Assembly (NCBI GenBank): GCA_051439605.1
Contig: JBFRWN010000113.1
Location: 1-60,800, forward strand
Length of the DNA: 60,800 nucleotides
Source: Synechococcus sp.
GTDB taxonomy: Bacteria > Cyanobacteriota > Cyanobacteriia > Thermostichales > PCC-7336
Reading direction: 5' to 3'
Made by a program: the position numbers and the translations under genes. The notes under the pieces are model-generated. The model had not been told where the DNA came from and did not search any database. It saw nothing but the letters and a program-made list of their open reading frames with translations. Positions 1 through 60,800 of the stretch are shown here, piece after piece. Position 1 is the stretch's first letter, and each line of letters starts with the position of its first letter.

Positions 1-97
1 GGTTAAGGAGGCAGCATTCTGGTGCTGAGATTTGTAAGTTGAAAGAGCACTTAATACGCTTGCAGTCAATCTTGCGGTAGACCTAGTGATATGAACC

Positions 98-123
98 ATC
101 GAGGGTTTGACAACCCCCTCGAT
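98..123. other. Hairpin in the leader of the nitrilase-like gene
   Basis: ATCGAGGG...CCCTCGAT inverted repeat ending about 65 nt upstream of ATG 188; function unknown. Confidence 0.35.
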
Positions 124-187
124 CTCGATGTGCAGGACAAACCTATAGCGATTGCACTCGCCACTCGATGAGACTGGAGGCTGACTC

Positions 188-1216
188 ATGACGATCGACT
201 CCCACAGAGCATTGGCACTCCAGGTCACCTGTTCGGCTGTGAATCGGGCTGGAGATCGAACTGAAGCGCGATCGCTGATGCAGCAGACCATCGATCGCCT
301 AGCGTCTCAAATTGCCGCCAGCCTTGCCTTTATCGGTCCCGACTGTCGTTTGGTGGTCTTGCCCGAATACCTGCTAACCGGTTTCCCGATGGGGGAGTCC
401 CTGGTCGGTTGGGCAGAAAAAGCTTGCTTGGATATGGACGATCCCTTGTACGACTCTCTGGGGAAAATTGCTCAAACCCACGACATCTTTTTAGCCGGAA
501 ACGCCTACGAACGCGATCCCCATTTTCCGGATCTGTACTTCCAGAGCTGCTTTGCGATCGCACCCACTGGCTCGATTGTTTTGCGATATCGCCGACTTAA
601 TTCCATGTTTGCCCCCACCCCCCACGATGTCTGGGATCGATATCTCGACTGTTACGGCCTGGAGGGCGTTTTTCCCGTGGTTAAAACTGCGATCGGCAAT
701 CTTGCGGCTGTAGCCTCGGATGAAATTTTGTTTCCAGAGGTCGCCCGCTGTTTAGCCATGCGGGGGGCAGAAATTTTTCTGCATCCTACGTCAGAAATTT
801 ACGGCCAGGGACGATCGCCCAAAGACATCGCCAAAATCGCCCGCGCTGTTGAAAATTCAGCCTACGTTATCTCTGCCAATACGGCGGGCATCGCCAATAC
901 CAATATTCCTAGCTCTTCAACAAACGGCGGCTCCCAAATCGTGGACTATCGAGGACTGATTTTGGCTGAGACCGGTGCCGGGGAGAGCATGGCCGCCTTT
1001 GCCGACATCGACCTGGCCGCCCTGCGAAGATATCGCCGTCGGCCGGGGCTAACCAACCTGCTAGCCCGACAGCGACCGGAACTGTATGTTGATTGCTATC
1101 GCCAAGCGCAGATGTATCCTGCCAACACAATGCTGCAGGGTAATGTAGAACGGCAGCACTTTATCCAAACTCAGCGAGACACCATCGCCCATTTAGCCGA
1201 GTTGGGGGTGATTTGA
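188..1216 (+). CDS. Nitrilase-superfamily carbon-nitrogen hydrolase with non-canonical triad
   Basis: VVLPEY, YRRLN, ASDEILFPE, ARAVENSAYV and GGSQIVDYRG motifs of the CN-hydrolase fold; GGAGG SD upstream. Confidence 0.85.
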   Translation: MTIDSHRALALQVTCSAVNRAGDRTEARSLMQQTIDRLASQIAASLAFIGPDCRLVVLPEYLLTGFPMGESLVGWAEKACLDMDDPLYDSLGKIAQTHDIFLAGNAYERDPHFPDLYFQSCFAIAPTGSIVLRYRRLNSMFAPTPHDVWDRYLDCYGLEGVFPVVKTAIGNLAAVASDEILFPEVARCLAMRGAEIFLHPTSEIYGQGRSPKDIAKIARAVENSAYVISANTAGIANTNIPSSSTNGGSQIVDYRGLILAETGAGESMAAFADIDLAALRRYRRRPGLTNLLARQRPELYVDCYRQAQMYPANTMLQGNVERQHFIQTQRDTIAHLAELGVI

Positions 1217-1218
1217 GA

Positions 1219-2640
1219 ATGGCTGGCCCCATTGACGTTCGCAATCCCCGCACGGGGAAGTTCGATTATCGGATTGAACCCCCAGCATCGGATCGATTGG
1301 CTCAGCTTTGCGATCGCTTGCGCAGCGCTCAACAAGATTGGCAAGCTGGAGGGCTGAAACGGCGTATCGAGGCTCTACAGCAGTGGAAGCAGTCCTTGCT
1401 CGATCGCAAAGAGGAGCTGGTTCGAGCGTTAACGGTCGATACGGGCAGACGGACGGAATCGGTGCTCGAACTGGATTCGGTGGTTTCCAGCATCGATCGC
1501 TGGTGTCGGCTAGCCCCCATATTACTGTTGGAAGCTGAGCCTCAGTCCTCCGCAATTCCCTTCATCCAATTACAGCAGCAGCTCGTTCCCTATCCCTTGG
1601 TCGGAGTCATCAGCCCCTGGAATTTTCCGCTGTTACTATCCGCGATCGACACCATTCCGGCTTTGCTGGCAGGCTGTGCCGTAGTCGTGAAACCGAGTGA
1701 AATCGCTCCTCGATTTATCCAACCTTTGGTAGAGGCGATCGCGACTGTCCCTCATCTACGAGATGTCTTGACTTACGTGGAAGGGGCAGGGGAAACGGGG
1801 GCTGCCTTAGTCGGTTGCGTCGATCTGGTTTGCTTTACCGGTAGCGTGGCGACGGGCCGAACAGTGGCAGAGGCCGCAGCTAAACGCTTGATTCCGGCGT
1901 TTTTAGAGTTGGGGGGTAAAGATCCGGCGATCGTGCTGTCCTCTGCCGATATCGAGCTGGCCACCTCAGCCATCCTGTGGGGCTCGACGGTCAATACCGG
2001 TCAATCCTGTCTCTCCATTGAACGAATTTATGTTGACGAAGCAATATTTCAGCCCTTTGTAGAAACGCTGACTCGCAAGGCAAAGCAGTTGCAATTAACC
2101 TATCCAACGGTTGACAGTGGCCAAATCGGTCCCATCATTGCCAAGAAACAGGCGGTGATTATTTCCGCACACCTCAATGAAGCCGTGGCAAAGGGCGCAG
2201 TGGTGCATTGTGGAGGGGCGATCGAAGAATTAGGTGGAGGGCTGTGGTGTCGCCCAACAGTTTTAACAGGGGTGGAGCAATCGATGAAGGTGATGTCAGA
2301 GGAAACCTTCGGCCCGATTATGCCGGTGATGCCGTTTTCGACGATCGAAGCAGGGGTGGAACTGGCCAACGACACAAGCTACGGTCTCAGTGCGGCGGTG
2401 TTTGCCGGAACGGAGTCCGACGCAATCACCATCGGTCGCCGGATCGAGGCGGGTGGCATCAGTATTAACGATGCTGCGCTGACGGCCCTGATCTACGAAG
2501 GGGAGAAGAATGCCTTTAAACAGTCCGGATTAGGGGGGTCGCGCATGGGGCCAGCTTCCTTGAGTCGATTTGTGCGCAAGCAAGCCTTTTTGATCAAAAC
2601 AAACCCAGTCCCCGATCCCTGGTGGTTCGATCTCCGATAA
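1219..2640 (+). CDS. Aldehyde dehydrogenase
   Basis: ISPWNFP, FTGS, LELGGKD, GQSC and EETFGP motifs intact; ATG 2 nt after the upstream stop. Confidence 0.95.
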   Translation: MAGPIDVRNPRTGKFDYRIEPPASDRLAQLCDRLRSAQQDWQAGGLKRRIEALQQWKQSLLDRKEELVRALTVDTGRRTESVLELDSVVSSIDRWCRLAPILLLEAEPQSSAIPFIQLQQQLVPYPLVGVISPWNFPLLLSAIDTIPALLAGCAVVVKPSEIAPRFIQPLVEAIATVPHLRDVLTYVEGAGETGAALVGCVDLVCFTGSVATGRTVAEAAAKRLIPAFLELGGKDPAIVLSSADIELATSAILWGSTVNTGQSCLSIERIYVDEAIFQPFVETLTRKAKQLQLTYPTVDSGQIGPIIAKKQAVIISAHLNEAVAKGAVVHCGGAIEELGGGLWCRPTVLTGVEQSMKVMSEETFGPIMPVMPFSTIEAGVELANDTSYGLSAAVFAGTESDAITIGRRIEAGGISINDAALTALIYEGEKNAFKQSGLGGSRMGPASLSRFVRKQAFLIKTNPVPDPWWFDLR

Positions 2641-2675
2641 GGCGTTATTAGTAGGCCCTGACAGCGATTATCCCC

Positions 2676-3650
2676 ATGAGAGCAGCACTCATTCACGCAT
2701 ATAACGGTCCAGCTTCTGTCCGAGTTGAGGAGGTGGAGGTACCGGAACCAGGTGCGGGGGAAGTCAGGATTCGGGTGGCGGCTGCAGGGATGAACAACTC
2801 CGACCTGCAGACCACCTATGGCGCTTACCGAGGATACGGTCACAAGGGACTGCCCCATATTCTGGGTCAAGAGGCTGCGGGGTGGGTGGATGCAGTGGGA
2901 TTGGATGTGACGGAATTCGTGCCCGGCATGCGCGTAGTCGGCCACGTCAGCGGTGCCTTTGCCGAAATGGCGATCGCTCCTGCAGCCGAGTTGCTAGCGC
3001 TGCCCGATGACATTTCGTTTGAGGTGGCAGCCAGTCTTCCCATCGCCTATCTGACAGCTTGTATGGCACTCGTTCATAAAGCCAAGGTCAAAGCTGGTGA
3101 ATGGGTGCTCGTACATCCAGGAAGTGGAGGGGTGGGGACGGCGGCGATTCAACTGGCCAAGCTGCTGGGGGCACAAGTCATGGCAACCGCAGGGACGGCA
3201 GCTAAGGTGGACTACCTGATCGAACTGGGGGTCGACTGCGCGATCGATCGCAGCACTCTGGATGTGGTCTCCGAAGTTCGCAAGATTGTCGGGGATGCTG
3301 GAGTTGAGGTGGCTCTCGATGGTGGGGGGAAAGTGACGTTGCCGGAGTGTTTGGAGTGCATCGCTAACAATGGCCGAATTGTCTCGTACGGTTACACAAC
3401 GGGGATGAAAGCAACTTGGCCCATCGCTAAAGCGATCGGGCGCAACGTCACCCTCTACAGCATTGCCCTCTGGTACAACTGTGACTATCAAGTCACACTG
3501 GAAACCCTGGGCAATCTTGTCCTTCCAGCCGCTGCTGAAGGCAAATTACGGCCAACCATTGATGAGGTGATCGATCTGGATGGTGTGTCTGATGCGTTAG
3601 TTCGAATTGAGAAGCGCGGTCTGAGGGGGAAGATTGTTGTACTTCCATAA
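2676..3650 (+). CDS. Zinc-independent MDR / NADPH:quinone oxidoreductase-type reductase
   Basis: AAGMNNSD, LGQEAAG, GSGGVGTAAIQLAK and C-terminal GKIVV; no Zn-ligand cysteines. Confidence 0.9.
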   Translation: MRAALIHAYNGPASVRVEEVEVPEPGAGEVRIRVAAAGMNNSDLQTTYGAYRGYGHKGLPHILGQEAAGWVDAVGLDVTEFVPGMRVVGHVSGAFAEMAIAPAAELLALPDDISFEVAASLPIAYLTACMALVHKAKVKAGEWVLVHPGSGGVGTAAIQLAKLLGAQVMATAGTAAKVDYLIELGVDCAIDRSTLDVVSEVRKIVGDAGVEVALDGGGKVTLPECLECIANNGRIVSYGYTTGMKATWPIAKAIGRNVTLYSIALWYNCDYQVTLETLGNLVLPAAAEGKLRPTIDEVIDLDGVSDALVRIEKRGLRGKIVVLP

Positions 3651-3733
3651 GCTTGAATAGCGAATTCATTTCTGAAGTGCACAATCAAATTTGAAATCGA
3701 TTGAGTTTGACTTTTTAAATATGAGGATATTCC

Positions 3734-4180
3734 ATGTCTACTATCCGAGATGAAATGCCCGTACTGGTTCGGCACGAAGGCACGTGGGAAGGTTCGTATA
3801 CCGTTATCGATAATGATTGCAAGATTATCGACCAACACAAGTCCCGTGTCACCTGCGAATTTCCCAAAGATGCTGCTTCGCCTTACTTTCAAACCAATCG
3901 ATACGAATGGCCCGATGGCCAGGTTCAGGAGTATCAGTTTCCAGGGGACTACTGCGACAAAAAACTCTGGTTTGACACAGAACGAATTGAAGGAAAGGCT
4001 TGGGAAGCTGACGATTCAATCATTATCTTGTGGTTTAGTTACAAAGATATACCAGATGCCTATGTTTATGAAATGATTCATATTAGCCCTTGTAACAATC
4101 ATCGCGCCCGCACCTGGCACTGGTTTAAAAATGGTGAAATTTATCAGCGAACTCTGATTAAAGAAGAGCGAATACGATAA
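3734..4180 (+). CDS. DUF3598-like small beta-barrel protein
   Basis: RHEGTWEGSY start and RARTWHWFKNG...RTLIKEER end, typical of calycin/FABP-like barrels; GAGGA SD. Confidence 0.7.
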   Translation: MSTIRDEMPVLVRHEGTWEGSYTVIDNDCKIIDQHKSRVTCEFPKDAASPYFQTNRYEWPDGQVQEYQFPGDYCDKKLWFDTERIEGKAWEADDSIIILWFSYKDIPDAYVYEMIHISPCNNHRARTWHWFKNGEIYQRTLIKEERIR

Positions 4181-4215
4181 GAATATCTGACTCATTAGAA
4201 AGTTAGGATGTCAAG

Positions 4216-5034
4216 ATGGAACACCGAATCGAGAGGGCATTCCTAGATTTTGAAGATGGGCAGATTCATTACCGCATCGCAGGAGAAGGCGATCCCCTAC
4301 TGTTGCTGCACATGACCCCTCGCAGTAGCGATGAATTCCGGGAATTGATGCCAATTCTGGCTCAAAACAGATGTGCGATCGCAATGGATTTAATGGGTTT
4401 AGGCGATTCTGACCGTCCTCCCCGAGTTTATTCTGTAGCGGACTATGCCAAAACAGCGATCGCACTATTGGATCAATTAGGTGTCAAAAAAAGCAGCATT
4501 CTCGGAAATCTTACAGGGGGATATATCGCAGGAGAAATAGCAGCGACCTATCCCGATCGGGTTGATAAACTTATCCTTTGCAATGTATTTGGATTTGACG
4601 AAGAAGAGAGAGACAAAATATTGCAGAGGTACACTGAAGGGTTTGCCATTAAAGATGATGGTTCCCACTTATTAGAACGATGGTTAGCTCGCGTCAATTA
4701 TGTCGGCAAGGGGCAATTAAATCACCGCTGTGTTATCGACGATCTGAAATGCTTTGGCTCTCCCGTATACACCGGTTTGGCTGTGGCAAACTATTGCCTT
4801 ACAGCCAAAGAACGATTTCAGTTAATTAAATGCCCCACTCTGATTTTGTCTGGCGAAAATGCTTTAGAACCATTAGAAAACGCTGGTTTAGCAAAGACTG
4901 AGAATCAACTTTGGCTATCGGAAGCAATTCCCCATAGTCAAAGGGTCGAACTGGGAGACGGAACCCTCTGGATGATGAATCAAATGCCTGAGGAAGTATC
5001 GCAAATTGTCGTCAATTTTCTGGAAAGCTATTAG
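4216..5034 (+). CDS. Alpha/beta-hydrolase fold protein, paralog 1, atypical elbow GNLTG
   Basis: PLLLLH, DLMGLGDSD, YPDRVDKLIL and PTLILSG motifs. Confidence 0.9.
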   Translation: MEHRIERAFLDFEDGQIHYRIAGEGDPLLLLHMTPRSSDEFRELMPILAQNRCAIAMDLMGLGDSDRPPRVYSVADYAKTAIALLDQLGVKKSSILGNLTGGYIAGEIAATYPDRVDKLILCNVFGFDEEERDKILQRYTEGFAIKDDGSHLLERWLARVNYVGKGQLNHRCVIDDLKCFGSPVYTGLAVANYCLTAKERFQLIKCPTLILSGENALEPLENAGLAKTENQLWLSEAIPHSQRVELGDGTLWMMNQMPEEVSQIVVNFLESY

Positions 5035-5044
5035 GAGGAAGACA

Positions 5045-5968
5045 ATGCAAAACAACCTACCGCTGATTATCGAGTGTCGTTGCAACGACATGGACTACCG
5101 CCAAGATAATCCCGCTTTTCCTTACAGTCCGCAGGAGATCGTCCGGGAAGCAGTTCGAGCTTGGGAAGCGGGAGCCTCGATTTTTCACTGGCACGGGCGC
5201 GATCCAGTTAGTGGAGAGTGGATCAACGACGTTGAACTCTATCTTGAAGTGATTCAGGGCATCCGGGAAAAGACCGATCTGATTGTCGATCCGACGCTTG
5301 GCTACATCACCACGCAGAAGAGTGTCGAGGATCGCGTCCGCCATATTTTAGCTGCGAAGAACGATCCAGCACTCGGAGTTGACATGGTCCCTCTGGAATT
5401 TGGTTCGTTCAATGTGGACTTTTGGGACCCACAAAGCAAGCAATTCAAGACGTACGACCAAGTTTATGCCAATTCTCGGGCTCACATTCAGGGGGTGCTA
5501 GAGATACTGAAGGAGCACAATATTTACGTCAGTTGCGCCTGTTGGAACATCGGCCAGATTAGGGCGGCACGTTGCTTTCAAGAGATGGGCTTCCTGTCAC
5601 ACAATACGTTCTGGGAGTTTGTCTTCACCGGAGAAATTATGCCAGCTGGTGCTCTGGGGACGTTCTCTGGTGTGCAGGCGATGGTGGATGCCATTCCCCC
5701 TGCCGAACCGTGGTTGGTCATGTGTTGGAATGGGGATGTCATGCGTTTGGCATCATGGGCAATTACGATGGGAGGCCACGTCGGCATTGGACTCGGAGAT
5801 TGGCCCTACAACCGCTTCGGAACCCCGCACAACGGCGATCTCGTGGAGATGGTTGCCAAGATGGCGCATACCCTCGATCGCGAGGTTGCCACACCAGCTC
5901 AAGCTCGGGAAATCCTGAAGATGTCGCCTCGATCGCAACTAGCAACTGAGGCGGTGCCATCGGCATAG
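5045..5968 (+). CDS. DUF849 / beta-keto-acid cleavage enzyme (BKACE/Kce) family protein, atypical
   Basis: PYSPQEI, AGASIFHWHGRD, GGHVGIGLGD and REVATPAQAREIL; start placed at ATG 5045 after AGGAGG. Confidence 0.85.
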   Translation: MQNNLPLIIECRCNDMDYRQDNPAFPYSPQEIVREAVRAWEAGASIFHWHGRDPVSGEWINDVELYLEVIQGIREKTDLIVDPTLGYITTQKSVEDRVRHILAAKNDPALGVDMVPLEFGSFNVDFWDPQSKQFKTYDQVYANSRAHIQGVLEILKEHNIYVSCACWNIGQIRAARCFQEMGFLSHNTFWEFVFTGEIMPAGALGTFSGVQAMVDAIPPAEPWLVMCWNGDVMRLASWAITMGGHVGIGLGDWPYNRFGTPHNGDLVEMVAKMAHTLDREVATPAQAREILKMSPRSQLATEAVPSA

Positions 5969-6013
5969 ATGTCAAATAGGGTGGGCAATAGCGATAGGGG
6001 TCTGGATTGACAG

Positions 6014-6847
6014 ATGAGCAAGAAAATTAAACGGGCATTTTTAGACACAGAAGACGGACAGATTCTTTACCGCATCGGTGGAGAAGGCGAGCCATTGCTC
6101 TTACTGCACATGAATCCTCGCAGCAGCGATGAATTTCGCGAGTTGATGCCCATCCTTGCTCGAAATAGACGAGTCATCGCAATGGATTTGATGGGGTTTG
6201 GCGATTCCGACAAGCCACCCAGAATGTACACAATTGCCGATTATGCCAATACTGTAATTGCACTATTAGACGAATTAGATATCAACAAGACGAGCATTTT
6301 AGGCAACCATACAGGGGCTTTTGTCGCGGGAGAGGTGGCGGCAGCCTATCCCGATCGGGTTGACAAACTTGTATTGGGAAATGTGCCTGGATTTGGAGAA
6401 GAAGGGAAAGCCAAGCTATTTGAGTTGTTCGATATCGGCTTCAAAATCAAAGACGATGGTTCCCACTTAATGCAAAGATGGCAGGCCCGTTCCAGATACG
6501 TCGGATCTGCCGAGCTCAACCACCGATGGGTTTTAGACGACTTAAAATGTTTTGGCCATCCTTTATACGCCGTTTGGGCCGTGGGAGAATACTGTCTGGA
6601 TGCTGAAGATAGATTGCGAGCGATCGCATGTCCAACACTCATCATGTGGGGAATGGAAGACGTGCGAGAATTTGAGCGCCTCGGCTTGGCAAAACCTGAA
6701 AATCGCTATTTTGTCTCTCAAGCTATTCCCCACGGCAAGGTGGTTGAATTTGAACAGGGGACCATCTGCATGATGAACCAGATGCCTGAAGAGGTATCCA
6801 AGGTTGTCATCGATTTCCTAAATCATTCGGAATCGCCCAGCCTCTAA
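6014..6847 (+). CDS. Alpha/beta-hydrolase fold protein, paralog 2, atypical elbow GNHTG
   Basis: Collinear homolog of 4216-5034 with the same motifs. Confidence 0.9.
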   Translation: MSKKIKRAFLDTEDGQILYRIGGEGEPLLLLHMNPRSSDEFRELMPILARNRRVIAMDLMGFGDSDKPPRMYTIADYANTVIALLDELDINKTSILGNHTGAFVAGEVAAAYPDRVDKLVLGNVPGFGEEGKAKLFELFDIGFKIKDDGSHLMQRWQARSRYVGSAELNHRWVLDDLKCFGHPLYAVWAVGEYCLDAEDRLRAIACPTLIMWGMEDVREFERLGLAKPENRYFVSQAIPHGKVVEFEQGTICMMNQMPEEVSKVVIDFLNHSESPSL

Positions 6848-7263
6848 CGGTCGAGGACTGCCGTACACTTAATCTCTACGATTAGCCCTGGCGTAGATAA
6901 ACCCGTCACCCCAACTCCCGTCCAGGTGGGGAATTGATGGGTGAAGTACCGATCTTTAACCTGCATAAACAGCGGCAGGTGAGGAATTGTCACTGGAGTT
7001 TTCTCTGCTTCGGTCACGTGGTAAGTCATCATCTCGACGACATCATCGAACGTGGCGCCTGCAGCCGACAGTACCTTTTTCACATTCTCGAACGCTTGTA
7101 CAAATTGAGCTTCTAGTTCTTCGACAACTTGTAAATTCTCATCGCGTCCCACCTGCCCCGAGATATACAGCGTATTCCCGACCTTAATGCCAGGGCAATA
7201 GCGATACTTCTCGTATAAGATTTCCATCCCTGGCGGGATAATGACGTCGCGGGTTGTGCTCAT
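6844..7263 (-). CDS. Rid (RidA/YjgF) family protein, Arg-less Rid4-7 type
   Basis: LYISGQVG, AFENVKKVLSAAG, PTWTGVGV and VEIKCTA motifs. Confidence 0.85.
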   Translation of the reverse strand: MSTTRDVIIPPGMEILYEKYRYCPGIKVGNTLYISGQVGRDENLQVVEELEAQFVQAFENVKKVLSAAGATFDDVVEMMTYHVTEAEKTPVTIPHLPLFMQVKDRYFTHQFPTWTGVGVTGLSTPGLIVEIKCTAVLDR

Positions 7264-7337
7264 GGCAAATATCCTCGATATCCTCTCGTCGATCGACGTA
7301 ATGTACTACTGGAGATGAAACCTCTGAGGTCAAGCTC

Positions 7338-8129
7338 GTGAAAGTCGCACTGCTCACTGGAGGCACTCGCGGCATTGGTTTAGCGATCGCTCGCAAGCTG
7401 GCAAGTGACAGCTTCAATCTTATCCTCGGCTACCGTTCCGATCGCCAAGCTGCTCTTGCAGCCAAGACCGACTTAGAAACCTATAACGTCAAGGTTGTGA
7501 CGGTGGCGGGAGACGTCAAGGAGAGCGAGACAGTTGACTCCCTGTTCGAGGCGGTCGAAGTAGACTTTGGCGGTCAGCTGACTGCCTTCGTGCACGTGGC
7601 TGGGTATGCCATTACGGCCACGCTACCGGCTGGATTCACGTTCGAACAATACGAGGAGGCTCAGAGTCTTTATCCAAAGGCGTTTCTGAGGTGCATGGAG
7701 AAAGCGGTGAGGTATATGCCTGACAGGGAGGGACGGGCGATCGCTATTTCTGCCAGTGGTGTGCACAATCCTGGCAAAGTCTATGCCATGTCTGCACCTG
7801 CAAAAGCTGGAATGGAGGTATTGGCTAAGCACTACGCGATCGCCCTGGCTCCGCGGGGCATTACGGTCAACATCGTAACGCCGGGCTATGTCAAAACTCA
7901 GGCGTGGGACGGATATCTGGACGCTTTACCCGAAATCGCTCGGGTCCCCCAACAGAGCACCCCCATGGGGAGATGGGGGCAGCCGGAAGATATTGCCCCC
8001 TTGGTCGCTTTCCTATGCTCTCAAGACAGCGGATTCATTACAGGACAACATATTTACGTGGATGGGGGGTTAAGCCTTTCTTTGTTTTGGAACATTCATC
8101 GGATGAGCGACAATTCCCAGTCCGATTAG
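7338..8129 (+). CDS. SDR oxidoreductase, divergent enoyl-reductase-like type
   Basis: TGGTRGIG, Y-x6-K (YAMSAPAK), VNIVTPG and ITGQHIYVDGG. Confidence 0.88.
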   Translation: MKVALLTGGTRGIGLAIARKLASDSFNLILGYRSDRQAALAAKTDLETYNVKVVTVAGDVKESETVDSLFEAVEVDFGGQLTAFVHVAGYAITATLPAGFTFEQYEEAQSLYPKAFLRCMEKAVRYMPDREGRAIAISASGVHNPGKVYAMSAPAKAGMEVLAKHYAIALAPRGITVNIVTPGYVKTQAWDGYLDALPEIARVPQQSTPMGRWGQPEDIAPLVAFLCSQDSGFITGQHIYVDGGLSLSLFWNIHRMSDNSQSD

Positions 8130-8179
8130 TCAGAGATCCTAACCGTGATATCTGTGAATGTTTAGAATTATGGCATCTT

Positions 8180-8977
8180 TCATTCGCCATAAGATGACAC
8201 TGCCCCTGTTTGTGATAAATCGCGATCGACGCGAACAAAAAATAAGCCACCTGCCTCTGTCTTATGTCTAGGAACAGTTGAAAAGCTAGGACAATAACTG
8301 AAATGATTTTTGGCGAATCTGTAATTTCCGATATCGCAATACCCAAATAAGCCGTATGACTTTTCGTTATAGGCTTGAATCATGGCATGCCTGCCATCGT
8401 AATGCGGCAAAATAGCGATTAGCCAAGTTCCACCCCCATTTTTATCTTTTCTGAGCCACTTCTTTTTGGAGGTCTCAAACTGAACTGTTTCAGTCTTGCC
8501 CCACGGCAACAATGTGCTATCCAAAGCTGGAATAAAGTCTCTTAATCTGGTGTCAGGGCGATCGCCTTGTGCGGCTTCGTAGCTAAGGGGAACAGGCCCG
8601 TTCTCCATCCACAGAAGGTCCGCATTCTCTCCACCCAGCACTTTCCAAGGACCTATATTGACTCCAGCCGGAATGAAGGAATAACCATGCTTGCCCAGTT
8701 TCCACTCTCCTATTTGGATTGCGCCCGACAGCACAAAAATCTCTACATCGGCAGAGAATATTCCAGAGGGAGCCTCAAAATTTTGCGGCAGCATCACTCT
8801 TGAAGTGGATGCTCCGGAATCACGCCAAGTCAGCAATCGACGTTTGCCCGCTATCACCCCTGCGGACATGCCATCGATGCGCCATTCCCGTTCCGCTACG
8901 GCATTGGTATCAAAAAACTGGTATTGCCGAGGTCGGTAGTCATCCGAGCTTGCTGTGGTTCTTCCCGATAAGTTCAT
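8180..8977 (-). CDS. Bicupin protein (DUF4437-like)
   Basis: Two cupin-like repeats (VEIFVLSG..IG...YSFIPAG; G..DIG...FSYCP); family recognised by eye. Confidence 0.6.
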   Translation of the reverse strand: MNLSGRTTASSDDYRPRQYQFFDTNAVAEREWRIDGMSAGVIAGKRRLLTWRDSGASTSRVMLPQNFEAPSGIFSADVEIFVLSGAIQIGEWKLGKHGYSFIPAGVNIGPWKVLGGENADLLWMENGPVPLSYEAAQGDRPDTRLRDFIPALDSTLLPWGKTETVQFETSKKKWLRKDKNGGGTWLIAILPHYDGRHAMIQAYNEKSYGLFGYCDIGNYRFAKNHFSYCPSFSTVPRHKTEAGGLFFVRVDRDLSQTGAVSSYGE

Positions 8978-8984
8978 CTGCCTC

Positions 8985-9083
8985 TTACCCTCTGACCCAA
9001 TTCACTTTGAGAGGTGAATCCTGCAAACAGCGATCGACTGCTCGTTCGCGATCGCCCTCCAACTCTCTCAGCAAATCGTCCAT
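8985..9083 (-). CDS. Possible 32-aa small ORF or gene remnant (MDDLLRELEGDRERAVDRCLQDSPLKVNWVRG)
   Basis: AGGAGG SD upstream of the ATG; stop lies 7 nt before the bicupin ATG; below the ORF-track cutoff. Confidence 0.35.
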   Translation of the reverse strand: MDDLLRELEGDRERAVDRCLQDSPLKVNWVRG

Positions 9084-9164
9084 GACTTCCTCCTAAAAAC
9101 ACACGATCTTCACAGTAAATTTCCTATTCCAACCCGCTCAATCCACTCCGATGAAATCTCAAAT

Positions 9165-9195
9165 AAGTCCCCCATGAGTGGGGGATTTAGGGGGC
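9165..9195. repeat. Cyanobacterial short dispersed palindromic repeat (REP/SDR-like)
   Basis: AAGTCCCCCATGAGTGGGGGATTTAGGGGGC: TCCCCCA/TGGGGGA stem plus a G-run tail. Confidence 0.55.
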
Positions 9196-9261
9196 CACAT
9201 CTCAGCACATTTTCCTAAGATGAAAAGGATTGAAACTCACAAGAGCCCATAGGAGCACCCC

Positions 9262-9690
9262 GTGCCAGAAGACGATCGGCAACGAGAACACCAAGCCAAC
9301 GAACGCACATTTCTAGCCTGGGTTCGCACCTCTTTGTCTCTAATCGGCATCGGTCTCGCACTGGCAAGATTTTCATTATTCATCCGCCAGATTAGTGTTC
9401 AAAACGCTAACCAACCCTATTCCACAGACATCACCGCAGTTTTAGGAGCTGGCATGGTTTCGATGGGCATCGCCATCATCGGGTTGGGCCTGTGGGAATA
9501 CAACCGCGCCTACCGCCAAATCGAAGCGGATGTGTATATCCCCAATCGCCTCATGGTGTGGAGCGTCGCGATCGCCGTCGGACTACTTGGACTGCTCAGC
9601 CTGCCACTGGCTATCTGGCGTTCGGCCAACCACCGAAATGTCGAAATACAACCCCAAGCATTACCGACTCCGGAACAAACCAATCAGTAA
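9262..9690 (+). CDS. DUF202 (YidH-like) membrane protein
   Basis: REHQANERTFLAWVRTSLSLIGIG signature and three TM helices. Confidence 0.9.
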   Translation: MPEDDRQREHQANERTFLAWVRTSLSLIGIGLALARFSLFIRQISVQNANQPYSTDITAVLGAGMVSMGIAIIGLGLWEYNRAYRQIEADVYIPNRLMVWSVAIAVGLLGLLSLPLAIWRSANHRNVEIQPQALPTPEQTNQ

Positions 9691-9910
9691 GTTTCTATTT
9701 ATCCAGCCTGGACATCGCATGTGGGGCTACTAGCGCTACTCTTACTGCGTTCTAGCCCATAAACCAACTCATATCCTCTGCCCCCTTTTCATCGGTGAAG
9801 TTCGGTAGAGTGAGATGCGGGAGGGAGCCGTTTTTTCTGCTAGCCCATGGGCTATCTATAACGAGCGCCATTCCTAGAGGTTCAAATTACTGGGGAGTCC
9901 AACTGAATTC

Positions 9911-10399
9911 GTGAGCAGCAGCAGCGATCAGATGCGCAAACGCATGCGCAGGGCAGGAAAAATTAGCTTTTGGGTACAAACCGTTTTAGGTATCCTCTCC
10001 ACGATATTTTGGACGATATCGGTGGTCGGACAACTCAGCTCTATTCGTCAAGGGACGGCTGGAGGAGACATTGCCCGATGGGTGACGCTGGCAACCTTGA
10101 TCAGTCTTGGGTGCAATACCCTGTTTACGTTCAGGTACTGGAAAGGAGGAGAAAGCAGGCGGCTCAGAATTGTGCTGTACGTCAGCTTAATCGGTGCATT
10201 CCTAGCCGTTATTAGTTCGTCGGCCCAAGTTGGTGATTTGCTGGTCCGGGCCTTCTTCTTACGACAAGCAAGTTTCTTTGACGAACAGTGGGATTTTTTG
10301 CTAATTACCGTTAACAATAACGTTACATTGGCCCACCTGATTAGCCTGACCTGCATTCTATGGATTTACGGGCTGTTCGACCGTTTTTCCAACCGTTAA
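9911..10399 (+). CDS. DUF3611 (Tic21/PIC1-like) membrane protein
   Basis: RRAGKISFWVQTVLG start, four hydrophobic helices, late AH motif. Confidence 0.65.
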   Translation: MSSSSDQMRKRMRRAGKISFWVQTVLGILSTIFWTISVVGQLSSIRQGTAGGDIARWVTLATLISLGCNTLFTFRYWKGGESRRLRIVLYVSLIGAFLAVISSSAQVGDLLVRAFFLRQASFFDEQWDFLLITVNNNVTLAHLISLTCILWIYGLFDRFSNR

Positions 10400-10461
10400 A
10401 CCAGCTTCAATCTTCGATGGTTCAGGAGTCTTAGAAGCACAATCGATTGCTTTAATTTTAG

Positions 10462-11652
10462 CTAGGTGGGCATGTCCTCCGCTGGATACAGCGTGCAGCT
10501 TGCCAATGTCATCGGCTGGTTGACAGTTTCTAGCTGAGAGGTCTGCAGTCGTTGCATCCAGCCAGCCAAGTACTCTCGGACTGCTGCTTGTTCTGTAGGG
10601 TCCGTTGTTTGCACCGGGTAAGGAGATAAACCGCGGATGGCTGCCGTAGTCACGCAGAACATTGACTTCTGAAACGTTTGACAGATCTGAATATGGAGGT
10701 CGTCTTCACCCCGGCAACTGGTGCTGTAAAAGTCAGTCAGGTATTTGGGCAAGTGGCGGGCCATATCCTCCATCAACAGAGTGGGCGGAATGCCAGCTCC
10801 ACCAATGGGCAACGGATCGGCATACAGAGCACCGTAGGCAAAGTCGCTGCGCTCAGGGGAGATCTGCCCGGCCTGTGCGTTGTAAGATACGGTCCCGAAA
10901 AATGGCGTTCCCCGGAAGAAAATACTCTCTACATACGGTATGGCAGTATCGGGTAGAAACGTGAGTTCAGCCTCTGCAGGCAAAATATCGTAAGGTTGAC
11001 CGCCAATCTCCACGGTGTAAGTAATGGGTCGGGCCGCCGCTGCAACAATTCCCTCTTGAATGTGGTCGGTTAGTTGCCCCACAGTGGTAATGTCGCCGCG
11101 ATCGTAGAGGTCGGACAGGGAGGTAAAAATATCGCTCATTACCCGCCAAAATTGCCCCAAACCGCTGTAGTAGCAATGCATCCTTACTTGCTCTAAAAAC
11201 AATTTGGGGAACAGCTTGTTCAGTCCCCAAAGAACTGGATTCGCGGCCACCCTAGCGGCAATGGCGTTGCGGGCAAGTTGTTCGAACTCTGCTGAATCAA
11301 GGTAAGCATCTAACCCCCCTCCGCCATGCCACATCATCGTACGGCCGCAGTATTCGGCGTACTCGTAATTGATGCGATCGTGACCCCAGTGTTTGAGCAG
11401 CTTTTCTGCCGAAATCTCTCCGTTGAAATATTTAAAGAAGGGGAACAGTCTGAGGAACTGGTGGTCGGCAGCGTAAATCAGATTAATGGAATAGGCGTCC
11501 AGTACGATGCCGTAGCTTGCTAAAATCCCCACCACCTCTAAGACGTTGGTTGTGGACTCAGGTAACAGAACCCCACCTGACATCAACCGTTCAATGTACT
11601 CATTCAGCGGGGAGGAGTTCGGTTCGATCGAGGATGGTGCAGTCACGGTCAT
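10462..11652 (-). CDS. cupB: CO2 hydration protein CupB (ChpX)
   Basis: FPFFKYFNGE, HDRINYEYAEYC, MWHGGGGLD and LYADPLPIGGAGIPPTL; no cupS nearby; in operon with ndhF4/ndhD4. Confidence 0.9.
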   Translation of the reverse strand: MTVTAPSSIEPNSSPLNEYIERLMSGGVLLPESTTNVLEVVGILASYGIVLDAYSINLIYAADHQFLRLFPFFKYFNGEISAEKLLKHWGHDRINYEYAEYCGRTMMWHGGGGLDAYLDSAEFEQLARNAIAARVAANPVLWGLNKLFPKLFLEQVRMHCYYSGLGQFWRVMSDIFTSLSDLYDRGDITTVGQLTDHIQEGIVAAAARPITYTVEIGGQPYDILPAEAELTFLPDTAIPYVESIFFRGTPFFGTVSYNAQAGQISPERSDFAYGALYADPLPIGGAGIPPTLLMEDMARHLPKYLTDFYSTSCRGEDDLHIQICQTFQKSMFCVTTAAIRGLSPYPVQTTDPTEQAAVREYLAGWMQRLQTSQLETVNQPMTLASCTLYPAEDMPT

Positions 11653-11654
11653 TG

Positions 11655-13211
11655 CTAACTAAAAGTGGAAAGGTTGTGGGGAAAGGCTTGGCTAGAGGGG
11701 ACATCTGTGCGGGAGGTCAATACAGCGATAGATGGGTTTTCTACCGTTGCAACTGCTCGCGGCGGGGTTATAGCAGTGGTGGTGGTCTCAATACAACGGG
11801 CTATCCAACCGGGCTGAACCCCTAAAATCACAATCAGAACGGCCAATATTAGCGCTGGGATGCGATCTCTCCACAGCACCCGTGGAATCCGAATGACCTC
11901 AGGGGATAACCGTCCAAAAAATGCTTGGTTGAGCAGAATCAGGAAGTAGACAGCGGTCAGACCCGTGCCCAACATGGCCAACAGCGTTTGTACCGGAAAA
12001 GCCGGTAGGCTGCCCCGAAACACCACAAATTCCGCGATAAATCCTGACATACCTGGAATACCGCAGCTGGCCATTGCTGCCAGAATCATCAGACTCCCGA
12101 TCACGGGTAGTCCTCGTTCGCGGTTCAATAGCCCTTCTAGGACTTGTATGCTCCTGGTCCCCGTTTTGGTGTAAACCACCCCAACCAGCAAAAACAGCAA
12201 CGCAGAAATCAGACCGTGGCTGACCATCTGGAAGGTGGCCCCCAGCAGGCTGAGCGGATTGGCCGCAGCGGCTGCGAGGGTGATATAGCCCATATGCGCC
12301 ACCGAGCTATAGGCCACTATTTTTTTCATATCTGTTTGAGTGACAGCAATCAGGGCTCCATACAGGATGCTAAAGACCGCCACCCAAGCCAGCCATGGAG
12401 CTGCTATCCTCCAGACGTCTGGAAAGAGCTGTACCCCAAATCTCAAGATGCCGTAAGTGCCCAGCTTCAGCAGTACCCCTGCCAACAGTACGGAGACTGG
12501 CGTGGATGCCTCCACGTGTGCATCCGGCAGCCAAGTATGCAAGGGCACAATCGGAGTTTTGATTCCCAGCCCTACCAAAATAACGATCAGCAATACAAGC
12601 TGGGTTGCCACCGGTAATATAGCGTTCTGGGCATCGACAAAGTCGAAACTGGCGGCATGCCCCAGCCAAACCACTCCCAAAAATCCAGCCAAAATCAGGA
12701 TGCCGGAAAGGGCAGTATAAATCAGAAACTTGGTAGCCGCGTAAGCACGCCGCTTGCCGCCCCAGATAGCAATCAACAGGTAGAGTGGAAGCAGCTCAAT
12801 TTCGTAAAACAAGAAGAACAACAGTAGGTTCTGAGCCGTAAATGCCCCTGCCACCGCAGCGCTCAATAACAGAATCAGCGAGTAGTACAAGCGGTACCGA
12901 GAAATAGAGGGCTTGCTGATGTAGATGGCAACACCGGTTAAAAAACTATTCAGAACGAGCAGCGGTAGCGACAAACCATCCGTTCCCAAGCGATAGTGCA
13001 GACCTAACTGAGGTAACCAGCTCAGCTGCTCTTCAAACTGAATCGATGACAATGACAGGTCGAGTTGAGTGGCGATCGCCAAAGACACCGCGAATCCAAT
13101 GGCGGTAAATATCAACGCGAGCTGTCGAGCGGCTTTGGAAGAGATGGCTCCCGGCCACAACCCGATGGCCACTGCCCCAACCACCGGTATCCAAATTAGG
13201 CTACTGAGCAT
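11655..13211 (-). CDS. ndhD4: NDH-1 subunit NdhD4
   Basis: PLHTWLPDAHVEASTP, LLKLGTYG and AYSSVAHMG; paralog assigned by context with cupB. Confidence 0.88.
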   Translation of the reverse strand: MLSSLIWIPVVGAVAIGLWPGAISSKAARQLALIFTAIGFAVSLAIATQLDLSLSSIQFEEQLSWLPQLGLHYRLGTDGLSLPLLVLNSFLTGVAIYISKPSISRYRLYYSLILLLSAAVAGAFTAQNLLLFFLFYEIELLPLYLLIAIWGGKRRAYAATKFLIYTALSGILILAGFLGVVWLGHAASFDFVDAQNAILPVATQLVLLIVILVGLGIKTPIVPLHTWLPDAHVEASTPVSVLLAGVLLKLGTYGILRFGVQLFPDVWRIAAPWLAWVAVFSILYGALIAVTQTDMKKIVAYSSVAHMGYITLAAAAANPLSLLGATFQMVSHGLISALLFLLVGVVYTKTGTRSIQVLEGLLNRERGLPVIGSLMILAAMASCGIPGMSGFIAEFVVFRGSLPAFPVQTLLAMLGTGLTAVYFLILLNQAFFGRLSPEVIRIPRVLWRDRIPALILAVLIVILGVQPGWIARCIETTTTAITPPRAVATVENPSIAVLTSRTDVPSSQAFPHNLSTFS

Positions 13212-13232
13212 ATTTTCCCTTCACATCCAACG

Positions 13233-15080
13233 TTAAAGACTACCGGTGACCATCGACCAGCTCATCATAATGCCCAGCAATCCCAGCGCAATCAAAATAG
13301 TGAGTAGATAAAATTGAGAGCGGCCAGACGTGCTGTACTTCATGCTCTCTCCACCAAACAGCGTGGCCATACCCACCAAATTGACCGCACCATCGATCGC
13401 GTAGCGGTCGATCCAGATACCAACTTCAGAGAGCCCTCTGACTAAAGGAACGACTGTCATTCGGTACAGGCGATCGATATAAAAATCGAATGCCAATAAA
13501 TTCTGTATCGCTGGAACTGGGAAGACGATGGGTTGTGCCACCCAGCCCCACATGTAGAAGCCCAAAGCCAGGAAGGCCCCCGAGAAGCTTGCGACGACGA
13601 TGCCTGCAATCCAAAACACCGGCAAATACTGCAAATCTGAAGCCATGGCTGTTTCCAATAACAACACTGGAGTCGTTATCACGAAAAGGCCCAAGGCAAC
13701 CTGAGGAAATGCCATCGGCCAAATGACTTCTGGAGCGCGACGAGTCTTCTGCTTGGCGGGACCAGAAAACGCGAGGCTGTAGGCCCGCATTAGGCTAAAG
13801 GCGGTCAGGCCGTTGACTGCCACAACAACGACAGGCATGACTGGCTGTAACAGCCCAACCACTTCGATCCAGTGAACCATGCCCCAAAAGCAACCCAGGG
13901 GGAGCAGGCCAACCATTCCGGCCATACCCAACAGAAATGCCGTTGAGGTGACGGGCATGCGCTCCCCCAAACCACCCAGCTCCCGTAAATCTTGGGTATG
14001 AGTGGTGTAGATGATGGATCCACAACTCATAAACAGCAATGCCTTCGCCACCGCATGGGTAAACAGCAGCACTAAGGCAGCATCGGTGCTATTGAGACCA
14101 ACAGCAATAAAGACCAGCCCCAAATAGGCGCTAGTGGAATGGGATAGTACGCGTTTGATATCGACCTGAGCAATCGATACTAGCGATGCGCCGATCGCCG
14201 TGGCAGTTCCTAAAGCAATCAGGACATCGGCGGCGATCGGGGAGAGTGTCAGTACCGGCTGCAGTTGGATCAGGATATAAGCTCCAGTGGTAACAACCAC
14301 TGAGTTACGCAAGATAGAAGCTGGGTTAGGCCCCTCCATTGCCTCGTCCAACCACTGGTGCAAGGGAAACTGAGCGCACTTACCGATAGGACCGGAAATC
14401 AGTGCCAAGCCCAGCAACGTACTGACCGTTGGTGACAGCTCGGCAGAGTTCGCCCATGCGGATAAGTCTGTATAGTTGAGACTGCCCGCCAGGGTAGAGA
14501 GGGTAACTACCCCCATTAACAACAACAGATCTCCGACTCTTTTCGTCCAAAATGCATCTCTTGCAGCGGTTCTAGCGAGGGGCTGAGCATACCAAAAGCC
14601 AACAAGTAAATAGGTTGAAAGCGTGAGTAATTCCAACAAGCAGTAACTCAGCAATAGTGAATTACTCAGGGCTACACCAATCATTGCTGCTTCAAAGAAA
14701 CCCAGCATGCAGAAAAAACGGGCCATCCCCCAGTCTTTCTCCAGGTATCCCAGAGCATAAAGCTGCGCAAATAGGCTGAGCCAAGCGACTAACTCGGTTG
14801 CTGCAACCGAAACAGGTGATATTCGCAAACTGAACGACAAGTCGAGATTAACCACCTGCAGCCAAGGCACAATCATCTCCAGCCCAGCTGTGCCCCAAAT
14901 TGCTTGGAGGACGATGGCACCATGTACGCAAGCTAACAGACTCAACACAAGGTTGATGTAAGCCCCTAATCGCGGCCCTGTTCCGCGAACCATGCCAGCT
15001 GCCCAAGGTACAGTAGCGACTGCCCCCAGCAGTCCGTAGAGGGGTAGCAACCAGCTTGTCTGAACCCAAAATTGCTCCAT
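13233..15080 (-). CDS. ndhF4: NDH-1 subunit NdhF4
   Basis: AARDAFWTKRVGD and GKCAQFPLHQWLDEAMEGPNPAS; paralog assigned by context with cupB. Confidence 0.88.
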   Translation of the reverse strand: MEQFWVQTSWLLPLYGLLGAVATVPWAAGMVRGTGPRLGAYINLVLSLLACVHGAIVLQAIWGTAGLEMIVPWLQVVNLDLSFSLRISPVSVAATELVAWLSLFAQLYALGYLEKDWGMARFFCMLGFFEAAMIGVALSNSLLLSYCLLELLTLSTYLLVGFWYAQPLARTAARDAFWTKRVGDLLLLMGVVTLSTLAGSLNYTDLSAWANSAELSPTVSTLLGLALISGPIGKCAQFPLHQWLDEAMEGPNPASILRNSVVVTTGAYILIQLQPVLTLSPIAADVLIALGTATAIGASLVSIAQVDIKRVLSHSTSAYLGLVFIAVGLNSTDAALVLLFTHAVAKALLFMSCGSIIYTTHTQDLRELGGLGERMPVTSTAFLLGMAGMVGLLPLGCFWGMVHWIEVVGLLQPVMPVVVVAVNGLTAFSLMRAYSLAFSGPAKQKTRRAPEVIWPMAFPQVALGLFVITTPVLLLETAMASDLQYLPVFWIAGIVVASFSGAFLALGFYMWGWVAQPIVFPVPAIQNLLAFDFYIDRLYRMTVVPLVRGLSEVGIWIDRYAIDGAVNLVGMATLFGGESMKYSTSGRSQFYLLTILIALGLLGIMMSWSMVTGSL

Positions 15081-15389
15081 CAATGACGTCCTGAATTACC
15101 TTTTGCCTAAATATCACCCAGCCTTTCACACGCTATCGATAGCCCTACTGGACGGCCGATCCCAAATCTAAGAGGTTTGTAGCAGTATGCCTTTACTTTA
15201 CTAGGAGCCATGCCCATTCATCATCATCTATTGAGGTGGCTTCGCTGCTGGTGTGGCCCAAAATAGACAGTTCGTCTGGAGCAACACCATCCAATCGCTA
15301 GCTAGCCGCACTCGCAGCCACAACAGTTAAGCGCATCTACTCTGTGCGGTCCCTTCTAGCCTTGACGAACAAGGATTTAATTTTCTACA

Positions 15390-15700
15390 TCATAAGTAAT
15401 CACTTAATTTCATATACAAATAAATGAATTTATGTAGATATAAGCTCAGCTTATGAACCAATAAATTATCTGAAAATAGCGATCCCTCTCAAATGTCCTT
15501 AGTTAGAACAGATATCTTTGAGCGACTCTATTGTCTTCCCTCTCAGCCCCCCTTTGAGCCTGCTCCCTTAGCGGGCATGAATCTAATGGGGATCGGAGCC
15601 CTGAATGCAAGAGTTCTTTACCTTGGTTGACCTGCCCACAAGAAATGCATCATTAGTTTATGCAATGACTTAAATTTAAAATAATAATTGCAGCTTATGT
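15390..15700. promoter_or_regulatory. Divergent ndhF4/ccmK promoter region with LysR-type palindromes
   Basis: AT-rich; ATAAG-N5-CTTAT at 15440-15454, ATAA-N7-TTAT at 15684-15698 and TAAGT-N4-ACTTA at 15393-15406. Confidence 0.55.
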
Positions 15701-15855
15701 TGTCAGGCATAGATGTTCAGTCCTATGCTTTATATTGTTTTCAGAAAATATTCATTCTCATTGAGCAAACTCTTTTCTGCGGCAGATATTCGCAGATGGA
15801 ACTCGATTATGAAATGGGTATTTAAGCTACGCAGGACTGTTCAGGAGAGGAACTA

Positions 15856-16164
15856 ATGCCGATTGCTGTAGGAATGATTGAGACCAAGGGGTTCCCCGCA
15901 GTTGTGGAAGCTGCTGACGCCATGGTGAAAGCCGCTCGCGTGACATTGGTTGGCTACGAAAAGATTGGTAGTGGTCGTACCACCGTGATTGTCCGGGGTG
16001 ACGTTTCTGAGGTTCAAGCGTCTGTGTCTGCTGGGATCGAGTCAGTACGACGGGTTAGTGGAGGGGAACTGCTTTCTCACCACATCATTGCTCGTCCTCA
16101 CGAGAACTTGGAGTATGTGTTGCCCATCCGCTACACCGAAGAAGTCCGCCAATTCTCTTATTAA
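15856..16164 (+). CDS. ccmK2: Carboxysome shell hexamer CcmK2
   Basis: IAVGMIET...KIGSG...[21 protein letters not shown]; 102 aa with a short C-terminus. Confidence 0.93.
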
Positions 16165-16177
16165 CCCTTGGGCCCAG

Positions 16178-16210
16178 CAGGGTGCCAAGTCAGTTGTTCT
16201 TGGTATCCTG
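16178..16210 (+). other. Intercistronic stem-loop after ccmK2
   Basis: CAGGGTGCCAAG / CTTGGTATCCTG 12-bp stem with two G-U pairs and no U-tract. Confidence 0.5.
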
Positions 16211-16545
16211 ACTTTGCCAGGGAATGACGAGACATTTGCGTCTCTAACAGGCTGAGGTTCTAGGTCATTGTTGGCTAGCAAACGCAGGCTGCAAAGTACG
16301 TCTAAAGAGATCAACGTTCTTCGCCTTCATCTAAGCAAGTTGTTAGCGAATTGCTTGAAAGGTGGATTCCTGTTTTGGGAGTGGTGAACTGCTTCAGGAG
16401 TGAAAGGACTTTGGGTGTTGGTGTTGGTCTTGGTGGACGCTGGCGTTGAGCCTGACGAGTGCCCGAACGACCCACCGACATTAGTTCTTAGAAGGGCAGA
16501 GCAAAATTTATTGGCAGGGTAACCCTGTTGCGAAGGAGCAAAAAA

Positions 16546-16884
16546 ATGGCGATCGCAGTTGGAATGATAGAGACGCTGGGTTTCCCAGCTGTAGTTGAAG
16601 CCGCCGATGCAATGGTGAAAGCTGCTCGCGTCACCCTTACCGGTTACGAGAAGATAGGCAGTGGTCGCACTACTGTCATCGTCCGCGGTGATGTCTCTGA
16701 GGTACAGGCTTCAGTAGCTGCGGGGATTGAGTCAGTTAAACGAGTGAGTGGTGGCCAGGTGCTTTCTCACCACATCATTGCGCGTCCCCACGAGAATCTG
16801 GAATACGTCCTTCCGATCCGCTATACCGAAGAGGTCGAGCAGTTCCGGGAGAGCGTCAGCGGTATTCGCTCCCTCCGACCTTAA
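16546..16884 (+). CDS. ccmK1: Carboxysome shell hexamer CcmK1
   Basis: Nearly identical to CcmK2 with a ~10-aa C-terminal extension; AAGGAG SD before ATG 16546. Confidence 0.92.
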
Positions 16885-16900
16885 TTGGGTTGCGTAGCGA

Positions 16901-17203
16901 ATGAAAGTTGCTGTTGTTCGTGGAACTGTTGTCAGCACGCAAAAGGAGCCATCGCTGGGGGGATCGCGTCTGTTACTCCTGCAATTTGTGGGAGCAGGTG
17001 GAGAACCTCTTCCTGACTATGAGGTTGCGACAGACAGCGTAGGTGCCGGAGAGGGAGAGTGGGTTCTGGTGACCCTGGGTAGCGCCGCCAGACAGATTCG
17101 TCCGGATCGCCCTCATCCTGTGGACGCCTTGGTTGTTGGCATCATCGATACGATCTCAATTGATAAGCAGTTGCTGTATAGCAAGCGCGACCGCGACCGC
17201 TAG
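16901..17203 (+). CDS. ccmL: Carboxysome vertex pentamer CcmL
   Basis: GTVVSTQK, YEVATDSVGAG, GSAAR and DALVVGIIDT. Confidence 0.95.
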   Translation: MKVAVVRGTVVSTQKEPSLGGSRLLLLQFVGAGGEPLPDYEVATDSVGAGEGEWVLVTLGSAARQIRPDRPHPVDALVVGIIDTISIDKQLLYSKRDRDR

Positions 17204-17379
17204 TAGAACTCTTCAGGCAGCTGTGTCCCATCAGTCAGAGCTGTATTGAGACAGATTACTATGTATGACTTTTAAGTAGTCTTCCTCAGCTACGCCTGTC
17301 TCCTAGAGTTGCTTTCTAAACTTCCGACTCGTGCTTGGCGGGTGCCTGGCATCGTAATCACAAAACGCAGGGTTTAAAG

Positions 17380-19401
17380 ATGACTGCCCGTACCATTGCT
17401 GCTCCGCCTACCCCTTGGTCAAAGGGGCAAGCAGAGCCAACTATCGACCCAAGTGCATACATTCATGCCTTCTCCAAGATTGTTGGGGATGTGCGTATTC
17501 ATGAAAATGTTTTGGTGGCTCCAGGCACCTCCATCCGTGCCGATGAGGGGTCTCCTTTTTCAATTGGAGCGAACACAAACATCCAAGATGGTGTTGTGAT
17601 TCACGGGTTGGCAGAGGGTCGCATTCTGGGGGATGACGGCGAGCACTATTCAGTGTGGATCGGCAGCAACACTTCAATTACGCACAAGGCTCTGATCCAT
17701 GGTCCGGCTTACATCGGTGACGACTGTTTTATCGGTTTTCGCTCAACTGTCTTCAACGCCAGGGTGAACCGCGGTTGCATCGTAATGATGCACGTCCTCA
17801 TACAGGATGTAGAGATTCCGGCAGGTAAGTACGTCCCTTCAGGTTCGATTATTACCAATCAGCAGCAAGCGGATCGTCTCCCAGACGTTCTACCCGATGA
17901 TTTGAAATTTACCTCTGAAGTTATTGGGGTAAATGAAGCCTTGCGGTCTGGCTATCGGTGCGTAGCAGATGGCACCTGCTCCGATGCTGTCCAAAACGAG
18001 TTTGTCACGAGTGGTGAGGTGTCACCTTCCTCTGTGAAATCAGGTGTGAACAGTCAAAATTCTTCTTCCAACGGCGAGAGGTCAAGTCTTTCTATGGATA
18101 TTCAAGAACAGGTACGGCAACTTTTGGCGCAAGGATGCCGCATTAGTATCGAATTTGCGGATGCACGTCGATTCCGCACGCAATCTTGGACCAGCTGTCC
18201 CGCGATCGCATCGACCCAGTTTGGTCAGGTATTGTCAGCGGTTGAGGGCTATTGTCAAGAACATCAAGGCAAGTACGTTCGTCTACTGGGCATTGACACT
18301 GCAGCCAAACGTCGCGTCGCCGAAATCGTGATTCAGCGTCCTAGCGATGCCCCTGTTCAACTGTCATCAGCGACTTCCTATTCCAGAACGACCTCTTCTT
18401 CGCGCGGATATTCTGCTCCTGCAGTTGCGATCGCCCCATCGAGTTCTTTAAACGAGGTTATTCGCCAAATTCTGTCTCAGGGATTGAGTATTGGCTTGGA
18501 ATCGGCGGATGCGCGCCATTTCCGCGCCAAATCTTGGACCAGTATCGGTCTGCTGGATGCCACTGACGTCTCCTCTGCGCTGCGCTCGGTAACCGCCTGC
18601 CTTGAAGAACATCAAGGGGAGTTCGTTAGATTACTGGGAGTTGATAGAAACGCCAAGAAACGTGTCGTAGAGCAGATAGTGCAGCGCCCCGGACAACCTG
18701 CCAGCGGTCCCTCTTCATCCACCTCAGTCAGCTCTCATAGCTACCGTCCCGCTACTGGTACCCACAGTAGAGGAAATAGTCGCCGCTTAACTCCTGAACT
18801 CGTGGCCCAGATTCGTCAGGCCCTCACCCAGGGATATCGTATCGGTACAGAGCATGCTGACAAACGTCGGTTCCGCACTAAGTCTTGGCAGAGCTGTGGC
18901 TTGATTGAGACCACCAGTGAATCTGGCGTGGTTTCCGCCCTCGAATCTTGTTTAGACGAACACTCTGGTGAATATGTCCGAGTGTTGGTGGTCGACCCCA
19001 AAGCGAAGAAGCGAGTCCTAGAACAAATTGTTCAGCGCCCGGACCAGAAATCGAGTTCCCCTGCTGCCTCCCAAACTGGTTCGGATGTGAACAGTCGTTC
19101 TTTCAGCTACAGCGGTACTAACGGTAACGGCCGTAAGAGCAGCAACGGCAATGGCATTGATCCCGCAGTTAAGCAACAGATTCAGCAGCTGCTTTCTCAG
19201 GGATACAAGATTGGTCTGGAATATGCAGATAAGCGCCGCTTCCGAGCTAAGTCTTGGCAGACAGTCCAGGTTGCTGGAGAAGCTGTTTCCAGCGTTGCGG
19301 CTTGTCTTAAGGAGCACTCCAATGACTACGTTAAGTTGATTGGTGTAGACACCAAGGCAAAGCGACGCGTGTTTGAAGAGATTGTTCAGCGCCCTAGCTG
19401 A
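17380..19401 (+). CDS. ccmM: CcmM: gamma-carbonic anhydrase domain plus four RbcS-like (SSUL) domains
   Basis: AAPPTPWS, hexapeptide repeats, four (Y/F/H/S)AD.R.FR..SW repeats. Confidence 0.96.
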
Positions 19402-19544
19402 TGATGACGCAACCTGATATAGCGATCGTCACCCGAGGACATTTCAGCGAGCTGTATACCCCTGATTAGGCATAGATCCTGCTGTCCGAGCTGAAATCCA
19501 TCCAGCTATAGTTTCCGGCCTCGTTGTGTTAAGGTCTCACCAGC

Positions 19545-20513
19545 ATGTACATCCAACCCCTACAAGCTGTCGACAATCCTGGTTGCTATCATGTAGGCGG
19601 CGATGTATCCATTCACCCTTCTGCAACGATCGCGCCTGGAGCGCTTATTCATGCAGAACCCAACTGTAAAGTCAGCATTGGCTCAGCAGCCTGTATTGGC
19701 ATGGGGGTTGTGATCCATGCGTGCGAAGGAGATGTTGAAGTTGACTCTGGGGTAAACCTTGGGGCAGCTGTACTCATCGTCGGACACGCATCAGTTGGCG
19801 CTAATGCTTGCGTTGGATCTTCGACCACAATCCGCAACAGTCGTGTTGGGAGTGGAGAGGTGGTTCCTCCAGGTAGCCTAATCGGTGCTCTTGGGAAATC
19901 TACGTCTCCTTTTAGTTTTTCCTCCCAAGCTGTGAATAACGATAACCTCTCCGGGAATGAAGAGCGTCCCGTCGAGGATGTTTCGGAAACTGATAAGTGT
20001 TGTCGTCCTTCCCATCTAGTTGGGTCTGCGGCTAGCGGCGTTTCGCCTCTCAGCACTTCCACAGCTTCAGATGGTTTATCGCCCCCCGATCGCAAAGAGA
20101 CGTTTGAGGAGAGTGCACCCCCCCCTTCTGTCCCTAACGAACCTGCTACTGCCCTTGTTTCTGGACCACCCGTCGATCTGACGGGTTATAACTCTATTCA
20201 TAAGGTTGTTAGTCCGGAAGAAGATGCCCCAGACCCCGATCGAGTGGATAGTCTAGAGGGGAGTAGCCCTAACGAAAGTGAGAAATTTGTCAGTAACGAT
20301 GCAGTGGGTGTTCGGGTAGCGTCCTCCACGTCTTCTTCACCAGAGCAAGATTCATCCGAACTCCTTACGGGAGAATCGCTAGTGATTCCAGAAAAAGAGC
20401 AACAAATTGCCCCCTCTCCAGCCTTTGGTAAATCGCAGGTTCACCGTCTCATGAAGTCTCTGTTTCCTTATTCGTCAAACCACGGAAACGGGGCCTCTTC
20501 ACCGGATGCATAA
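19545..20513 (+). CDS. ccmN: CcmN
   Basis: N-terminal hexapeptide domain, long low-complexity linker, encapsulation peptide FGKSQVHRLMKSLFP. Confidence 0.92.
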   Translation: MYIQPLQAVDNPGCYHVGGDVSIHPSATIAPGALIHAEPNCKVSIGSAACIGMGVVIHACEGDVEVDSGVNLGAAVLIVGHASVGANACVGSSTTIRNSRVGSGEVVPPGSLIGALGKSTSPFSFSSQAVNNDNLSGNEERPVEDVSETDKCCRPSHLVGSAASGVSPLSTSTASDGLSPPDRKETFEESAPPPSVPNEPATALVSGPPVDLTGYNSIHKVVSPEEDAPDPDRVDSLEGSSPNESEKFVSNDAVGVRVASSTSSSPEQDSSELLTGESLVIPEKEQQIAPSPAFGKSQVHRLMKSLFPYSSNHGNGASSPDA

Positions 20514-20607
20514 ACATGTATGGAGATTGAATTTTTCCGCTTCAGATCTTTCATTAGCATCAGCCGTCCAGTCTTAGTTGGCCCCCACTCCTTCATTTGT
20601 GCTCTCT

Positions 20608-21390
20608 ATGGAGAATCGTCCTAATCTACCCCTACCGCCTGGTGAGGCTGATGGAACTAGTCAGTCTCGTGGACGGCTGTGGAGTGAAGGTTCGCTGGGG
20701 ATGGTTTCAACCCGTAGTTTTCCTGCAGTTGTTGGCGCGGCTGACACCATGCTAAAAACCTCCGGAGTTTCACTGATTGGCTACGAGCAGATTGGTAGTG
20801 GCTTCTGCACGGCAGTAGTTCGCGGCAATTTTGCAGATGTGCGCATTGCTGTTGCCGCAGGTGCGGAAATGGCTGAAGAAATTGGGCAGCTAGTAGACAG
20901 TGCTGTACTGCCCAGACCCTCTGAAAATCTGGAAGTTGTTCTACCCATCAGCAGCAGGTTTCAACAACTTGTGCGGCAGGATGGCTACAGTCGTCTGAGC
21001 AATCAGGCTGTGGGTCTCATCGAAACGAGAGGGTTCCCACCTTTGGTTGCCTCTTGCGACGCCATGTTGAAGGCTGGGGACGTTCAACTAGCTGCGTACC
21101 TCAAAACAGGAGATGCACTGTGCACTGCAATTATCCGTGGCAAGATCGCTAATGTTGTAGTGGCATTAGATGCCGGAATGGCGGAAGCAGAAAGGGTGGG
21201 CGAGCTTCACGGAGTGATGGTCATTCCGCGTCCGTTGGACGAGTTGGAGCAAACGCTGCCAACAGCAAGCTACTGGATCGACGAGCCCCTTGAAATGCCA
21301 TTGCAGGTGGGTCAACAAGAGGCTGAATTGGTAGAATTGCCTGATTTGACAGAGTTAGAAAAAATTACTGTCAGGCGCGAGGATGCTTGA
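20608..21390 (+). CDS. ccmO: CcmO tandem BMC-domain shell protein
   Basis: Two BMC domains (LGMVSTRSFPAVVG; AVGLIETRGFP); start could be 20578. Confidence 0.93.
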   Translation: MENRPNLPLPPGEADGTSQSRGRLWSEGSLGMVSTRSFPAVVGAADTMLKTSGVSLIGYEQIGSGFCTAVVRGNFADVRIAVAAGAEMAEEIGQLVDSAVLPRPSENLEVVLPISSRFQQLVRQDGYSRLSNQAVGLIETRGFPPLVASCDAMLKAGDVQLAAYLKTGDALCTAIIRGKIANVVVALDAGMAEAERVGELHGVMVIPRPLDELEQTLPTASYWIDEPLEMPLQVGQQEAELVELPDLTELEKITVRREDA

Positions 21391-21624
21391 TATGCCTATA
21401 CTTCACAGACTGTCTTCGATTATGAGTAGGTGAAACCCACTCTGTAGCTAGCCTTCTGAATTTTGGATAAATTTTGCTTTGCAAAACGAGTCCCTCCTAA
21501 AAGTTGATATCTATTTGAACTGTTTTGGGTCAGCTCTGTCTTATCAATGAGACAGTCTTAAGCCTTTAAGATAGTTAAGTTAGCGTCTCTGCATGGAGAT
21601 GTACCGTGCTTACCTGAAAATGAG

Positions 21625-21642
21625 TTAACATAAATTCATATT
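21625..21642 (+). promoter_or_regulatory. Possible HLR1 (RpaB) site upstream of ftsH
   Basis: TTAACATA-AA-TTCATATT, an imperfect match to the (G/T)TTACA(T/A)(T/A)-N2 direct repeat. Confidence 0.3.
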
Positions 21643-21739
21643 TAAGGCTCTATACCCATGCTCGCTAGCTCGGTACTTTCGTCGATTAAAGGCGATAGGT
21701 ATCTACTCGCGGCAACGCACTCGTAGAGGACAGGTTCTA

Positions 21740-23617
21740 GTGAATAACAAAAAGTGGAGAAACGTCGGGCTGTATGCCCTGCTAGCTGTAGTAGTCGGTA
21801 CGCTAGCACTTAGCTTTTTTGGTGGTGGTGCTCCTGCTCCCAAAGAAATGACCTTCTCAGAGCTGATACGGATGGTTGAAGCTCGTCAAGTGACGGAGGT
21901 TGTCATTGAAAATGGTGGCACTGAAGCCCTAGTTCGACTGGAAGGCGTTGGCGACAATGACGATTTGCGCCGTGTCAATTTGCCTTACCCCCTCCCCGAA
22001 GAGTTTGATTCAACTTTGCAAAGTGTTCCTGGTCTTCAGTACGATGTGAAGCCAATTCAGCGCGAGAGTCCCGTTCTAAGAGCATTCAGCCAGCTGTTGG
22101 TTCCTATCTTGATTCTGGTGGGACTTTTCTTTCTGGTGCGCCGAGCGCAGTCTGGTCCTGGCAACCAAGCGATGAATTTTGGTAAGTCCAAGGCCAGAGT
22201 CCAAATGGAGCCCAAGACTCAAATTACTTTTGGGGACGTTGCTGGGATCGAGCAGGCAAAACTTGAACTTGCTGAGGTGGTGGACTTTCTCAAAAACTCA
22301 GAACGATTCACAATTGTCGGAGCAAAAATTCCCAAAGGTGTTTTGTTAGTTGGCCCTCCAGGTACGGGTAAGACCCTTTTAGCTAAGGCAGTTGCCGGCG
22401 AAGCAGGAGTTCCTTTTTTCTCCATCTCTGGTTCTGAATTTGTTGAAATGTTTGTCGGTGTGGGTGCTTCTCGCGTGCGCGACCTGTTTGAGCAGGCCAA
22501 GCAGAATGCCCCCTGCATTGTTTTCATCGACGAGATTGATGCGGTTGGTCGCCAAAGAGGTGCTGGCCTAGGAGGGGGCAACGACGAACGTGAACAGACC
22601 CTAAACCAGTTGTTGACCGAAATGGACGGTTTTGAAGGAAATTCTGGCGTCATCGTTATCGCAGCAACTAACCGCCCCGATGTGTTGGATCAGGCTCTGA
22701 TGCGTCCCGGTCGCTTCGATCGCCAGGTAACTGTCGATCGCCCGGATTACTCGGGTCGCCGTGAAATTCTTCAAGTCCATGCCCGCGGTAAGACATTGGG
22801 CAAAGATGTCGATCTTGAGAAAATTGCCAGAAGAACTCCAGGATTCACTGGAGCCGATCTGGCTAATCTACTTAATGAGGCTGCTATTCTGGCTGCTCGC
22901 CGCAACCTCAGCGAAATCTCCATGGACGAGATCAACGACGCTGTCGATCGTGTGCTGGTTGGCCCTGAGAAGAAAGAACGCTTGATGAGCGAGAAGCGCA
23001 AGCGGCTGGTGGCGTTCCACGAAGCTGGTCATGCACTTGTGGGTGCGTTGATGCCCAATTACGATCCCGTTCAGAAGGTCACGATCATTCCCCGCGGTCA
23101 AGCAGGAGGTCTGACCTGGTTTATGCCCAGCGATGATGATATTGGCCTGACCACCCGCTCCCATTTGCTCAATATGATGACGGTTGCTCTGGGCGGAAGG
23201 ATTGCTGAAGAGGTCTTCTTCGGTGATGCTGAAGTGACCACTGGTGCCGCCAGCGACCTGCAGCAAGTTACCCGCATTGCTCGCAACATGGTCACTCGTT
23301 TCGGCATGAGCGACGAACTGGGTCATGTGGCCTTGGGTCGCCAGTCCGGTAACCCCTTCTTGGGGCGAGACATCAGCAGCGAGCGCGACTTTTCTGATGA
23401 GACTGCCGCGACCATTGATTCAGAGGTCCGTCGTCTAGTGGATTATGCATATAGCAAATGCCGCAAGACGGTTGAAGAAAATCGCGAGCTTCTGACTCGT
23501 ATTGCGGAAAGCTTGATTGAGAAGGAAACCTTGGATGGTGACGAGTTTCAAGCCATCATTGATGGAAATCCAGTGATCATGCCTGCTCCCGATCCAGAGC
23601 CAGTAACAGTCCGATAG
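21740..23617 (+). CDS. ftsH3: ATP-dependent zinc metalloprotease FtsH, FtsH3 type
   Basis: [14 protein letters not shown]-terminus, [14 protein letters not shown] and HEAGH. Confidence 0.93.
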
Positions 23618-23640
23618 TACAAGCTAGAGCCGCTCTCGAT

Positions 23641-23679
23641 GAAAAGCCCCCCATCCAGTTTCGGGCAGGGGGGCTTTTC
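23641..23679. terminator. Bidirectional intrinsic terminator
   Basis: GAAAAGCCCCCC...GGGGGGCTTTTC between convergent genes. Confidence 0.85.
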
Positions 23680-23771
23680 GCATATAGCGGTTACTATCTT
23701 CGTAACATCGGCAAACTCTTTCCTCGTCCAGGGTTTAGATTGTTGAGAGGTCCTAAGCGACTTGACTGGCG

Positions 23772-24374
23772 CTAACCTTCGTCCTCTTCATCTACTAGGC
23801 TGAGATTGTCATACTGGGGAGAGTATGAAGAAGGTCTAGGAGTCTTTTTGATTTCATCTTTGATATTCTCCAAGTCGATATAGCGATCGCAGACATTAAT
23901 CAGTTGGTCGCTAGTCATGGACCGCAGGCTGACCACCTCTACCCGTGCTCCTTGGTAGCTGACGGCATCGACAGCATAGGCCAAATCTCCATCGCCGCTG
24001 ACCAAAATAGCGGTGTCGTAGGATTTTACGAGGGTCAACATATCGACAGCGATCTCGACGTCCAAATTGGCCTTTTTGGATCCGTCGGGCAATTGTACGA
24101 GGTCTTTAGCAATGACGCGATAGCCGTTTCGACGCATCCACAGGAGGAATCCCTGCTGTTTCTCGTTAGCGCGATCGACCCCCGTGTAAAAAAATGCCCT
24201 CAAGAGACGGGACTGGCTGGTTAAGCAATACAGCAGCTTCGTGTAGTCAATTTCAATACCCAGCTGCAAAGCTGCGTAAAACAAATTGGATCCATCGATA
24301 AAAATGGCTACTCGGCCTCTGTTTTCAAGGAAATTTTCTGTTGTAAAGCCCGTTTTAGGGGCAAAATCTAACAT
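23772..24374 (-). CDS. NYN-domain LabA/DUF88 family protein (LalA-like)
   Basis: AIFIDGSNLFY, KANLDVEIAVD and LVSGDGD. Confidence 0.9.
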   Translation of the reverse strand: MLDFAPKTGFTTENFLENRGRVAIFIDGSNLFYAALQLGIEIDYTKLLYCLTSQSRLLRAFFYTGVDRANEKQQGFLLWMRRNGYRVIAKDLVQLPDGSKKANLDVEIAVDMLTLVKSYDTAILVSGDGDLAYAVDAVSYQGARVEVVSLRSMTSDQLINVCDRYIDLENIKDEIKKTPRPSSYSPQYDNLSLVDEEDEG

Positions 24375-24515
24375 CCGTTTTGTTTCCTAAAAAAAAATAA
24401 ACAAGTATTTATGAAAGTAAAGTAGAGCCTATCAAAAATCAAAACAAGTCAGTATATAAGACAAATCTAAACCAGCATGCCTCTGTTTCCAAGAAAGTGT
24501 AACAGCACTCTACAT

Positions 24516-26051
24516 TTAACCTAGCCGCTGAAATACAGGTTGGGGAGCTTTGTCCAGTGCTTTAGGCTTTAGCCCCCCCCATGCGGTCATTTCCCAAGTA
24601 AGCTGGTCGGTGCTTTCAAACTCAAAGCCCAGTTGGTTAAGAATGCGTAGGGCAAGGTCTGGAACCATGGGAGATATCAGGATAGCTGTAATGCGAACTG
24701 ATTCTAAGACTGCATAGAGAACTTCTTCTACAGCGGCTTGTTCCCCTTGCTTGTAAAGGGTCCATGGAGCTTGCGTCTCTAAAAACTTGTTGCTAGCTTC
24801 GGCCAAGCTGAGGATGAGTTGGCCCGCCTGATTAAAGTTGTAGCGATCGTAGGCAGCCGCCGCCTTTTCTAGCAAAGAAACCGCCAGAGACCTGAGGGGG
24901 TGGTCCTCTGAGAGCTCCACCGCTGGGATCTCGTAGCTACAATACTTTTTCAGCATGTTGAGGGAGCGGTTGAGCAAATTACCAAAATTATTGGCTAAGT
25001 CTGCATTGAGAATCTCAACAAACCGCGTTTCTTTGAAGTCACCGTCTTGGCCTAATTGAATTTCCTTCAGGAAGTAATATCTGACGGCGTCAGAGCCATA
25101 CTTTTCTACAAGTTCGTAGGGGTCTAAAACATTACCTAAACTTTTGCCCATTTTGCGGCCATCTTTGGTGAGAAAGCCATGGCCGAACACTTGTTGAGAA
25201 ATGGGGATGCCAGCTGACATCTGCATCGCCGGCCAGTAGATGGCATGAAACCGCAGAATGTCTTTACCAATCAAGTGCAAGTTAATGGGCCACCATTTGC
25301 TCAGAGCGGCGTCTAGACTGACATTTTTATTGTTGTTTTCCAGTAAGGCTGTGACATATCCCAGCAAAGCATCAAACCACACGTAGAGGGTTTGATCGGG
25401 GTCGTTGGGAAGAGGGATGCCCCAGGTCACGTTGGCACGCGATATGGAGAAGTCTTTAAGCCCCTGCCTGACGAAGTTCAAGACTTCGTTGCGGCGAAAC
25501 TCCGGTTGGATGAACTCAGGGCGATCGCGGTAGAGCTGTTCCAGTTGCTCTTGATAGCTAGAAAGGCGGAAGAAGTAGTTGGGCTCGTCCCTCCATTCGG
25601 TGGGCTTGTGGTGAATGCGGCAAACGTGTTCTGCCTCCAATTCCGACTCGTCGTAAAACGTTTCGCATCCGACGCAATACCATCCCTGCTGATGACCTAG
25701 ATAAATATCGCCCCGATCCCACACCCGCTGAAAAAATTCTTTGACGATCTCCGTGTGGCGGGGGGACGTTGTGCGGCTAAAGCGATCGTAGTGAATGTTG
25801 AGCAATTGCCACAGGCGATCGAACTCCGCTGCAATCTCGTCGCAATGCTGCTGAGCAGGCACGCCACGCTCGGCAGCTGTCCGTTGAATCTTTTGTCCGT
25901 GCTCGTCTGTACCCGTAATCAGCAATACCTCATCCCCCCGCAGGCGCTTATAGCGGGCGATCGCGTCTGCCGTAATGGTGGTATACGCGCTGCCAACGTG
26001 GGGTAAACCATTCACGTAGTACAGCGGTGTGGTTAAGGCAAAGCGGGACAT
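24516..26051 (-). CDS. metG: Methionine-tRNA ligase
   Basis: TTPLYYVNGLPHVG, GTDEHG, YVWFDAL, IGKDILRFH and KMGKS. Confidence 0.97.
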   Translation of the reverse strand: MSRFALTTPLYYVNGLPHVGSAYTTITADAIARYKRLRGDEVLLITGTDEHGQKIQRTAAERGVPAQQHCDEIAAEFDRLWQLLNIHYDRFSRTTSPRHTEIVKEFFQRVWDRGDIYLGHQQGWYCVGCETFYDESELEAEHVCRIHHKPTEWRDEPNYFFRLSSYQEQLEQLYRDRPEFIQPEFRRNEVLNFVRQGLKDFSISRANVTWGIPLPNDPDQTLYVWFDALLGYVTALLENNNKNVSLDAALSKWWPINLHLIGKDILRFHAIYWPAMQMSAGIPISQQVFGHGFLTKDGRKMGKSLGNVLDPYELVEKYGSDAVRYYFLKEIQLGQDGDFKETRFVEILNADLANNFGNLLNRSLNMLKKYCSYEIPAVELSEDHPLRSLAVSLLEKAAAAYDRYNFNQAGQLILSLAEASNKFLETQAPWTLYKQGEQAAVEEVLYAVLESVRITAILISPMVPDLALRILNQLGFEFESTDQLTWEMTAWGGLKPKALDKAPQPVFQRLG

Positions 26052-26139
26052 GATAAAACTTCGGCTGGGAAGCAACGGCAAGACTTCATCATGATATCTG
26101 TTAGGCTCCCCAATCTAATTCCCCGCTCAATCGCTGAAA

Positions 26140-27045
26140 TCAATCGCTGAAAGATTCCCCGATCGCAGAGAGAGACGTAATTAAGAGGGCGATTGCGATG
26201 CCAGGAAAAACGGCGGTCCACCAGATGCCGCTACCGGCAGCAAAAGAATCTAGGGCCATGCGCAGATCTTGACCCCACTCGGGAAATTCTGGCGGTATGC
26301 CCAGCCCCAGAAACCCTAAAGATGCCGTCATTGAAATGGCATCAGCTGCGTTCAGCGTCAGGAGGACGGGGAGACTGGGTAATACATTGGGAAAAATGTG
26401 GCGACCCATAATGGTGAAGGGAGGGGACCCGGCGGCAATGGCCGCCTCCACAAAGCCGCGTGACTTGATGCTGGCCGTTTGATTGCGCACCACCCGAAAG
26501 TAGAGGGGGCCGTAAGCAAGGGCAACCGCGACGCTGACCGTGACGATCCCCGGCCCCAGCACGAATGCCACGGCAATCGCTAGTAGTAGACCTGGCAACG
26601 TGTAGATGGCATCCATCACAAACACCAACAGGCGATCGAGCCAACCACCAAAAAAACCACTCAACAATCCCAGCGGCACCCCAAAAACTAGGGCAAAGGT
26701 GGTACCAGCAAAGACAACTTGAAATGCCGTTCGGGTACCAAAAAAAGTGCGCGAGAGGATATCGTATCCCTGTCTGTTGGTTCCCCAAGGGTGCGCAGCA
26801 GAGGGGGCCGCATGAACGGGGTGACTGAGAAATTCGTGCGGATCGAGCAGGAGGTTGGCCTGCACGAGGCTTGGAGCCGCTAGGGCGATCGCGACATAAA
26901 CGATTGCCACACCAATACTGACCCAAAGTAGTGGCCGATGACTCAGGGATCGCAGCCATTTGTATAAGGGTGAGTTGCGGAGGGGAGGGCCCGATGGCGG
27001 TCGATCCGAGCCCTCATGTTGAACATTTCGATTGCTGCTGACCAC
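26140..27045 (-). CDS. DppC/OppC-type ABC transporter permease
   Basis: HPWGTNRQGYDILSR, EAA loop (FVEAAIAAG) and LGFLGLG..PEWG. Confidence 0.9.
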   Translation of the reverse strand: MVSSNRNVQHEGSDRPPSGPPLRNSPLYKWLRSLSHRPLLWVSIGVAIVYVAIALAAPSLVQANLLLDPHEFLSHPVHAAPSAAHPWGTNRQGYDILSRTFFGTRTAFQVVFAGTTFALVFGVPLGLLSGFFGGWLDRLLVFVMDAIYTLPGLLLAIAVAFVLGPGIVTVSVAVALAYGPLYFRVVRNQTASIKSRGFVEAAIAAGSPPFTIMGRHIFPNVLPSLPVLLTLNAADAISMTASLGFLGLGIPPEFPEWGQDLRMALDSFAAGSGIWWTAVFPGIAIALLITSLSAIGESFSD

Positions 27046-27048
27046 GGT

Positions 27049-27450
27049 TTATTCCAGCTCCGAGGATTGTGGGCTGCGCTGCTCTAGCCATTGCTCGAGC
27101 ATGGGTAAGATCCCCTCTGCCATTGCAGTCCATTGATTGACGTTGCGATCGATGGGCAGCATCTCAACTGATTCCCCCCTGATCACCAGAAAACCAATGG
27201 GTTCGACTTTAACACCTCCACCGGCCCCCCCCCACTGTCCTGGAAGTCCTGGCTCTTGAGGAGAAGAGCTAAAGTGTGCGCCCCCACCTCCGCCCCCCAG
27301 CCCAAACTTCAGTGAAACGTATGGCACGATCGTGGTCTCCCCCACGGTAATCGGCTCTCCGAATGTTTGACCGGTTTCAGCCAAAGCTCGTAGCTTACTC
27401 AATACAGCGTCTAAAACTGTGTTGACAGGAAAGGAATTGGGGGACGTCAT
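27049..27450 (-). CDS. YtfJ/GerW-family protein
   Basis: FGEPITVGETTIVP..FGLGGGGG...GGAGGGVKVEPIGFLVI. Confidence 0.85.
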   Translation of the reverse strand: MTSPNSFPVNTVLDAVLSKLRALAETGQTFGEPITVGETTIVPYVSLKFGLGGGGGGAHFSSSPQEPGLPGQWGGAGGGVKVEPIGFLVIRGESVEMLPIDRNVNQWTAMAEGILPMLEQWLEQRSPQSSELE

Positions 27451-27472
27451 GCGTTTGCTGGGCTGAATATAT

Positions 27473-28099
27473 CTAGGCTACAAGCGATCTCCGTTGCGTC
27501 CACCACCATGCACAAATTTTCAAGAACAGGGCGATGGGCCGTAGGATGAAGGTGGCATCGCCTCTGGACCGAATCCCCTCTTGCTCGAAAGTCATTCTAA
27601 GGGAGCGTTGTATTTTGGGAGGCATTGCATAGAGTAACCCCAAATATTCCCCCGTTAGCGACGGGTCATTAAATCCCAGTTCAATCGCAGCCTGCCAACT
27701 TGATAGCACTACGACTGGGGCAATGAATTGCAGAAATGCCAACCGGTGTTTGTATTGCTGGATAGTAACGTTCATCGAGTGCTTCATGGGTGCTTTTGCC
27801 CAATTTATGAGGGAATAGAGCCAAGAAGATCGTTGCTTTAGGCTTATGGTTTGGCCCCAGAGAGGAATCTGAATGACTATTTGAAAGGCGATCGGTCCCC
27901 GCCATGATTTTCTCCACACGAACCTGACCGGCCAAGCCAAACATGCTAACAGGAGCATCGTTGTGCAAAGCAAAACGATGCCTGCTAATCCAATAGCTAA
28001 ACTCAGTCTGAAAAGCAATGCGCTACCACTAACCAGCAGTAACGCATTATGTCTTATCGAGATCGTTAAGTCGCCTAGGACATCTCCGCTATCCAGCAT
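27473..28099 (-). CDS. DUF2953 (YtfI-like) membrane-anchored protein; start uncertain
   Basis: N-terminal TM helix and LGFNDPSLTG..LGLLYA motif; directly upstream of the YtfJ-like gene. Confidence 0.6.
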   Translation of the reverse strand: MLDSGDVLGDLTISIRHNALLLVSGSALLFRLSLAIGLAGIVLLCTTMLLLACLAWPVRFVWRKSWRGPIAFQIVIQIPLWGQTISLKQRSSWLYSLINWAKAPMKHSMNVTIQQYKHRLAFLQFIAPVVVLSSWQAAIELGFNDPSLTGEYLGLLYAMPPKIQRSLRMTFEQEGIRSRGDATFILRPIALFLKICAWWWTQRRSLVA

Positions 28100-28170
28100 C
28101 CTAATGGTGCAAAGAGATGTCAGTCAGACCTGAGATGTCAAAAGCCATAAAATCATTCGACTGTGGAAAG

Positions 28171-29349
28171 CTAGCTAGATTCACCCGCAACAACAAGGGT
28201 GTCCATCAGAGGGGATTCCGACTCATCAATGGGGGAAACGTCTGGAATGCGGCAACGAGCATCTCCAATAAGCCAGCTCAGATCCGTTTCTTCTGTATCG
28301 ATATGCTGCCCATCTGAAGAGATACAGTACTTACCCAACACCATCCGCTGGACGAGGTTTACGTTGCGGGCAATGTGGGTGTAGTCGAAAATGACACTTT
28401 TTTCGATGGTGCAACCTTCGTTTAAGATGCAACCAGAACCAATCGCTGTAGGCCCGATAATCGTTACGCCATCGTTGATCCAAGTACTCCCACCAATGTA
28501 AACAGGAGGCTCAATTTTCACTTTGTCCCAATTCGCTTTGACGTTGAGACCCACATGAACGCCAGGTTGAATTTCGGTACCGCGAACAGATACACCGTTC
28601 ACTTCACCTTTTAAGACTTTGCTGACTGCTTCGTAGTAGTCCGGGGTACGGCCAATATCCACCCATTGGAATTCACTGGTTACACCATAGAACGGTGCTC
28701 CTGCTGCAACCAGATTAGGGAACAGGTCCCCCCCAATGTCGAACTCACATCCGGAAGGAATGTAGTCAAACACTGCCGGTTCAAAAATGTAGATCCCTGT
28801 GTTGATTGTGTTGCTGAGTGCCTCTTCTACAGATGGCTTTTCCTGGAATGCTTGAATTTTTCCGTTTTCGTCGGTTACCACCACGCCGTAACTGGGCACT
28901 TCTTCTTGGGGGACCTGTCGCATGACGATTGTGGCAATCGAGCCCTTCTCCTTGTGGAAATTGACGACCTCTGTCAGGTTCAGGTCAATCAGAGCATCCC
29001 CACACAACACGATAAACGTATCGTCAAAAAATCCTGAAAAGTCCTGAATTTTCCGCAGACCACCAGCCGACCCCAATGCTTCTGCCACTGGATCGCCGTT
29101 TTCAAAATGTCCTTCAAAGGAAAAGGCCATTTGGACGCCCCACTGCTGGCCGTCGCGAAAGTAGTTTTCGATTTGATCTGCAAGATGGCTGGTGTTGACC
29201 ATGATTTGGTCGAACCCATGCTCTTTGAGCAGCTCCACAAGAAATTCCATCACGGGTTTATGCATGATGGGAATCATCGGCTTGGGAATTAAGTAGGTGA
29301 TGGGGCGAACCCGAGTTCCTTTACCGGCCGCCAGGATCATCGCTTTCAT
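28171..29349 (-). CDS. cugP: NDP-sugar pyrophosphorylase, CugP type (UDP-glucose pyrophosphorylase)
   Basis: MKAMILAAGKGTRVRPIT..IPKPMIPI and a C-terminal hexapeptide domain. Confidence 0.8.
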   Translation of the reverse strand: MKAMILAAGKGTRVRPITYLIPKPMIPIMHKPVMEFLVELLKEHGFDQIMVNTSHLADQIENYFRDGQQWGVQMAFSFEGHFENGDPVAEALGSAGGLRKIQDFSGFFDDTFIVLCGDALIDLNLTEVVNFHKEKGSIATIVMRQVPQEEVPSYGVVVTDENGKIQAFQEKPSVEEALSNTINTGIYIFEPAVFDYIPSGCEFDIGGDLFPNLVAAGAPFYGVTSEFQWVDIGRTPDYYEAVSKVLKGEVNGVSVRGTEIQPGVHVGLNVKANWDKVKIEPPVYIGGSTWINDGVTIIGPTAIGSGCILNEGCTIEKSVIFDYTHIARNVNLVQRMVLGKYCISSDGQHIDTEETDLSWLIGDARCRIPDVSPIDESESPLMDTLVVAGESS

Positions 29350-29460
29350 TCTGCGAGTGCCTCCAGATCGCTTATCTTCTCGTCGAGATGCAAATGATGA
29401 ATGTGAAAGAGAAATAGGAAGTTAGAGTCAACCAACTCAAGATACAAAAAGATTACCCAA

Positions 29461-30486
29461 TTATGGAAAAGGCATCAGTGGCCTGAATCCATGTTTTCGG
29501 GAAATAGCGCCAATTTCATCGACTTTGTCGACTGTGATGTGGTTCCTCCCCCAACTGAAGTTAGTGTGGAGCTCTTCAAACTCCAGGAGCATTGATTCTG
29601 CAAAGCAGGCAAATAACTGGCGAGTGGGGTTTGGGACGTTGAGGAATCCCATGATGCTCCATTCAATATCCAGCGAATGTTCCACCATGCCACCGTCAAT
29701 GACGTGAACACCGTCATGCTTGATTAACGAGGACATGTTTTTGGGGTATCCTCCATCGATGATGATGCAGGGTTGTCGCAAAACCTGTGCGTCGATTTCC
29801 ATCCCTTTACTCATGCTGGCCACCCAGACAATGATGTCTGCCTTTGGTAAGGCTTCGGAAACAGAACAAATTTCCCCTCGTCCCAAAGAGTTCTGCAGAA
29901 GTTCGAGGCGATTGCGATCGCGAGCTACCAGATAGAGATTCTTGAAATCTTCCTTGGCATTTAACCAGCGGCAGATGGCGCTACCAATATCGCCAGTTGC
30001 ACCTACCACAGCAACATTTGCATCAGATAAGTCAATGGAATGTTGCTTGGCTGCTGTCAATACTTGCTGACAGATGATGTAAGCGGTGTGGGTATTACCT
30101 GTGGTGAACCGTTGAATCTCCAGCTCAATATTGCGTACCCGCTTGAGGCTTTCCAGTCGGAAATTCTCGAAAATGATACTGCTGAACCCTCCTAGGGCAG
30201 TTATGTTGAGGTTTGCTTTCTGAGCCAGCGCCATTGCGTTGAGGATCTTGCGACTGGCAGCTTTAAAGCGCCGAAGGGCAAGCATTTCAGGCAAAAAACA
30301 GGATTCTACATATTTGCCGTAGATTTTTTGGCCGGTGATGCTGGTGACTGTGATGTCATCGACCACCTGAGGTGGAGCCATACACCAGAAATCTAGGTTG
30401 CTATCTGCGTACTCTGGATAACCCAAACGTTCGGCTACACGTTGGGCGTGTGCCAGGTCCGTTAGGTGCCCGATTAAGCCGAACAT
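29461..30486 (-). CDS. aar: Acyl-ACP reductase (alkane biosynthesis)
   Basis: [19 protein letters not shown] and FACFAE..NFSWGRN. Confidence 0.96.
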
Positions 30487-30618
30487 GAGATACTATTGCC
30501 CTCTCCTAGCGGAAGCAGTGTAAACAAATGTATCAGATGGCTGACCCCTTCTGTGAGAAAACAGGTGGAATGCGGGAGGTTGGGAACTAGTATTCGCCCC
30601 CATATTGCCTTTGATGGG

Positions 30619-31353
30619 TTAGGCTGCAGCACGCAACCCTTGAGCTGCAAGCTTCATGATTTCACGGCTGCTAAAGCCAATTTCACCCAGGGCTTCACCG
30701 TAGGCGATCATAAAGTCCTCAACAATTGCATCAGGTTCCATGGAGAGGTTGTTGGCGTCTTGGTTTACCTGAGTGAACATTTCCCAAATAATGGGTAGAT
30801 TGGCGGAATTTGCCCGTTCCATATCGGCCTTAACTTGAGGATCGTCGAAGCGTGCTTGCAGCCACAGCTCTCCAAAGTTGCGGTGCAGATATTCGTCTTT
30901 TACAACCCCTTCAGTGATCTTGCGCGCAAAATCATCTGCCACAGGGATGTAGATGTTATAAGCGGCGATCGCGAAGCATTCGATTAGCAATGCCTGAATC
31001 ACCAAACAGGTGACTATGTCTTTGTCTGTAGCAGCTGCTTCAAAGTTGTTTCGCAGCTTTTCAAAGAACTTGACCGCAAATTCTTTGTCTGGAGTTACAT
31101 CAAGATTCTTGCCGCAAGCCTGAAACCCCCTCATGTGGCGAAGTTCCATCTTGGCCAACTTTTTCAGTTCACCAGCATCCTCTGGTAACAACTCGGCCAA
31201 CGTGAGATAGTTGCGATTGGCTTCCAGCTCCCCTTCGATCACAATCGCGTTGATGCGGGAGTAAGCATCTTTGTAGATGGGGCTAGTGTAATCCATGGTG
31301 GGAATGAGGTCTTGCTCGGCTGATACCGCCACCTTCTCTTGCAGTTGGGCCAT
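30619..31353 (-). CDS. ado: Aldehyde-deformylating oxygenase
   Basis: [16 protein letters not shown] and two ExxH di-iron motifs. Confidence 0.96.
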
Positions 31354-31664
31354 TGTGTTCTCGGATCTCCTGAGACTGCGTTCGTGCCGCCAGCGGCTAT
31401 GTAAGGTGGTTTAACCTTACCCATAGTAGTTCTATCAGAATACCGCTATTCGCAAATGTATTTGGACTCCGGGCTGGCCTGATATTGAACAATGTCACAG
31501 GTAACATCAGCTTGACTATACTTGAGAGGATCGGCATCAGAGTCTAGCAAGATATGAACACAAATACGTTTGTGCCTGTTAAGACTATTTAGGTCATCAT
31601 AAGTACTGAATCAAACTCTATTTTAGGTGCAGCCTCTAAGGTCGGATTATTTGATTTTAGCCTG

Positions 31665-31711
31665 AGTATTGGGCAACTCTTGACCTTTCAGAGAAGAGAT
31701 TGCCCAATACT
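31665..31711. terminator. Stem-loop downstream of gatB
   Basis: AGTATTGGGCAA...TTGCCCAATACT inverted repeat; no clear U-tract. Confidence 0.55.
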
Positions 31712-31729
31712 TAAATGACAGCTATGTGG

Positions 31730-33199
31730 CTAGGCGTTGAGCTTCTGAGAGATCAACTGGTTCGCCAGTTGCGGGTCAGCGCGTCCTTGAGTTTTCTTCA
31801 TTAGTTGACCCACAAAGAAGCCAAGAAGCTTGGTCTTCCCAGCCTTATACTGATCTACTTGACTAGGGTTGTCAGCAATAATCTCGTCAATTTGACTTTC
31901 GAGAGCGCCAATATCGGAAATTTGTGTCAGTCCTTTGGCCTCAACTAGCGCCGTTGCGGATCCCCCTTGACTGAGTAGTTCGGGGAGAATTTCTTTGGCA
32001 ATTTTGCTACTTATGGTGCCCTGTGCAATCAGATCGATGAGTTCTGACAAGGTTTCTGGCTTGAGGGCAATCTCAGGATAGGTAAGCTTGCTGTCATTCA
32101 AGTACTTGGCAATATCGCTCATAATCCAGTTGGCAGCAGCCTTGGGATCGGCTCCGACATCAACACATGCTTCAAAATAAGCTGCGGTGTCTTTATCGTC
32201 GGTAAGGTAACGTACATCGTAAACCGACAGACCGTAATCCGTCAGGTAACGGGTCCGCTTTGCGGCGGGTAGCTCAGGCAGTTGGCCCCACGCTTCTAGT
32301 TGGGCATCGGAGACTCGAATGGGCAGCAGATCGGGCTCGGGGAAATAGCGGTAGTCGCTGGAGCCCTCTTTCTTGCGCATACTGGTGGTGCGCTGGGTGT
32401 TCTCGTTCCAAAGACGGGTTTCTTGAACGATGGGCTCGCCAGATTCTACGGCCTTAACTTGGCGCTTGAACTCATAGTCGATCGCCTTTTGAATGGCGCT
32501 AAACGAGTTCATGTTTTTAATTTCAACTTTGGTACCGAAGGCTTCAGTCCCCACTGGGCGGATGGAAATGTTGACATCGCAGCGCAGCGACCCCTCCTGC
32601 ATGTTGCCGTCCCCGACGCCTATGTAACGAACGATGCGACGGATCTCCTCTGCATAAGCTGCCGCCTCTTCCGCAGTGCGAATGTCGGGTTCGGACACTA
32701 TTTCGATTAGAGGAACCCCTGCTCGGTTGTAATCCACTAGCGAATAGCTGGAGCCCGCTAGGCGATCGCTACCTGCGTGCACCAGCTTGCCTGCGTCTTC
32801 TTCCATGTGCAGGCGGGTGATGCCAATGCGCTTAGACGAACCGTCCTCCAGTTGAATCTCGATGTGACCGTGTTCGGCGATGGGTAGGTCGTACTGCGAG
32901 ATTTGGTAGTTCTTAGGTAGGTCGGGGTAAAAGTACTGCTTGCGATCGAACTTGCTGTAGCGGGCGATGGTGCAGTTGAGGGCGAGTCCGGCCTTGACTG
33001 CGTATTCCAGCACCTTCTGGTTCATTACCGGCAGTGTACCGGGCATGCCAACACAGATGGGATCGATGTGGGTGTTGGGGTCAGCTCCAAACTCGGTACG
33101 GCTGCTGGAGAAAATTTTTGTCTCGGTGGATAGCTGGCAGTGGGTTTCCAAACCGATCACTGCTTCGTACTTAGTTTTCGCGGGTGCAGCAGCTGTCAT
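31730..33199 (-). CDS. gatB: Asp/Glu-tRNA amidotransferase subunit B
   Basis: VIGLETH, FDRKQYFYPDLPK, HMEEDAGK and DYRYFPEPDL. Confidence 0.97.
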   Translation of the reverse strand: MTAAAPAKTKYEAVIGLETHCQLSTETKIFSSSRTEFGADPNTHIDPICVGMPGTLPVMNQKVLEYAVKAGLALNCTIARYSKFDRKQYFYPDLPKNYQISQYDLPIAEHGHIEIQLEDGSSKRIGITRLHMEEDAGKLVHAGSDRLAGSSYSLVDYNRAGVPLIEIVSEPDIRTAEEAAAYAEEIRRIVRYIGVGDGNMQEGSLRCDVNISIRPVGTEAFGTKVEIKNMNSFSAIQKAIDYEFKRQVKAVESGEPIVQETRLWNENTQRTTSMRKKEGSSDYRYFPEPDLLPIRVSDAQLEAWGQLPELPAAKRTRYLTDYGLSVYDVRYLTDDKDTAAYFEACVDVGADPKAAANWIMSDIAKYLNDSKLTYPEIALKPETLSELIDLIAQGTISSKIAKEILPELLSQGGSATALVEAKGLTQISDIGALESQIDEIIADNPSQVDQYKAGKTKLLGFFVGQLMKKTQGRADPQLANQLISQKLNA

Positions 33200-33469
33200 A
33201 CGGCCTCCTGCCAAATCAACATTGCCAAATTAAATTGCCGATACAACAAGTGTTGCAAGAGCACTATTTAAATCCAATGCTAGCGCCTTACCCTACCCAA
33301 TTTTGCAAACCTGTTGCATTTTGATTAGCAACATATACTGTTAAGGCTTTTGCAAGCTCAGTCATGAAAAATAAATATAACGCTGTTCGGAGGACTGAAA
33401 CGCTGAAATGTCCTAAGCGCGTGATGGTTGCAGTACGAGCCCAAGGAGGGGAAGGTAAGTGGCTATCTA

Positions 33470-33889
33470 CTATCCCTTGCCCGTAAAGGTGCGGACTGCT
33501 TTTTTGACAAACTTACCGACAGTTTTTGCCAGTGCTGGCACCTCAATACTGGCGGGAATATTCCCCATCATCGTGTGAAAGTCGTCCAGTAGCATATGTT
33601 CTTCTTCAGTGACTTCGCGATCGGCAAATAACATCCGACCAATCGCCCCTAATAGCTGCTGACGCTCTGCCTCAGTAGACTGGTGCAGATATTCGGCCAT
33701 CCAGCGTTCGGTTTTCTGTAAGGGAACCGGTTTCTCTAGCAACTTCTTGAGCTCGCGATCGTACGTTTCTCCGTACCGCTTGAGCACTTTTGCTAGTGCC
33801 TCTGTCTCCTCTGGCTCTAGCACGCCATCGGCCCATGCCGAACCAATCAGAATTTTGAGGGTGAGGTGATGTTGCGTGGAGATGTCCAT
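33470..33889 (-). CDS. TerB-family protein
   Basis: KILIGSAWADGVLEPEE and ADREVTEEE duplicated acidic motifs. Confidence 0.75.
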   Translation of the reverse strand: MDISTQHHLTLKILIGSAWADGVLEPEETEALAKVLKRYGETYDRELKKLLEKPVPLQKTERWMAEYLHQSTEAERQQLLGAIGRMLFADREVTEEEHMLLDDFHTMMGNIPASIEVPALAKTVGKFVKKAVRTFTGKG

Positions 33890-34067
33890 GAAAAATCTGC
33901 CGAGGTAAATGCCTATTACCGTAATTATCATGCGGCAGGGGACAGTTCAGGGGCATTCGATCTCCCAAAGCACAATCGACGGGATTTTGCGATTGCGACC
34001 TAGCGGTCTCCATCACCGACATAGACCACCGCTATAGTTTGAAGGGAGCGAGAGATTAGGGCCTGCG

Positions 34068-34790
34068 ATGCCGATTGGAATTATTGGGGCGATGCCCGAA
34101 GAAATTGAGCAGTTGCGATCGCGCATGAGCGACGTGCATCAGGAGACCGTCCTGCAACGGCAGTTTTATTGCGGACAACTGCAAGATAAATCGGTGGTAC
34201 TGGTACAAAGTGGCATTGGCAAAACGCGATCGGCCATTACGGCAACTACACTGGTCGCGAAGTTCGGCATTCGGGGATTAATCTTTACGGGCGTGGCTGG
34301 AGCACTGCGACCGGGGTTAAGGACGGGGGATGTGATCCTGGCAAAGGAAGCCCGCGAGCATGACTTTGGGACCGCTAAACCGGATGGATTTGAATTGGGC
34401 TTGTCGTTCTTGCCAGGGCAGGAATATCGCCCTATTGTTGCTGAGCCTTCCTTCTATGACCTCGCTCTGCAGCTTGCTTGCCAAGAGCAGTGCCTGGAGT
34501 TGGTGTCTGGCAAAAACCATCAGCCGCAGGTCTACGCCGGAATTGTGGCGACGGGAGATGTGTTTGTGGCAGATCGCAAGTTAAGCGCACATATTTATCG
34601 CCAAACGGAAGCAGATGTAGTGGAAATGGAAGGAACGTCCGTTTTAAGGGTGGCAGAGGATGCTGATATTCCCTGCGTATTGGTCCGCACAGTGAGTGAC
34701 GGCGGCGATAGCGATGAATTTCTGGATTTTTTTGCCGCGGTTGCCAGTAATTCAGCGGCCATTACCGAAGCGATTTTGAGGGCACTCTAG
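34068..34790 (+). CDS. mtnN: 5'-methylthioadenosine/S-adenosylhomocysteine nucleosidase
   Basis: IGIIGAMPEE, SGIGK, FTGVAG, TGDVFV, VEMEG and RTVSD. Confidence 0.88.
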   Translation: MPIGIIGAMPEEIEQLRSRMSDVHQETVLQRQFYCGQLQDKSVVLVQSGIGKTRSAITATTLVAKFGIRGLIFTGVAGALRPGLRTGDVILAKEAREHDFGTAKPDGFELGLSFLPGQEYRPIVAEPSFYDLALQLACQEQCLELVSGKNHQPQVYAGIVATGDVFVADRKLSAHIYRQTEADVVEMEGTSVLRVAEDADIPCVLVRTVSDGGDSDEFLDFFAAVASNSAAITEAILRAL

Positions 34791-34987
34791 CGTTTGTCAG
34801 GAACCACTTTTAGACAACTATTGCGCGCAGAATCGCGAAAGGTTTGGATCACTTCAACCGTGTTCAAAGCACCGCATTTTGGACAGTAGAATTGGTCCCC
34901 TGGTTTCGGCTCGATATCTGCCTGACTCCACCACGATCGACAGCGATCGCAGCTGAAGTGATAAAGATACTCGAGGGCGACCTTCAT
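34787..34987 (-). CDS. Small zinc-ribbon protein
   Basis: CDRC...CPKCG in 66 aa. Confidence 0.7.
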   Translation of the reverse strand: MKVALEYLYHFSCDRCRSWWSQADIEPKPGDQFYCPKCGALNTVEVIQTFRDSARNSCLKVVPDKR

Positions 34988-35262
34988 AGGACTGCCGATC
35001 CAAAAAATTTAGCAATTTAATATCTCTTCTAGCTTGTTTAGTTGAGAAGTGCCACTGATTGTGAATTGGCTTGACTTATTCTTTTTGGAAAATTTAGATT
35101 TTGGCAGACTTCGACATGGAAAGGCTCGGATATGCTCTGGGCGATTGTCTTCATAATCGTAATCATACGAGCTACTTAGGATTCCAGAGTTGTTTTCCCA
35201 AGTGGCGATAGGATAAACACTATTAGATTCCAGCAGACATGGCGCTAGCAAGGGAAATCAAA

Positions 35263-35721
35263 ATGCTGCTCATCGGTTCCGGCAAAAAATTTGTCAATAC
35301 TCTTGAAAAGTCTAAGGTACTTGCAGCCTCAGTACCTCCTGAAGGGGGTTCCGAAGGGCATTTCCGCCGCCGTGTTTCCGGTGCGGGATACCAAGTGGTT
35401 CATATGAGCGCACGGGGGCTGGGAGACATCACCAGCTTCTTCTCCCAAGCCCATGGCGTACGCCCCTCCCACTTGGGTAAGTCCAAGCTACGCACCTACT
35501 ATTTTCCCCCTCTGATTGACCAGTACCTGCAGGCCATGTCTCCAAAATCTAAGGGGCTTGTTTTTTGGCTGATCGAGGGAAATTCCTTATCTCGTCAGGA
35601 ATTGAGCTACCTGCAGCAGTTGTCGGACAAAGAACCGCGAGTTAAGTTTGTGGTGGAAGTGGAGAGCGATCGCGTCTTCCGCTACAAACCTTTGTCCGAA
35701 CGGCTAAAAGCAAGCGCCTAA
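35263..35721 (+). CDS. ndhN: NDH-1 subunit NdhN
   Basis: PPEGGSEG, SARGLGD, HGVRPSHLGK and GLVFWLIEG. Confidence 0.92.
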   Translation: MLLIGSGKKFVNTLEKSKVLAASVPPEGGSEGHFRRRVSGAGYQVVHMSARGLGDITSFFSQAHGVRPSHLGKSKLRTYYFPPLIDQYLQAMSPKSKGLVFWLIEGNSLSRQELSYLQQLSDKEPRVKFVVEVESDRVFRYKPLSERLKASA

Positions 35722-35766
35722 CGACACTTTTTTGATTTTCGTACCGAATCTCTCGATCGATATTCC

Positions 35767-36837
35767 GTGCTGGAGAACCATCCAAGCCAATCTCTGAACA
35801 ATGGGTCATGGTTCAAGCTCATTTGCGGGGCTAGTCTGCATCACTTGGCCTCCGTCCGTAACTTGGCATTCATGTTTACGGTGGCAGGGGCAGATTGTAT
35901 TGATATGGCGGCCGATCCGGCGGTGGTCAGGGCTGCTCGCACGGGTATGGCGATGGCACTGGAACAGTATTCAGATGCTAAAGCTCCTTGGCTCATGGCC
36001 AGCTTTAACGATGGGGAGGACCCCCATTTTCGCAAAGCGATCACACTATCCTCAAATTGCCCGAGCAATTGTCCGCAACCCTGTATTGCCTCCTGTCCCC
36101 CTGGTGCCATATCGGCCACAACCACCGGGATTTCGATTCAAACAGACCTATGCTTTGGTTGCGGCCGTTGCGAACCCCTCTGTCCCCCCCACTTAATCCA
36201 GACCCAAGGTTATCAGGTGCCTGTAGCTAGCCATATGCCAGAATTATTGAATGCGGGTATTGAGGCAATTGAAATTCACACTCGAATGGGTCGAGGTGAT
36301 GAGTTTGCGGCTCTTTGGAGGCAACTGCAACTGTGGGTTTCATCTCTGCAGCTGGTATCTGTCAGCTTTAACGATGGTCCTGGACTCGAAGATTACCTTC
36401 GCAATTTGGTGTCCATCATGCAGCCTCGTCCGAGGCGATTAATGTGGCAAGTGGATGGCCGACCCATGAGCGGTGATATTGGACAAGGAACCACCCGTGC
36501 AACGTTGCAGCTGGCGCAGAAGGTAATTTCGTTTGAATTACCGGGTTACGTACAGCTTGCTGGCGGGACAAACCGAGCTACGATGCCAAAAGCTAGGGAA
36601 CAGGGAATTGCTGTCGCTGGTGCCGCATTTGGAAGCTATGCTCGCAAGTTGGTTGCTGATGCCTCAGGCATTGCCGATCTAAACCACCATTCGCCAATAT
36701 TGACTCAGTCCATTGAACTTGCTCGGGAACTGGTGACTCAAGTGAAACAGTCTTCTTTCCTGATTCCCCCCGTTTCCGCAAACGTGGCAACTGCTCTCCC
36801 CCTTCATACCGAAGGCTGTGTACATGACCTTGGATAA
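35767..36837 (+). CDS. ldpA: Circadian Fe-S protein LdpA
   Basis: [16 protein letters not shown], two 4Fe-4S Cys motifs, [10 protein letters not shown] and QLAGGTN. Confidence 0.93.
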
Positions 36838-38605
36838 GTTTGACTACCAGACCACAGTAGTAGAAACCAAGATGGCAAAAGAATGCGATGCTTGGCCCAA
36901 TCAACAGGCGATTACCGACGACTTGGATGCGTTGCTCGATATGCTGCCTGCTGTCTTGCGGGATAAACTGCGCAGCCACCCTCGCAAGCGCGAACTCATA
37001 GAAGTCGTTCTTGACCTCGGTCGTTTGCCAGAGGCACGCTTTCCCGATACTGCAGAGTATCTTTCTAATGTGGCGATCGCCCGTGGAGATTTAGATTATT
37101 GCATCGATCGCGTTGGCCAGTTTAGCGAAGATAATCGGGCCGGAATCGAGTCGACCCTGCATCGCATCAGTGCTATCCGCAATCGCCAAGACGCGATTAT
37201 TGGCCTGACTTGCCGCGTGGGACGAGCGGTTATGGGCACCATTGACATGATTCAAGATTTGGTGGTGCAGGGGAGGTCTATCCTGCTGTTGGGCCGTCCG
37301 GGGGTGGGTAAGACCACCGCATTGCGGGAAATTGCTCGCGTACTGGCGGACGACCTGTCAAAACGCGTGGTAATTATTGACACCTCCAATGAAATTGCCG
37401 GGGACGGTGATGTGCCCCACCCTGCAATTGGACGAGCCCGCAGAATGCAGGTAGCGCGTCCCTCCGAGCAGCACAAAATTATGATTGAAGCGGTCGAAAA
37501 CCACATGCCCGAAGTGGTGGTGATCGACGAAATTGGCACAGAGTTGGAGGCCCTAGCAGCCCGCACGATCGCCGAACGTGGAGTGCAGTTGGTGGGAACA
37601 GCCCATGGAAATCGGATCGAAAATCTGATCAAAAATCCCACCCTCTCTGACCTAATCGGGGGGATCCAGTCCGTAACGCTTGGGGATGATGAGGCCCGCC
37701 GACGTGGCAGCCAAAAAAGCGTATTGGAACGCAAAGCTCCCCCAACCTTCGAAATTGCTGTGGAAATGGTGGCTCGCACCCGCTGGGTGGTGCATGGGGA
37801 GGTGTCTGAAACCGTTGACGGTCTTTTGCGGGGTCGAGATGTGACCGCTGAAGAGCGCACTGTGAATGCTGCAGGTGAGGTTGTGCGCACGCCGTCGATT
37901 TCGCCTGCCCCAAAAACCGAGGTTCCTAGGGGGATCCGTCGGCGCGATATCGGCTTTACGGGTCGAGAACGCCGCAGTCGTAAGGGTTGGCAACAAACGG
38001 GACAAATGGCTCCCGTACCTTTAGAAGTGGTTGAGCCGATTCCCCCACCAGAACGGTGGTTGGACAACGTGCCCACTGCGGAGGAGGTGGACGATAGCTT
38101 TTCGGGGCTATCTCTATACCCCTATGGTGTGAGTCGGCATCATCTCGAACAGGCAATTCAAACGCTGCATATGCCCGTGCGTATCACCAAAGATATTGAT
38201 GTTGCCGACTCTGTGTTGGCCCTACGATCGCACGTCCGCAATCGCTCAAAGATTCAGCAATTGGCCAAAGTGCGCAATATTCCCATTCACAGTATTAAGT
38301 CCAACACCCTGCCCCAAATCACCCGCGCACTGCGACGCATTCTGCAAATTGACGAACCCCCTTCCTCTCCCGAAACGGAATTAGAGGCTTTCATGTTTGG
38401 GGATTCGGAAGATCAAATGGAGGCCCTTGAGGAAACTCGTTTGGCGGTGGAGCAAATTGTAATTCCCAAATCGCAGCCGGTGGAGCTACTGCCGCGCTCG
38501 GCTTCGATTCGGCGCATGCAGCACGAACTGGTGGAGCACTATCACCTGAGCTCTAAAAGCTTTGGTGAAGAGCCGAATCGCCGCATTCGCATCTATCCTG
38601 CATAG
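36824..38605 (+). CDS. ycf45: Ycf45-type AAA ATPase with R3H domain
   Basis: [28 protein letters not shown] and RRMQH; start uncertain. Confidence 0.9.
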
Positions 38606-38734
38606 CGGCCGTTTGGGAGCCTATTTATGAGGGTTCCAAATAAATAGAGGGGTCAGTTCCACAGCTAAATGAGTAGCACGTTTCAGTTTGGGCACTCTAT
38701 GGACGGATTGATTCTGTGAAACGATAGGCCAAAA

Positions 38735-39493
38735 GTGGAAACATTATCAAGAATCTTTTTGGTTGCATCCACCATTTTTTGGTTTGCCATGCTGTACGAC
38801 TGTGCCCAAAACAGTCGAGATCGCACTTGGCTCTGGATTATTTTTATCCTTAACTCTCCTGGCGCGCTGCTATACTTCGCCACTCAGCGATTACCCCAAA
38901 TGAGCTTTTACACAAAGCTGCCTGGGGTTAGTCTGCTACCGTCGCTCACGAATAAAAAAACGAAACAGCGGCTGTGGCAGGCGGAGGCTGATGCCCGAAA
39001 TATCGGCAAAGCGCATCAGTACGCCGTGCTTGGAGAACTCTACTTGCAACTGCGACAGTTCGATAAAGCAAAAGATGCGCTGGCTACCGCATTGGAAAAA
39101 GAACCCGAACACAAGTTGGCGCTGTGGGGAATGGCGCAGGTTGAAGCCAAGGCAGAAAACTATTCCAAAACTCGCCAGCACTTAAAACTCCTACTCAAAT
39201 TAGAGCCGGACTACATGCGTGGCGATGCCTCATTAGCCTACGGGCAGGTTCTGTATCGATTGCAGAAGTGGGACGAGGCAGCAGAGTTTCTCCCTAAAGA
39301 CATCCAGAAATGGGGCCACCCCGAGGCATACATCATGCTGGGGGAATTACACCTTCAAGCGGGACGTCAAGAAGACGCCCGCAACTTATTGGAGGGAATG
39401 ATTACTCGTGTTAAAGGTGGGTATGACTTTTACTACAAACAGCACAAACAATCCGTCCGCAAAGCGGAACAGCTTTTGAAATCGATACAGTAA
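38735..39493 (+). CDS. Membrane-anchored TPR protein
   Basis: Two N-terminal TM helices (PLDc_N-like W..I..L..PGALLY) followed by TPR helices. Confidence 0.8.
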   Translation: METLSRIFLVASTIFWFAMLYDCAQNSRDRTWLWIIFILNSPGALLYFATQRLPQMSFYTKLPGVSLLPSLTNKKTKQRLWQAEADARNIGKAHQYAVLGELYLQLRQFDKAKDALATALEKEPEHKLALWGMAQVEAKAENYSKTRQHLKLLLKLEPDYMRGDASLAYGQVLYRLQKWDEAAEFLPKDIQKWGHPEAYIMLGELHLQAGRQEDARNLLEGMITRVKGGYDFYYKQHKQSVRKAEQLLKSIQ

Positions 39494-39530
39494 GCAATCC
39501 TGTGTCTTTCTACCTATGATTGCAGAGTCT

Positions 39531-40472
39531 TCAGCCATGCACTCCATTGCTAGCAGGATTCCTGGGTTGACCATCGTGATGTTTCCCCCCTGCGATTTCT
39601 CGATATACGTGCTCGAGGCGGATGGGTTGGCGGGATACAGATTCTAAGGGAGTGTCATCAAAATAATCCACTAGCTGTTTGAGATCGATCGCCTCTGGAA
39701 GCCAGAATGCTAGTTCCTCTCCATAACTGCGGTAAGTCCATCCCAACGTTTGTGCCTTAGCGATCGCCTTTTGTGGCTCGGAGGTCTCGATAGTGATAAT
39801 TTCGCTGGCTGGAATTAAAGCTTTCAATTGCTGCAACGATCCTTCCGCAACAATGTGTCCACCCTTAAGAATGCCAATTCGATGACAGAGTCGTTCCGCC
39901 TCATCCAGTAAGTGGGTGGTGAGTAAGACTGCAATGTTTCGACGTTTCAGGTCGCGAATCAGTTGCCACACCTCGAACCGAGCTTCAATATCTAAGCCTG
40001 TCGTCGGCTCATCTAAGATCGCCAACTGTGGATGATGAATCAGAGCAATCGCAATATTTAGCCGCCTTTGCATGCCTCCACTGAGTGTAGATACGATACT
40101 GTCAGCACGATCGCTGAGACTTACTGCAGCTAGGCTGTCAGATATGCGCTGTTGTCGCTGATGAAGGGGTACCCCGTAAATGCGGGCAAAAAAGTCTAGG
40201 TTTTCTACACAAGTGAGGCTGTTGTAGAGCAGGGTATCTTGAGGGGCTAGGCCAACCTGCGATTTTGTATGCGAAGAAATATGTTTTCCATCAAACTTGA
40301 TAGTCCCGCTGTCCCATCGAAGTAGACCACAAATTAAGTTGATGGTGGTGGTTTTTCCGGCACCATTGGGACCCAGTAAGCCGTAAATTTCCCCTGCTTT
40401 AACCTCTAGCGAAAGGCGGTCGAGCACGAGGCGATCGCCGAACGACTTTGATACCCGCTCAACAGTCAGCAT
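39531..40472 (-). CDS. ABC exporter ATP-binding protein
   Basis: GPNGAGKTT, LSGGMQRR and LDEPT; TGATG overlap with the permease stop. Confidence 0.93.
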   Translation of the reverse strand: MLTVERVSKSFGDRLVLDRLSLEVKAGEIYGLLGPNGAGKTTTINLICGLLRWDSGTIKFDGKHISSHTKSQVGLAPQDTLLYNSLTCVENLDFFARIYGVPLHQRQQRISDSLAAVSLSDRADSIVSTLSGGMQRRLNIAIALIHHPQLAILDEPTTGLDIEARFEVWQLIRDLKRRNIAVLLTTHLLDEAERLCHRIGILKGGHIVAEGSLQQLKALIPASEIITIETSEPQKAIAKAQTLGWTYRSYGEELAFWLPEAIDLKQLVDYFDDTPLESVSRQPIRLEHVYREIAGGKHHDGQPRNPASNGVHG

Positions 40473-41248
40473 CACAATCTCCGCTCGAGGGACAACATCC
40501 GCCGGTAAGACCACCACCCCAGCAGCAGCATCGCAGCTGAAAAGATGGATAGAAATAAGAAATGAGGAGCAAAATCAAGCCACTTAGGGGTAGTATCTGT
40601 GGCCTCTAAAATCGCTTCGTTCATGTGATAGATGGGATTAAACTGAGCAGCAGCTAGCAGGGACTCAGGAAATATAAATGCAGGGATAAATGTTCCTCCC
40701 AGCACCAGTAGCGGCACGCCAAAGGTTGCCACTAAAGCATTCACATCTTCCGTTCGGCGTGCCAGTTGCGCCCCCAGAATGAATCCCACCCCCACATATC
40801 CAACAATACTGAGCAGCAGGGTGAGAACGGACCAAAGAACGGACCCGGTAAACGTTGCTCCCCAAACAGCTGCGAAAGCCAGCATCAAAACCGTTTGTCC
40901 AATACCAATCAAAACGTGGGCTGTTAGGATTCCGCAAAAATAGGCCCCACCACTGAGGGGCGAGACAAACAGGCGTTTGAGAGTTTGTTGTTCTCGCTCT
41001 GACACAACTGTCGCAACGCTTCCCCCCAGACAACTGAAAAATAAGGCTGCTCCAATCAACGTGACCGGAGCAGAGAACCCCATCGCCTCCGGCAGCAAAA
41101 TTTGACGGCGTTCTGCCAAGATCGCGCTGTTGAGAACTAATAAAACGAGGGGGAACAATCCCCAAAAGATCAAACTTCGACGTCGACGAACCAACTCGAG
41201 CAAGATGCGACGAGCCACAGCAATTACTTCGCGAATAAATTTGCCCAT
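40472..41248 (-). CDS. ABC-2 type permease
   Basis: Six TM helices, EREQQTLKRL.VSP and NPIYH. Confidence 0.9.
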   Translation of the reverse strand: MGKFIREVIAVARRILLELVRRRRSLIFWGLFPLVLLVLNSAILAERRQILLPEAMGFSAPVTLIGAALFFSCLGGSVATVVSEREQQTLKRLFVSPLSGGAYFCGILTAHVLIGIGQTVLMLAFAAVWGATFTGSVLWSVLTLLLSIVGYVGVGFILGAQLARRTEDVNALVATFGVPLLVLGGTFIPAFIFPESLLAAAQFNPIYHMNEAILEATDTTPKWLDFAPHFLFLSIFSAAMLLLGWWSYRRMLSLERRL

Positions 41249-41465
41249 AGCGGCTGTCAACGGACCAACTGTTGTTAGTATGGCCTCCACAATCTGTAGT
41301 GTCTAGCCCTCTCTTTAAGCAACGGGTACGCTATAGGTAGATTATGAGAGTTTGCTGGGAGTACCTTGGATTGTTCAGTGGGTTCCAACTCCATGACTGA
41401 ACCCACTAGGTCCAAACGTTCTCTTTACACGCCAGACCTCTGACATTCTGTAGAGACTTTTGCCC

Positions 41466-43403
41466 ATGGTCTTGCCCAAACAGCTTTCCGAGCAGCCTCT
41501 TTCTCGCCGCAGCTTTCTGCAACTAGCTGGGGCTTCTACCGCCTTAGGTACCGTTGGCTATAGTAGGGTCCACAAGCCTGAGCCCAGCTTGCACCAACAG
41601 GACCTGCTGGAATTGCCCTATCACTTGGGAGATCGTCCAAAATCGGTCGCGATCGTTGGGGGAGGATTGGCGGGATTAGCGTCAGCCTACGAACTCAGCC
41701 AGCGGGGGTTTGCTGTCACGCTGCTGGAAAAAGCGCCCCAGCTGGGGGGGAAAATTGCCAGTTGGGATATTCAGGTGAATGGAGAACCCCTGCGAATGGA
41801 GCATGGCTTCCATGGGTTTTTCCCCCAGTATTACAATCTCAAAAGTATCGAGCGAGAGTTAGCGATTCGGGATAACTTTCTGTCGCTAGACTCTTATGCC
41901 GTCGTATACAAGGATTCCTATCAACCTGAAATTTTTAAACCGAGCCATTCTGCTTTTCCCTGGAATGTTGTCGACCTGGGCTTGTCCTCTCAAAATTCGT
42001 TGAAGTGGGGAATTAACCTCACGAAACCTGCCCACTGGAAGGTCTTTAGGGAAATTATTGGATTTCAGCCCGTGAAAAGCTACCAGCGGCTGGATGATAT
42101 TTCAGTGGCGGAATGGGTGGCAGGAGACTTTCCTCAAGGGCTGTACGATCTGTACTTTTTACCCTTTGCAAAATCCAGCCTCAACGCCCCCGACCGACTC
42201 AGTGCTGGGGAGCTGATGCAGTTTTTTCATTTCTATTTCTTCGGTAATCCAGAAGGGTTGGCCTTTGAGGGATCTCGACAGGATATGGGACGCAGCCTCG
42301 TGGAGCCGATCGCCAATGCTATCCGCAGCAATGGAGGAACCATCTTGACCGATGCCACCGTCAGCGCCGTGCAGTGGGAACATGGAGACATTGCTTCTTT
42401 GGATTACCATCTGGGGGCTGGATGCAACGATGTTCCCTTTTGGGTGCCCCGCAACGAGCCGTTGAGTCAGGGCGATCGCCCAGTTTTTGGGGCTGGGGAT
42501 AACGAATATGCGGCAGCAGCAGATAGCGACCGGATACTGTCGTTAACCTGCACCCACCAAGGGTGTACCGTTCAGGTGGGTGACGATGGACTCTTTCACT
42601 GTCCCTGCCATGGAGCCGTGTTTGATAGCAACGGCAAAGTGCAGAGCGGTCCTGCGCAACGGGACTTAGAACAGTTCAAAGTGGCGGCAAAATCGGAGGA
42701 TGGGGTGCAGTTAGTGGCCCGTACCCCCCGCCCCCAAGAGACGTTAAACCTCGCCGCCGACTATTACATCTTTGCGGCTGATGTGCCGGGAGTGAGGCAA
42801 CTATTTTCGCTATCAACTGGGGAAGTGGATGAAGCACTACAAGAACAGGTCAGTCAGTTGGAGGTTGCCGATCCTTTTGCCGTAACCCGCATGTGGTTTG
42901 ACAGAGATTTTGAGTGGGAGTTTAGTAATTTTACGTCGCTATCTGGCTATCAGCTCACCGACAGCATCACCCTCTATCACCGCATCCAAGAGGATTACGT
43001 GGATTGGGCGGCCCGCACGGGAGGCAGCGTTGTAGAACTACATGCCTATTGCTATAAAGAGGCAGAATTTCCCACGCAACAGGCTCTGTTAGATACCTTC
43101 GAGCGAGAACTGTACGAAATCGTTCCTGCATTAGCCGATGCCACCATGCTGCATCGTGAGATAGTCAATCAAAAGAATTTCGCTGGGTTTCCCCCCGGCA
43201 GCAACTCCGCCCGGCCTAGCAGCCGAACCTCTACCCCCAACCTGATGGTGGCAGGGGATTGGGTCAATATGCCCTTCCCCTGCGGCCTGATGGAAAGGGC
43301 CGTGAGCAGCGGACTGCTGGCGGCTAACGAAATTTTGAGCCAAGAGGGGCTGCAGCGGCGGGTGCTGCTGAGCGTTATGCCGGAAGGGGTGCTGCAAATT
43401 TAG
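41466..43403 (+). CDS. cruE: CrtU/CruE-type carotenoid ring desaturase/methyltransferase with Rieske insert
   Basis: GGGLAG FAD site, EHGFHGFFPQYYN, CTHQGC...CPCHG Rieske motif and MERAV..G..AAN. Confidence 0.78.
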   Translation: MVLPKQLSEQPLSRRSFLQLAGASTALGTVGYSRVHKPEPSLHQQDLLELPYHLGDRPKSVAIVGGGLAGLASAYELSQRGFAVTLLEKAPQLGGKIASWDIQVNGEPLRMEHGFHGFFPQYYNLKSIERELAIRDNFLSLDSYAVVYKDSYQPEIFKPSHSAFPWNVVDLGLSSQNSLKWGINLTKPAHWKVFREIIGFQPVKSYQRLDDISVAEWVAGDFPQGLYDLYFLPFAKSSLNAPDRLSAGELMQFFHFYFFGNPEGLAFEGSRQDMGRSLVEPIANAIRSNGGTILTDATVSAVQWEHGDIASLDYHLGAGCNDVPFWVPRNEPLSQGDRPVFGAGDNEYAAAADSDRILSLTCTHQGCTVQVGDDGLFHCPCHGAVFDSNGKVQSGPAQRDLEQFKVAAKSEDGVQLVARTPRPQETLNLAADYYIFAADVPGVRQLFSLSTGEVDEALQEQVSQLEVADPFAVTRMWFDRDFEWEFSNFTSLSGYQLTDSITLYHRIQEDYVDWAARTGGSVVELHAYCYKEAEFPTQQALLDTFERELYEIVPALADATMLHREIVNQKNFAGFPPGSNSARPSSRTSTPNLMVAGDWVNMPFPCGLMERAVSSGLLAANEILSQEGLQRRVLLSVMPEGVLQI

Positions 43404-43468
43404 GATCGATTTTACCCAATTGAAATGGCCCCATATGTAACAGCAACAATTCAGGGATAGGATGCGAG

Positions 43469-44647
43469 ATGACGGCACACATCACCCGACCAGATGATCT
43501 GGAACAGTCTTTGGATCGGGAAGAGCTGCAGCCACTGCAGACAGAACAACCACCTCAGCGCGAAACATCATCAACAAAGTTCAGCCTACGAAAGGCAACC
43601 ATTAACCCAAACCACTGGTATGCGGTAGCACGCGAAGTAGAGGTCACCGATCGCCCTTTGGCCGTGACGTTCTGGAACGAAAACATCGTGCTGTTTCGCA
43701 ACAGCGGTGGTGAGATTCGAGCATTAGAAAACCGCTGTCCCCACCGCCAAGTGCAGCTCGGCCACGGCTGCGTGAAGGGCGATCGGATTGTGTGTGCTTA
43801 TCACGGTTGGGAATTTGATGGTGCTGGAAGCTGTGTCGGCATTCCTTACCTGACTGAAAACCAGCGATTACCCCACTGCCAAGTCCGCAGCTATGCCGTG
43901 CAACAAAAGGATGGATTTATCTGGGTTTTTCCGGGCAATGCGGAACTAGCGGGGGAGAGGGAGCCGCTGTCGCTGCCCGAATGGAATCATCTCAATTTCA
44001 TTGCTGCCGTCACTCCTGTAGATGTGCGAGCCCACTTTTCTTACTTGATTGAAAATTTGATGGATATGTACCACGGGCATTTACATGACGATCTGCAGGC
44101 TTGGGCAAATGCCAAGTTGAAGGGGCTGGAGTCGAGCTACCGCCGCGTCGATGCCCATTACGAAGCCGAGAGCTACTACACAATCGACAAGATTTATTCA
44201 GTAGCCCAGCTATTCGTGAGAGCGCTACGGAAATTACATCCCGAGCCACTGGATGTGAGTTACGTCTATCCCAACTGGGTGGCTACGCTGGGGGAAGAGT
44301 TTAAAATTGTTTGTCTCTTTTGTCCGGTGAGCGAAACCCACACCCGCGCCTATCTGATGCACTTTACCTCCCTCAAGCCGTTTTGGCGGCTACACAAGCT
44401 ACCGGTTTGGTTCCGCCGCTGGGTAAAAAACCTCTGCTTTAATACCGCTCGGGGAATGCTGGTGGGATTGGTCGAACAGGATGTGTTGATGATTGAAGAG
44501 GAACAGCAGTCCCACGATCGCTATCCCGACCGTAAAAACTTTGAGTTGAATCCAGCGGTAGGGGCGGTGCAGAAATTGATTCGCCAACAGGCGGAAAATT
44601 GTCAGAGACAAGCAATACAAAGAGACACAGATGTACCGTGTCGCTAG
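43469..44647 (+). CDS. cruH: Rieske non-heme iron oxygenase (CruH-like)
   Basis: CPHR...CAYHGW and ENLMDMYHGHLH; identity inferred from the family and the adjacent cruE-like gene. Confidence 0.62.
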   Translation: MTAHITRPDDLEQSLDREELQPLQTEQPPQRETSSTKFSLRKATINPNHWYAVAREVEVTDRPLAVTFWNENIVLFRNSGGEIRALENRCPHRQVQLGHGCVKGDRIVCAYHGWEFDGAGSCVGIPYLTENQRLPHCQVRSYAVQQKDGFIWVFPGNAELAGEREPLSLPEWNHLNFIAAVTPVDVRAHFSYLIENLMDMYHGHLHDDLQAWANAKLKGLESSYRRVDAHYEAESYYTIDKIYSVAQLFVRALRKLHPEPLDVSYVYPNWVATLGEEFKIVCLFCPVSETHTRAYLMHFTSLKPFWRLHKLPVWFRRWVKNLCFNTARGMLVGLVEQDVLMIEEEQQSHDRYPDRKNFELNPAVGAVQKLIRQQAENCQRQAIQRDTDVPCR

Positions 44648-44709
44648 ATTGGCCAGAGCTGGAGAGACCAACAATGCATAGCATCTGGTGTCAGTCCTCC
44701 TGAATGACC

Positions 44710-45930
44710 TTATTCCAATGCGCTCGCCACCATATTTACAGTGCGCACCTGCAAGGATTGCCGAATGCCGTTGCGATCGACTTCGATCCGCAGGTTTTTA
44801 CCCACGCCAGCCGCTTCGACAGCTGCCTGTAGATCTTCGGCAGAGGCAATCTCCTGACGACCGACCTTTAAGATGACGTCCCCCGATCGCAAACCCGCTG
44901 CGGCAGCCGGAGATTCGGGGACCACTCGCACCACTAGAACGCCGCTATCTCGCTCTACGTATAAGCCGCTGTTGGGATTGCTGTTGAAGCGATCGCGCAC
45001 TTCGGAAGTCAGCGTCACTAAGTTTACGCCAATGTAAGGATGCTCAACGGTTTTGCCCCGAGCCAACAGGGTTACTACTTTCTTCTCGGTATTGATGGGA
45101 ATGGCAAACCCAATGCCTTGGGCATTTGCCCGGATAGCAGTGTTGATGCCAATCACTTCACCCTGCTTATTCAGCAAAGGTCCACCAGAGTTGCCGGGAT
45201 TAATGGCGGCATCGGTTTGGATGAAGTCCAGGCGCTTGTCGGAGATGCCCACCTCGGCGCTAGAGCGGTTCAGGGTGCTGACAATACCGAGGGTGACGGT
45301 GCTATCTAGTCCTAAAGGGTTGCCTAAAGCGATCGCCCAGTCCCCCACCTGAACGGAGTCTGAATCCCCCAAGGGGGCTATAGGTAGGTTGTCACCTTCG
45401 ATTTTGACCACAGCCAAATCGAGCACTTCGTCGATACCGCGCACTTTCCCCTCAAAGGAGCGTCCGTCCGTCAGGAGCACGGTAACCGTGTCGGCTTTGT
45501 CCACAACGTGGGCATTCGTCACCACCAAGCCTGATTTATCTACAATGAACCCTGACCCCTGCCCGCGAGTGCGGTACTCCTGCTCTTGCGGAGCCTGAAA
45601 AAAGTTATCGCCGAAAAAATCCCGGAAAAAGGGATCTCTTGAAAACGTATCGAAGGGGGAGCGCAATTGCCGCACAATTGTTTGTTCGGTGTCGATCCGC
45701 ACAACGGCGGGTTCCACGCGATTGACTGCCCGCACCACAAAATTATCGGCGGTGGCAGAGCGATCGACCTCCTGATTTAGCTCGAACAGCGGCTCTCCAG
45801 AAGCTTGGCTGTGGGCCAAGGCTAGGGAGGTGTTGGCAACAGCTGGTGCTGTCCAACTGCTGAAGACAAAAGAACTTAAGATCAGGGATATTGATAGCGC
45901 CAGCACAGCTAGCGATCGCATCAATCCCAT
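44710..45930 (-). CDS. HtrA/HhoA-family serine protease with PDZ domain
   Basis: GSGFI, TNAHV, DLAV, GNSGGPL and an N-terminal signal/TM; AAGGAG SD. Confidence 0.94.
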   Translation of the reverse strand: MGLMRSLAVLALSISLILSSFVFSSWTAPAVANTSLALAHSQASGEPLFELNQEVDRSATADNFVVRAVNRVEPAVVRIDTEQTIVRQLRSPFDTFSRDPFFRDFFGDNFFQAPQEQEYRTRGQGSGFIVDKSGLVVTNAHVVDKADTVTVLLTDGRSFEGKVRGIDEVLDLAVVKIEGDNLPIAPLGDSDSVQVGDWAIALGNPLGLDSTVTLGIVSTLNRSSAEVGISDKRLDFIQTDAAINPGNSGGPLLNKQGEVIGINTAIRANAQGIGFAIPINTEKKVVTLLARGKTVEHPYIGVNLVTLTSEVRDRFNSNPNSGLYVERDSGVLVVRVVPESPAAAAGLRSGDVILKVGRQEIASAEDLQAAVEAAGVGKNLRIEVDRNGIRQSLQVRTVNMVASALE

Positions 45931-46183
45931 GGCATTCACTCCTTTTATGTGCGGGTTGAGGTAGGGTTTGAGTCGCGACACGAACTTGGATCTCAATACA
46001 TTAGGATGCCATTCATAGCACGACAGCTATGAGAGGCCGGCAAACTCATGATATTTAGAGCATATCGAACGATCTTTTTAACAACCATCTGTACGGACGG
46101 GCATTAAGCGAGTAGGATAGTAGATCGCTGCTCAACTAAAATTGCAGCTACTCTATTCTAGTCATCGCTCTGGAGAACTCTGC

Positions 46184-46795
46184 ATGTCCCGCTTCACAGG
46201 CCCTCGCCTGAAAGTCGTACGCCGCTTCGGTGGGCTCGATTTGCCAGGTTTGACCCGCAAGCGCGCGAAAAACACCAATCCTCCCGGTCAGCATGGTGGT
46301 GCTCGCAAGAAGAAGTCGGAGTATGCGGTTCGTCTGGAGGAGAAACAGAAGGTTCGCTATAACTACGGCATTACCGAGAAGCAGATGGTGCGCTACATGA
46401 AAAAGGCCCGTCGCTCCAAAGGTTCCACTGGTTTGATGCTGCTTCAGCTTCTAGAAATGCGGTTGGATTGCATTGTGTTCCGCTTGGGTATGGGGCCCAC
46501 TATTCCTGCGGCTCGTCAGGTGGTGAACCACGGTCATATTTTGGTGAACGGTCGTAAGGTCACCATTCCTAGCTACGAGTGCAAGGTGGGTGACGTGATT
46601 ACCGTGCGCAACAATGACACGTCACGCAAGCTGGTGGCGAACTACGCCGAGTATCCCGGTTTGTTCTTGCCCGACTACCTTGAGTTTGATAAGGATGCTT
46701 TGAAGGGTCGTATTAAGGAATTGCCTCCTCGCGAAGCGGTATGTGCCCCCGTGAACGAGCTGCTGGTGGTGGAATATTACTCCCGAAAGCTATAA
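46184..46795 (+). CDS. rpsD: 30S ribosomal protein S4
   Basis: [27 protein letters not shown] and VVEYYSR. Confidence 0.97.
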
Positions 46796-46820
46796 TTTCT
46801 GGCTCCAATTTGGGCGATGG

Positions 46821-46846
46821 AGGGCTCTTGCAGAAGGGCCCTTTTT
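46821..46846 (+). terminator. Intrinsic terminator of rpsD
   Basis: AGGGCTCTT-GCAG-AAGGGCCCT followed by a T run. Confidence 0.75.
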
Positions 46847-46895
46847 GGATTTTTTGCTTGTTGCGCTCGGCCTCAATGGATTTAATGGAAAGGAT

Positions 46896-48317
46896 TTAGC
46901 TCTCCGCGGCGTCGGTTTGCAGACGGGTTTTCAGTTCTCCTTTGATGCGGGCCACAATGGATTTTTCATCGACGGTTTCTAGGATTTGGGCGATCGCCGA
47001 TTTTGGCCCTCGTGGTCCCCAAGATGCGCCGCGAGCAAGATAGTAGGTGGCAGCTTTGCCGATAGCATAGGAGGATACTCCAGCGACGGCAGCTTGGGTG
47101 GCGGCGACTGAGGCATAGGCCCCCAAAGATAATCCGCCGGTGACTGGGGCTGCACCGCCAAATAGGGTTTTTAAGGATCCCAATCCTAATGTGGCGAGCA
47201 TTTCTCCTGCGCCGATGCTGCCCATACTGATGGCGATGGTTTGGAGCAGTTTTGTGGCCCCCGTGCGGGTCATGGGGATTCCGTAGAGCTGGGACAGCTT
47301 GAGGATTAACACCACATCTACGACTGCGCCGCCGATGGTGTCAAGGATGGTGATGGGGTTAAATGCGACGGCCATGGCTTTGATGCGGGCGGCATTCCAC
47401 ACGAGCTGGTCAGCCAACTCGCCGCGAATTTCTAGCTTGCGTTTGACGATCGCCTCGTTCAACTCGTCTGCAAACAACAGCGTGTTGAGGGCCATCAGCG
47501 ATCGCCCTTCCCGATGCAGCACCTCCAGAATTTTCAGCTTGAGTTGTTCTACCTTTGGCGGACCGTCCACTAGTTTTGCGGAGAGGGTGCCATCGCGATT
47601 GACGATGGGCTTGGCCACTCGGGGGGAGGAGGCCGCCATGACCACTTCGTCGGGGGACAACAACTCCTTGACGCGATCGCTGCGGATTTTGTTGTAGACG
47701 GTGCGGCGATCGGCTTCAGGGAATTGGTCGACCTTATTGAACACTAGCAGTATAGGTTTGCTGGCTTCCCGCAGAGCAGCTAGGGCATCGAACTCCACTC
47801 GGGTAATGTCTCCTGCTACCACGAACAAAATCAGTTCGGCCTGGCGAGCCACCTGCCTCGCTAGATCTGCGCGGGCTTCCCCATCCACTTCGTCGATGCC
47901 GGGGGTGTCCAGTAGCTGCAACCTAGCGCCTCCCATACTAGGGGCAGTGACTTTAACGATGGCAGTGCTTCTGGAGTTGGGGCGAACGGGGGAGCGGGAG
48001 GGGATAGGTTCGCGATTCACTTCCCATTCCACTGCCTGTTGCCGTTGGGTAACACCGTGGATGGGGCCGGTTTGGAAGACCCGTTGGCCGACAAGGGCAT
48101 TGAGCAAGGAGGATTTTCCGGTGCCCACACGACCGAAAGCGGCGATATGAATAACGTCGTTTTCCAGCTTGCTGGCAAAGTTTTCCAGCTCACTGAGATC
48201 CCGTTCCAAACCCGCTTTTTCTCTCGCATTCAGATCGATTGACGCGACCAACTTATGCAGGCTCTCTTTGGCCCGCTGAAAGTTGAGATCGTCCTGTAGA
48301 GAGGCCCATTCCGGCAT
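46896..48317 (-). CDS. Era-like GTPase with DUF697 (YcjF) domain
   Basis: GRVGTGKSS, DTPG, NKVD and a hydrophobic C-terminal domain. Confidence 0.88.
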   Translation of the reverse strand: MPEWASLQDDLNFQRAKESLHKLVASIDLNAREKAGLERDLSELENFASKLENDVIHIAAFGRVGTGKSSLLNALVGQRVFQTGPIHGVTQRQQAVEWEVNREPIPSRSPVRPNSRSTAIVKVTAPSMGGARLQLLDTPGIDEVDGEARADLARQVARQAELILFVVAGDITRVEFDALAALREASKPILLVFNKVDQFPEADRRTVYNKIRSDRVKELLSPDEVVMAASSPRVAKPIVNRDGTLSAKLVDGPPKVEQLKLKILEVLHREGRSLMALNTLLFADELNEAIVKRKLEIRGELADQLVWNAARIKAMAVAFNPITILDTIGGAVVDVVLILKLSQLYGIPMTRTGATKLLQTIAISMGSIGAGEMLATLGLGSLKTLFGGAAPVTGGLSLGAYASVAATQAAVAGVSSYAIGKAATYYLARGASWGPRGPKSAIAQILETVDEKSIVARIKGELKTRLQTDAAES

Positions 48318-48536
48318 AAAGCATTTCCACCCTCAAGTAGCTTTAGTCTATCCCGCTGGGTTTATTGTTTGTTTGCATGGGTGCTATCTGAGTTGGACCT
48401 CGTCGCTGATAAGAAACGGAACCGCCTCTTCATTGCCAACGACATCAAGGTCTTCACCCTCTTCTTCAAAGACTTCCACAACACCACACTGTTTTTCTTT
48501 CAGCTCGCGATCGTTGTACCCGAATAACTCGTAGAG

Positions 48537-48580
48537 AGCTAAACACTAACCCCCCCCTGAATTTCAGCGAGTGTTTAGCT
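48537..48580. other. Inverted repeat in the lysR-divergent intergenic region
   Basis: AGCTAAACACT...AGTGTTTAGCT, perfect 11 bp, enclosing a C8 run and CTGAA-T-TTCAG. Confidence 0.6.
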
Positions 48581-48595
48581 TTACCAATTGAATAT

Positions 48596-48610
48596 ATGAA
48601 AGAAATTCAT
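48596..48610. promoter_or_regulatory. Candidate LysR recognition box
   Basis: ATGAA-N5-TTCAT perfect dyad (T-N11-A) about 70 nt upstream of the lysR ATG. Confidence 0.6.
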
Positions 48611-48681
48611 GTTCATCCCGAGACATTCCCGCTAAGATGCTGCCAAACCAAAATAGAATGCTTCATGCGGGAGGACATGCC

Positions 48682-49593
48682 ATGATAGGCGCCCTGGGGC
48701 TCAACCGCATCAAACTTTCTCAGCTGCGAGCTCTTGTGGCCGTAGCGGACTGCAGCAATTTTAGCGAGGCTGCGCTTCTGATTGGAGTGTCCCAATCAGC
48801 CATCAGCCACGCGATCGCCACCTTGGAAAAAGAGCTCGGGGTACAGTTGCTCTCTCGCGGTCGTCATGGGGCTTATCTGACCCCTGCCGGCAATACTGTA
48901 GTTGAGAAAGCGCGAGATATCCTAGAAGGTGTAGAGGGACTTGTCCAAGAGGCAAATCTTCATAAGGGGCTTCAGGGTGGGCAGGTACGGATTGCAACGT
49001 TTAGAAGCGTCGCGACGCACATCTTGCCAAAGGTAATGGCAACCTTCCAACAGCTTTATCCCAACATTTCCGTTGCGATTAGCGAGTTGCACGATTTTCC
49101 TCATGTCAATCGCAGCTTAAGAGAGGGAAGCACCGATATCGGCTTCACGTATCTTCCCTGCCCCAAAGAGTTTGAAGTGTGGGAAATTCTGCGCGATGAA
49201 TATGTTGTGCTTTTGCCGCCGTCATCTCCACCGAGAAACTCGCACCTAAGCTGGGAAGAGCTGGCAAATTACCCGCTGATCGTTCCCCCCGAAACCGATA
49301 GTTGTAGTTTTATCGTGCGCAAGCATTTTGAATCTCATAACCAGTCTTGGAAACCCGTATACCGGTTTCGCGAAGATAGTACGAGCGTCCAGATGGTTGT
49401 GCGAGGGTTTGGGGCGGCCATTCTACCCAGGTTAGCCGCCGACCCGGTTCCTCCAGACGTACATATATGCAGTCTCCCCGTCAAACTTGAGCGAGTGATT
49501 GGGGCAGCCGTGATGGAGGATGCTCTACTTACGCCTGCAGCCTTTGCTTTCCTTGAAACCTTGAGAAGCTGGGCAAAATCGATAGAGGGATAG
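48682..49593 (+). CDS. LysR-family transcriptional regulator
   Basis: NFSEAA..IGVSQSAISHAIATLEKELG HTH; GGAGGA SD before ATG 48682. Confidence 0.93.
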   Translation: MIGALGLNRIKLSQLRALVAVADCSNFSEAALLIGVSQSAISHAIATLEKELGVQLLSRGRHGAYLTPAGNTVVEKARDILEGVEGLVQEANLHKGLQGGQVRIATFRSVATHILPKVMATFQQLYPNISVAISELHDFPHVNRSLREGSTDIGFTYLPCPKEFEVWEILRDEYVVLLPPSSPPRNSHLSWEELANYPLIVPPETDSCSFIVRKHFESHNQSWKPVYRFREDSTSVQMVVRGFGAAILPRLAADPVPPDVHICSLPVKLERVIGAAVMEDALLTPAAFAFLETLRSWAKSIEG

Positions 49594-49703
49594 CTGGCTC
49601 CACACTGTCAATTTGAAGGTGATTTTGCTGGTAGATACGGAGAACAGCTGGTATCCAACATCGCAATGGGAAATACCAACTGTTCGTTTAGATGAGGATG
49701 TGT

Positions 49704-50726
49704 TTACTTCGCAAACCCCAGCACGCTGCCAAGAGAACGGGCTATATTTTTTGGCGCCATCGCATCTTCTGCGGCAGTGGGCTCGTAACCGCAATGCACC
49801 ATACAGTCAGCGCATTTGGGATTGCCGCTAGACCGACCGTAATTTTCCCATTCGGTATTGTCCATCAACTCCTGGAAGGTTTCGTAATGGCCTTCGTTCA
49901 GAAGGTAGCAAGGCTTTTGCCAACCCAAAACACTGTAGCTAGGGCTGCCCCATGGGGTGCAGTCATATTCTTTCTCACCGGTCAGGAAGTCGAGGAAAAG
50001 AGGGTTGTGATTGAAACTCCACTGAGTCTTGCCCTCTTTAAAGGGAGCAAGGATTTCCCGGAACAGCGCTTTGGTCTCCTCGCGGCGGAGAAAGTGATCT
50101 TGATCGGGGGCCCACTCGTAGCTGTAGCCAGGAGAGACCATCATGCCGTCTACGCCTAAGCCAGAGACGTAGTCGAAGAACTCCTGTACCTCTGCTGGAT
50201 TGGCATCGTTAAACACCGTGGTGTTAGTGGTGACGCGGAATCCCTTGGCTTTGGCTGCTTTAATGGCCGCTATCGCAACGTCAAACACACCATCGCGATC
50301 GACGGCCTTGTCGTGATGTTTGCCAAGACCGTCGAGGTGAACGCTAAAAGTTAGATATTCAGAGGGCTTGAACTTGTGTAGGTTCTTTTCAAGAAGAATT
50401 GCATTGGTGCAAAGGTAAACAAATTTTTTGCGGGCTACCAAGCCTTCCACAATTTCATCCATTTGGGAATGGAGTAGTGGTTCGCCGCCCGGAATAGAGA
50501 CTACTGGGGCTCCACATTCTTCCACTGCAGCAAAGCACTCTTCTGGAGAAAGCTGCTGACGAAGAATTTCATTGGGGTGTTGAATTTTTCCGCAGCCGGG
50601 GCAAGCCAAGTTGCAGCGGAATAGTGGCTCCAACATCAGTACTAAGGGGTATTTCTTGCGACCCTTGAGGTGCTGCGAAACTAAGTATTTGCCGACGGAT
50701 ACCGCCTGCTGAACGTTGATTGCCAT
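49704..50726 (-). CDS. hpnH: Adenosyl-hopene transferase (radical SAM)
   Basis: [28 protein letters not shown] and [11 protein letters not shown]. Confidence 0.95.
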
Positions 50727-50803
50727 AAGTGTTCACTCCTTCACAAACTTGAGAGGGCGGCTGTTGCTAGCTATGCCCAATTGTTAAGTTTCCGACATCA
50801 TTC

Positions 50804-51790
50804 TTAGACTGTTGCATATCCTCGCTCACAAAACCAATCAACTGCATCAGTTAGTGCGCCTCGGATATCAGATTGAGGTAACTTTAATTCTCTCACTGCT
50901 TTTTCCGATGTGTAGAACATTGGCTCTGCGGACATACGAACGCCATCTATGGGTATTGAAGGCTCCCTGCCAAGTGGAGCCAGTACTTTTTCTTCGAACC
51001 AAGCCACCGTGAGGGGTAGCCACAGCGGTACGGCTGTTTGCGGGGCAGATAGACCTGTGATGTCTGAAAGCAGATCGAGCAGTTGTTTGAGGGAGAAATT
51101 TTGATGGCCAAGGATGTAACGTTCCCCGGATTTTCCTTTCTGTAGTGCCAAAAGATGCCCCATGGCAACATCACGCACATCGATCAAGTTTAATCCAGTT
51201 TCCACATAAGCAGGCATCTGGTGTCGCAGAAAACGCAGGATGATATCTCCAGTGGGGGTTGGCTTAATGTCCCAGGGGCCAATCGGGGTTGAGGGATTAA
51301 CGATGACAACGTCTTGACCATCGCTAGCTGCGTTGAATGCTTCCTGCTCTGCCCAATATTTTGACTGTTTGTAGTAGCCAATGAGCTGTTCTACGGGAGA
51401 TTGATAGGATTCATCCGCGATCGCTCCATGGGGTCTCACTCCGATCGCAGCCACTGAGCTGGTGTAGATGGTACGTTCGATACCTGCTGTCCGCGCAGCT
51501 TGCAATACATTTCGGGTGCCTAGTACATTGTCCCGATGAAGAGCCTCGCGATCTCGCTGCAGTAAAGAATACCGAGCGGCAATGTGAAACACATATCGGC
51601 AACCGTCCATCAGTCGATCCAAGTGGGGATCGTTGAGGTCCCCACGCATGACTTCGATACCTAGCCCTGTAAGGTTATCCAATCGACTAGTTTCTCTGAC
51701 CAGCGCCCGAACTTCGTATCCTTGGTTCAGCAAGAGCCTGACAACGTTGGCTCCCACAAATCCCGTACTACCTGTCACAAATACTTTCAC
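50804..51790 (-). CDS. hpnA: Hopanoid-associated sugar epimerase
   Basis: VTGSTGFVG, YKQSK and NPSTPIGPWDIKPTPTG; adjacent to hpnH. Confidence 0.9.
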   Translation of the reverse strand: MKVFVTGSTGFVGANVVRLLLNQGYEVRALVRETSRLDNLTGLGIEVMRGDLNDPHLDRLMDGCRYVFHIAARYSLLQRDREALHRDNVLGTRNVLQAARTAGIERTIYTSSVAAIGVRPHGAIADESYQSPVEQLIGYYKQSKYWAEQEAFNAASDGQDVVIVNPSTPIGPWDIKPTPTGDIILRFLRHQMPAYVETGLNLIDVRDVAMGHLLALQKGKSGERYILGHQNFSLKQLLDLLSDITGLSAPQTAVPLWLPLTVAWFEEKVLAPLGREPSIPIDGVRMSAEPMFYTSEKAVRELKLPQSDIRGALTDAVDWFCERGYATV

Positions 51791-51929
51791 GATTGAACAA
51801 ACCTCAGTTCCTTGAGGTGGAATGGAAAAAATTGCTAAATCCGCAAATATGACTTGAATTGCAGAGTTTGGCATACTTTTGATAAAGCCACCGATCTAGC
51901 CTTTTCTTAAACTGCTCGAATGAATGCGG

Positions 51930-54734
51930 TCAGCGAACCAGCCCTTTTTTGAAGACCATATTCCAGTCATCAAGCACAGCGTACAGCACTGGAACCACTA
52001 TCAAGCTAAGTGCCGTGGAGGTAATTAATCCCCCGATAATGGCAACTGCCATCGGCGCACGCAATTCTGCACCAGCCCCCAATCCAAATGCAATTGGCAG
52101 CATCCCTAGAATTGTCGAAGCCGTGGTCATCATAATTGGACGCAGCCGAACCGGCCCAGCCTTCAGTAATGCTTCACGACGGCTCAAGTCGTATCTCTGT
52201 CTTAGCTGGTTAGTATAATCCACAATCAAAATGGCATTTTTGTCCAGCAACCCCAGCAGGAATATCGCACCGATTGCGGCAATCATGCCAAAATCACTGC
52301 GGGCTACTATCAAACCGAGAACAGCGCCAACCACCGCCAGAGGCAATGACAGCAGTACCACCATCGGGTCAGTCCAGCGGCGGAAGAGCACTAATAGAAC
52401 CGCGAACATGCAGCCAATGGATAAACCCAAGGTTTGGCCAAAGCTGCCCAGGACGGTAGAAATGGCAGCAGAATCTCCCGTTAAATCGAGGGAGATTGTA
52501 TTGGGAATGAGGGGACGGGCCAGCTTTATCGCCCGATCGGTGGCATCCCCGAGGGCAATACCTGGGCGCAGATTGGCTCGAATAAATGCCGCCCGTTTTC
52601 CGTCTCGGTGTTCAATTTCAGTCAGGCTATCAATGCTCCCCCCCGAACCCGTGATGGTGATATCGGCAAATTCTGACTGTGATATCAATACTTCTCGAAT
52701 TGAGGAGGCTGTTGTGTATAACTCCTCTAGGTCTTCCCCAAATAAGGCTATCTGCAACGGCTTACGATCGCCGGTGTCTACGAATTGAATATCCTCAACG
52801 CCCACAACAACATTAGGCAGCTGAGGTAATTCCTGCCGCAACCGGTCTTGAATAGCGACGGTGTGTTGCTTGCGATTGCCCGCCAATTTCACCCGCAGTT
52901 TGCCCCCGTTGATGGCTCCGCGGTATCCCACCACCGTCAGCACCGAATCCACTTCGGGAAAGGGAACGACGGCTTCCTCAAGGGTTTTGGCCACTTTATG
53001 GGATTGTGTCAATAGAATATCGGGAGGAATGGGAATGACCGCAGCAGAGCGACCATTCTTGGCTGCTTCAACATTTTCCTGATAGGTTTCAACCAAATCG
53101 TTTTCGACTAGGTAGGTGGCAATTTCAGTGGGTAATTCTTCGAACGGGGGTAGGTTGTCGGCTCCAATTTTTCCGGCCCTCTCAGCATCCCCCTCTTCTG
53201 TCAAATGAAATCCGTTTAAGGTGTAGGCGACGTTAAATTCCCCGCGATCGAGCTTGGGGATAAATCCCTGTGGAATCAGGGGCGTCAGTCCTAGCCCCAA
53301 TGCCAAACTACCAACCGCTAATCCCAGCACTAATCCCCGCTGTTTGAGTGCCCACCGCAGCAATTTCTGGTAGGCCAGCATGACACGACGCCAAATGGGT
53401 GCATCCTTTCGATTTTTGTGAGTGGGCTTTAGCCACCATATGGACAGTACGGGCACCAATGTACGGGCAGCGAGTAATGAAGTGAGGACGGCGGTGGAAA
53501 CCACCAACCCAAAGGGTTTGAAAAACTGACCCAGAATCCCCCCCATAAAGGCGATGGGCAAAAAAACCGCCACAATGGTCAACGTAGCTGCCGATACCGT
53601 CAAGCCAATCTCCGATGTGGCCGCGATCGCTGCACGGGTTGGGGAAAATCCCTGCTCCAAATACCGACTAATATTTTCAACTTCCACAATGGCGTCATCC
53701 ACCACGATGCCAATAGCTAGCGCTAAGGCTAACAAGGTAATGGTTTCTAAGTTAAAGCCGAAGGCTGCCATGACCAGAAAGGCCCCCATCAAAGAAAGGG
53801 GGATTGTGACTGCTGCAATCACAGTGGCACGCCAGTTTCTCAAAAATGCCACAATGGCCACAATGGCCAAAACGATTGCGAACCCCAGAGATTCCACAGT
53901 GGCTTGGGTGGCCTCCCGTATGAAGTCTGCCTGAGTAGCCGCAAGCGTCACCTGTACGTTTGGCAAATCACCCTGAAGCTGCGCAACCTTGTCCTGAACT
54001 CGCTGCACAACATCAAGGGTATTGGCACCACTTTCTTTAATTGCTTGGATTGCCAGCGCTTCAGAACCGTTGAAGCTCACCAACGTAGGTGATTTGTTGC
54101 TAGCCGTAAATGGAGGAATGGGTTCCGAGCCAGGGTCGCTGCCCCCTAGCAGTTCCATTCGCAGTATCCCCGGTATCTGCTCCAGTTCGGGCAACATCTC
54201 CTGCTGGACAACAGACGTCAATTCACCCAGGGAATACGTGTCGCTATATAAGGCGTAGCTAATTGCTGCTGATTCGTTCAGATTGACAGGGATAACTTTT
54301 GCTTCTACCTCTGTCGGCAAGTACCCTTCCTGTTGCAGGTCTGCGATTAATTCCTCAACGGTGTGCTCCGCCTCGGACAAATCCGTCCCAATGGCAAACT
54401 CTGCGGCGATTGCAGTCTGACGAGGGTAAATATATGAATGAAGATTTTCCAGATTCTGCAGCGATTGCAGGCGCTGCTCAATGGGATCGGCAATCACCAA
54501 TTCCATCTGTAGTGCAGTGTCGTAGGGGGCAGAGGCATTAACTACCACCACCGGAAACGTGACATCCGGAAACAGGGCATACCGCAATGAAAGGAAGGCG
54601 CAGGCTCCAACGATGGCCATTGCCAGCCAGGCTGAAGCAGTCAACCAAGGATGCAAAATTGCCCAGCGGGAAATGTTAAATCGCTTTTGCAACTTTTTGA
54701 GGGCATGGGTGGTGGATGGGGGCAGGAAGGCCAT
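51930..54734 (-). CDS. RND transporter permease (AcrB/HAE1-like, compact)
   Basis: LFPDVTFPVV, GIVVDDAIVEVENI, KNAILIVD and RLRPIMMT. Confidence 0.92.
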   Translation of the reverse strand: MAFLPPSTTHALKKLQKRFNISRWAILHPWLTASAWLAMAIVGACAFLSLRYALFPDVTFPVVVVNASAPYDTALQMELVIADPIEQRLQSLQNLENLHSYIYPRQTAIAAEFAIGTDLSEAEHTVEELIADLQQEGYLPTEVEAKVIPVNLNESAAISYALYSDTYSLGELTSVVQQEMLPELEQIPGILRMELLGGSDPGSEPIPPFTASNKSPTLVSFNGSEALAIQAIKESGANTLDVVQRVQDKVAQLQGDLPNVQVTLAATQADFIREATQATVESLGFAIVLAIVAIVAFLRNWRATVIAAVTIPLSLMGAFLVMAAFGFNLETITLLALALAIGIVVDDAIVEVENISRYLEQGFSPTRAAIAATSEIGLTVSAATLTIVAVFLPIAFMGGILGQFFKPFGLVVSTAVLTSLLAARTLVPVLSIWWLKPTHKNRKDAPIWRRVMLAYQKLLRWALKQRGLVLGLAVGSLALGLGLTPLIPQGFIPKLDRGEFNVAYTLNGFHLTEEGDAERAGKIGADNLPPFEELPTEIATYLVENDLVETYQENVEAAKNGRSAAVIPIPPDILLTQSHKVAKTLEEAVVPFPEVDSVLTVVGYRGAINGGKLRVKLAGNRKQHTVAIQDRLRQELPQLPNVVVGVEDIQFVDTGDRKPLQIALFGEDLEELYTTASSIREVLISQSEFADITITGSGGSIDSLTEIEHRDGKRAAFIRANLRPGIALGDATDRAIKLARPLIPNTISLDLTGDSAAISTVLGSFGQTLGLSIGCMFAVLLVLFRRWTDPMVVLLSLPLAVVGAVLGLIVARSDFGMIAAIGAIFLLGLLDKNAILIVDYTNQLRQRYDLSRREALLKAGPVRLRPIMMTTASTILGMLPIAFGLGAGAELRAPMAVAIIGGLITSTALSLIVVPVLYAVLDDWNMVFKKGLVR

Positions 54735-55142
54735 AAAACCAATGGTGGGGGGCTCAAAGGTCTGTTGATTGTAGCGAGTGATGATTCGGACTACGACGCA
54801 AACAACAGCAGATTGCATCGCAGGTTATGGCATCATGCAGTGCGATTTCTAGGTTGAATTCGCAATGGAAAGGGGATAGCGGTAGCGTAGGCAGCATGCA
54901 CGGTTAATTTCTGTTCGCCAATCCAGAAATTCTTGTCCCTATCAAGAGGAAAGCTAGAGCTGGTTCAAGTGAGAATGGGTAAATCTGGAAATGTATTACC
55001 TAGAAAATTGTTTCCCGGTAAAATGTCACCCAGTCAAAACCCTGAAATTGCCTATTGCAGAACACGCATCAGTGTTCCCATCTAAACAGGAAGATATGCC
55101 TAGTAATGTCACGTAGATAGCAAGAACAACAGTTTGCGACTC

Positions 55143-55916
55143 ATGAAACAAAACTGCCCTATCGATGTTGTCTTGGTTCCAAAAGGGGCTGAGTACGCCG
55201 CTGTCTGTAGAGGTTTTAGGCAGGTCCACTCCCCGTCACCCCCTGTCCCGATCGCTATACCTATCGGTCCTCTGGCTGTTACCCAGTTCCTGGGCCAGTT
55301 GGAATTCCCCCCATCTCCTCCAAACAGACCTCTGCATATTGTGGTGATGGGCTTATGCGGCGCTCTTTCACCGGAATTCAGAATCGGTCAACGGGTGATG
55401 CCCTACACCTGCATCAGTCATCTCCGCCAATTGCCAACTGTTTCTATTCCCGAACAGCAGGTCTTCTCTCTTTCTTTCTGGCAACAAATTGGTCAGCAGC
55501 TTGAACTTCTTACTGGAAAATCCTCCCAAACTGGTACTTCTCCAGTCCTGCTTAGCAGCGATCGTGTTGTGTGTTTGGCAGATGAAAAACAAACACTTGG
55601 TCGTTCCACTTCGGCAGATATCGTCGATATGGAGGGAGCAGCAATCTTAGCAGCCCTCAGAGATCGCAACGTTTCTGTTGTCATGCTGAGAGTCGTCAGC
55701 GACAACTGTTACGCTGATTTACCCGATCTAAATCGTGCGATTCAAGCCAATGGGAATCTTTCAGGCTTCAATCTGACAGTTGAAATGCTGCGGCATCCAA
55801 AGAGGGCAGCGAGACTCATCCGAGATTCGCTAAAATCGCTGCGGGAACTAGAACGTCTTGCCAAAGATCTCGCGTTAATTCATGGATCTCCCAAAGCATC
55901 GAGAGATAGATCGTAG
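55143..55916 (+). CDS. Nucleoside phosphorylase-fold protein (HpnG-like)
   Basis: MGLCGAL, VDMEG and LRVVSD..LP; hopanoid gene context. Confidence 0.7.
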   Translation: MKQNCPIDVVLVPKGAEYAAVCRGFRQVHSPSPPVPIAIPIGPLAVTQFLGQLEFPPSPPNRPLHIVVMGLCGALSPEFRIGQRVMPYTCISHLRQLPTVSIPEQQVFSLSFWQQIGQQLELLTGKSSQTGTSPVLLSSDRVVCLADEKQTLGRSTSADIVDMEGAAILAALRDRNVSVVMLRVVSDNCYADLPDLNRAIQANGNLSGFNLTVEMLRHPKRAARLIRDSLKSLRELERLAKDLALIHGSPKASRDRS

Positions 55917-56169
55917 TCAATGTTGTACTTGAGTACGGTTCTCAGGATTAAATAACAACAGACCAAAAGGCGAGGAAAAAGCTGTTCCAAAAAATACGAA
56001 CAGGAACGGACTTTCTTCTATTATGAGTACATGCTTACACAAAATTTCAGGCAAAGTTTGTCCTTCACAGTAGTTCTGAGAGTAATGTTATTGCCGTGAC
56101 GGATGATTTGTTCTTTCGTTGATTGTATTACTACGGTGGCTGCCTAGTACTCTCACCCTACAGGAGCTT

Positions 56170-57138
56170 ATGAGTTATAGCGTTCGGCAGATACTCGTCA
56201 CCGGTGGTGCCGGCTTCATCGGTTCTCACCTGATTGACCGATTAATGGCACGTGGTGACGAAGTCATTTGTCTAGATAACTACTACACGGGCTCGAAACA
56301 AAACGTTCTCAAGTGGCTCGGCCATCCTCGGTTTGAACTGATTCGCCATGACATTACCGAGCCCATTCGGCTAGAGACCGATCAAATCTATCATCTAGCC
56401 TGTCCAGCATCTCCTATTCACTACCAGAATAATCCCGTCAAAACGATTAAAACCAATGTGATGGGTACATTAAACATGTTGGGACTGGCCAAGCGAGTTA
56501 AGGCACGCTTTTTACTGGCTTCTAGTTCTGAGGTCTATGGCGATCCTGACGTTCATCCCCAGACAGAAAGCTATCGTGGCAATGTCAATACCATTGGTAT
56601 TCGCAGTTGCTATGACGAAGGCAAACGTGTGGCTGAAACTCTTGCATTTGATTATCATCGCCAAAATAATGTCGAGATTCGGGTGGCTCGCATCTTTAAT
56701 ACATACGGACCTCGCATGTTAGAGAGCGATGGTCGAGTAATGAGCAACTTTGCCGTTCAAGCATTAAAGGGTTTGCCGTTGACAGTTTACGGAGACGGTT
56801 CCCAGACCCGCAGCTTTTGCTATGTCACCGATCTGGTCGATGGACTGATTCGGCTAATGGACGGGGACTTTATGGGGCCTGTCAATCTTGGTAACCCGAC
56901 TGAGTACACCATCTTAGAGTTGGCGAAAACGATTCAAGAATTGGTTGATTCATCCATCGATCTGCAGCATAAGCCTTTGCCACAAGACGATCCCCGCCGA
57001 CGTCGACCCGATATTAGCTTGGCGAGGGAAAAGCTGGGTTGGGTGCCAACGGTGACATTACAAGAGGGGTTGAAGGTGCTTCTTGATGATTTTGGAGAGC
57101 GATTGGGCATTTTCTCTCAGTTAAAGGTTCCCACCTGA
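56170..57138 (+). CDS. UDP-glucuronate decarboxylase (UDP-xylose synthase) family
   Basis: [29 protein letters not shown] and [10 protein letters not shown]. Confidence 0.93.
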
Positions 57139-57281
57139 TACGGGAAGAACGGGAACCGATCCGTGAATTGCCCGTTGTTGAACTATCGTCGCCCTGTTAT
57201 CCTGCTCAACTAACTGTTATGTATGCCCATGAGTTTTGAAAGCTGACGACTGAAGCAACTAGTTAACAAGGAGACTATGCA

Positions 57282-58676
57282 ATGCAAGTATGTGTTATCG
57301 GGACTGGGTACGTCGGCTTGGTGACGGGTGTCTGTTTAGCCCACATCGGCCACGAGGTCATTTGTGTCGACAACAACGAAGCTAAAGTTAAGGTCATGCA
57401 GTCGGGGAAATCCCCGATTTACGAGCCTGGCCTCTCCGAGTTAATGACTGAGGCGATCGCAAACAAGCGCATACAGTTCACCACCGATCTGGAATTCGGA
57501 GTTAAGCAAAGCAGCATCTTATTTATCGCTGTAGGTACTCCTCCCCTCCCCTCTGGCGAAAGCGATACACGCTATGTAGAAGCGGTTGCTCGCGGGATTG
57601 GCTCCCACCTCACTCCTAGCGACTTTAAGGTCATTGTGAACAAATCGACTGTGCCGATTGGATCTGGTGACTGGGTACGTATGCTAGTCCTAGACGGTAT
57701 GGCAGAAAATCAGCCAGCATTGGTTGGGGTTGGTGGATGGGGCTCGACGGTTCTAGAGAGCCTGCCTGCGCCCAAATTTGAGGTGGTGAGTAACCCCGAA
57801 TTTTTGCGTGAGGGGTCTGCTATTTTCGACACTTTGAATCCGGATCGAATTGTGCTGGGGGGCAACAGCCAAGAGGCCATTGCCTTGATGCAGGAACTCT
57901 ATGCTCCCATCGTCGATCGCAGCTATGCAATGGATAAATCTCTGCCAGAGGTACCCGTAGTTGTAACTGACCTCAACTCAGCTGAAATGGTGAAGTATGC
58001 TTCAAATGCTTTCTTGGCCACCAAAATTAGCTTTGTCAACGAAATTGCTAATATTTGCGATCGTGTAGGGGCCGATATTGTTGAAGTGGCGAAAGGCATT
58101 GGCTTAGACTCCCGGATTGGTACGAAGTTCCTGCAAGCGGGTCTGGGGTGGGGGGGCTCGTGTTTCCCGAAAGATGTGGCAGCTCTGATTCACACGGGGG
58201 CTGATTACGGTTACGACACTCAGATGCTTAAGGCAACCGTCAGTGTTAACCAGTACCAACGCCAGCAGGTGATTGAGAAACTTCAACACCAGCTGAAGAT
58301 TCTGAAGGGAAAAACCATAGGCCTACTAGGTTTAACCTTTAAGCCCAATACCGATGATATGCGGGATGCTCCTTCCCTTACCTTGATTGAAAAGTTGAAC
58401 CGCTTGGGTGCCAAAGTGAAGGCATTTGACCCCATTCTGTCCCAGTCAGGTTCCAGCCACGGCTTAACAGGAGTTGCCATCGAGTCGGATGTTGAGCGGC
58501 TGGTGGAAGGCTGCGATGCCTTGGTGCTGGTCACCGACTGGCAGGAACTCCTAGCTTTGGATTACTCAAAGCTGGCTAAATTAATGATCAATCCCACGAT
58601 TGTAGATGGTCGTAACGTGCTGGACAGCGTAAAGCTCAAAGAGGCGGGATTTACCTATATCGGAATCGGTCACTAA
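57282..58676 (+). CDS. ugd: UDP-glucose 6-dehydrogenase
   Basis: GTGYVG, KSTVP, NPEFLREG, GGSCFPKD and FKPNTDDMR. Confidence 0.94.
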   Translation: MQVCVIGTGYVGLVTGVCLAHIGHEVICVDNNEAKVKVMQSGKSPIYEPGLSELMTEAIANKRIQFTTDLEFGVKQSSILFIAVGTPPLPSGESDTRYVEAVARGIGSHLTPSDFKVIVNKSTVPIGSGDWVRMLVLDGMAENQPALVGVGGWGSTVLESLPAPKFEVVSNPEFLREGSAIFDTLNPDRIVLGGNSQEAIALMQELYAPIVDRSYAMDKSLPEVPVVVTDLNSAEMVKYASNAFLATKISFVNEIANICDRVGADIVEVAKGIGLDSRIGTKFLQAGLGWGGSCFPKDVAALIHTGADYGYDTQMLKATVSVNQYQRQQVIEKLQHQLKILKGKTIGLLGLTFKPNTDDMRDAPSLTLIEKLNRLGAKVKAFDPILSQSGSSHGLTGVAIESDVERLVEGCDALVLVTDWQELLALDYSKLAKLMINPTIVDGRNVLDSVKLKEAGFTYIGIGH

Positions 58677-58715
58677 TTCGGTAACTTAGCGGGGTCATCC
58701 GTTCGTTCTACCTTT

Positions 58716-60215
58716 GTGTTACCAGCACATTCACAACCAACCGAGGATACAGCACGGGGCGGAGGTGTCGGCAAGCGACCTTCCGCTTCTGTTCTAGCGA
58801 CGCTAGAGCAATACTGGGGCTTCAAGCAGTTGCGTTCCCCTCAAGCGGAGGTAATTGATGCGCTGTTGAGGGGATGCGATGCAGTGATTGTGCTACCCAC
58901 AGGCTATGGCAAATCCCTCTGTTTTCAACTGCCAGCAGTGCTGCAAGGGGGAACTACGCTGGTGATTTCTCCTCTCATTGCCTTGATGGAGGATCAGGTC
59001 CGTAGTCTAGAAAAACGGGGGCTGGCAGCTGCCGCATTACACGGTCAGATGAGCCGACATCACAAGCGCAAAACCTTGCTGAGGCTATCGCAAGGATGTC
59101 TGCGATTGCTGTATCTTTCTCCCGAAACCCTTGTCAGTCCACAGGTGTGGTCCGCCTTGCAGTGCTCAACGGTCCTCATTCGAGGCGCGATTGTGGACGA
59201 GGCCCATACTGTAGCGGATTGGGGAGCGAGCTTTCGGCCAACCTACATGCGGTTGGGGGGGATACGGAGAGGCTTACAGCAAACATTTCCAATCGCAGCT
59301 TTTACTGCAACTGCAAATCCGGAAACTCAAAGGCTCATAGAGGATGTTTTGGAGTTGCGGCATCCCTTAACGATTCGGGTGAGTCCGCGAAGATCTCACA
59401 TCAACCTCCACGTACGGGTGGCTTGGACGCCTGCAGGTCGAAGGCGGCAATTGCTGTCGTTTGTGCGAAAACACAGTTCAAGTTCAGGGCTGATTTATGC
59501 CCGAACGAGAAACAGCTGCCGAGAACTTGTGGAGTACCTAAGGGAACAAGGCTTCGGTGCAGCTGCTTACCATGGAGGAATCGGACCAGAACAGCGCCAG
59601 CAACTTGAGCAGGAGTGGAAATCGCAGCAAAGAAAATTTCTAATTTGTACTAACGCGTTTGGGATGGGGATCGACCTTCCCCAGGTGAGATGGGTGGCCC
59701 ATTTCCAGGCACCTCCCTCAGTCTCCGATTACGTTCAAGAAATTGGTCGAGCGGGCAGAGATGGCGACACAGCTGAAGCACTTACCCTCGTCTCTGAACC
59801 AACAGGACTATTGGACGCTAGCGATAGTCAGTTGCGCGATTATCTTCGGCAGCAGCAGAAAAATGTACGCCAACGTGCGCACAAACTTCTAAAGGTTTTG
59901 CCGCGACAAGGGAGCTACGAGGACATTATTCAGACCTATGGACACGATTCGGCTATCGCTCTGGCGTTGTTGAGGGCAGAACGATGCCTGGTTTGGGACG
60001 ATCCATTTCGATTTCGCATAGCGAGTCGTACGCTCGTCAAAGCACCGACCCCCTATAGATCGGGAAAAGCGACATCAAGCCAATACAAATCTATCGAACA
60101 GCTGCTGTATGGCAAGCAATGTCGATGGCAAGGAATTGAGCGTGCATTAGGATTTCTCCCCTCATCCCCGTGCGGAACCTGCGATAACTGCAAAGGTATG
60201 CGCAAGATTGTGTAA
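58716..60215 (+). CDS. recQ: RecQ-family DNA helicase (short form, no HRDC)
   Basis: PTGYGKSLCFQ, DEAH, TATA, QEIGRAGRDG and a C-terminal Zn motif. Confidence 0.9.
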   Translation: MLPAHSQPTEDTARGGGVGKRPSASVLATLEQYWGFKQLRSPQAEVIDALLRGCDAVIVLPTGYGKSLCFQLPAVLQGGTTLVISPLIALMEDQVRSLEKRGLAAAALHGQMSRHHKRKTLLRLSQGCLRLLYLSPETLVSPQVWSALQCSTVLIRGAIVDEAHTVADWGASFRPTYMRLGGIRRGLQQTFPIAAFTATANPETQRLIEDVLELRHPLTIRVSPRRSHINLHVRVAWTPAGRRRQLLSFVRKHSSSSGLIYARTRNSCRELVEYLREQGFGAAAYHGGIGPEQRQQLEQEWKSQQRKFLICTNAFGMGIDLPQVRWVAHFQAPPSVSDYVQEIGRAGRDGDTAEALTLVSEPTGLLDASDSQLRDYLRQQQKNVRQRAHKLLKVLPRQGSYEDIIQTYGHDSAIALALLRAERCLVWDDPFRFRIASRTLVKAPTPYRSGKATSSQYKSIEQLLYGKQCRWQGIERALGFLPSSPCGTCDNCKGMRKIV

Positions 60216-60350
60216 GGGACTGATTTTGGGGAGCATGTCTCTATGGTGCACAAAATTCAAGGATACGTAGACCTAAGCAGCCCTTCTGCTCTGAGTGGAG
60301 CTAGCAACATAGATTGTTGTTAGCACTAGAGGCTTTGAGGTTCAGACGTC

Positions 60351-60494
60351 TTAGTCGAGATAGCCCATTAATTCATCGGAGTTATCAATTTCATTGCTAG
60401 CAATTGGGCGACCGTAGAAGACCCTGGTTTCCTGATTGTTGGTGCCTTGCTCATCAGCAATCAGAGTCTTAGCAATAGCATTTTCTGTCGTCAT
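60351..60494 (-). CDS. Small hypothetical protein ending RPIASNEID...LMGYLD
   Basis: 47-aa ORF from ATG 60494; the C-terminal motif resembles cyanobacterial hypotheticals as I recall them, unverified. Confidence 0.45.
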   Translation of the reverse strand: MTTENAIAKTLIADEQGTNNQETRVFYGRPIASNEIDNSDELMGYLD

Positions 60495-60800
60495 CGCAGT
60501 ATTCCAAAGGGAGTTGGACAGCCAGCAACGAAACACTAGCAAATGTATGCAGGTTGGTTACTTGCCTTTAAACCGCATTGTAGGCTGTTGCATTGCAATT
60601 GCTCATGCGATCGCTTTATGACTGAGATAAGCTTCGGCAATCGAAGTGACTATTCCATGGTGACTGCCACGTTAGTAATACCAAATCCGGATCACCTTAA
60701 CCCCGAAACAAAACATCCAACCACTTAGCTACTGGTTTTTTGCAATGGAGAGAATCTGGGCTTGAAAAATGGTTTAGGGGGTAATCATGCAGGATTTGGT

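Follow-up and report, generated by a model that had tools for sequence, protein, structure and literature searches.

A large clade of nitrilase-fold proteins has Arg and Ser at the positions of the catalytic Lys and Cys, and the resulting Glu-Arg-Ser combination (E-R-S) is fixed and under strong purifying selection, not a product of decay. We describe it from one member, here called NITL, which is encoded on contig JBFRWN010000113.1 of Synechococcus sp. (the window, i.e., the whole stretch of DNA analysed, is 60,800 nucleotides long). Glu-Lys-Cys (E-K-C) is regarded as the catalytic signature by which the entire nitrilase superfamily is defined, whereas in this clade both Lys and Cys are replaced, with Glu-Arg-Cys (E-R-C) intermediates on the tree.

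Family membership and residue equivalences

NITL is a member of the nitrilase (CN-hydrolase) superfamily by its PF00795 match and its four-layer alpha-beta-beta-alpha fold. The Pfam CN_hydrolase profile PF00795 matches residues 41 to 284 (E = 1.1e-29, 104 bits versus a cut-off of 23.2), so the family alignment that the initial annotation named as a check upholds its assignment. The AF2 model of NITL has a pLDDT of 96.4, and its 200+ top Foldseek matches are nitrilase-fold enzymes, with AmiF 5g3p (E = 6.8e-20, TM 0.69) and AmiE 2uxy as the closest solved folds. Scores against the NCBIfam equivalogs for aliphatic amidase (PRK13286, 50.7 versus 427) and formamidase (PRK13287, 58.8 versus 406) are far below cut-off.

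A script check places E60 in VVLPEYLL, R136 in LRYRRLNSM and S177 in AAVASDEILFPEVA; positions 593 to 595 and 716 to 718, read initially as the codons of R136 and S177, are arithmetically correct. When NITL was aligned by phmmer with Nit2 (2w1v), Nit3 (1f89) and NitFhit (1ems), S177 fell in the column of the catalytic Cys and R136 in that of the Lys. In the family profile, compared with AmiE 2uxy and AmiF 5g3o/2dyu, the columns of E60, R136 and S177 are those of E59, K134 and C166. The first Glu is thus present, while the catalytic Lys and Cys are absent and their columns are filled by Arg136 and Ser177. The initial claim of a nitrilase fold with Glu-Arg-Ser for Glu-Lys-Cys is borne out. The region of the second Glu holds an insertion in NITL, and T144 lies opposite the AmiF Glu in the HMM alignment. 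The invariant D147, three residues past T144, may be the functional counterpart of AmiE E142, the second catalytic Glu in the Geobacillus pallidus/Pseudomonas aeruginosa amidase numbering.

The NITL reading frame is intact up to its stop codon at 1214 to 1216, and a metagenome protein (P0002) is 99% identical. Sequencing runs listed as containing the sequence are of DNA type (13, in 4 studies), and none is of RNA. A promoter and terminator consensus scan of positions 1 to 9200 returned fewer sites than shuffled sequence. In an Rfam gathering scan that covered the first 2.7 kb of the window and seven related loci, neither a riboswitch nor a leader turned up near NITL. The same scan matched only the NsiR1 sRNA and CRISPR repeats, away from NITL.

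Conservation and selection

The initial annotation had pointed to homologs as the check on Arg and Ser, and all 81 cyanobacterial orthologs carry E-R-S. In these orthologs E60, R136, D147, S177, E179, E184, H199 and E203 are invariant, and internal stops are absent. Because E-R-S is invariant in 81/81 orthologs, it lies far beyond chance. Ser177 is written as TCA (41 orthologs), TCG (17), TCC (12), TCT (10) or AGT (1), and Arg136 with five different Arg codons. Close homologs do not retain E-K-C: those within the clade keep E-R-S down to 34 to 50% identity, and E-R-C or E-K-C is found only in more distant relatives.

The E-R-S clade reaches beyond cyanobacteria. Among the matches listed, which come from 80 metagenome loci and are 48 to 85% identical to P0122, 79 of 81 aligned stretches carry E-R-S; the 90% cluster of P0122 includes a protein from a Chromatiales MAG. 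GTDB representatives and metagenomes together yield at least hundreds of species-level matches to the clade.

The median dN among NITL orthologs is ~0.17, compared with a dS of ~2.7 (0.098 versus 0.93 in the closest pair), and dN/dS is ~0.06 to 0.1. NITL orthologs are 70 to 77% identical, versus 64 to 72% for the adjoining aldehyde dehydrogenase (ALDH), i.e., NITL is equally or more conserved.

Stepwise origin

The tree, built from 82 proteins, gathers all 36 Arg-bearing rows on one side. The E-R-C rows are basal on that side and the E-R-S rows are nested within, with an SH-aLRT value of 98 for a 20-row E-R-S clade. In both E-R-C and E-R-S proteins, K136R co-varies with D179E. Read from these sequences, the tree shows an order of change in which Lys was replaced by Arg together with Asp179 by Glu in Cys-bearing ancestors, and Cys by Ser afterwards. 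Because the E-R-C forms are basal and K136R travels with D179E, a site that bears Cys, and is presumably catalytic, can accommodate Arg.

In the sister E-K-x half, Cys has been lost repeatedly (EKA in 7, EKS in 4 and QKA in 2 of the 82 rows, plus singletons including EKG, QKG and GAG). Two-domain relatives have one degenerate domain beside one canonical domain. Given the repeated Cys loss in E-K-x and the degenerate fused domains, this branch commonly includes non-catalytic forms. Within the E-R-x clade, one protein (P0219) reads E-R-A. Fusions of an E-R-S domain with a FAD_binding_4 oxidase were found in P0272 and P0273; these two and P0274 (NITL plus methyltransferase) are single-member metagenome clusters, to be read as leads for which frameshift gene-calling is possible. 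The other PF00795 genes found in this genome encode distant E-K-C proteins on other contigs, and none of them is a near catalytic paralog with which NITL might pair.

Gene neighborhood

The features of the locus are collected in Table 1.

Table 1. Features of the NITL locus, with positions in the window
Feature	Position	Strand	Remark
GGAGG ribosome-binding-like site	176..180	+	7 nt upstream of NITL ATG; sequence reading
NITL CDS	188..1216	+	ATG start; 342-aa nitrilase-fold protein, Glu60-Arg136-Ser177
Glu60 codon (first catalytic Glu, kept)	365..367	+	E in 81/81 orthologs
Arg136 codon, catalytic Lys position	593..595	+	R in 81/81 orthologs
Asp147 codon, PTPHDVW motif	626..628	+	Candidate second-Glu counterpart; invariant
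Ser177 codon, catalytic Cys position	716..718	+	S in 81/81 orthologs
Glu179 codon, nucleophile +2	722..724	+	Glu in all Arg-bearing relatives, Asp in E-K-C relatives
ALDH, succinate-semialdehyde-dehydrogenase-like	1219..2640	+	PF00171, E = 1.5e-103
Quinone-oxidoreductase/zeta-crystallin-type MDR reductase (QOR)	2676..3650	+	Related reductase elsewhere in other loci
DUF3598_N beta-barrel protein, 148 aa	3734..4180	+	PF12204; third module member
Alpha/beta hydrolase 1	4216..5034	+	Seen again in some relatives
Beta-keto acid cleavage enzyme (BKACE) family protein	5006..5968	+	PF05853, E = 2.2e-66; also in L046, L095, L103
Alpha/beta hydrolase 2	6014..6847	+	In 11/80 loci
RidA/YjgF-family (enamine/imine deaminase family) protein	6844..7263	-	Also in L035, L037, L046, L210
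Short-chain dehydrogenase	7338..8129	+	83% identical copy in same-genus locus L210
DUF4437 cupin-like protein	8180..8977	-	In 9/80 loci

The gene order NITL, ALDH, DUF3598 barrel is conserved, and the window fits it. The ALDH, whose best NCBIfam match is PRK09407 (357 bits, under its cut-off of 521), retains the catalytic Glu and Cys; ELGGK and GQSC are invariant. Its frame contains a TTG at 1213, overlapping the NITL stop, and, two bases past that stop, an ATG at 1219. The initially reported distance of 2 nt between NITL stop and ALDH start holds, because this ATG agrees with the N-termini of 12 orthologous ALDHs. The link to the ALDH is real, with a same-strand ALDH directly downstream of NITL in 66 of 73 informative loci, but the tight spacing is local; since the gap among orthologs spans 0 to 333 nt, adjacency is conserved and translational coupling is not.

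The DUF3598 gene lies downstream of NITL in 45/56 loci and is present in 25 of the 26 NITL-positive genomes (401 genomes sampled). The fold of its product resembles those of BFA1, DUF3598 2o62, CpcS/CpeS-type lyases and nitrobindin. The QOR gene that separates it from the ALDH here is a local insertion.

NITL genes repeatedly have RidA, BKACE, alpha/beta hydrolase and reductase genes nearby. A PF06405 relative of red-chlorophyll-catabolite reductase (RCCR) is encoded directly upstream of NITL in 21/72 loci. A genome-wide search of this 99.98%-complete genome gave no PF06405 match and only a 20-bit match to the RCCR-like protein of L046, and an RCCR-like partner in this genome was rejected. In a same-genus genome (L210), a hydantoinase/allantoinase-like cyclic amidohydrolase is encoded 750 nt upstream of NITL on the same strand, and enzymes of this allantoinase/hydantoinase type occur within 8 kb of NITL in 13 of 80 cyanobacterial loci. 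The window begins 187 nt upstream of NITL, at a contig end. We rejected the cyclic amidohydrolase as the gene lost at this break: its ortholog is internal to another contig (C30) and is followed there by 1.5 kb or more of other sequence.

The metagenome E-R-S relatives are of the proteobacterial type. Outside cyanobacteria, the most frequent E-R-S neighbor is a type II DMSO-reductase-family enzyme, not ALDH, and FAD_binding_4 genes adjoin E-R-S genes in 8 of the 80 metagenome loci listed. A dihydroorotase gene beside some metagenome NITL genes was discarded as a part of the system; its product is probably housekeeping, because its score of 682 exceeds the pyrC equivalog cut-off of 535. The variable wider neighborhood points to no single substrate.

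Proposed function and alternatives

Our favored reading, at about even odds, is that NITL, an intact protein of the AmiE/AmiF-like branch, works as a thiol-free C−N hydrolase (of an amide, half-amide or lactam) coupled to the downstream ALDH. It is likely that NITL serves an undescribed breakdown pathway. In a hydrolytic mechanism, Ser177 would be the nucleophile and Glu60 its activator, and the Arg136/Glu179 pair would replace the Lys/Asp pair in carbonyl polarization. The substrate would be a nitrogen-containing catabolite whose turnover either gives rise to an aldehyde resembling succinate semialdehyde or comes after it; candidates include ring-opened cyclic amides or imides and pyrrole-derived products. 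Ring-opener, linear C−N hydrolase and semialdehyde dehydrogenase is the order found in known reductive heterocycle catabolism, which the gene order of the same-genus genome would match. A more far-reaching reading, less likely than not, is that Ser177 is a true nucleophile and Glu-Arg-Ser a natural thiol-free triad that arose stepwise from Glu-Lys-Cys via Glu-Arg-Cys. The triad would then work in a cyanobacterial catabolic module (NITL, ALDH, bilin-lyase-like barrel and often RCCR-like reductase) acting on breakdown products of pigments or other N-heterocycles, whose amides of the lactam or imide type it would open. Cys-to-Ser forms of canonical members have been crystallized (MtCPA C158S; AmiF 2e2k, with ISHD versus ICHD in 2dyu), and such mutants of canonical family members are generally inactive. 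Since they serve as crystallization forms, Ser in a nitrilase scaffold is not automatically competent. His146 as a new general base (Ser-His-Asp) was rejected, since several E-R-S proteins have Tyr, Leu or Gln there.

The absence of both the canonical nucleophile and the Lys would also fit a non-catalytic pseudoenzyme whose pocket binds a ligand or partner, for example passing a labile amide or aldehyde to the ALDH, or acting as a pathway sensor or chaperone. The recurrent Cys loss in the sister E-K-x branch (EKA, EKS, QKA, EKG, QKG, GAG), the pairing of degenerate with canonical domains in fused relatives and the very tight gene order with ALDH (66/73) are consistent with such a role. A filler residue, however, should in time give way to Ala, Gly or Thr, which has happened in the E-K-x branch, while Ser177 is kept in 81/81 orthologs and in 79/81 of the stretches listed (48 to 100% identity) through four TCN codons and AGT. 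Glu60, Glu179, Glu184, His199 and Glu203 are likewise invariant, the K-to-R change is compensated by D-to-E, and this genome, whose other PF00795 genes are distant E-K-C members, offers no near catalytic paralog as a partner. On this evidence we regard a pseudoenzyme as unlikely, though well worth considering.

Rather improbable, in our estimate, is an enzyme other than a covalent serine hydrolase, in which Glu60 would activate water while Arg136 and Ser177 position the substrate, or which would catalyze another reaction (decarboxylation, tautomerization or a lyase reaction on a carboxylate held by Arg136). The Arg in the Lys column, along with Glu at nucleophile +2, suggests re-tuned electrostatics, the contexts are redox-rich (type II DMSO-reductase family, FAD_binding_4 including the fusions, QOR, short-chain dehydrogenase) instead of classical amide pathways, and the E-R-A member P0219 fits a non-nucleophilic position. 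The basal E-R-C relatives with their classical nucleophile nevertheless point to a covalent ancestor, and the strict conservation of Ser exceeds what positioning usually needs. The idea that an ordinary amidase has been altered by a sequencing error or recently inactivated by mutation has nothing in its favor beyond the unusual residues themselves; its probability is negligible. The near-identical P0002, the invariance among orthologs from independent assemblies and the purifying selection refute it, and the frame is intact, with two substitutions and a third, co-varying one fixed clade-wide.

If the clade is catalytic, the nitrilase fold sustains chemistry based on water or an oxygen nucleophile, which thiol oxidation does not affect; this could be of importance in cyanobacteria, which evolve oxygen. 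If it is non-catalytic, the E-R-S clade is a widespread pseudoenzyme tied to an aldehyde dehydrogenase. In either case, the automatic annotations "nitrilase" and "aliphatic amidase" mislead for E-R-S genes. The NITL-ALDH-DUF3598 module, often accompanied by an RCCR-like reductase, flags a pathway in heterocyst-forming and other cyanobacteria.

Comparison with known systems

The openly accessible literature that we searched contains no account of a Ser/Arg nitrilase-fold protein, of an RCCR/nitrilase/ALDH cluster or of cyanobacterial DUF3598. In the hydantoinase/N-carbamoylase and dihydropyrimidinase/beta-ureidopropionase pathways, the step after ring opening belongs to a nitrilase-fold enzyme, and the cyclic amidohydrolase upstream of NITL in the same-genus genome fits this two-step scheme. 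Unlike NITL, the known second-step enzymes of these pathways are E-K-C, and in this genome, unlike in such loci, the cyclic amidohydrolase is on another contig than NITL. No ureide-specific genes were seen.

The omega-amidases Nit2 and Nit3 (2w1v, 1f89) are the best single-sequence PDB matches of NITL (E = 1e-11), but they are canonical E-K-C enzymes, are shorter (about 275 to 290 aa) and form a separate superfamily branch. Their substrates are half-amides of dicarboxylates; by analogy, half-amides would suit a pathway that ends in a succinate-semialdehyde-type ALDH.

AmiE (P. aeruginosa 2uxy; G. pallidus 2plq/4lf0) and AmiF (Helicobacter pylori 2dyu/2e2k; Bacillus cereus 5g3o/5g3p) have the alpha-beta-beta-alpha fold and, like NITL, a length of ~340 aa. 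They are its best profile matches (2.8e-42 to 1.6e-39) and best Foldseek matches (TM 0.66 to 0.69), and they share with it the first Glu in PEY, the PE motif past the nucleophile strand and the RA.EN motif. NITL is only 17 to 22% identical to them, however, and differs in having Arg136 for Lys, Ser177 for Cys and Glu179 for Asp at nucleophile +2, as well as an insertion of ~10 residues around PTPHDVWDRYLDCYG, where AmiE and AmiF hold the second catalytic Glu.

The E-R-C relatives (P0135, P0137, P0148, P0155 and others) and E-K-C relatives (P0174, P0169 and others), which belong to the same subfamily and are named "predicted amidohydrolase" in the sources consulted or not named at all, are 30 to 41% identical to NITL. 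They resemble it in length and motifs, including the HD/GD-containing insertion. The E-R-C proteins share Arg136 and Glu179 with NITL but, like the E-K-C proteins, keep the Cys nucleophile.

A nitrilase-fold protein with Glu-Arg-Ser at the catalytic positions

The 342-residue protein NITL belongs to the nitrilase superfamily by its fold and its Pfam model. CN_hydrolase (PF00795) matched residues 41 to 284 (E = 1.1e-29), as the initial annotation had expected, and its codon coordinates for R136 and S177 are correct; a script confirmed the triad residues in VVLPEYLL (E60), LRYRRLNSM (R136), and AAVASDEILFPEVA (S177). phmmer alignments to Nit2 (2w1v), Nit3 (1f89), and NitFhit (1ems) placed the catalytic Cys at S177 and the catalytic Lys at R136. 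The best match of an 82-member family profile was AmiE (2uxy, 2.8e-42), with AmiF (5g3o/2dyu) also found, and the same columns fell on the triad. The residue equivalence is thus the one suggested by sequence and profile alignments. An AlphaFold2 model built from the 82-member alignment (mean pLDDT of 96.4) had AmiF (5g3p), AmiE (2uxy), and Nit2 as its nearest solved folds (TM 0.60 to 0.69, 17 to 22% identity). The NCBIfam scores were below threshold for both formamidase (58.8 bits, threshold 406) and aliphatic amidase (50.7 bits, threshold 427). Because NITL retains one of the three classical catalytic residues and misses every curated equivalog threshold, it should not be named nitrilase, aliphatic amidase, or formamidase, although several source annotations use such names.

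The replaced residues proved to be conserved when homologs were compared, a check proposed at the outset: E60, R136, and S177 are kept in 17 named cyanobacterial orthologs (74 to 87% identity). In the window and 80 cyanobacterial loci (GTDB species representatives) among the matches listed, eight residues are invariant (81/81), namely E60, R136, D147, S177, E179, E184, H199, and E203, and none of these NITL frames contains an internal stop. In the 81 genes Ser177 is encoded by TCA (41), TCG (17), TCC (12), TCT (10), and AGT (1), and Arg136 by five different codons. The median dN relative to the window gene is 0.17, with dS saturated at ~2.7; the closest pair gives a dN of 0.098 versus a dS of 0.93. 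Orthologs of NITL are at least as conserved as those of the adjacent aldehyde dehydrogenase (ALDH), at 70 to 77% versus 64 to 72% identity. The triad change is therefore fixed in a gene that is not decaying, there is almost no chance that it is an artefact, and NITL is a genuine and well-conserved novel form of an established enzyme type. No description of a Ser/Arg nitrilase-fold protein or of its gene cluster was found in the literature consulted, mostly from non-subscription journals.

Origin and distribution of the variant

Searching 1.84 billion cluster representatives with NITL gave 3376 matches at E <= 1e-3 and 179 at E <= 1e-30. Among the best 150 of the 3376 proteins, the complete triad is covered by 125 aligned domains, whose residues at the catalytic Glu, Lys, and Cys columns are E-K-C (59 domains), E-R-C (18), E-R-S (14), E-K-A (8), E-K-S (7), Q-K-A (3), and various singletons for the remainder. 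Many more fragments among the relatives carry the ASEE motif. Relatives of ~520 to 745 aa contain two nitrilase domains, mostly one degenerate and one canonical; the own genome encodes a protein of this architecture (L003), with one E-K-C domain and a degenerate second domain that has Gly at the Cys column.

The phylogenetic tree comprised 82 rows, namely 15 cyanobacterial orthologs and 67 of 69 single-domain representatives (320 to 385 aa), and was inferred with the quick IQ-TREE option after deletion of two trait columns; the partial-looking P0217 and P0228, fragments, and two-domain forms were left out. Midpoint rooting separates all 36 Arg-bearing rows from the other half of the tree, with a weak support of 77, and the basal grade consists of E-R-C rows. 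A 25-row clade (support 88) unites 23 E-R-S rows with one E-R-A and one E-R-C row, and within the tree a core E-R-S clade of 20 rows, including the window protein, has a support of 98. On the E-K-x side, Cys was lost repeatedly. The K136R change is accompanied by D179E, Glu being found in 100% of E-R-C and 91% of E-R-S rows and Asp in 86% of E-K-C rows, and position 176 shifts from Ile to Pro to Ala across the groups. The simplest history suggested by these sequences would be a Lys-to-Arg change with a compensating Asp-to-Glu change while Cys was still present, followed by Cys to Ser.

NITL is scattered across the phylum, occurring in 26/401 sampled genomes, in 20/45 within one family, and in 2/41 near relatives, own genome counted. 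The window contributes a further family member, from a lineage resembling Synechococcus PCC 7336; its protein is 87% identical to P0003 of that strain. The E-R-S clade reaches beyond cyanobacteria, since the 90% cluster of the representative P0122 includes a protein from a Chromatiales MAG. At 80 metagenome loci among the matches listed (48 to 85% identity to P0122), 79/81 aligned stretches are E-R-S, one of the others being cut and one uncovered. A 75%-identical NITL-ALDH locus of cyanobacterial type with DUF1838 and SnoaL is binned as "Rhizobium sp. Q54" (L073, CALRKB020000076.1); the contig is probably cyanobacterial and placed in the wrong bin, so that the gene would not be rhizobial.

A NITL-ALDH-DUF3598 module in cyanobacteria

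Features of the window and of other cyanobacterial loci
Locus	Feature	Coordinates	Strand	Remarks
Window	GGAGG before NITL start	176-180	+	read from sequence
Window	NITL CDS	188..1216	+	ATG start, 342 residues
Window	ALDH	1219..2640	+	closest to succinate-semialdehyde DH PRK09407 (score below cut-off); retains the catalytic ELGGK and GQSC
Window	MDR quinone-oxidoreductase-type reductase	2676..3650	+	
Window	DUF3598_N protein	3734..4180	+	148 aa
Window	alpha/beta hydrolase	4216..5034	+	
Window	BKACE-family enzyme	about 5006..5968	+	
Window	alpha/beta hydrolase	6014..6847	+	
Window	RidA	6844..7263	-	
Window	SDR	7338..8129	+	
Window	DUF4437 cupin	8180..8977	-	
Window	CO2-concentrating genes	10462-15083	-	
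Window	CO2-concentrating genes	17335-21390	+	
L003 (G000:C106)	two-domain CN-hydrolase	3046-4533	-	own genome
G164:C1	NITL remnant	2187173-2187514		residues 229-342 only; Nostocales-type genome; sign of module decay
G314:C2 (Nostocales-type)	DUF3598 frame	2420603-2421046		internal stop, no NITL; sign of module decay
G366:C1 (Nostocales-type)	DUF3598 frame	2612053-2612496		internal stop, no NITL; sign of module decay
L046 (G284:C10)	genes around NITL-ALDH-DUF3598	5966-7318	+	
L046 (G284:C10)	genes around NITL-ALDH-DUF3598	10609-11364	-	
L046 (G284:C10)	genes around NITL-ALDH-DUF3598	13024-14013	-	
L035	342-aa protein, no Pfam match	10599-11627	+	paired with DUF1838, just upstream of NITL
L043	NsiR1 nitrogen-stress-induced sRNA	16565-16615	+	Rfam RF02399, 51.9 bits; ~6 kb from NITL cluster; Nostocales genome

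The adjacency of NITL and ALDH pointed out in the initial annotation recurs in other cyanobacteria. Both genes are co-located in 12/12 individually fetched relatives, and among the 80 GTDB loci listed, ALDH lies directly downstream on the same strand (gap of 0 to 333 nt) in 66/73 loci with enough sequence, lies nearby without being adjacent in 4, and was not seen in 3. In these 80 loci a DUF3598 gene follows downstream in 45/56, and a PF06405 gene (a red-chlorophyll-catabolite-reductase relative, RCCR-like) is directly upstream on the same strand in 21/72 and elsewhere in 5 more. The same loci contain a hydantoinase/allantoinase-like amidohydrolase (13/80), alpha/beta hydrolase 2 (11), DUF4437 (9), SnoaL (8), a second QOR (7), BKACE (2), and a PaO-type Rieske oxygenase (2, plus L046). 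A DUF3598 ortholog is present in 25/26 NITL-positive genomes of the 401 sampled, a purely descriptive figure, since shared ancestry makes such genomes non-independent. DUF3598 also occurs in six genomes that lack NITL, two of these frames containing a stop and one being a fragment.

The window begins at base 1 of contig C113, leaving 187 nt visible upstream of NITL. In a complete genome of the same genus (G402), the order is Asp/Arg-hydroxylase-like gene, cyclic amidohydrolase, 750-nt gap, NITL, ALDH, DUF3598, and alpha/beta hydrolase, with RidA and SDR nearby. The own-genome ortholog of the amidohydrolase (89% identical) is internal to contig C30, which rules out its location at the NITL contig break. 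No RCCR-like gene was found in the own genome (99.98% complete), showing that the NITL-ALDH-DUF3598 core persists without it. The DUF3598 protein model is a 10-stranded barrel (pLDDT of 93.4) with BFA1, the DUF3598 structure 2o62, CpcS-type Ycf58 (3bdr), bilin lyase CpeS (4tq2), and nitrobindins as nearest folds; the protein is therefore predicted to be a barrel that binds small molecules and belongs to a type with tetrapyrrole binders among its members.

The cluster is most elaborate in L046, where a PaO-domain Rieske oxygenase, RCCR-like reductase, second Rieske/VanA-type oxygenase, TetR regulator, HpcH aldolase, RidA, BKACE, and two alpha/beta hydrolases are packed around the core. The 342-aa/DUF1838 pair of L035 lies upstream of NITL in 9/72 loci, mostly of non-Nostocales cyanobacteria, with homologs of the 342-aa protein in L052, L068, L072, L073, L079, L083, L089, and L105. 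In the window, the catabolic cluster adjoins CO2-concentrating genes for a ChpX/Y CO2-hydration protein (PF10216, E = 2.4e-179), two NDH-1 antiporter-like subunits (NdhD/F type), a tandem-BMC shell protein, and a 688-aa CcmM-like protein with hexapeptide repeats and four RbcS-like repeats.

Outside cyanobacteria the neighbors are different. At the 80 metagenome loci listed, a type II DMSO-reductase-family alpha subunit is directly downstream in 21 (17 adjacent), and the other neighbors include its Fe−S beta subunit (14/80), a divergent methyltransferase (17/80), ALDH (18/80, 8 adjacent), DUF1838 (11/80), FAD_binding_4 oxidase (8/80), and DUF3598 (6/80). The E-R-S domain is fused to FAD_binding_4 in two metagenome proteins and to a methyltransferase in one, each a single-member cluster.

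Possible activity of NITL

The intact AmiE/AmiF-like fold, the conserved triad with nearby acidic and His residues, the Arg136-Glu179 covariation, and the three-gene module, whose ALDH is catalytically complete, are consistent with an enzyme that hydrolyzes C−N bonds, a reading to which we give an even chance. Such an enzyme would cleave the bond without a thiol: Glu60 may act as the base, the Arg136/Glu179 pair may take the place of the Lys/Asp pair, and Ser177 could be the nucleophile, although its role as a covalent nucleophile is doubtful. Canonical superfamily enzymes with a Cys-to-Ser change are found in the PDB as crystallization forms (5h8l, 2e2k). As a rule, such mutants are inactive. 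The recurrent loss of Cys in the sister E-K-x branch, the single E-R-A member, and a second catalytic Glu without a clear counterpart in the profile alignment also speak against a hydrolase, as do the redox-dominated neighborhoods at the metagenome loci. NITL might instead be a non-catalytic binder or partner, which we regard as unlikely given the conserved residues, or an enzyme with noncovalent or different chemistry, to which we assign a low probability.

For a C−N hydrolase, the product or substrate would connect to ALDH, and the pathway might combine reductases, a cyclic amidohydrolase (in close relatives), a linear C−N hydrolase, RidA, a semialdehyde dehydrogenase, and BKACE. The frequency of RCCR-like genes, the resemblance of the barrel to bilin lyases, and the occasional PaO-type oxygenases make it attractive, though unproven, to think of a pigment-derived substrate (a pyrrole, lactam, or imide); the lack of an RCCR-like gene in the own genome weakens this idea here. 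NITL has its fold in common with AmiE and AmiF, while its triad columns read Glu-Arg-Ser, and the logic of the putative pathway resembles known N-heterocycle routes, which proceed through ring reduction, ring opening, deamidation, and oxidation.

Follow-up and report, generated by a model that had tools for sequence, protein, structure and literature searches.

A conserved gene module in a Synechococcus genome with a candidate role in the breakdown of linear tetrapyrroles

Introduction

Nicotinate catabolism runs via the maleamate pathway (NicF, NicE), and the 2,3-dimethylmaleate and itaconate routes are lower pathways. The yearly turnover of chlorophyll amounts to about 10^9 tonnes, and the part that prokaryotes play in this turnover has been called unknown (bioRxiv 10.64898/2026.03.19.712979). 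The same preprint proposed a prokaryotic counterpart of the plant PAO/RCCR pathway; in its main text, the terms nitrilase, operon, gene cluster, synteny and CpcT never occur (bioRxiv 10.64898/2026.03.19.712979). Maleimides, propentdyopents and BOXes are known breakdown products of heme and chlorophyll (PMC7318184; PMC9840898). For biliproteins, a 2008 review stated that degradation was known in few details and that lyase homologues of non-photosynthetic organisms were then uncharacterised (PMC2327270). Here, we describe a cyanobacterial gene cluster as one copy of a module that is conserved across several phyla. The mainly open literature searched (most subscription papers were outside reach) gave neither a description of this cluster nor a characterised pathway matching its neighbourhood, in line with an earlier note on this DNA that had called it a candidate undescribed pathway.

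Results

The window, the whole stretch of 60,800 nucleotides that was analysed, comes from a 143-contig assembly (G000). Its start is the end of its contig, no overlapping contig was found among the others in the assembly, and the left flank of the cluster is absent. The cluster comprises ten genes, seven of them on the + strand at 188-6847, followed by genes for a Rid-family protein (-), an SDR (+) and a DUF4437 bicupin (-). Profile and ORF checks showed that the earlier note had the number of genes, their order, their strands and their family labels right; its observation as a whole stands in part, the cluster being real and conserved and the re-wiring overstated. For the nine cluster genes that had an orthologue for comparison, dN/dS was ~0.08-0.13; these low values show that the cluster genes are not chance and that the core is under purifying selection. 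The conserved core, found in six phyla, takes in roughly four of the ten genes, whereas MDR, DUF849, SDR and Rid are patchy in distribution; the proposal of a dedicated ten-gene pathway is supported in part. Promoter and terminator scans of the cluster gave results at chance level, and good ribosome-binding sites are not general, as no SD motif can be recognised at the start of the MDR.

The first gene (188..1216, +) encodes a nitrilase-superfamily protein with a CN_hydrolase domain (PF00795, E 1e-29). Comparison with solved structures showed that the Glu-Lys-Cys triad of canonical nitrilases and amidases is absent and that Glu60-Arg136-Ser177 stands in its place. The protein has the fold family and the catalytic Glu in common with AmiE, AmiF and Nit2; in contrast to these enzymes, the changes of Lys to Arg and Cys to Ser are fixed, and its best score is 59 bits against cut-offs of 249-500 for AmiE/AmiF/Nit2-type families. 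Glu-Arg-Ser was found in 120/120 closest homologues, the rows carrying it form one branch of the tree (support 98/95), and Glu60 and Arg136 are invariant among 25 aligned orthologues.

Two genes encode alpha/beta-hydrolase-fold proteins. The product of 4216..5034 (+), assigned by family search and alignment, has Leu99 at the nucleophile elbow, a residue that is Val in three orthologues. In the product of 6014..6847 (+), assigned by alignment to the extended core, the elbow residue is His99 (G-N-H-T-G), and this column holds His in 28 of 34 aligned homologues and Ser, Asp or Cys in none. Both proteins fail the Ser/Asp/Cys elbow test, the C-terminal His is missing from its usual site, and matches to the Ndr family were weak and below the cut-off. 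As judged from the alignments, the odd sites of the nitrilase-like protein and of both hydrolases are conserved. The substitutions are thus not private to this strain, Glu-Arg-Ser being universal among the closest homologues and the His elbow family-wide. Besides these three proteins, DUF849 and Rid also depart from the canonical residues, in patterns that belong to solved subfamilies, and the claim of five re-wired proteins is to that extent overstated.

The aldehyde dehydrogenase (ALDH; 1213..2640, +; PF00171), a core protein that starts at TTG 1213 or ATG 1219, keeps the catalytic Glu, the catalytic Cys and the PWNFP motif according to the motif check. It is followed by an accessory MDR of the quinone/ene-reductase type (2676..3650, +; 1WLY, 1YB5) whose best match, TIGR02824, was below the cut-off. 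None of the 108 loci described below has an MDR orthologue with >40% identity, and loci elsewhere carry different MDRs. The SDR (7338..8129, +) has FabL (3OIC) as its best match and closest solved relative; Y149 and K156 align to 3OIC in the Y-x6-K spacing of the FabL/FabI type, and the score was below the FabL cut-off. The SDR is a probable C=C reductase. It is present in 3/40 cyanobacterial loci.

The core gene at 3734..4180 (+; PF12204) encodes a DUF3598-like ten-stranded calycin barrel (model pLDDT 96), found in 51/108 loci. Its top fold matches were BFA1 and DUF3598, not bilin lyases: Z was 17.9 for BFA1, ~14.4 for nitrobindins, 14.3 for OlmO, 12.3 for the CpeS lyase and 8.4 for CpcT. BFA1/DUF3598 proteins (5YVF, 2O62) are its closest solved relatives, the barrel of the window being single-domain, and it gave no CpeS/CpeT Pfam match. 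Structure comparison showed that the fold is common to cluster-type barrels, bilin lyases and nitrobindins. The model of a DUF1838 protein reached a fold Z of only 8-9, and Foldseek with this model returned poor matches only (TM <=0.31).

The accessory DUF849/BKACE-fold protein (5045..5968, +) lacks the R-x-G-x-E-D motif of Kce-type enzymes, which provides their catalytic Arg and Zn-binding Glu; it has VGIGLGD where 3LOT has VRVGLED, and it scores under the Kce cut-off. Its nearest solved relative is CESH[D], a Zn epoxide hydrolase (PDB 5ZMU, E 8e-57). With the roles of the CESH[D] active-site residues taken from PMC6429283, R11, two metal His and D251 are kept, whereas E14 is changed to D, D115 to E and E190 to V, with a Glu two residues before position 190. 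A CESH[D]-like activity is putative. The gene occurs in 2/108 loci. The Rid-family protein (6844..7263, -) is of the YjgH type: its best match and closest solved relative is YjgH (1PF5, E 3e-18), and Trp replaces the active-site Arg of RidA-type proteins (3K0T), as in YjgH. Rid was found in 6/40 cyanobacterial loci. New re-wiring of DUF849, Rid and SDR was rejected, since their patterns are those of the 5ZMU, 1PF5 and FabL subfamilies.

The bicupin (8180..8977, -) is the orthologue of Npun_F5605 (2QDR, E 1e-128); 1PF5 and 2QDR were both deposited as uncharacterised or hypothetical. The metal ligands that it had seemed to lack are indeed missing, the His ligands being absent likewise in the solved orthologue. 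Lys206, in an otherwise acidic column, is a strain allele rather than a family re-wiring, as sibling contigs have Glu. Next to this gene lies a 32-codon ORF (8985..9083, -) with a strong SD motif. When read in three frames against homologue N-termini, it appears to be the bicupin N-terminus in a different frame, so that the gene is frame-broken at its 5' end near 8995-9000, contrary to the claim that all ORFs are intact. An assembly error is unlikely, since contigs of runs X1-X3 (one study; X1 is possibly the source) span the break without gaps. Run X4 carries a nonsense allele of the bicupin, and in one X2 contig a single base is deleted from the first of the hydrolase genes. The bicupin is probably decaying in this genome; the argument against simple decay thus holds for the core genes and fails here.

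Core synteny was found at 108 loci, 40 cyanobacterial and 68 other, in six phyla (cyanobacteria and five non-photosynthetic phyla). The recurring core consists of the Glu-Arg-Ser nitrilase-like gene, an intact ALDH, the DUF3598-like barrel and the His-elbow hydrolase. Synteny of homologues between genomes had been named as a test, and an ALDH orthologue is present in 80/108 loci (38/40 cyanobacterial, 42/68 other). The neighbours named in the earlier note (RCCR-like, CpcT-like and DUF1838 genes) were all found. A DUF1838 gene occurs twice on contig C30, which also holds an Old Yellow Enzyme and an allantoinase-like amidohydrolase.

Generic C-N enzymes near the module include allantoinase-like (best matches AllB and ErtD), PuuE-like, amidase and isochorismatase-family proteins, and a HutC-type regulator is also among the neighbours. 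In heterotrophs, the module is accompanied by genes for TonB receptors, TRAP/MFS/SSF transporters, a CoA-transferase and HMG-CoA-lyase-like and LeuC/D-like proteins, and larger islands also encode enzymes for cyclic imides, maleamate and maleate. An island in Alkalimonas carries two RCCR-like genes, a CpcT-DUF1330 fusion and genes for a Rieske oxygenase and a hydrolase of the chlorophyllase family, together with members of the maleate isomerase, isochorismatase and ICL families and genes resembling LeuC/D and Ich/Ccl. Counterparts in a Chloroflexota island match solved maleate isomerases and 4L07/3OT4, the latter two being isochorismatase-family matches. The NCBIfam-named matches for the NicE-, ICL- and Ich/Ccl-like island genes were all below the cut-off, and the island Rieske proteins match VanA_C, not the PaO family. 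These family scans covered recurrent or selected neighbours, and antisense ORF clusters (e.g. clusters 3, 6 and 14) were set aside as shadows of real genes. hisS was rejected as a pathway gene; it adjoins the cluster in 14 loci, which shows that adjacency in Nostocales can be incidental. Ergothioneine catabolism was also rejected despite the ErtD match, because an ergothionase- or urocanase-family gene was absent among the recurrent neighbours scanned.

The suggested link to RCCR (PF06405) was recovered within 9/40 cyanobacterial loci, in 8 of which RCCR lies immediately upstream of the nitrilase gene. Among 50 non-cyanobacterial nitrilase genomes, RCCR was above the cut-off in 7, in 3 of which, from three phyla, it is on the same contig as the nitrilase gene, 18-34 kb apart; within about 10 kb it was found at 0/68 non-cyanobacterial loci. 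Of 7 genomes with RCCR but no nitrilase, 3 have RCCR immediately ahead of the same ALDH. RCCR is missing from 16/26 nitrilase-positive cyanobacterial genomes, and neither the family search nor the protein search turned it up in G000, with the same outcome for G002 (complete), G042 and G123; the family search was positive in no control, and the protein search recovered its own source genome. In the family that commonly has both genes, they were weakly associated (10/21 vs 5/25, p 0.06). In an actinomycete order (141 genomes), 11 genomes have the nitrilase, 7 RCCR and 2 both (1 without the chosen centre, p 0.36), and in Shewanella, the genus of the preprint's test strain, the nitrilase was found in 2/121 genomes and RCCR in 0/121, counts that are uninformative on a link to that strain. 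A two-domain nitrilase and ALDHs distinct from those described here belong to the RCCR module.

The CpcT/CpeT family is present in 24 of the same 50 genomes, a set that, for RCCR and CpcT alike, omits 17 of 67 named non-cyanobacterial loci, mostly short-contig ones. In one non-photosynthetic order (251 unselected genomes), CpcT homologues occur in 31/38 nitrilase-bearing genomes and in 7/213 without the nitrilase (31 both, 7 nitrilase only, 7 CpcT only, 206 neither), with a Fisher p value that overstates the association because these genomes are kin. CpcT lies <=30 kb from the nitrilase gene in 11 of the 31 genomes having both, and one heterotroph CpcT-family protein matches the solved CpcT 4O4O (E 4e-4).

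Discussion

We propose, with a probability of about 0.6, that the module breaks down or detoxifies linear tetrapyrroles and the pyrrole fragments derived from them. The likely substrates, inferred from gene context, are bilins or ring-opened chlorophyll catabolites together with pyrrole, pyrrolinone and maleimide pieces. The suggestion of tetrapyrrole catabolite breakdown thus gains support from the RCCR, CpcT and DUF1838 neighbours, with the reservations that RCCR was not found in G000 and that the substrate is deduced. Slightly short of even odds, in our judgement, is the fuller claim that the module forms the core of an undescribed bacterial route for open-chain tetrapyrroles after ring opening, common to cyanobacteria and heterotrophs of five phyla, with a nitrilase-fold Glu-Arg-Ser C-C or C-N cleaver, His-elbow enzymes and catabolic CpcT-type 'lyases'.

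In such a route, calycin barrels (DUF3598 here, DUF1838 on C30, CpcT-like in heterotrophs) would bind the open-chain pigment, and one of them may add water at a methine bridge. The Glu-Arg-Ser protein, having lost Cys, would work without a thioester, with Glu60 as base and Arg136 holding an anion. The reaction we favour for it, although a doubtful assignment, is retro-aldol/hydrolytic cleavage releasing a pyrrole-2-carbaldehyde; alternatively, it would hydrolyse a lactam or a BOX-type acetamide. The tightly coupled ALDH would oxidise this aldehyde to the acid. Candidates for the reduction of activated C=C bonds are the MDR, the SDR of FabL type and the Old Yellow Enzyme; for the opening of cyclic imides, the allantoinase-like enzyme of C30; and for the hydrolysis of a substituted epoxysuccinate, the CESH[D]-like protein. 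In heterotrophs, TonB receptors and maleamate, maleate and malate enzymes would lead to carbon use. Lyases and CoA enzymes of the heterotroph type were not found in G000, and the role here is therefore more likely detoxification of pigment fragments and nitrogen recovery.

The generic C-N hydrolases and the HutC-type regulator around the module would suit the degradation of another N-heterocycle (related to pyridine, indole, pterin or imidazole) that ends in a lower pathway of maleamate type. RCCR and CpcT homologues would then be part of a distinct pigment module, found in the same islands of algae-associated bacteria without a functional tie. Maleamate and maleate enzymes serve pyridine catabolism too, RCCR is uncoupled from the nitrilase in actinomycetes and was not found in G000, and the RCCR module has a nitrilase and ALDHs of its own. 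This explanation, which we consider unlikely, leaves the CpcT co-occurrence (31/38 vs 7/213), the nitrilase-free RCCR-ALDH pairs and the four-phylum RCCR linkage unexplained.

A Cys-to-Ser change abolishes activity in amidases, and the altered nitrilase and hydrolases could thus be non-catalytic parts of a ligand-binding or sensing set, or the genes a tailoring or biosynthetic module; the weak Ndr matches and the resemblance of the barrel to the spirocyclase OlmO point the same way. The uptake, CoA-transferase, HMG-CoA-lyase-like and LeuC/D-like genes surrounding the module in heterotrophs and the invariance of Glu60 and Arg136 argue against such a set, which we regard as quite improbable. Decay of the cluster as a patchwork of accessory genes with no relation to one another is very improbable: the broken bicupin with its nonsense allele in a sibling contig, the patchy distribution of MDR, DUF849, SDR and Rid and the 1-base deletion in a hydrolase gene fit decay, but low dN/dS, family-wide substitutions and six-phylum core synteny largely refute it for the core genes, and it applies to the bicupin only.

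Should breakdown of linear tetrapyrroles be correct, the module would put genes to a step of chlorophyll, heme or phycobilin turnover about which little is known. It would offer a candidate role for orphan CpcT, DUF1838, DUF3598, DUF4437 and cyanobacterial RCCR proteins, and its genes can be named in strains that are in culture (Paraglaciecola, Thalassotalea, Hyphomonas, Nostoc, Calothrix), which makes the fate of bilins directly testable. A Cys-free catalyst of the nitrilase fold, if true, would be new enzymology whatever the substrate.

Compared with the plant PAO/phyllobilin pathway (chlorophyllase/PPH, PAO, RCCR), module-bearing islands contain RCCR-family, Rieske and chlorophyllase-family genes, whereas the genes of that pathway are absent from the cluster of the window, and the module would come into play once the ring is open. 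The maleamate (NicF, NicE) and 2,3-dimethylmaleate/itaconate lower pathways have similar isochorismatase-, maleate-isomerase-, LeuC/D-, ICL- and Ich/Ccl-like genes in the islands; in contrast to the nicotinate maleamate pathway, pyridine-ring enzymes were not recognised here, and the core genes of the module have no counterpart there.

The gene cluster and its active sites

The ORF map and family searches confirmed the positions and family names proposed for the ten genes at the left end of the window (188..9083; contig C113 of the cyanobacterial assembly G000), which are followed downstream by carboxysome and NDH-type genes. The closest named homologue of the nitrilase-like gene (188..1216) is from Synechococcus sp. 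PCC 7336 (87% identity), and dN/dS against an orthologue was ~0.08-0.13 for nine genes. A short GC-rich inverted repeat at 9165-9200 recruits many unrelated contigs (a spike in depth) and is probably a dispersed repeat. Separated from the cluster by 35 kb, a Rieske oxygenase at 43469-44644 (best NCBIfam match SdmA, below cut-off) lies upstream of and within a hopanoid-type gene region and is probably unrelated to the cluster.

The earlier note had claimed many re-wired active sites. This held for the nitrilase-like protein and both hydrolases, in which the odd sites are conserved, but not for the DUF849, Rid and SDR proteins, in which the altered sites are not new (Rid is of the YjgH type and the SDR has the Y-x6-K motif as in FabL), nor for the ALDH, whose active site is canonical. 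The nitrilase-like protein retains Glu60, while Arg136 replaces Lys and Ser177 replaces Cys (E-R-S). E-R-S was found in 120/120 of the closest homologues among the matches listed; more distant representatives mostly carry E-K-C or E-R-C. In the nitrilase tree, 59 E-R-S rows from six phyla formed one branch (98/95), with 17 cyanobacterial E-R-S rows as a sub-branch (100/99). A sister clade (P0123, P0131, P0135 and others) comprises two-domain nitrilases with one E-K-C and one degenerate domain. Both hydrolase-fold proteins lack the nucleophile, and that column in 34 aligned homologues holds His (28), Val or Leu (4) or Ala (1), with one unaligned. These three odd sites are conserved.

The bicupin is the orthologue of Npun_F5605 (2QDR), and alignment showed that this subfamily lacks the His ligands carried by other DUF4437 rows; the bicupin here lacks them too. 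Its N-terminus is apparently in a different frame (ORF 9083-8985), and contigs of sequencing runs X1-X3 cross the frame break gap-free. Lys206 occupies an otherwise acidic column, where sibling contigs encode Glu. A nonsense allele was seen in run X4. The gene is probably decaying in the window, so the claim that all ORFs are intact fails.

Gene content across genomes

Of 400 further genomes sampled from the phylum, 26 carried a nitrilase orthologue (in one case a fragment), and a species-genome scan with the nitrilase gave an estimated ~1,900 matching stretches and at least 80 loci. Synteny was compared in 108 loci, of which 68 are non-cyanobacterial and 40 cyanobacterial (with one genome or more counted twice). 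ALDH was present in 38/40 cyanobacterial and 42/68 other loci, the barrel in 29/40 and 22/68, a hydrolase in 14/40 and 12/68, and DUF4437 in 11/40 and 14/68; Rid (6/40), SDR (3/40) and DUF849 (2/40) occurred in 0/68 of the others, and the window's MDR had 0 orthologues above 40% identity in the 108 loci. From these counts, the core consists of nitrilase, ALDH and barrel, often with a hydrolase, and the other genes are accessory.

Recurrent neighbours absent from the window are grouped on contig C30 of the same assembly (26200-38300; L039, L040): an allantoinase-like amidohydrolase, an Asp-hydroxylase-like gene, SnoaL, two DUF1838 genes, a family the earlier note had named as a possible neighbour, and a 342-aa protein without Pfam match. 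An Old Yellow Enzyme lies between two of them. This region is the second part of the cluster's gene set in this genome; in another, G002, the amidohydrolase and hydroxylase are directly upstream of the nitrilase. Other recurrent neighbours have no Pfam or NCBIfam match: the L048:8910-9644 family (12 loci), a 223-aa family (25 loci) and a 242-aa family (14 loci).

Association with RCCR and CpcT families

The suggested link of RCCR to nitrilase and ALDH was found in part: RCCR is a neighbour in 9/40 cyanobacterial loci, directly upstream of nitrilase in 8/9, but was not found in genome searches of G000, the window's own genome, nor in those of G002, G042 and G123. It is absent from 16/26 nitrilase-positive cyanobacterial genomes, and in RCCR genomes without nitrilase it still adjoins the same ALDH in 3/7. 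RCCR exceeded the cut-off in 7/50 non-cyanobacterial nitrilase genomes, lying 18-34 kb from nitrilase on the same contig in a gammaproteobacterium, a Chloroflexota member and an actinomycete. In the family in which the two genes are both frequent, association was weak (p 0.06). There was none in an actinomycete order of 141 genomes (nitrilase 11, RCCR 7, both 2; p 0.36 without the chosen centre genome). RCCR thus marks a separable upper module with a two-domain nitrilase of its own. Cyanobacterial RCCR-like genes have an NmrA-family reductase as neighbour, even without nitrilase (L015, L017, L018, L126, L127, L129, L130), and in two cyanobacteria the RCCR-ALDH cluster faces a convergent Rieske gene with a PaO domain (L015:5941-7290, L129:4325-5665).

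CpcT-like genes, also suggested as neighbours, were found. The CpcT/CpeT family occurred in 24/50 non-cyanobacterial nitrilase genomes. Among 251 unselected genomes of the order holding Hyphomonas, both genes occurred in 31, nitrilase only in 7, CpcT only in 7 and neither in 206 (31/38 with nitrilase versus 7/213 without), a statistic inflated by kinship; the 31 pairs lay within 30 kb in 11, far apart on one contig in 8 and on different contigs in 12. Three non-photosynthetic genomes (G483, G490, G451) have 7-9 CpcT/CpeT-family matches each. The window's barrel and DUF1838 each model as a calycin-type barrel, the fold of nitrobindins and CpcS/CpcT, which is not bilin-specific.

In a ~65 kb Alkalimonas island, the module occurs together with a chlorophyllase-family hydrolase, a Rieske oxygenase and a rubredoxin reductase. 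The island also holds two RCCR-like genes, a CpcT-DUF1330 fusion, TonB receptors and a gene set for maleamate, maleate and malate. Island Rieske proteins matched VanA_C and not the PaO family. Isochorismatase-family proteins of heterotroph islands match the solved structures 4L07 and 3OT4, which are maleamate amidases. A module that recurs in heterotrophs (L162-L165, G480:C88:45000-112000; L166-L168; L172; L173) combines RCCR-like gene(s) and a two-domain nitrilase with a Rieske oxygenase, an FAD monooxygenase, ALDHs, a maleate-isomerase-like gene and barrel-like proteins that lack annotation; it is a candidate for an upper pathway of chlorophyll catabolites.

Proposed reaction and role

The module is real and widespread and is probably catabolic, with three conserved odd active sites. 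Going only by guilt by association, breakdown of linear tetrapyrroles has the best support among the substrate classes, with a probability of about 0.6. The lower-pathway genes would suit pyridine catabolism just as well.

ALDH lies within 700 bases after the nitrilase gene in 55/108 loci and overlaps it in the window; this close succession suggests that the nitrilase product is an aldehyde. On the tetrapyrrole reading, a Cys-free Glu plus Arg site would suit cleavage of a hydrated methine bridge, either hydrolytic or by base-catalysed retro-aldol reaction. The products would be a pyrrolinone and a pyrrole-2-carbaldehyde, the latter then oxidised by ALDH. The other candidate reaction is hydrolysis of an amide or lactam. 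After bridge cleavage, maleimide-type pieces could be processed by the reductases, the cyclic amidohydrolase and the CESH[D]-like enzyme. The heterotrophs' ICL-family, CoA-transferase, HMG-CoA-lyase-like, maleate-isomerase-like and Ich/Ccl-like genes had no match in G000, which points to a putative role in detoxification or nitrogen recovery there rather than carbon use.

Comparison with known systems

No description of the cluster was found in the literature searched, and the module appears undescribed. A 2026 preprint on prokaryotic chlorophyll degradation (bioRxiv 10.64898/2026.03.19.712979) surveys RCCR homologues, most often from Actinomycetota, Pseudomonadota and Cyanobacteriota; a word search of its main text found no neighbourhood analysis. 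In other papers, Nostoc RCCR-like genes are noted as being of unknown role (PMC2716323), RCCRs serve as an outgroup (PMC10151467), CpcT has been characterised as a bilin lyase (PMC2327270), and open-chain pigments yield dipyrrolic propentdyopents, BOXes and maleimides (PMC7318184, PMC9840898). The closest solved relative of the DUF849 protein is the cis-epoxysuccinate hydrolase CESH[D] (E 8e-57); among the residues named in PMC6429283, R11 and D251 are kept, whereas D115 is replaced by Glu and E190 by Val.
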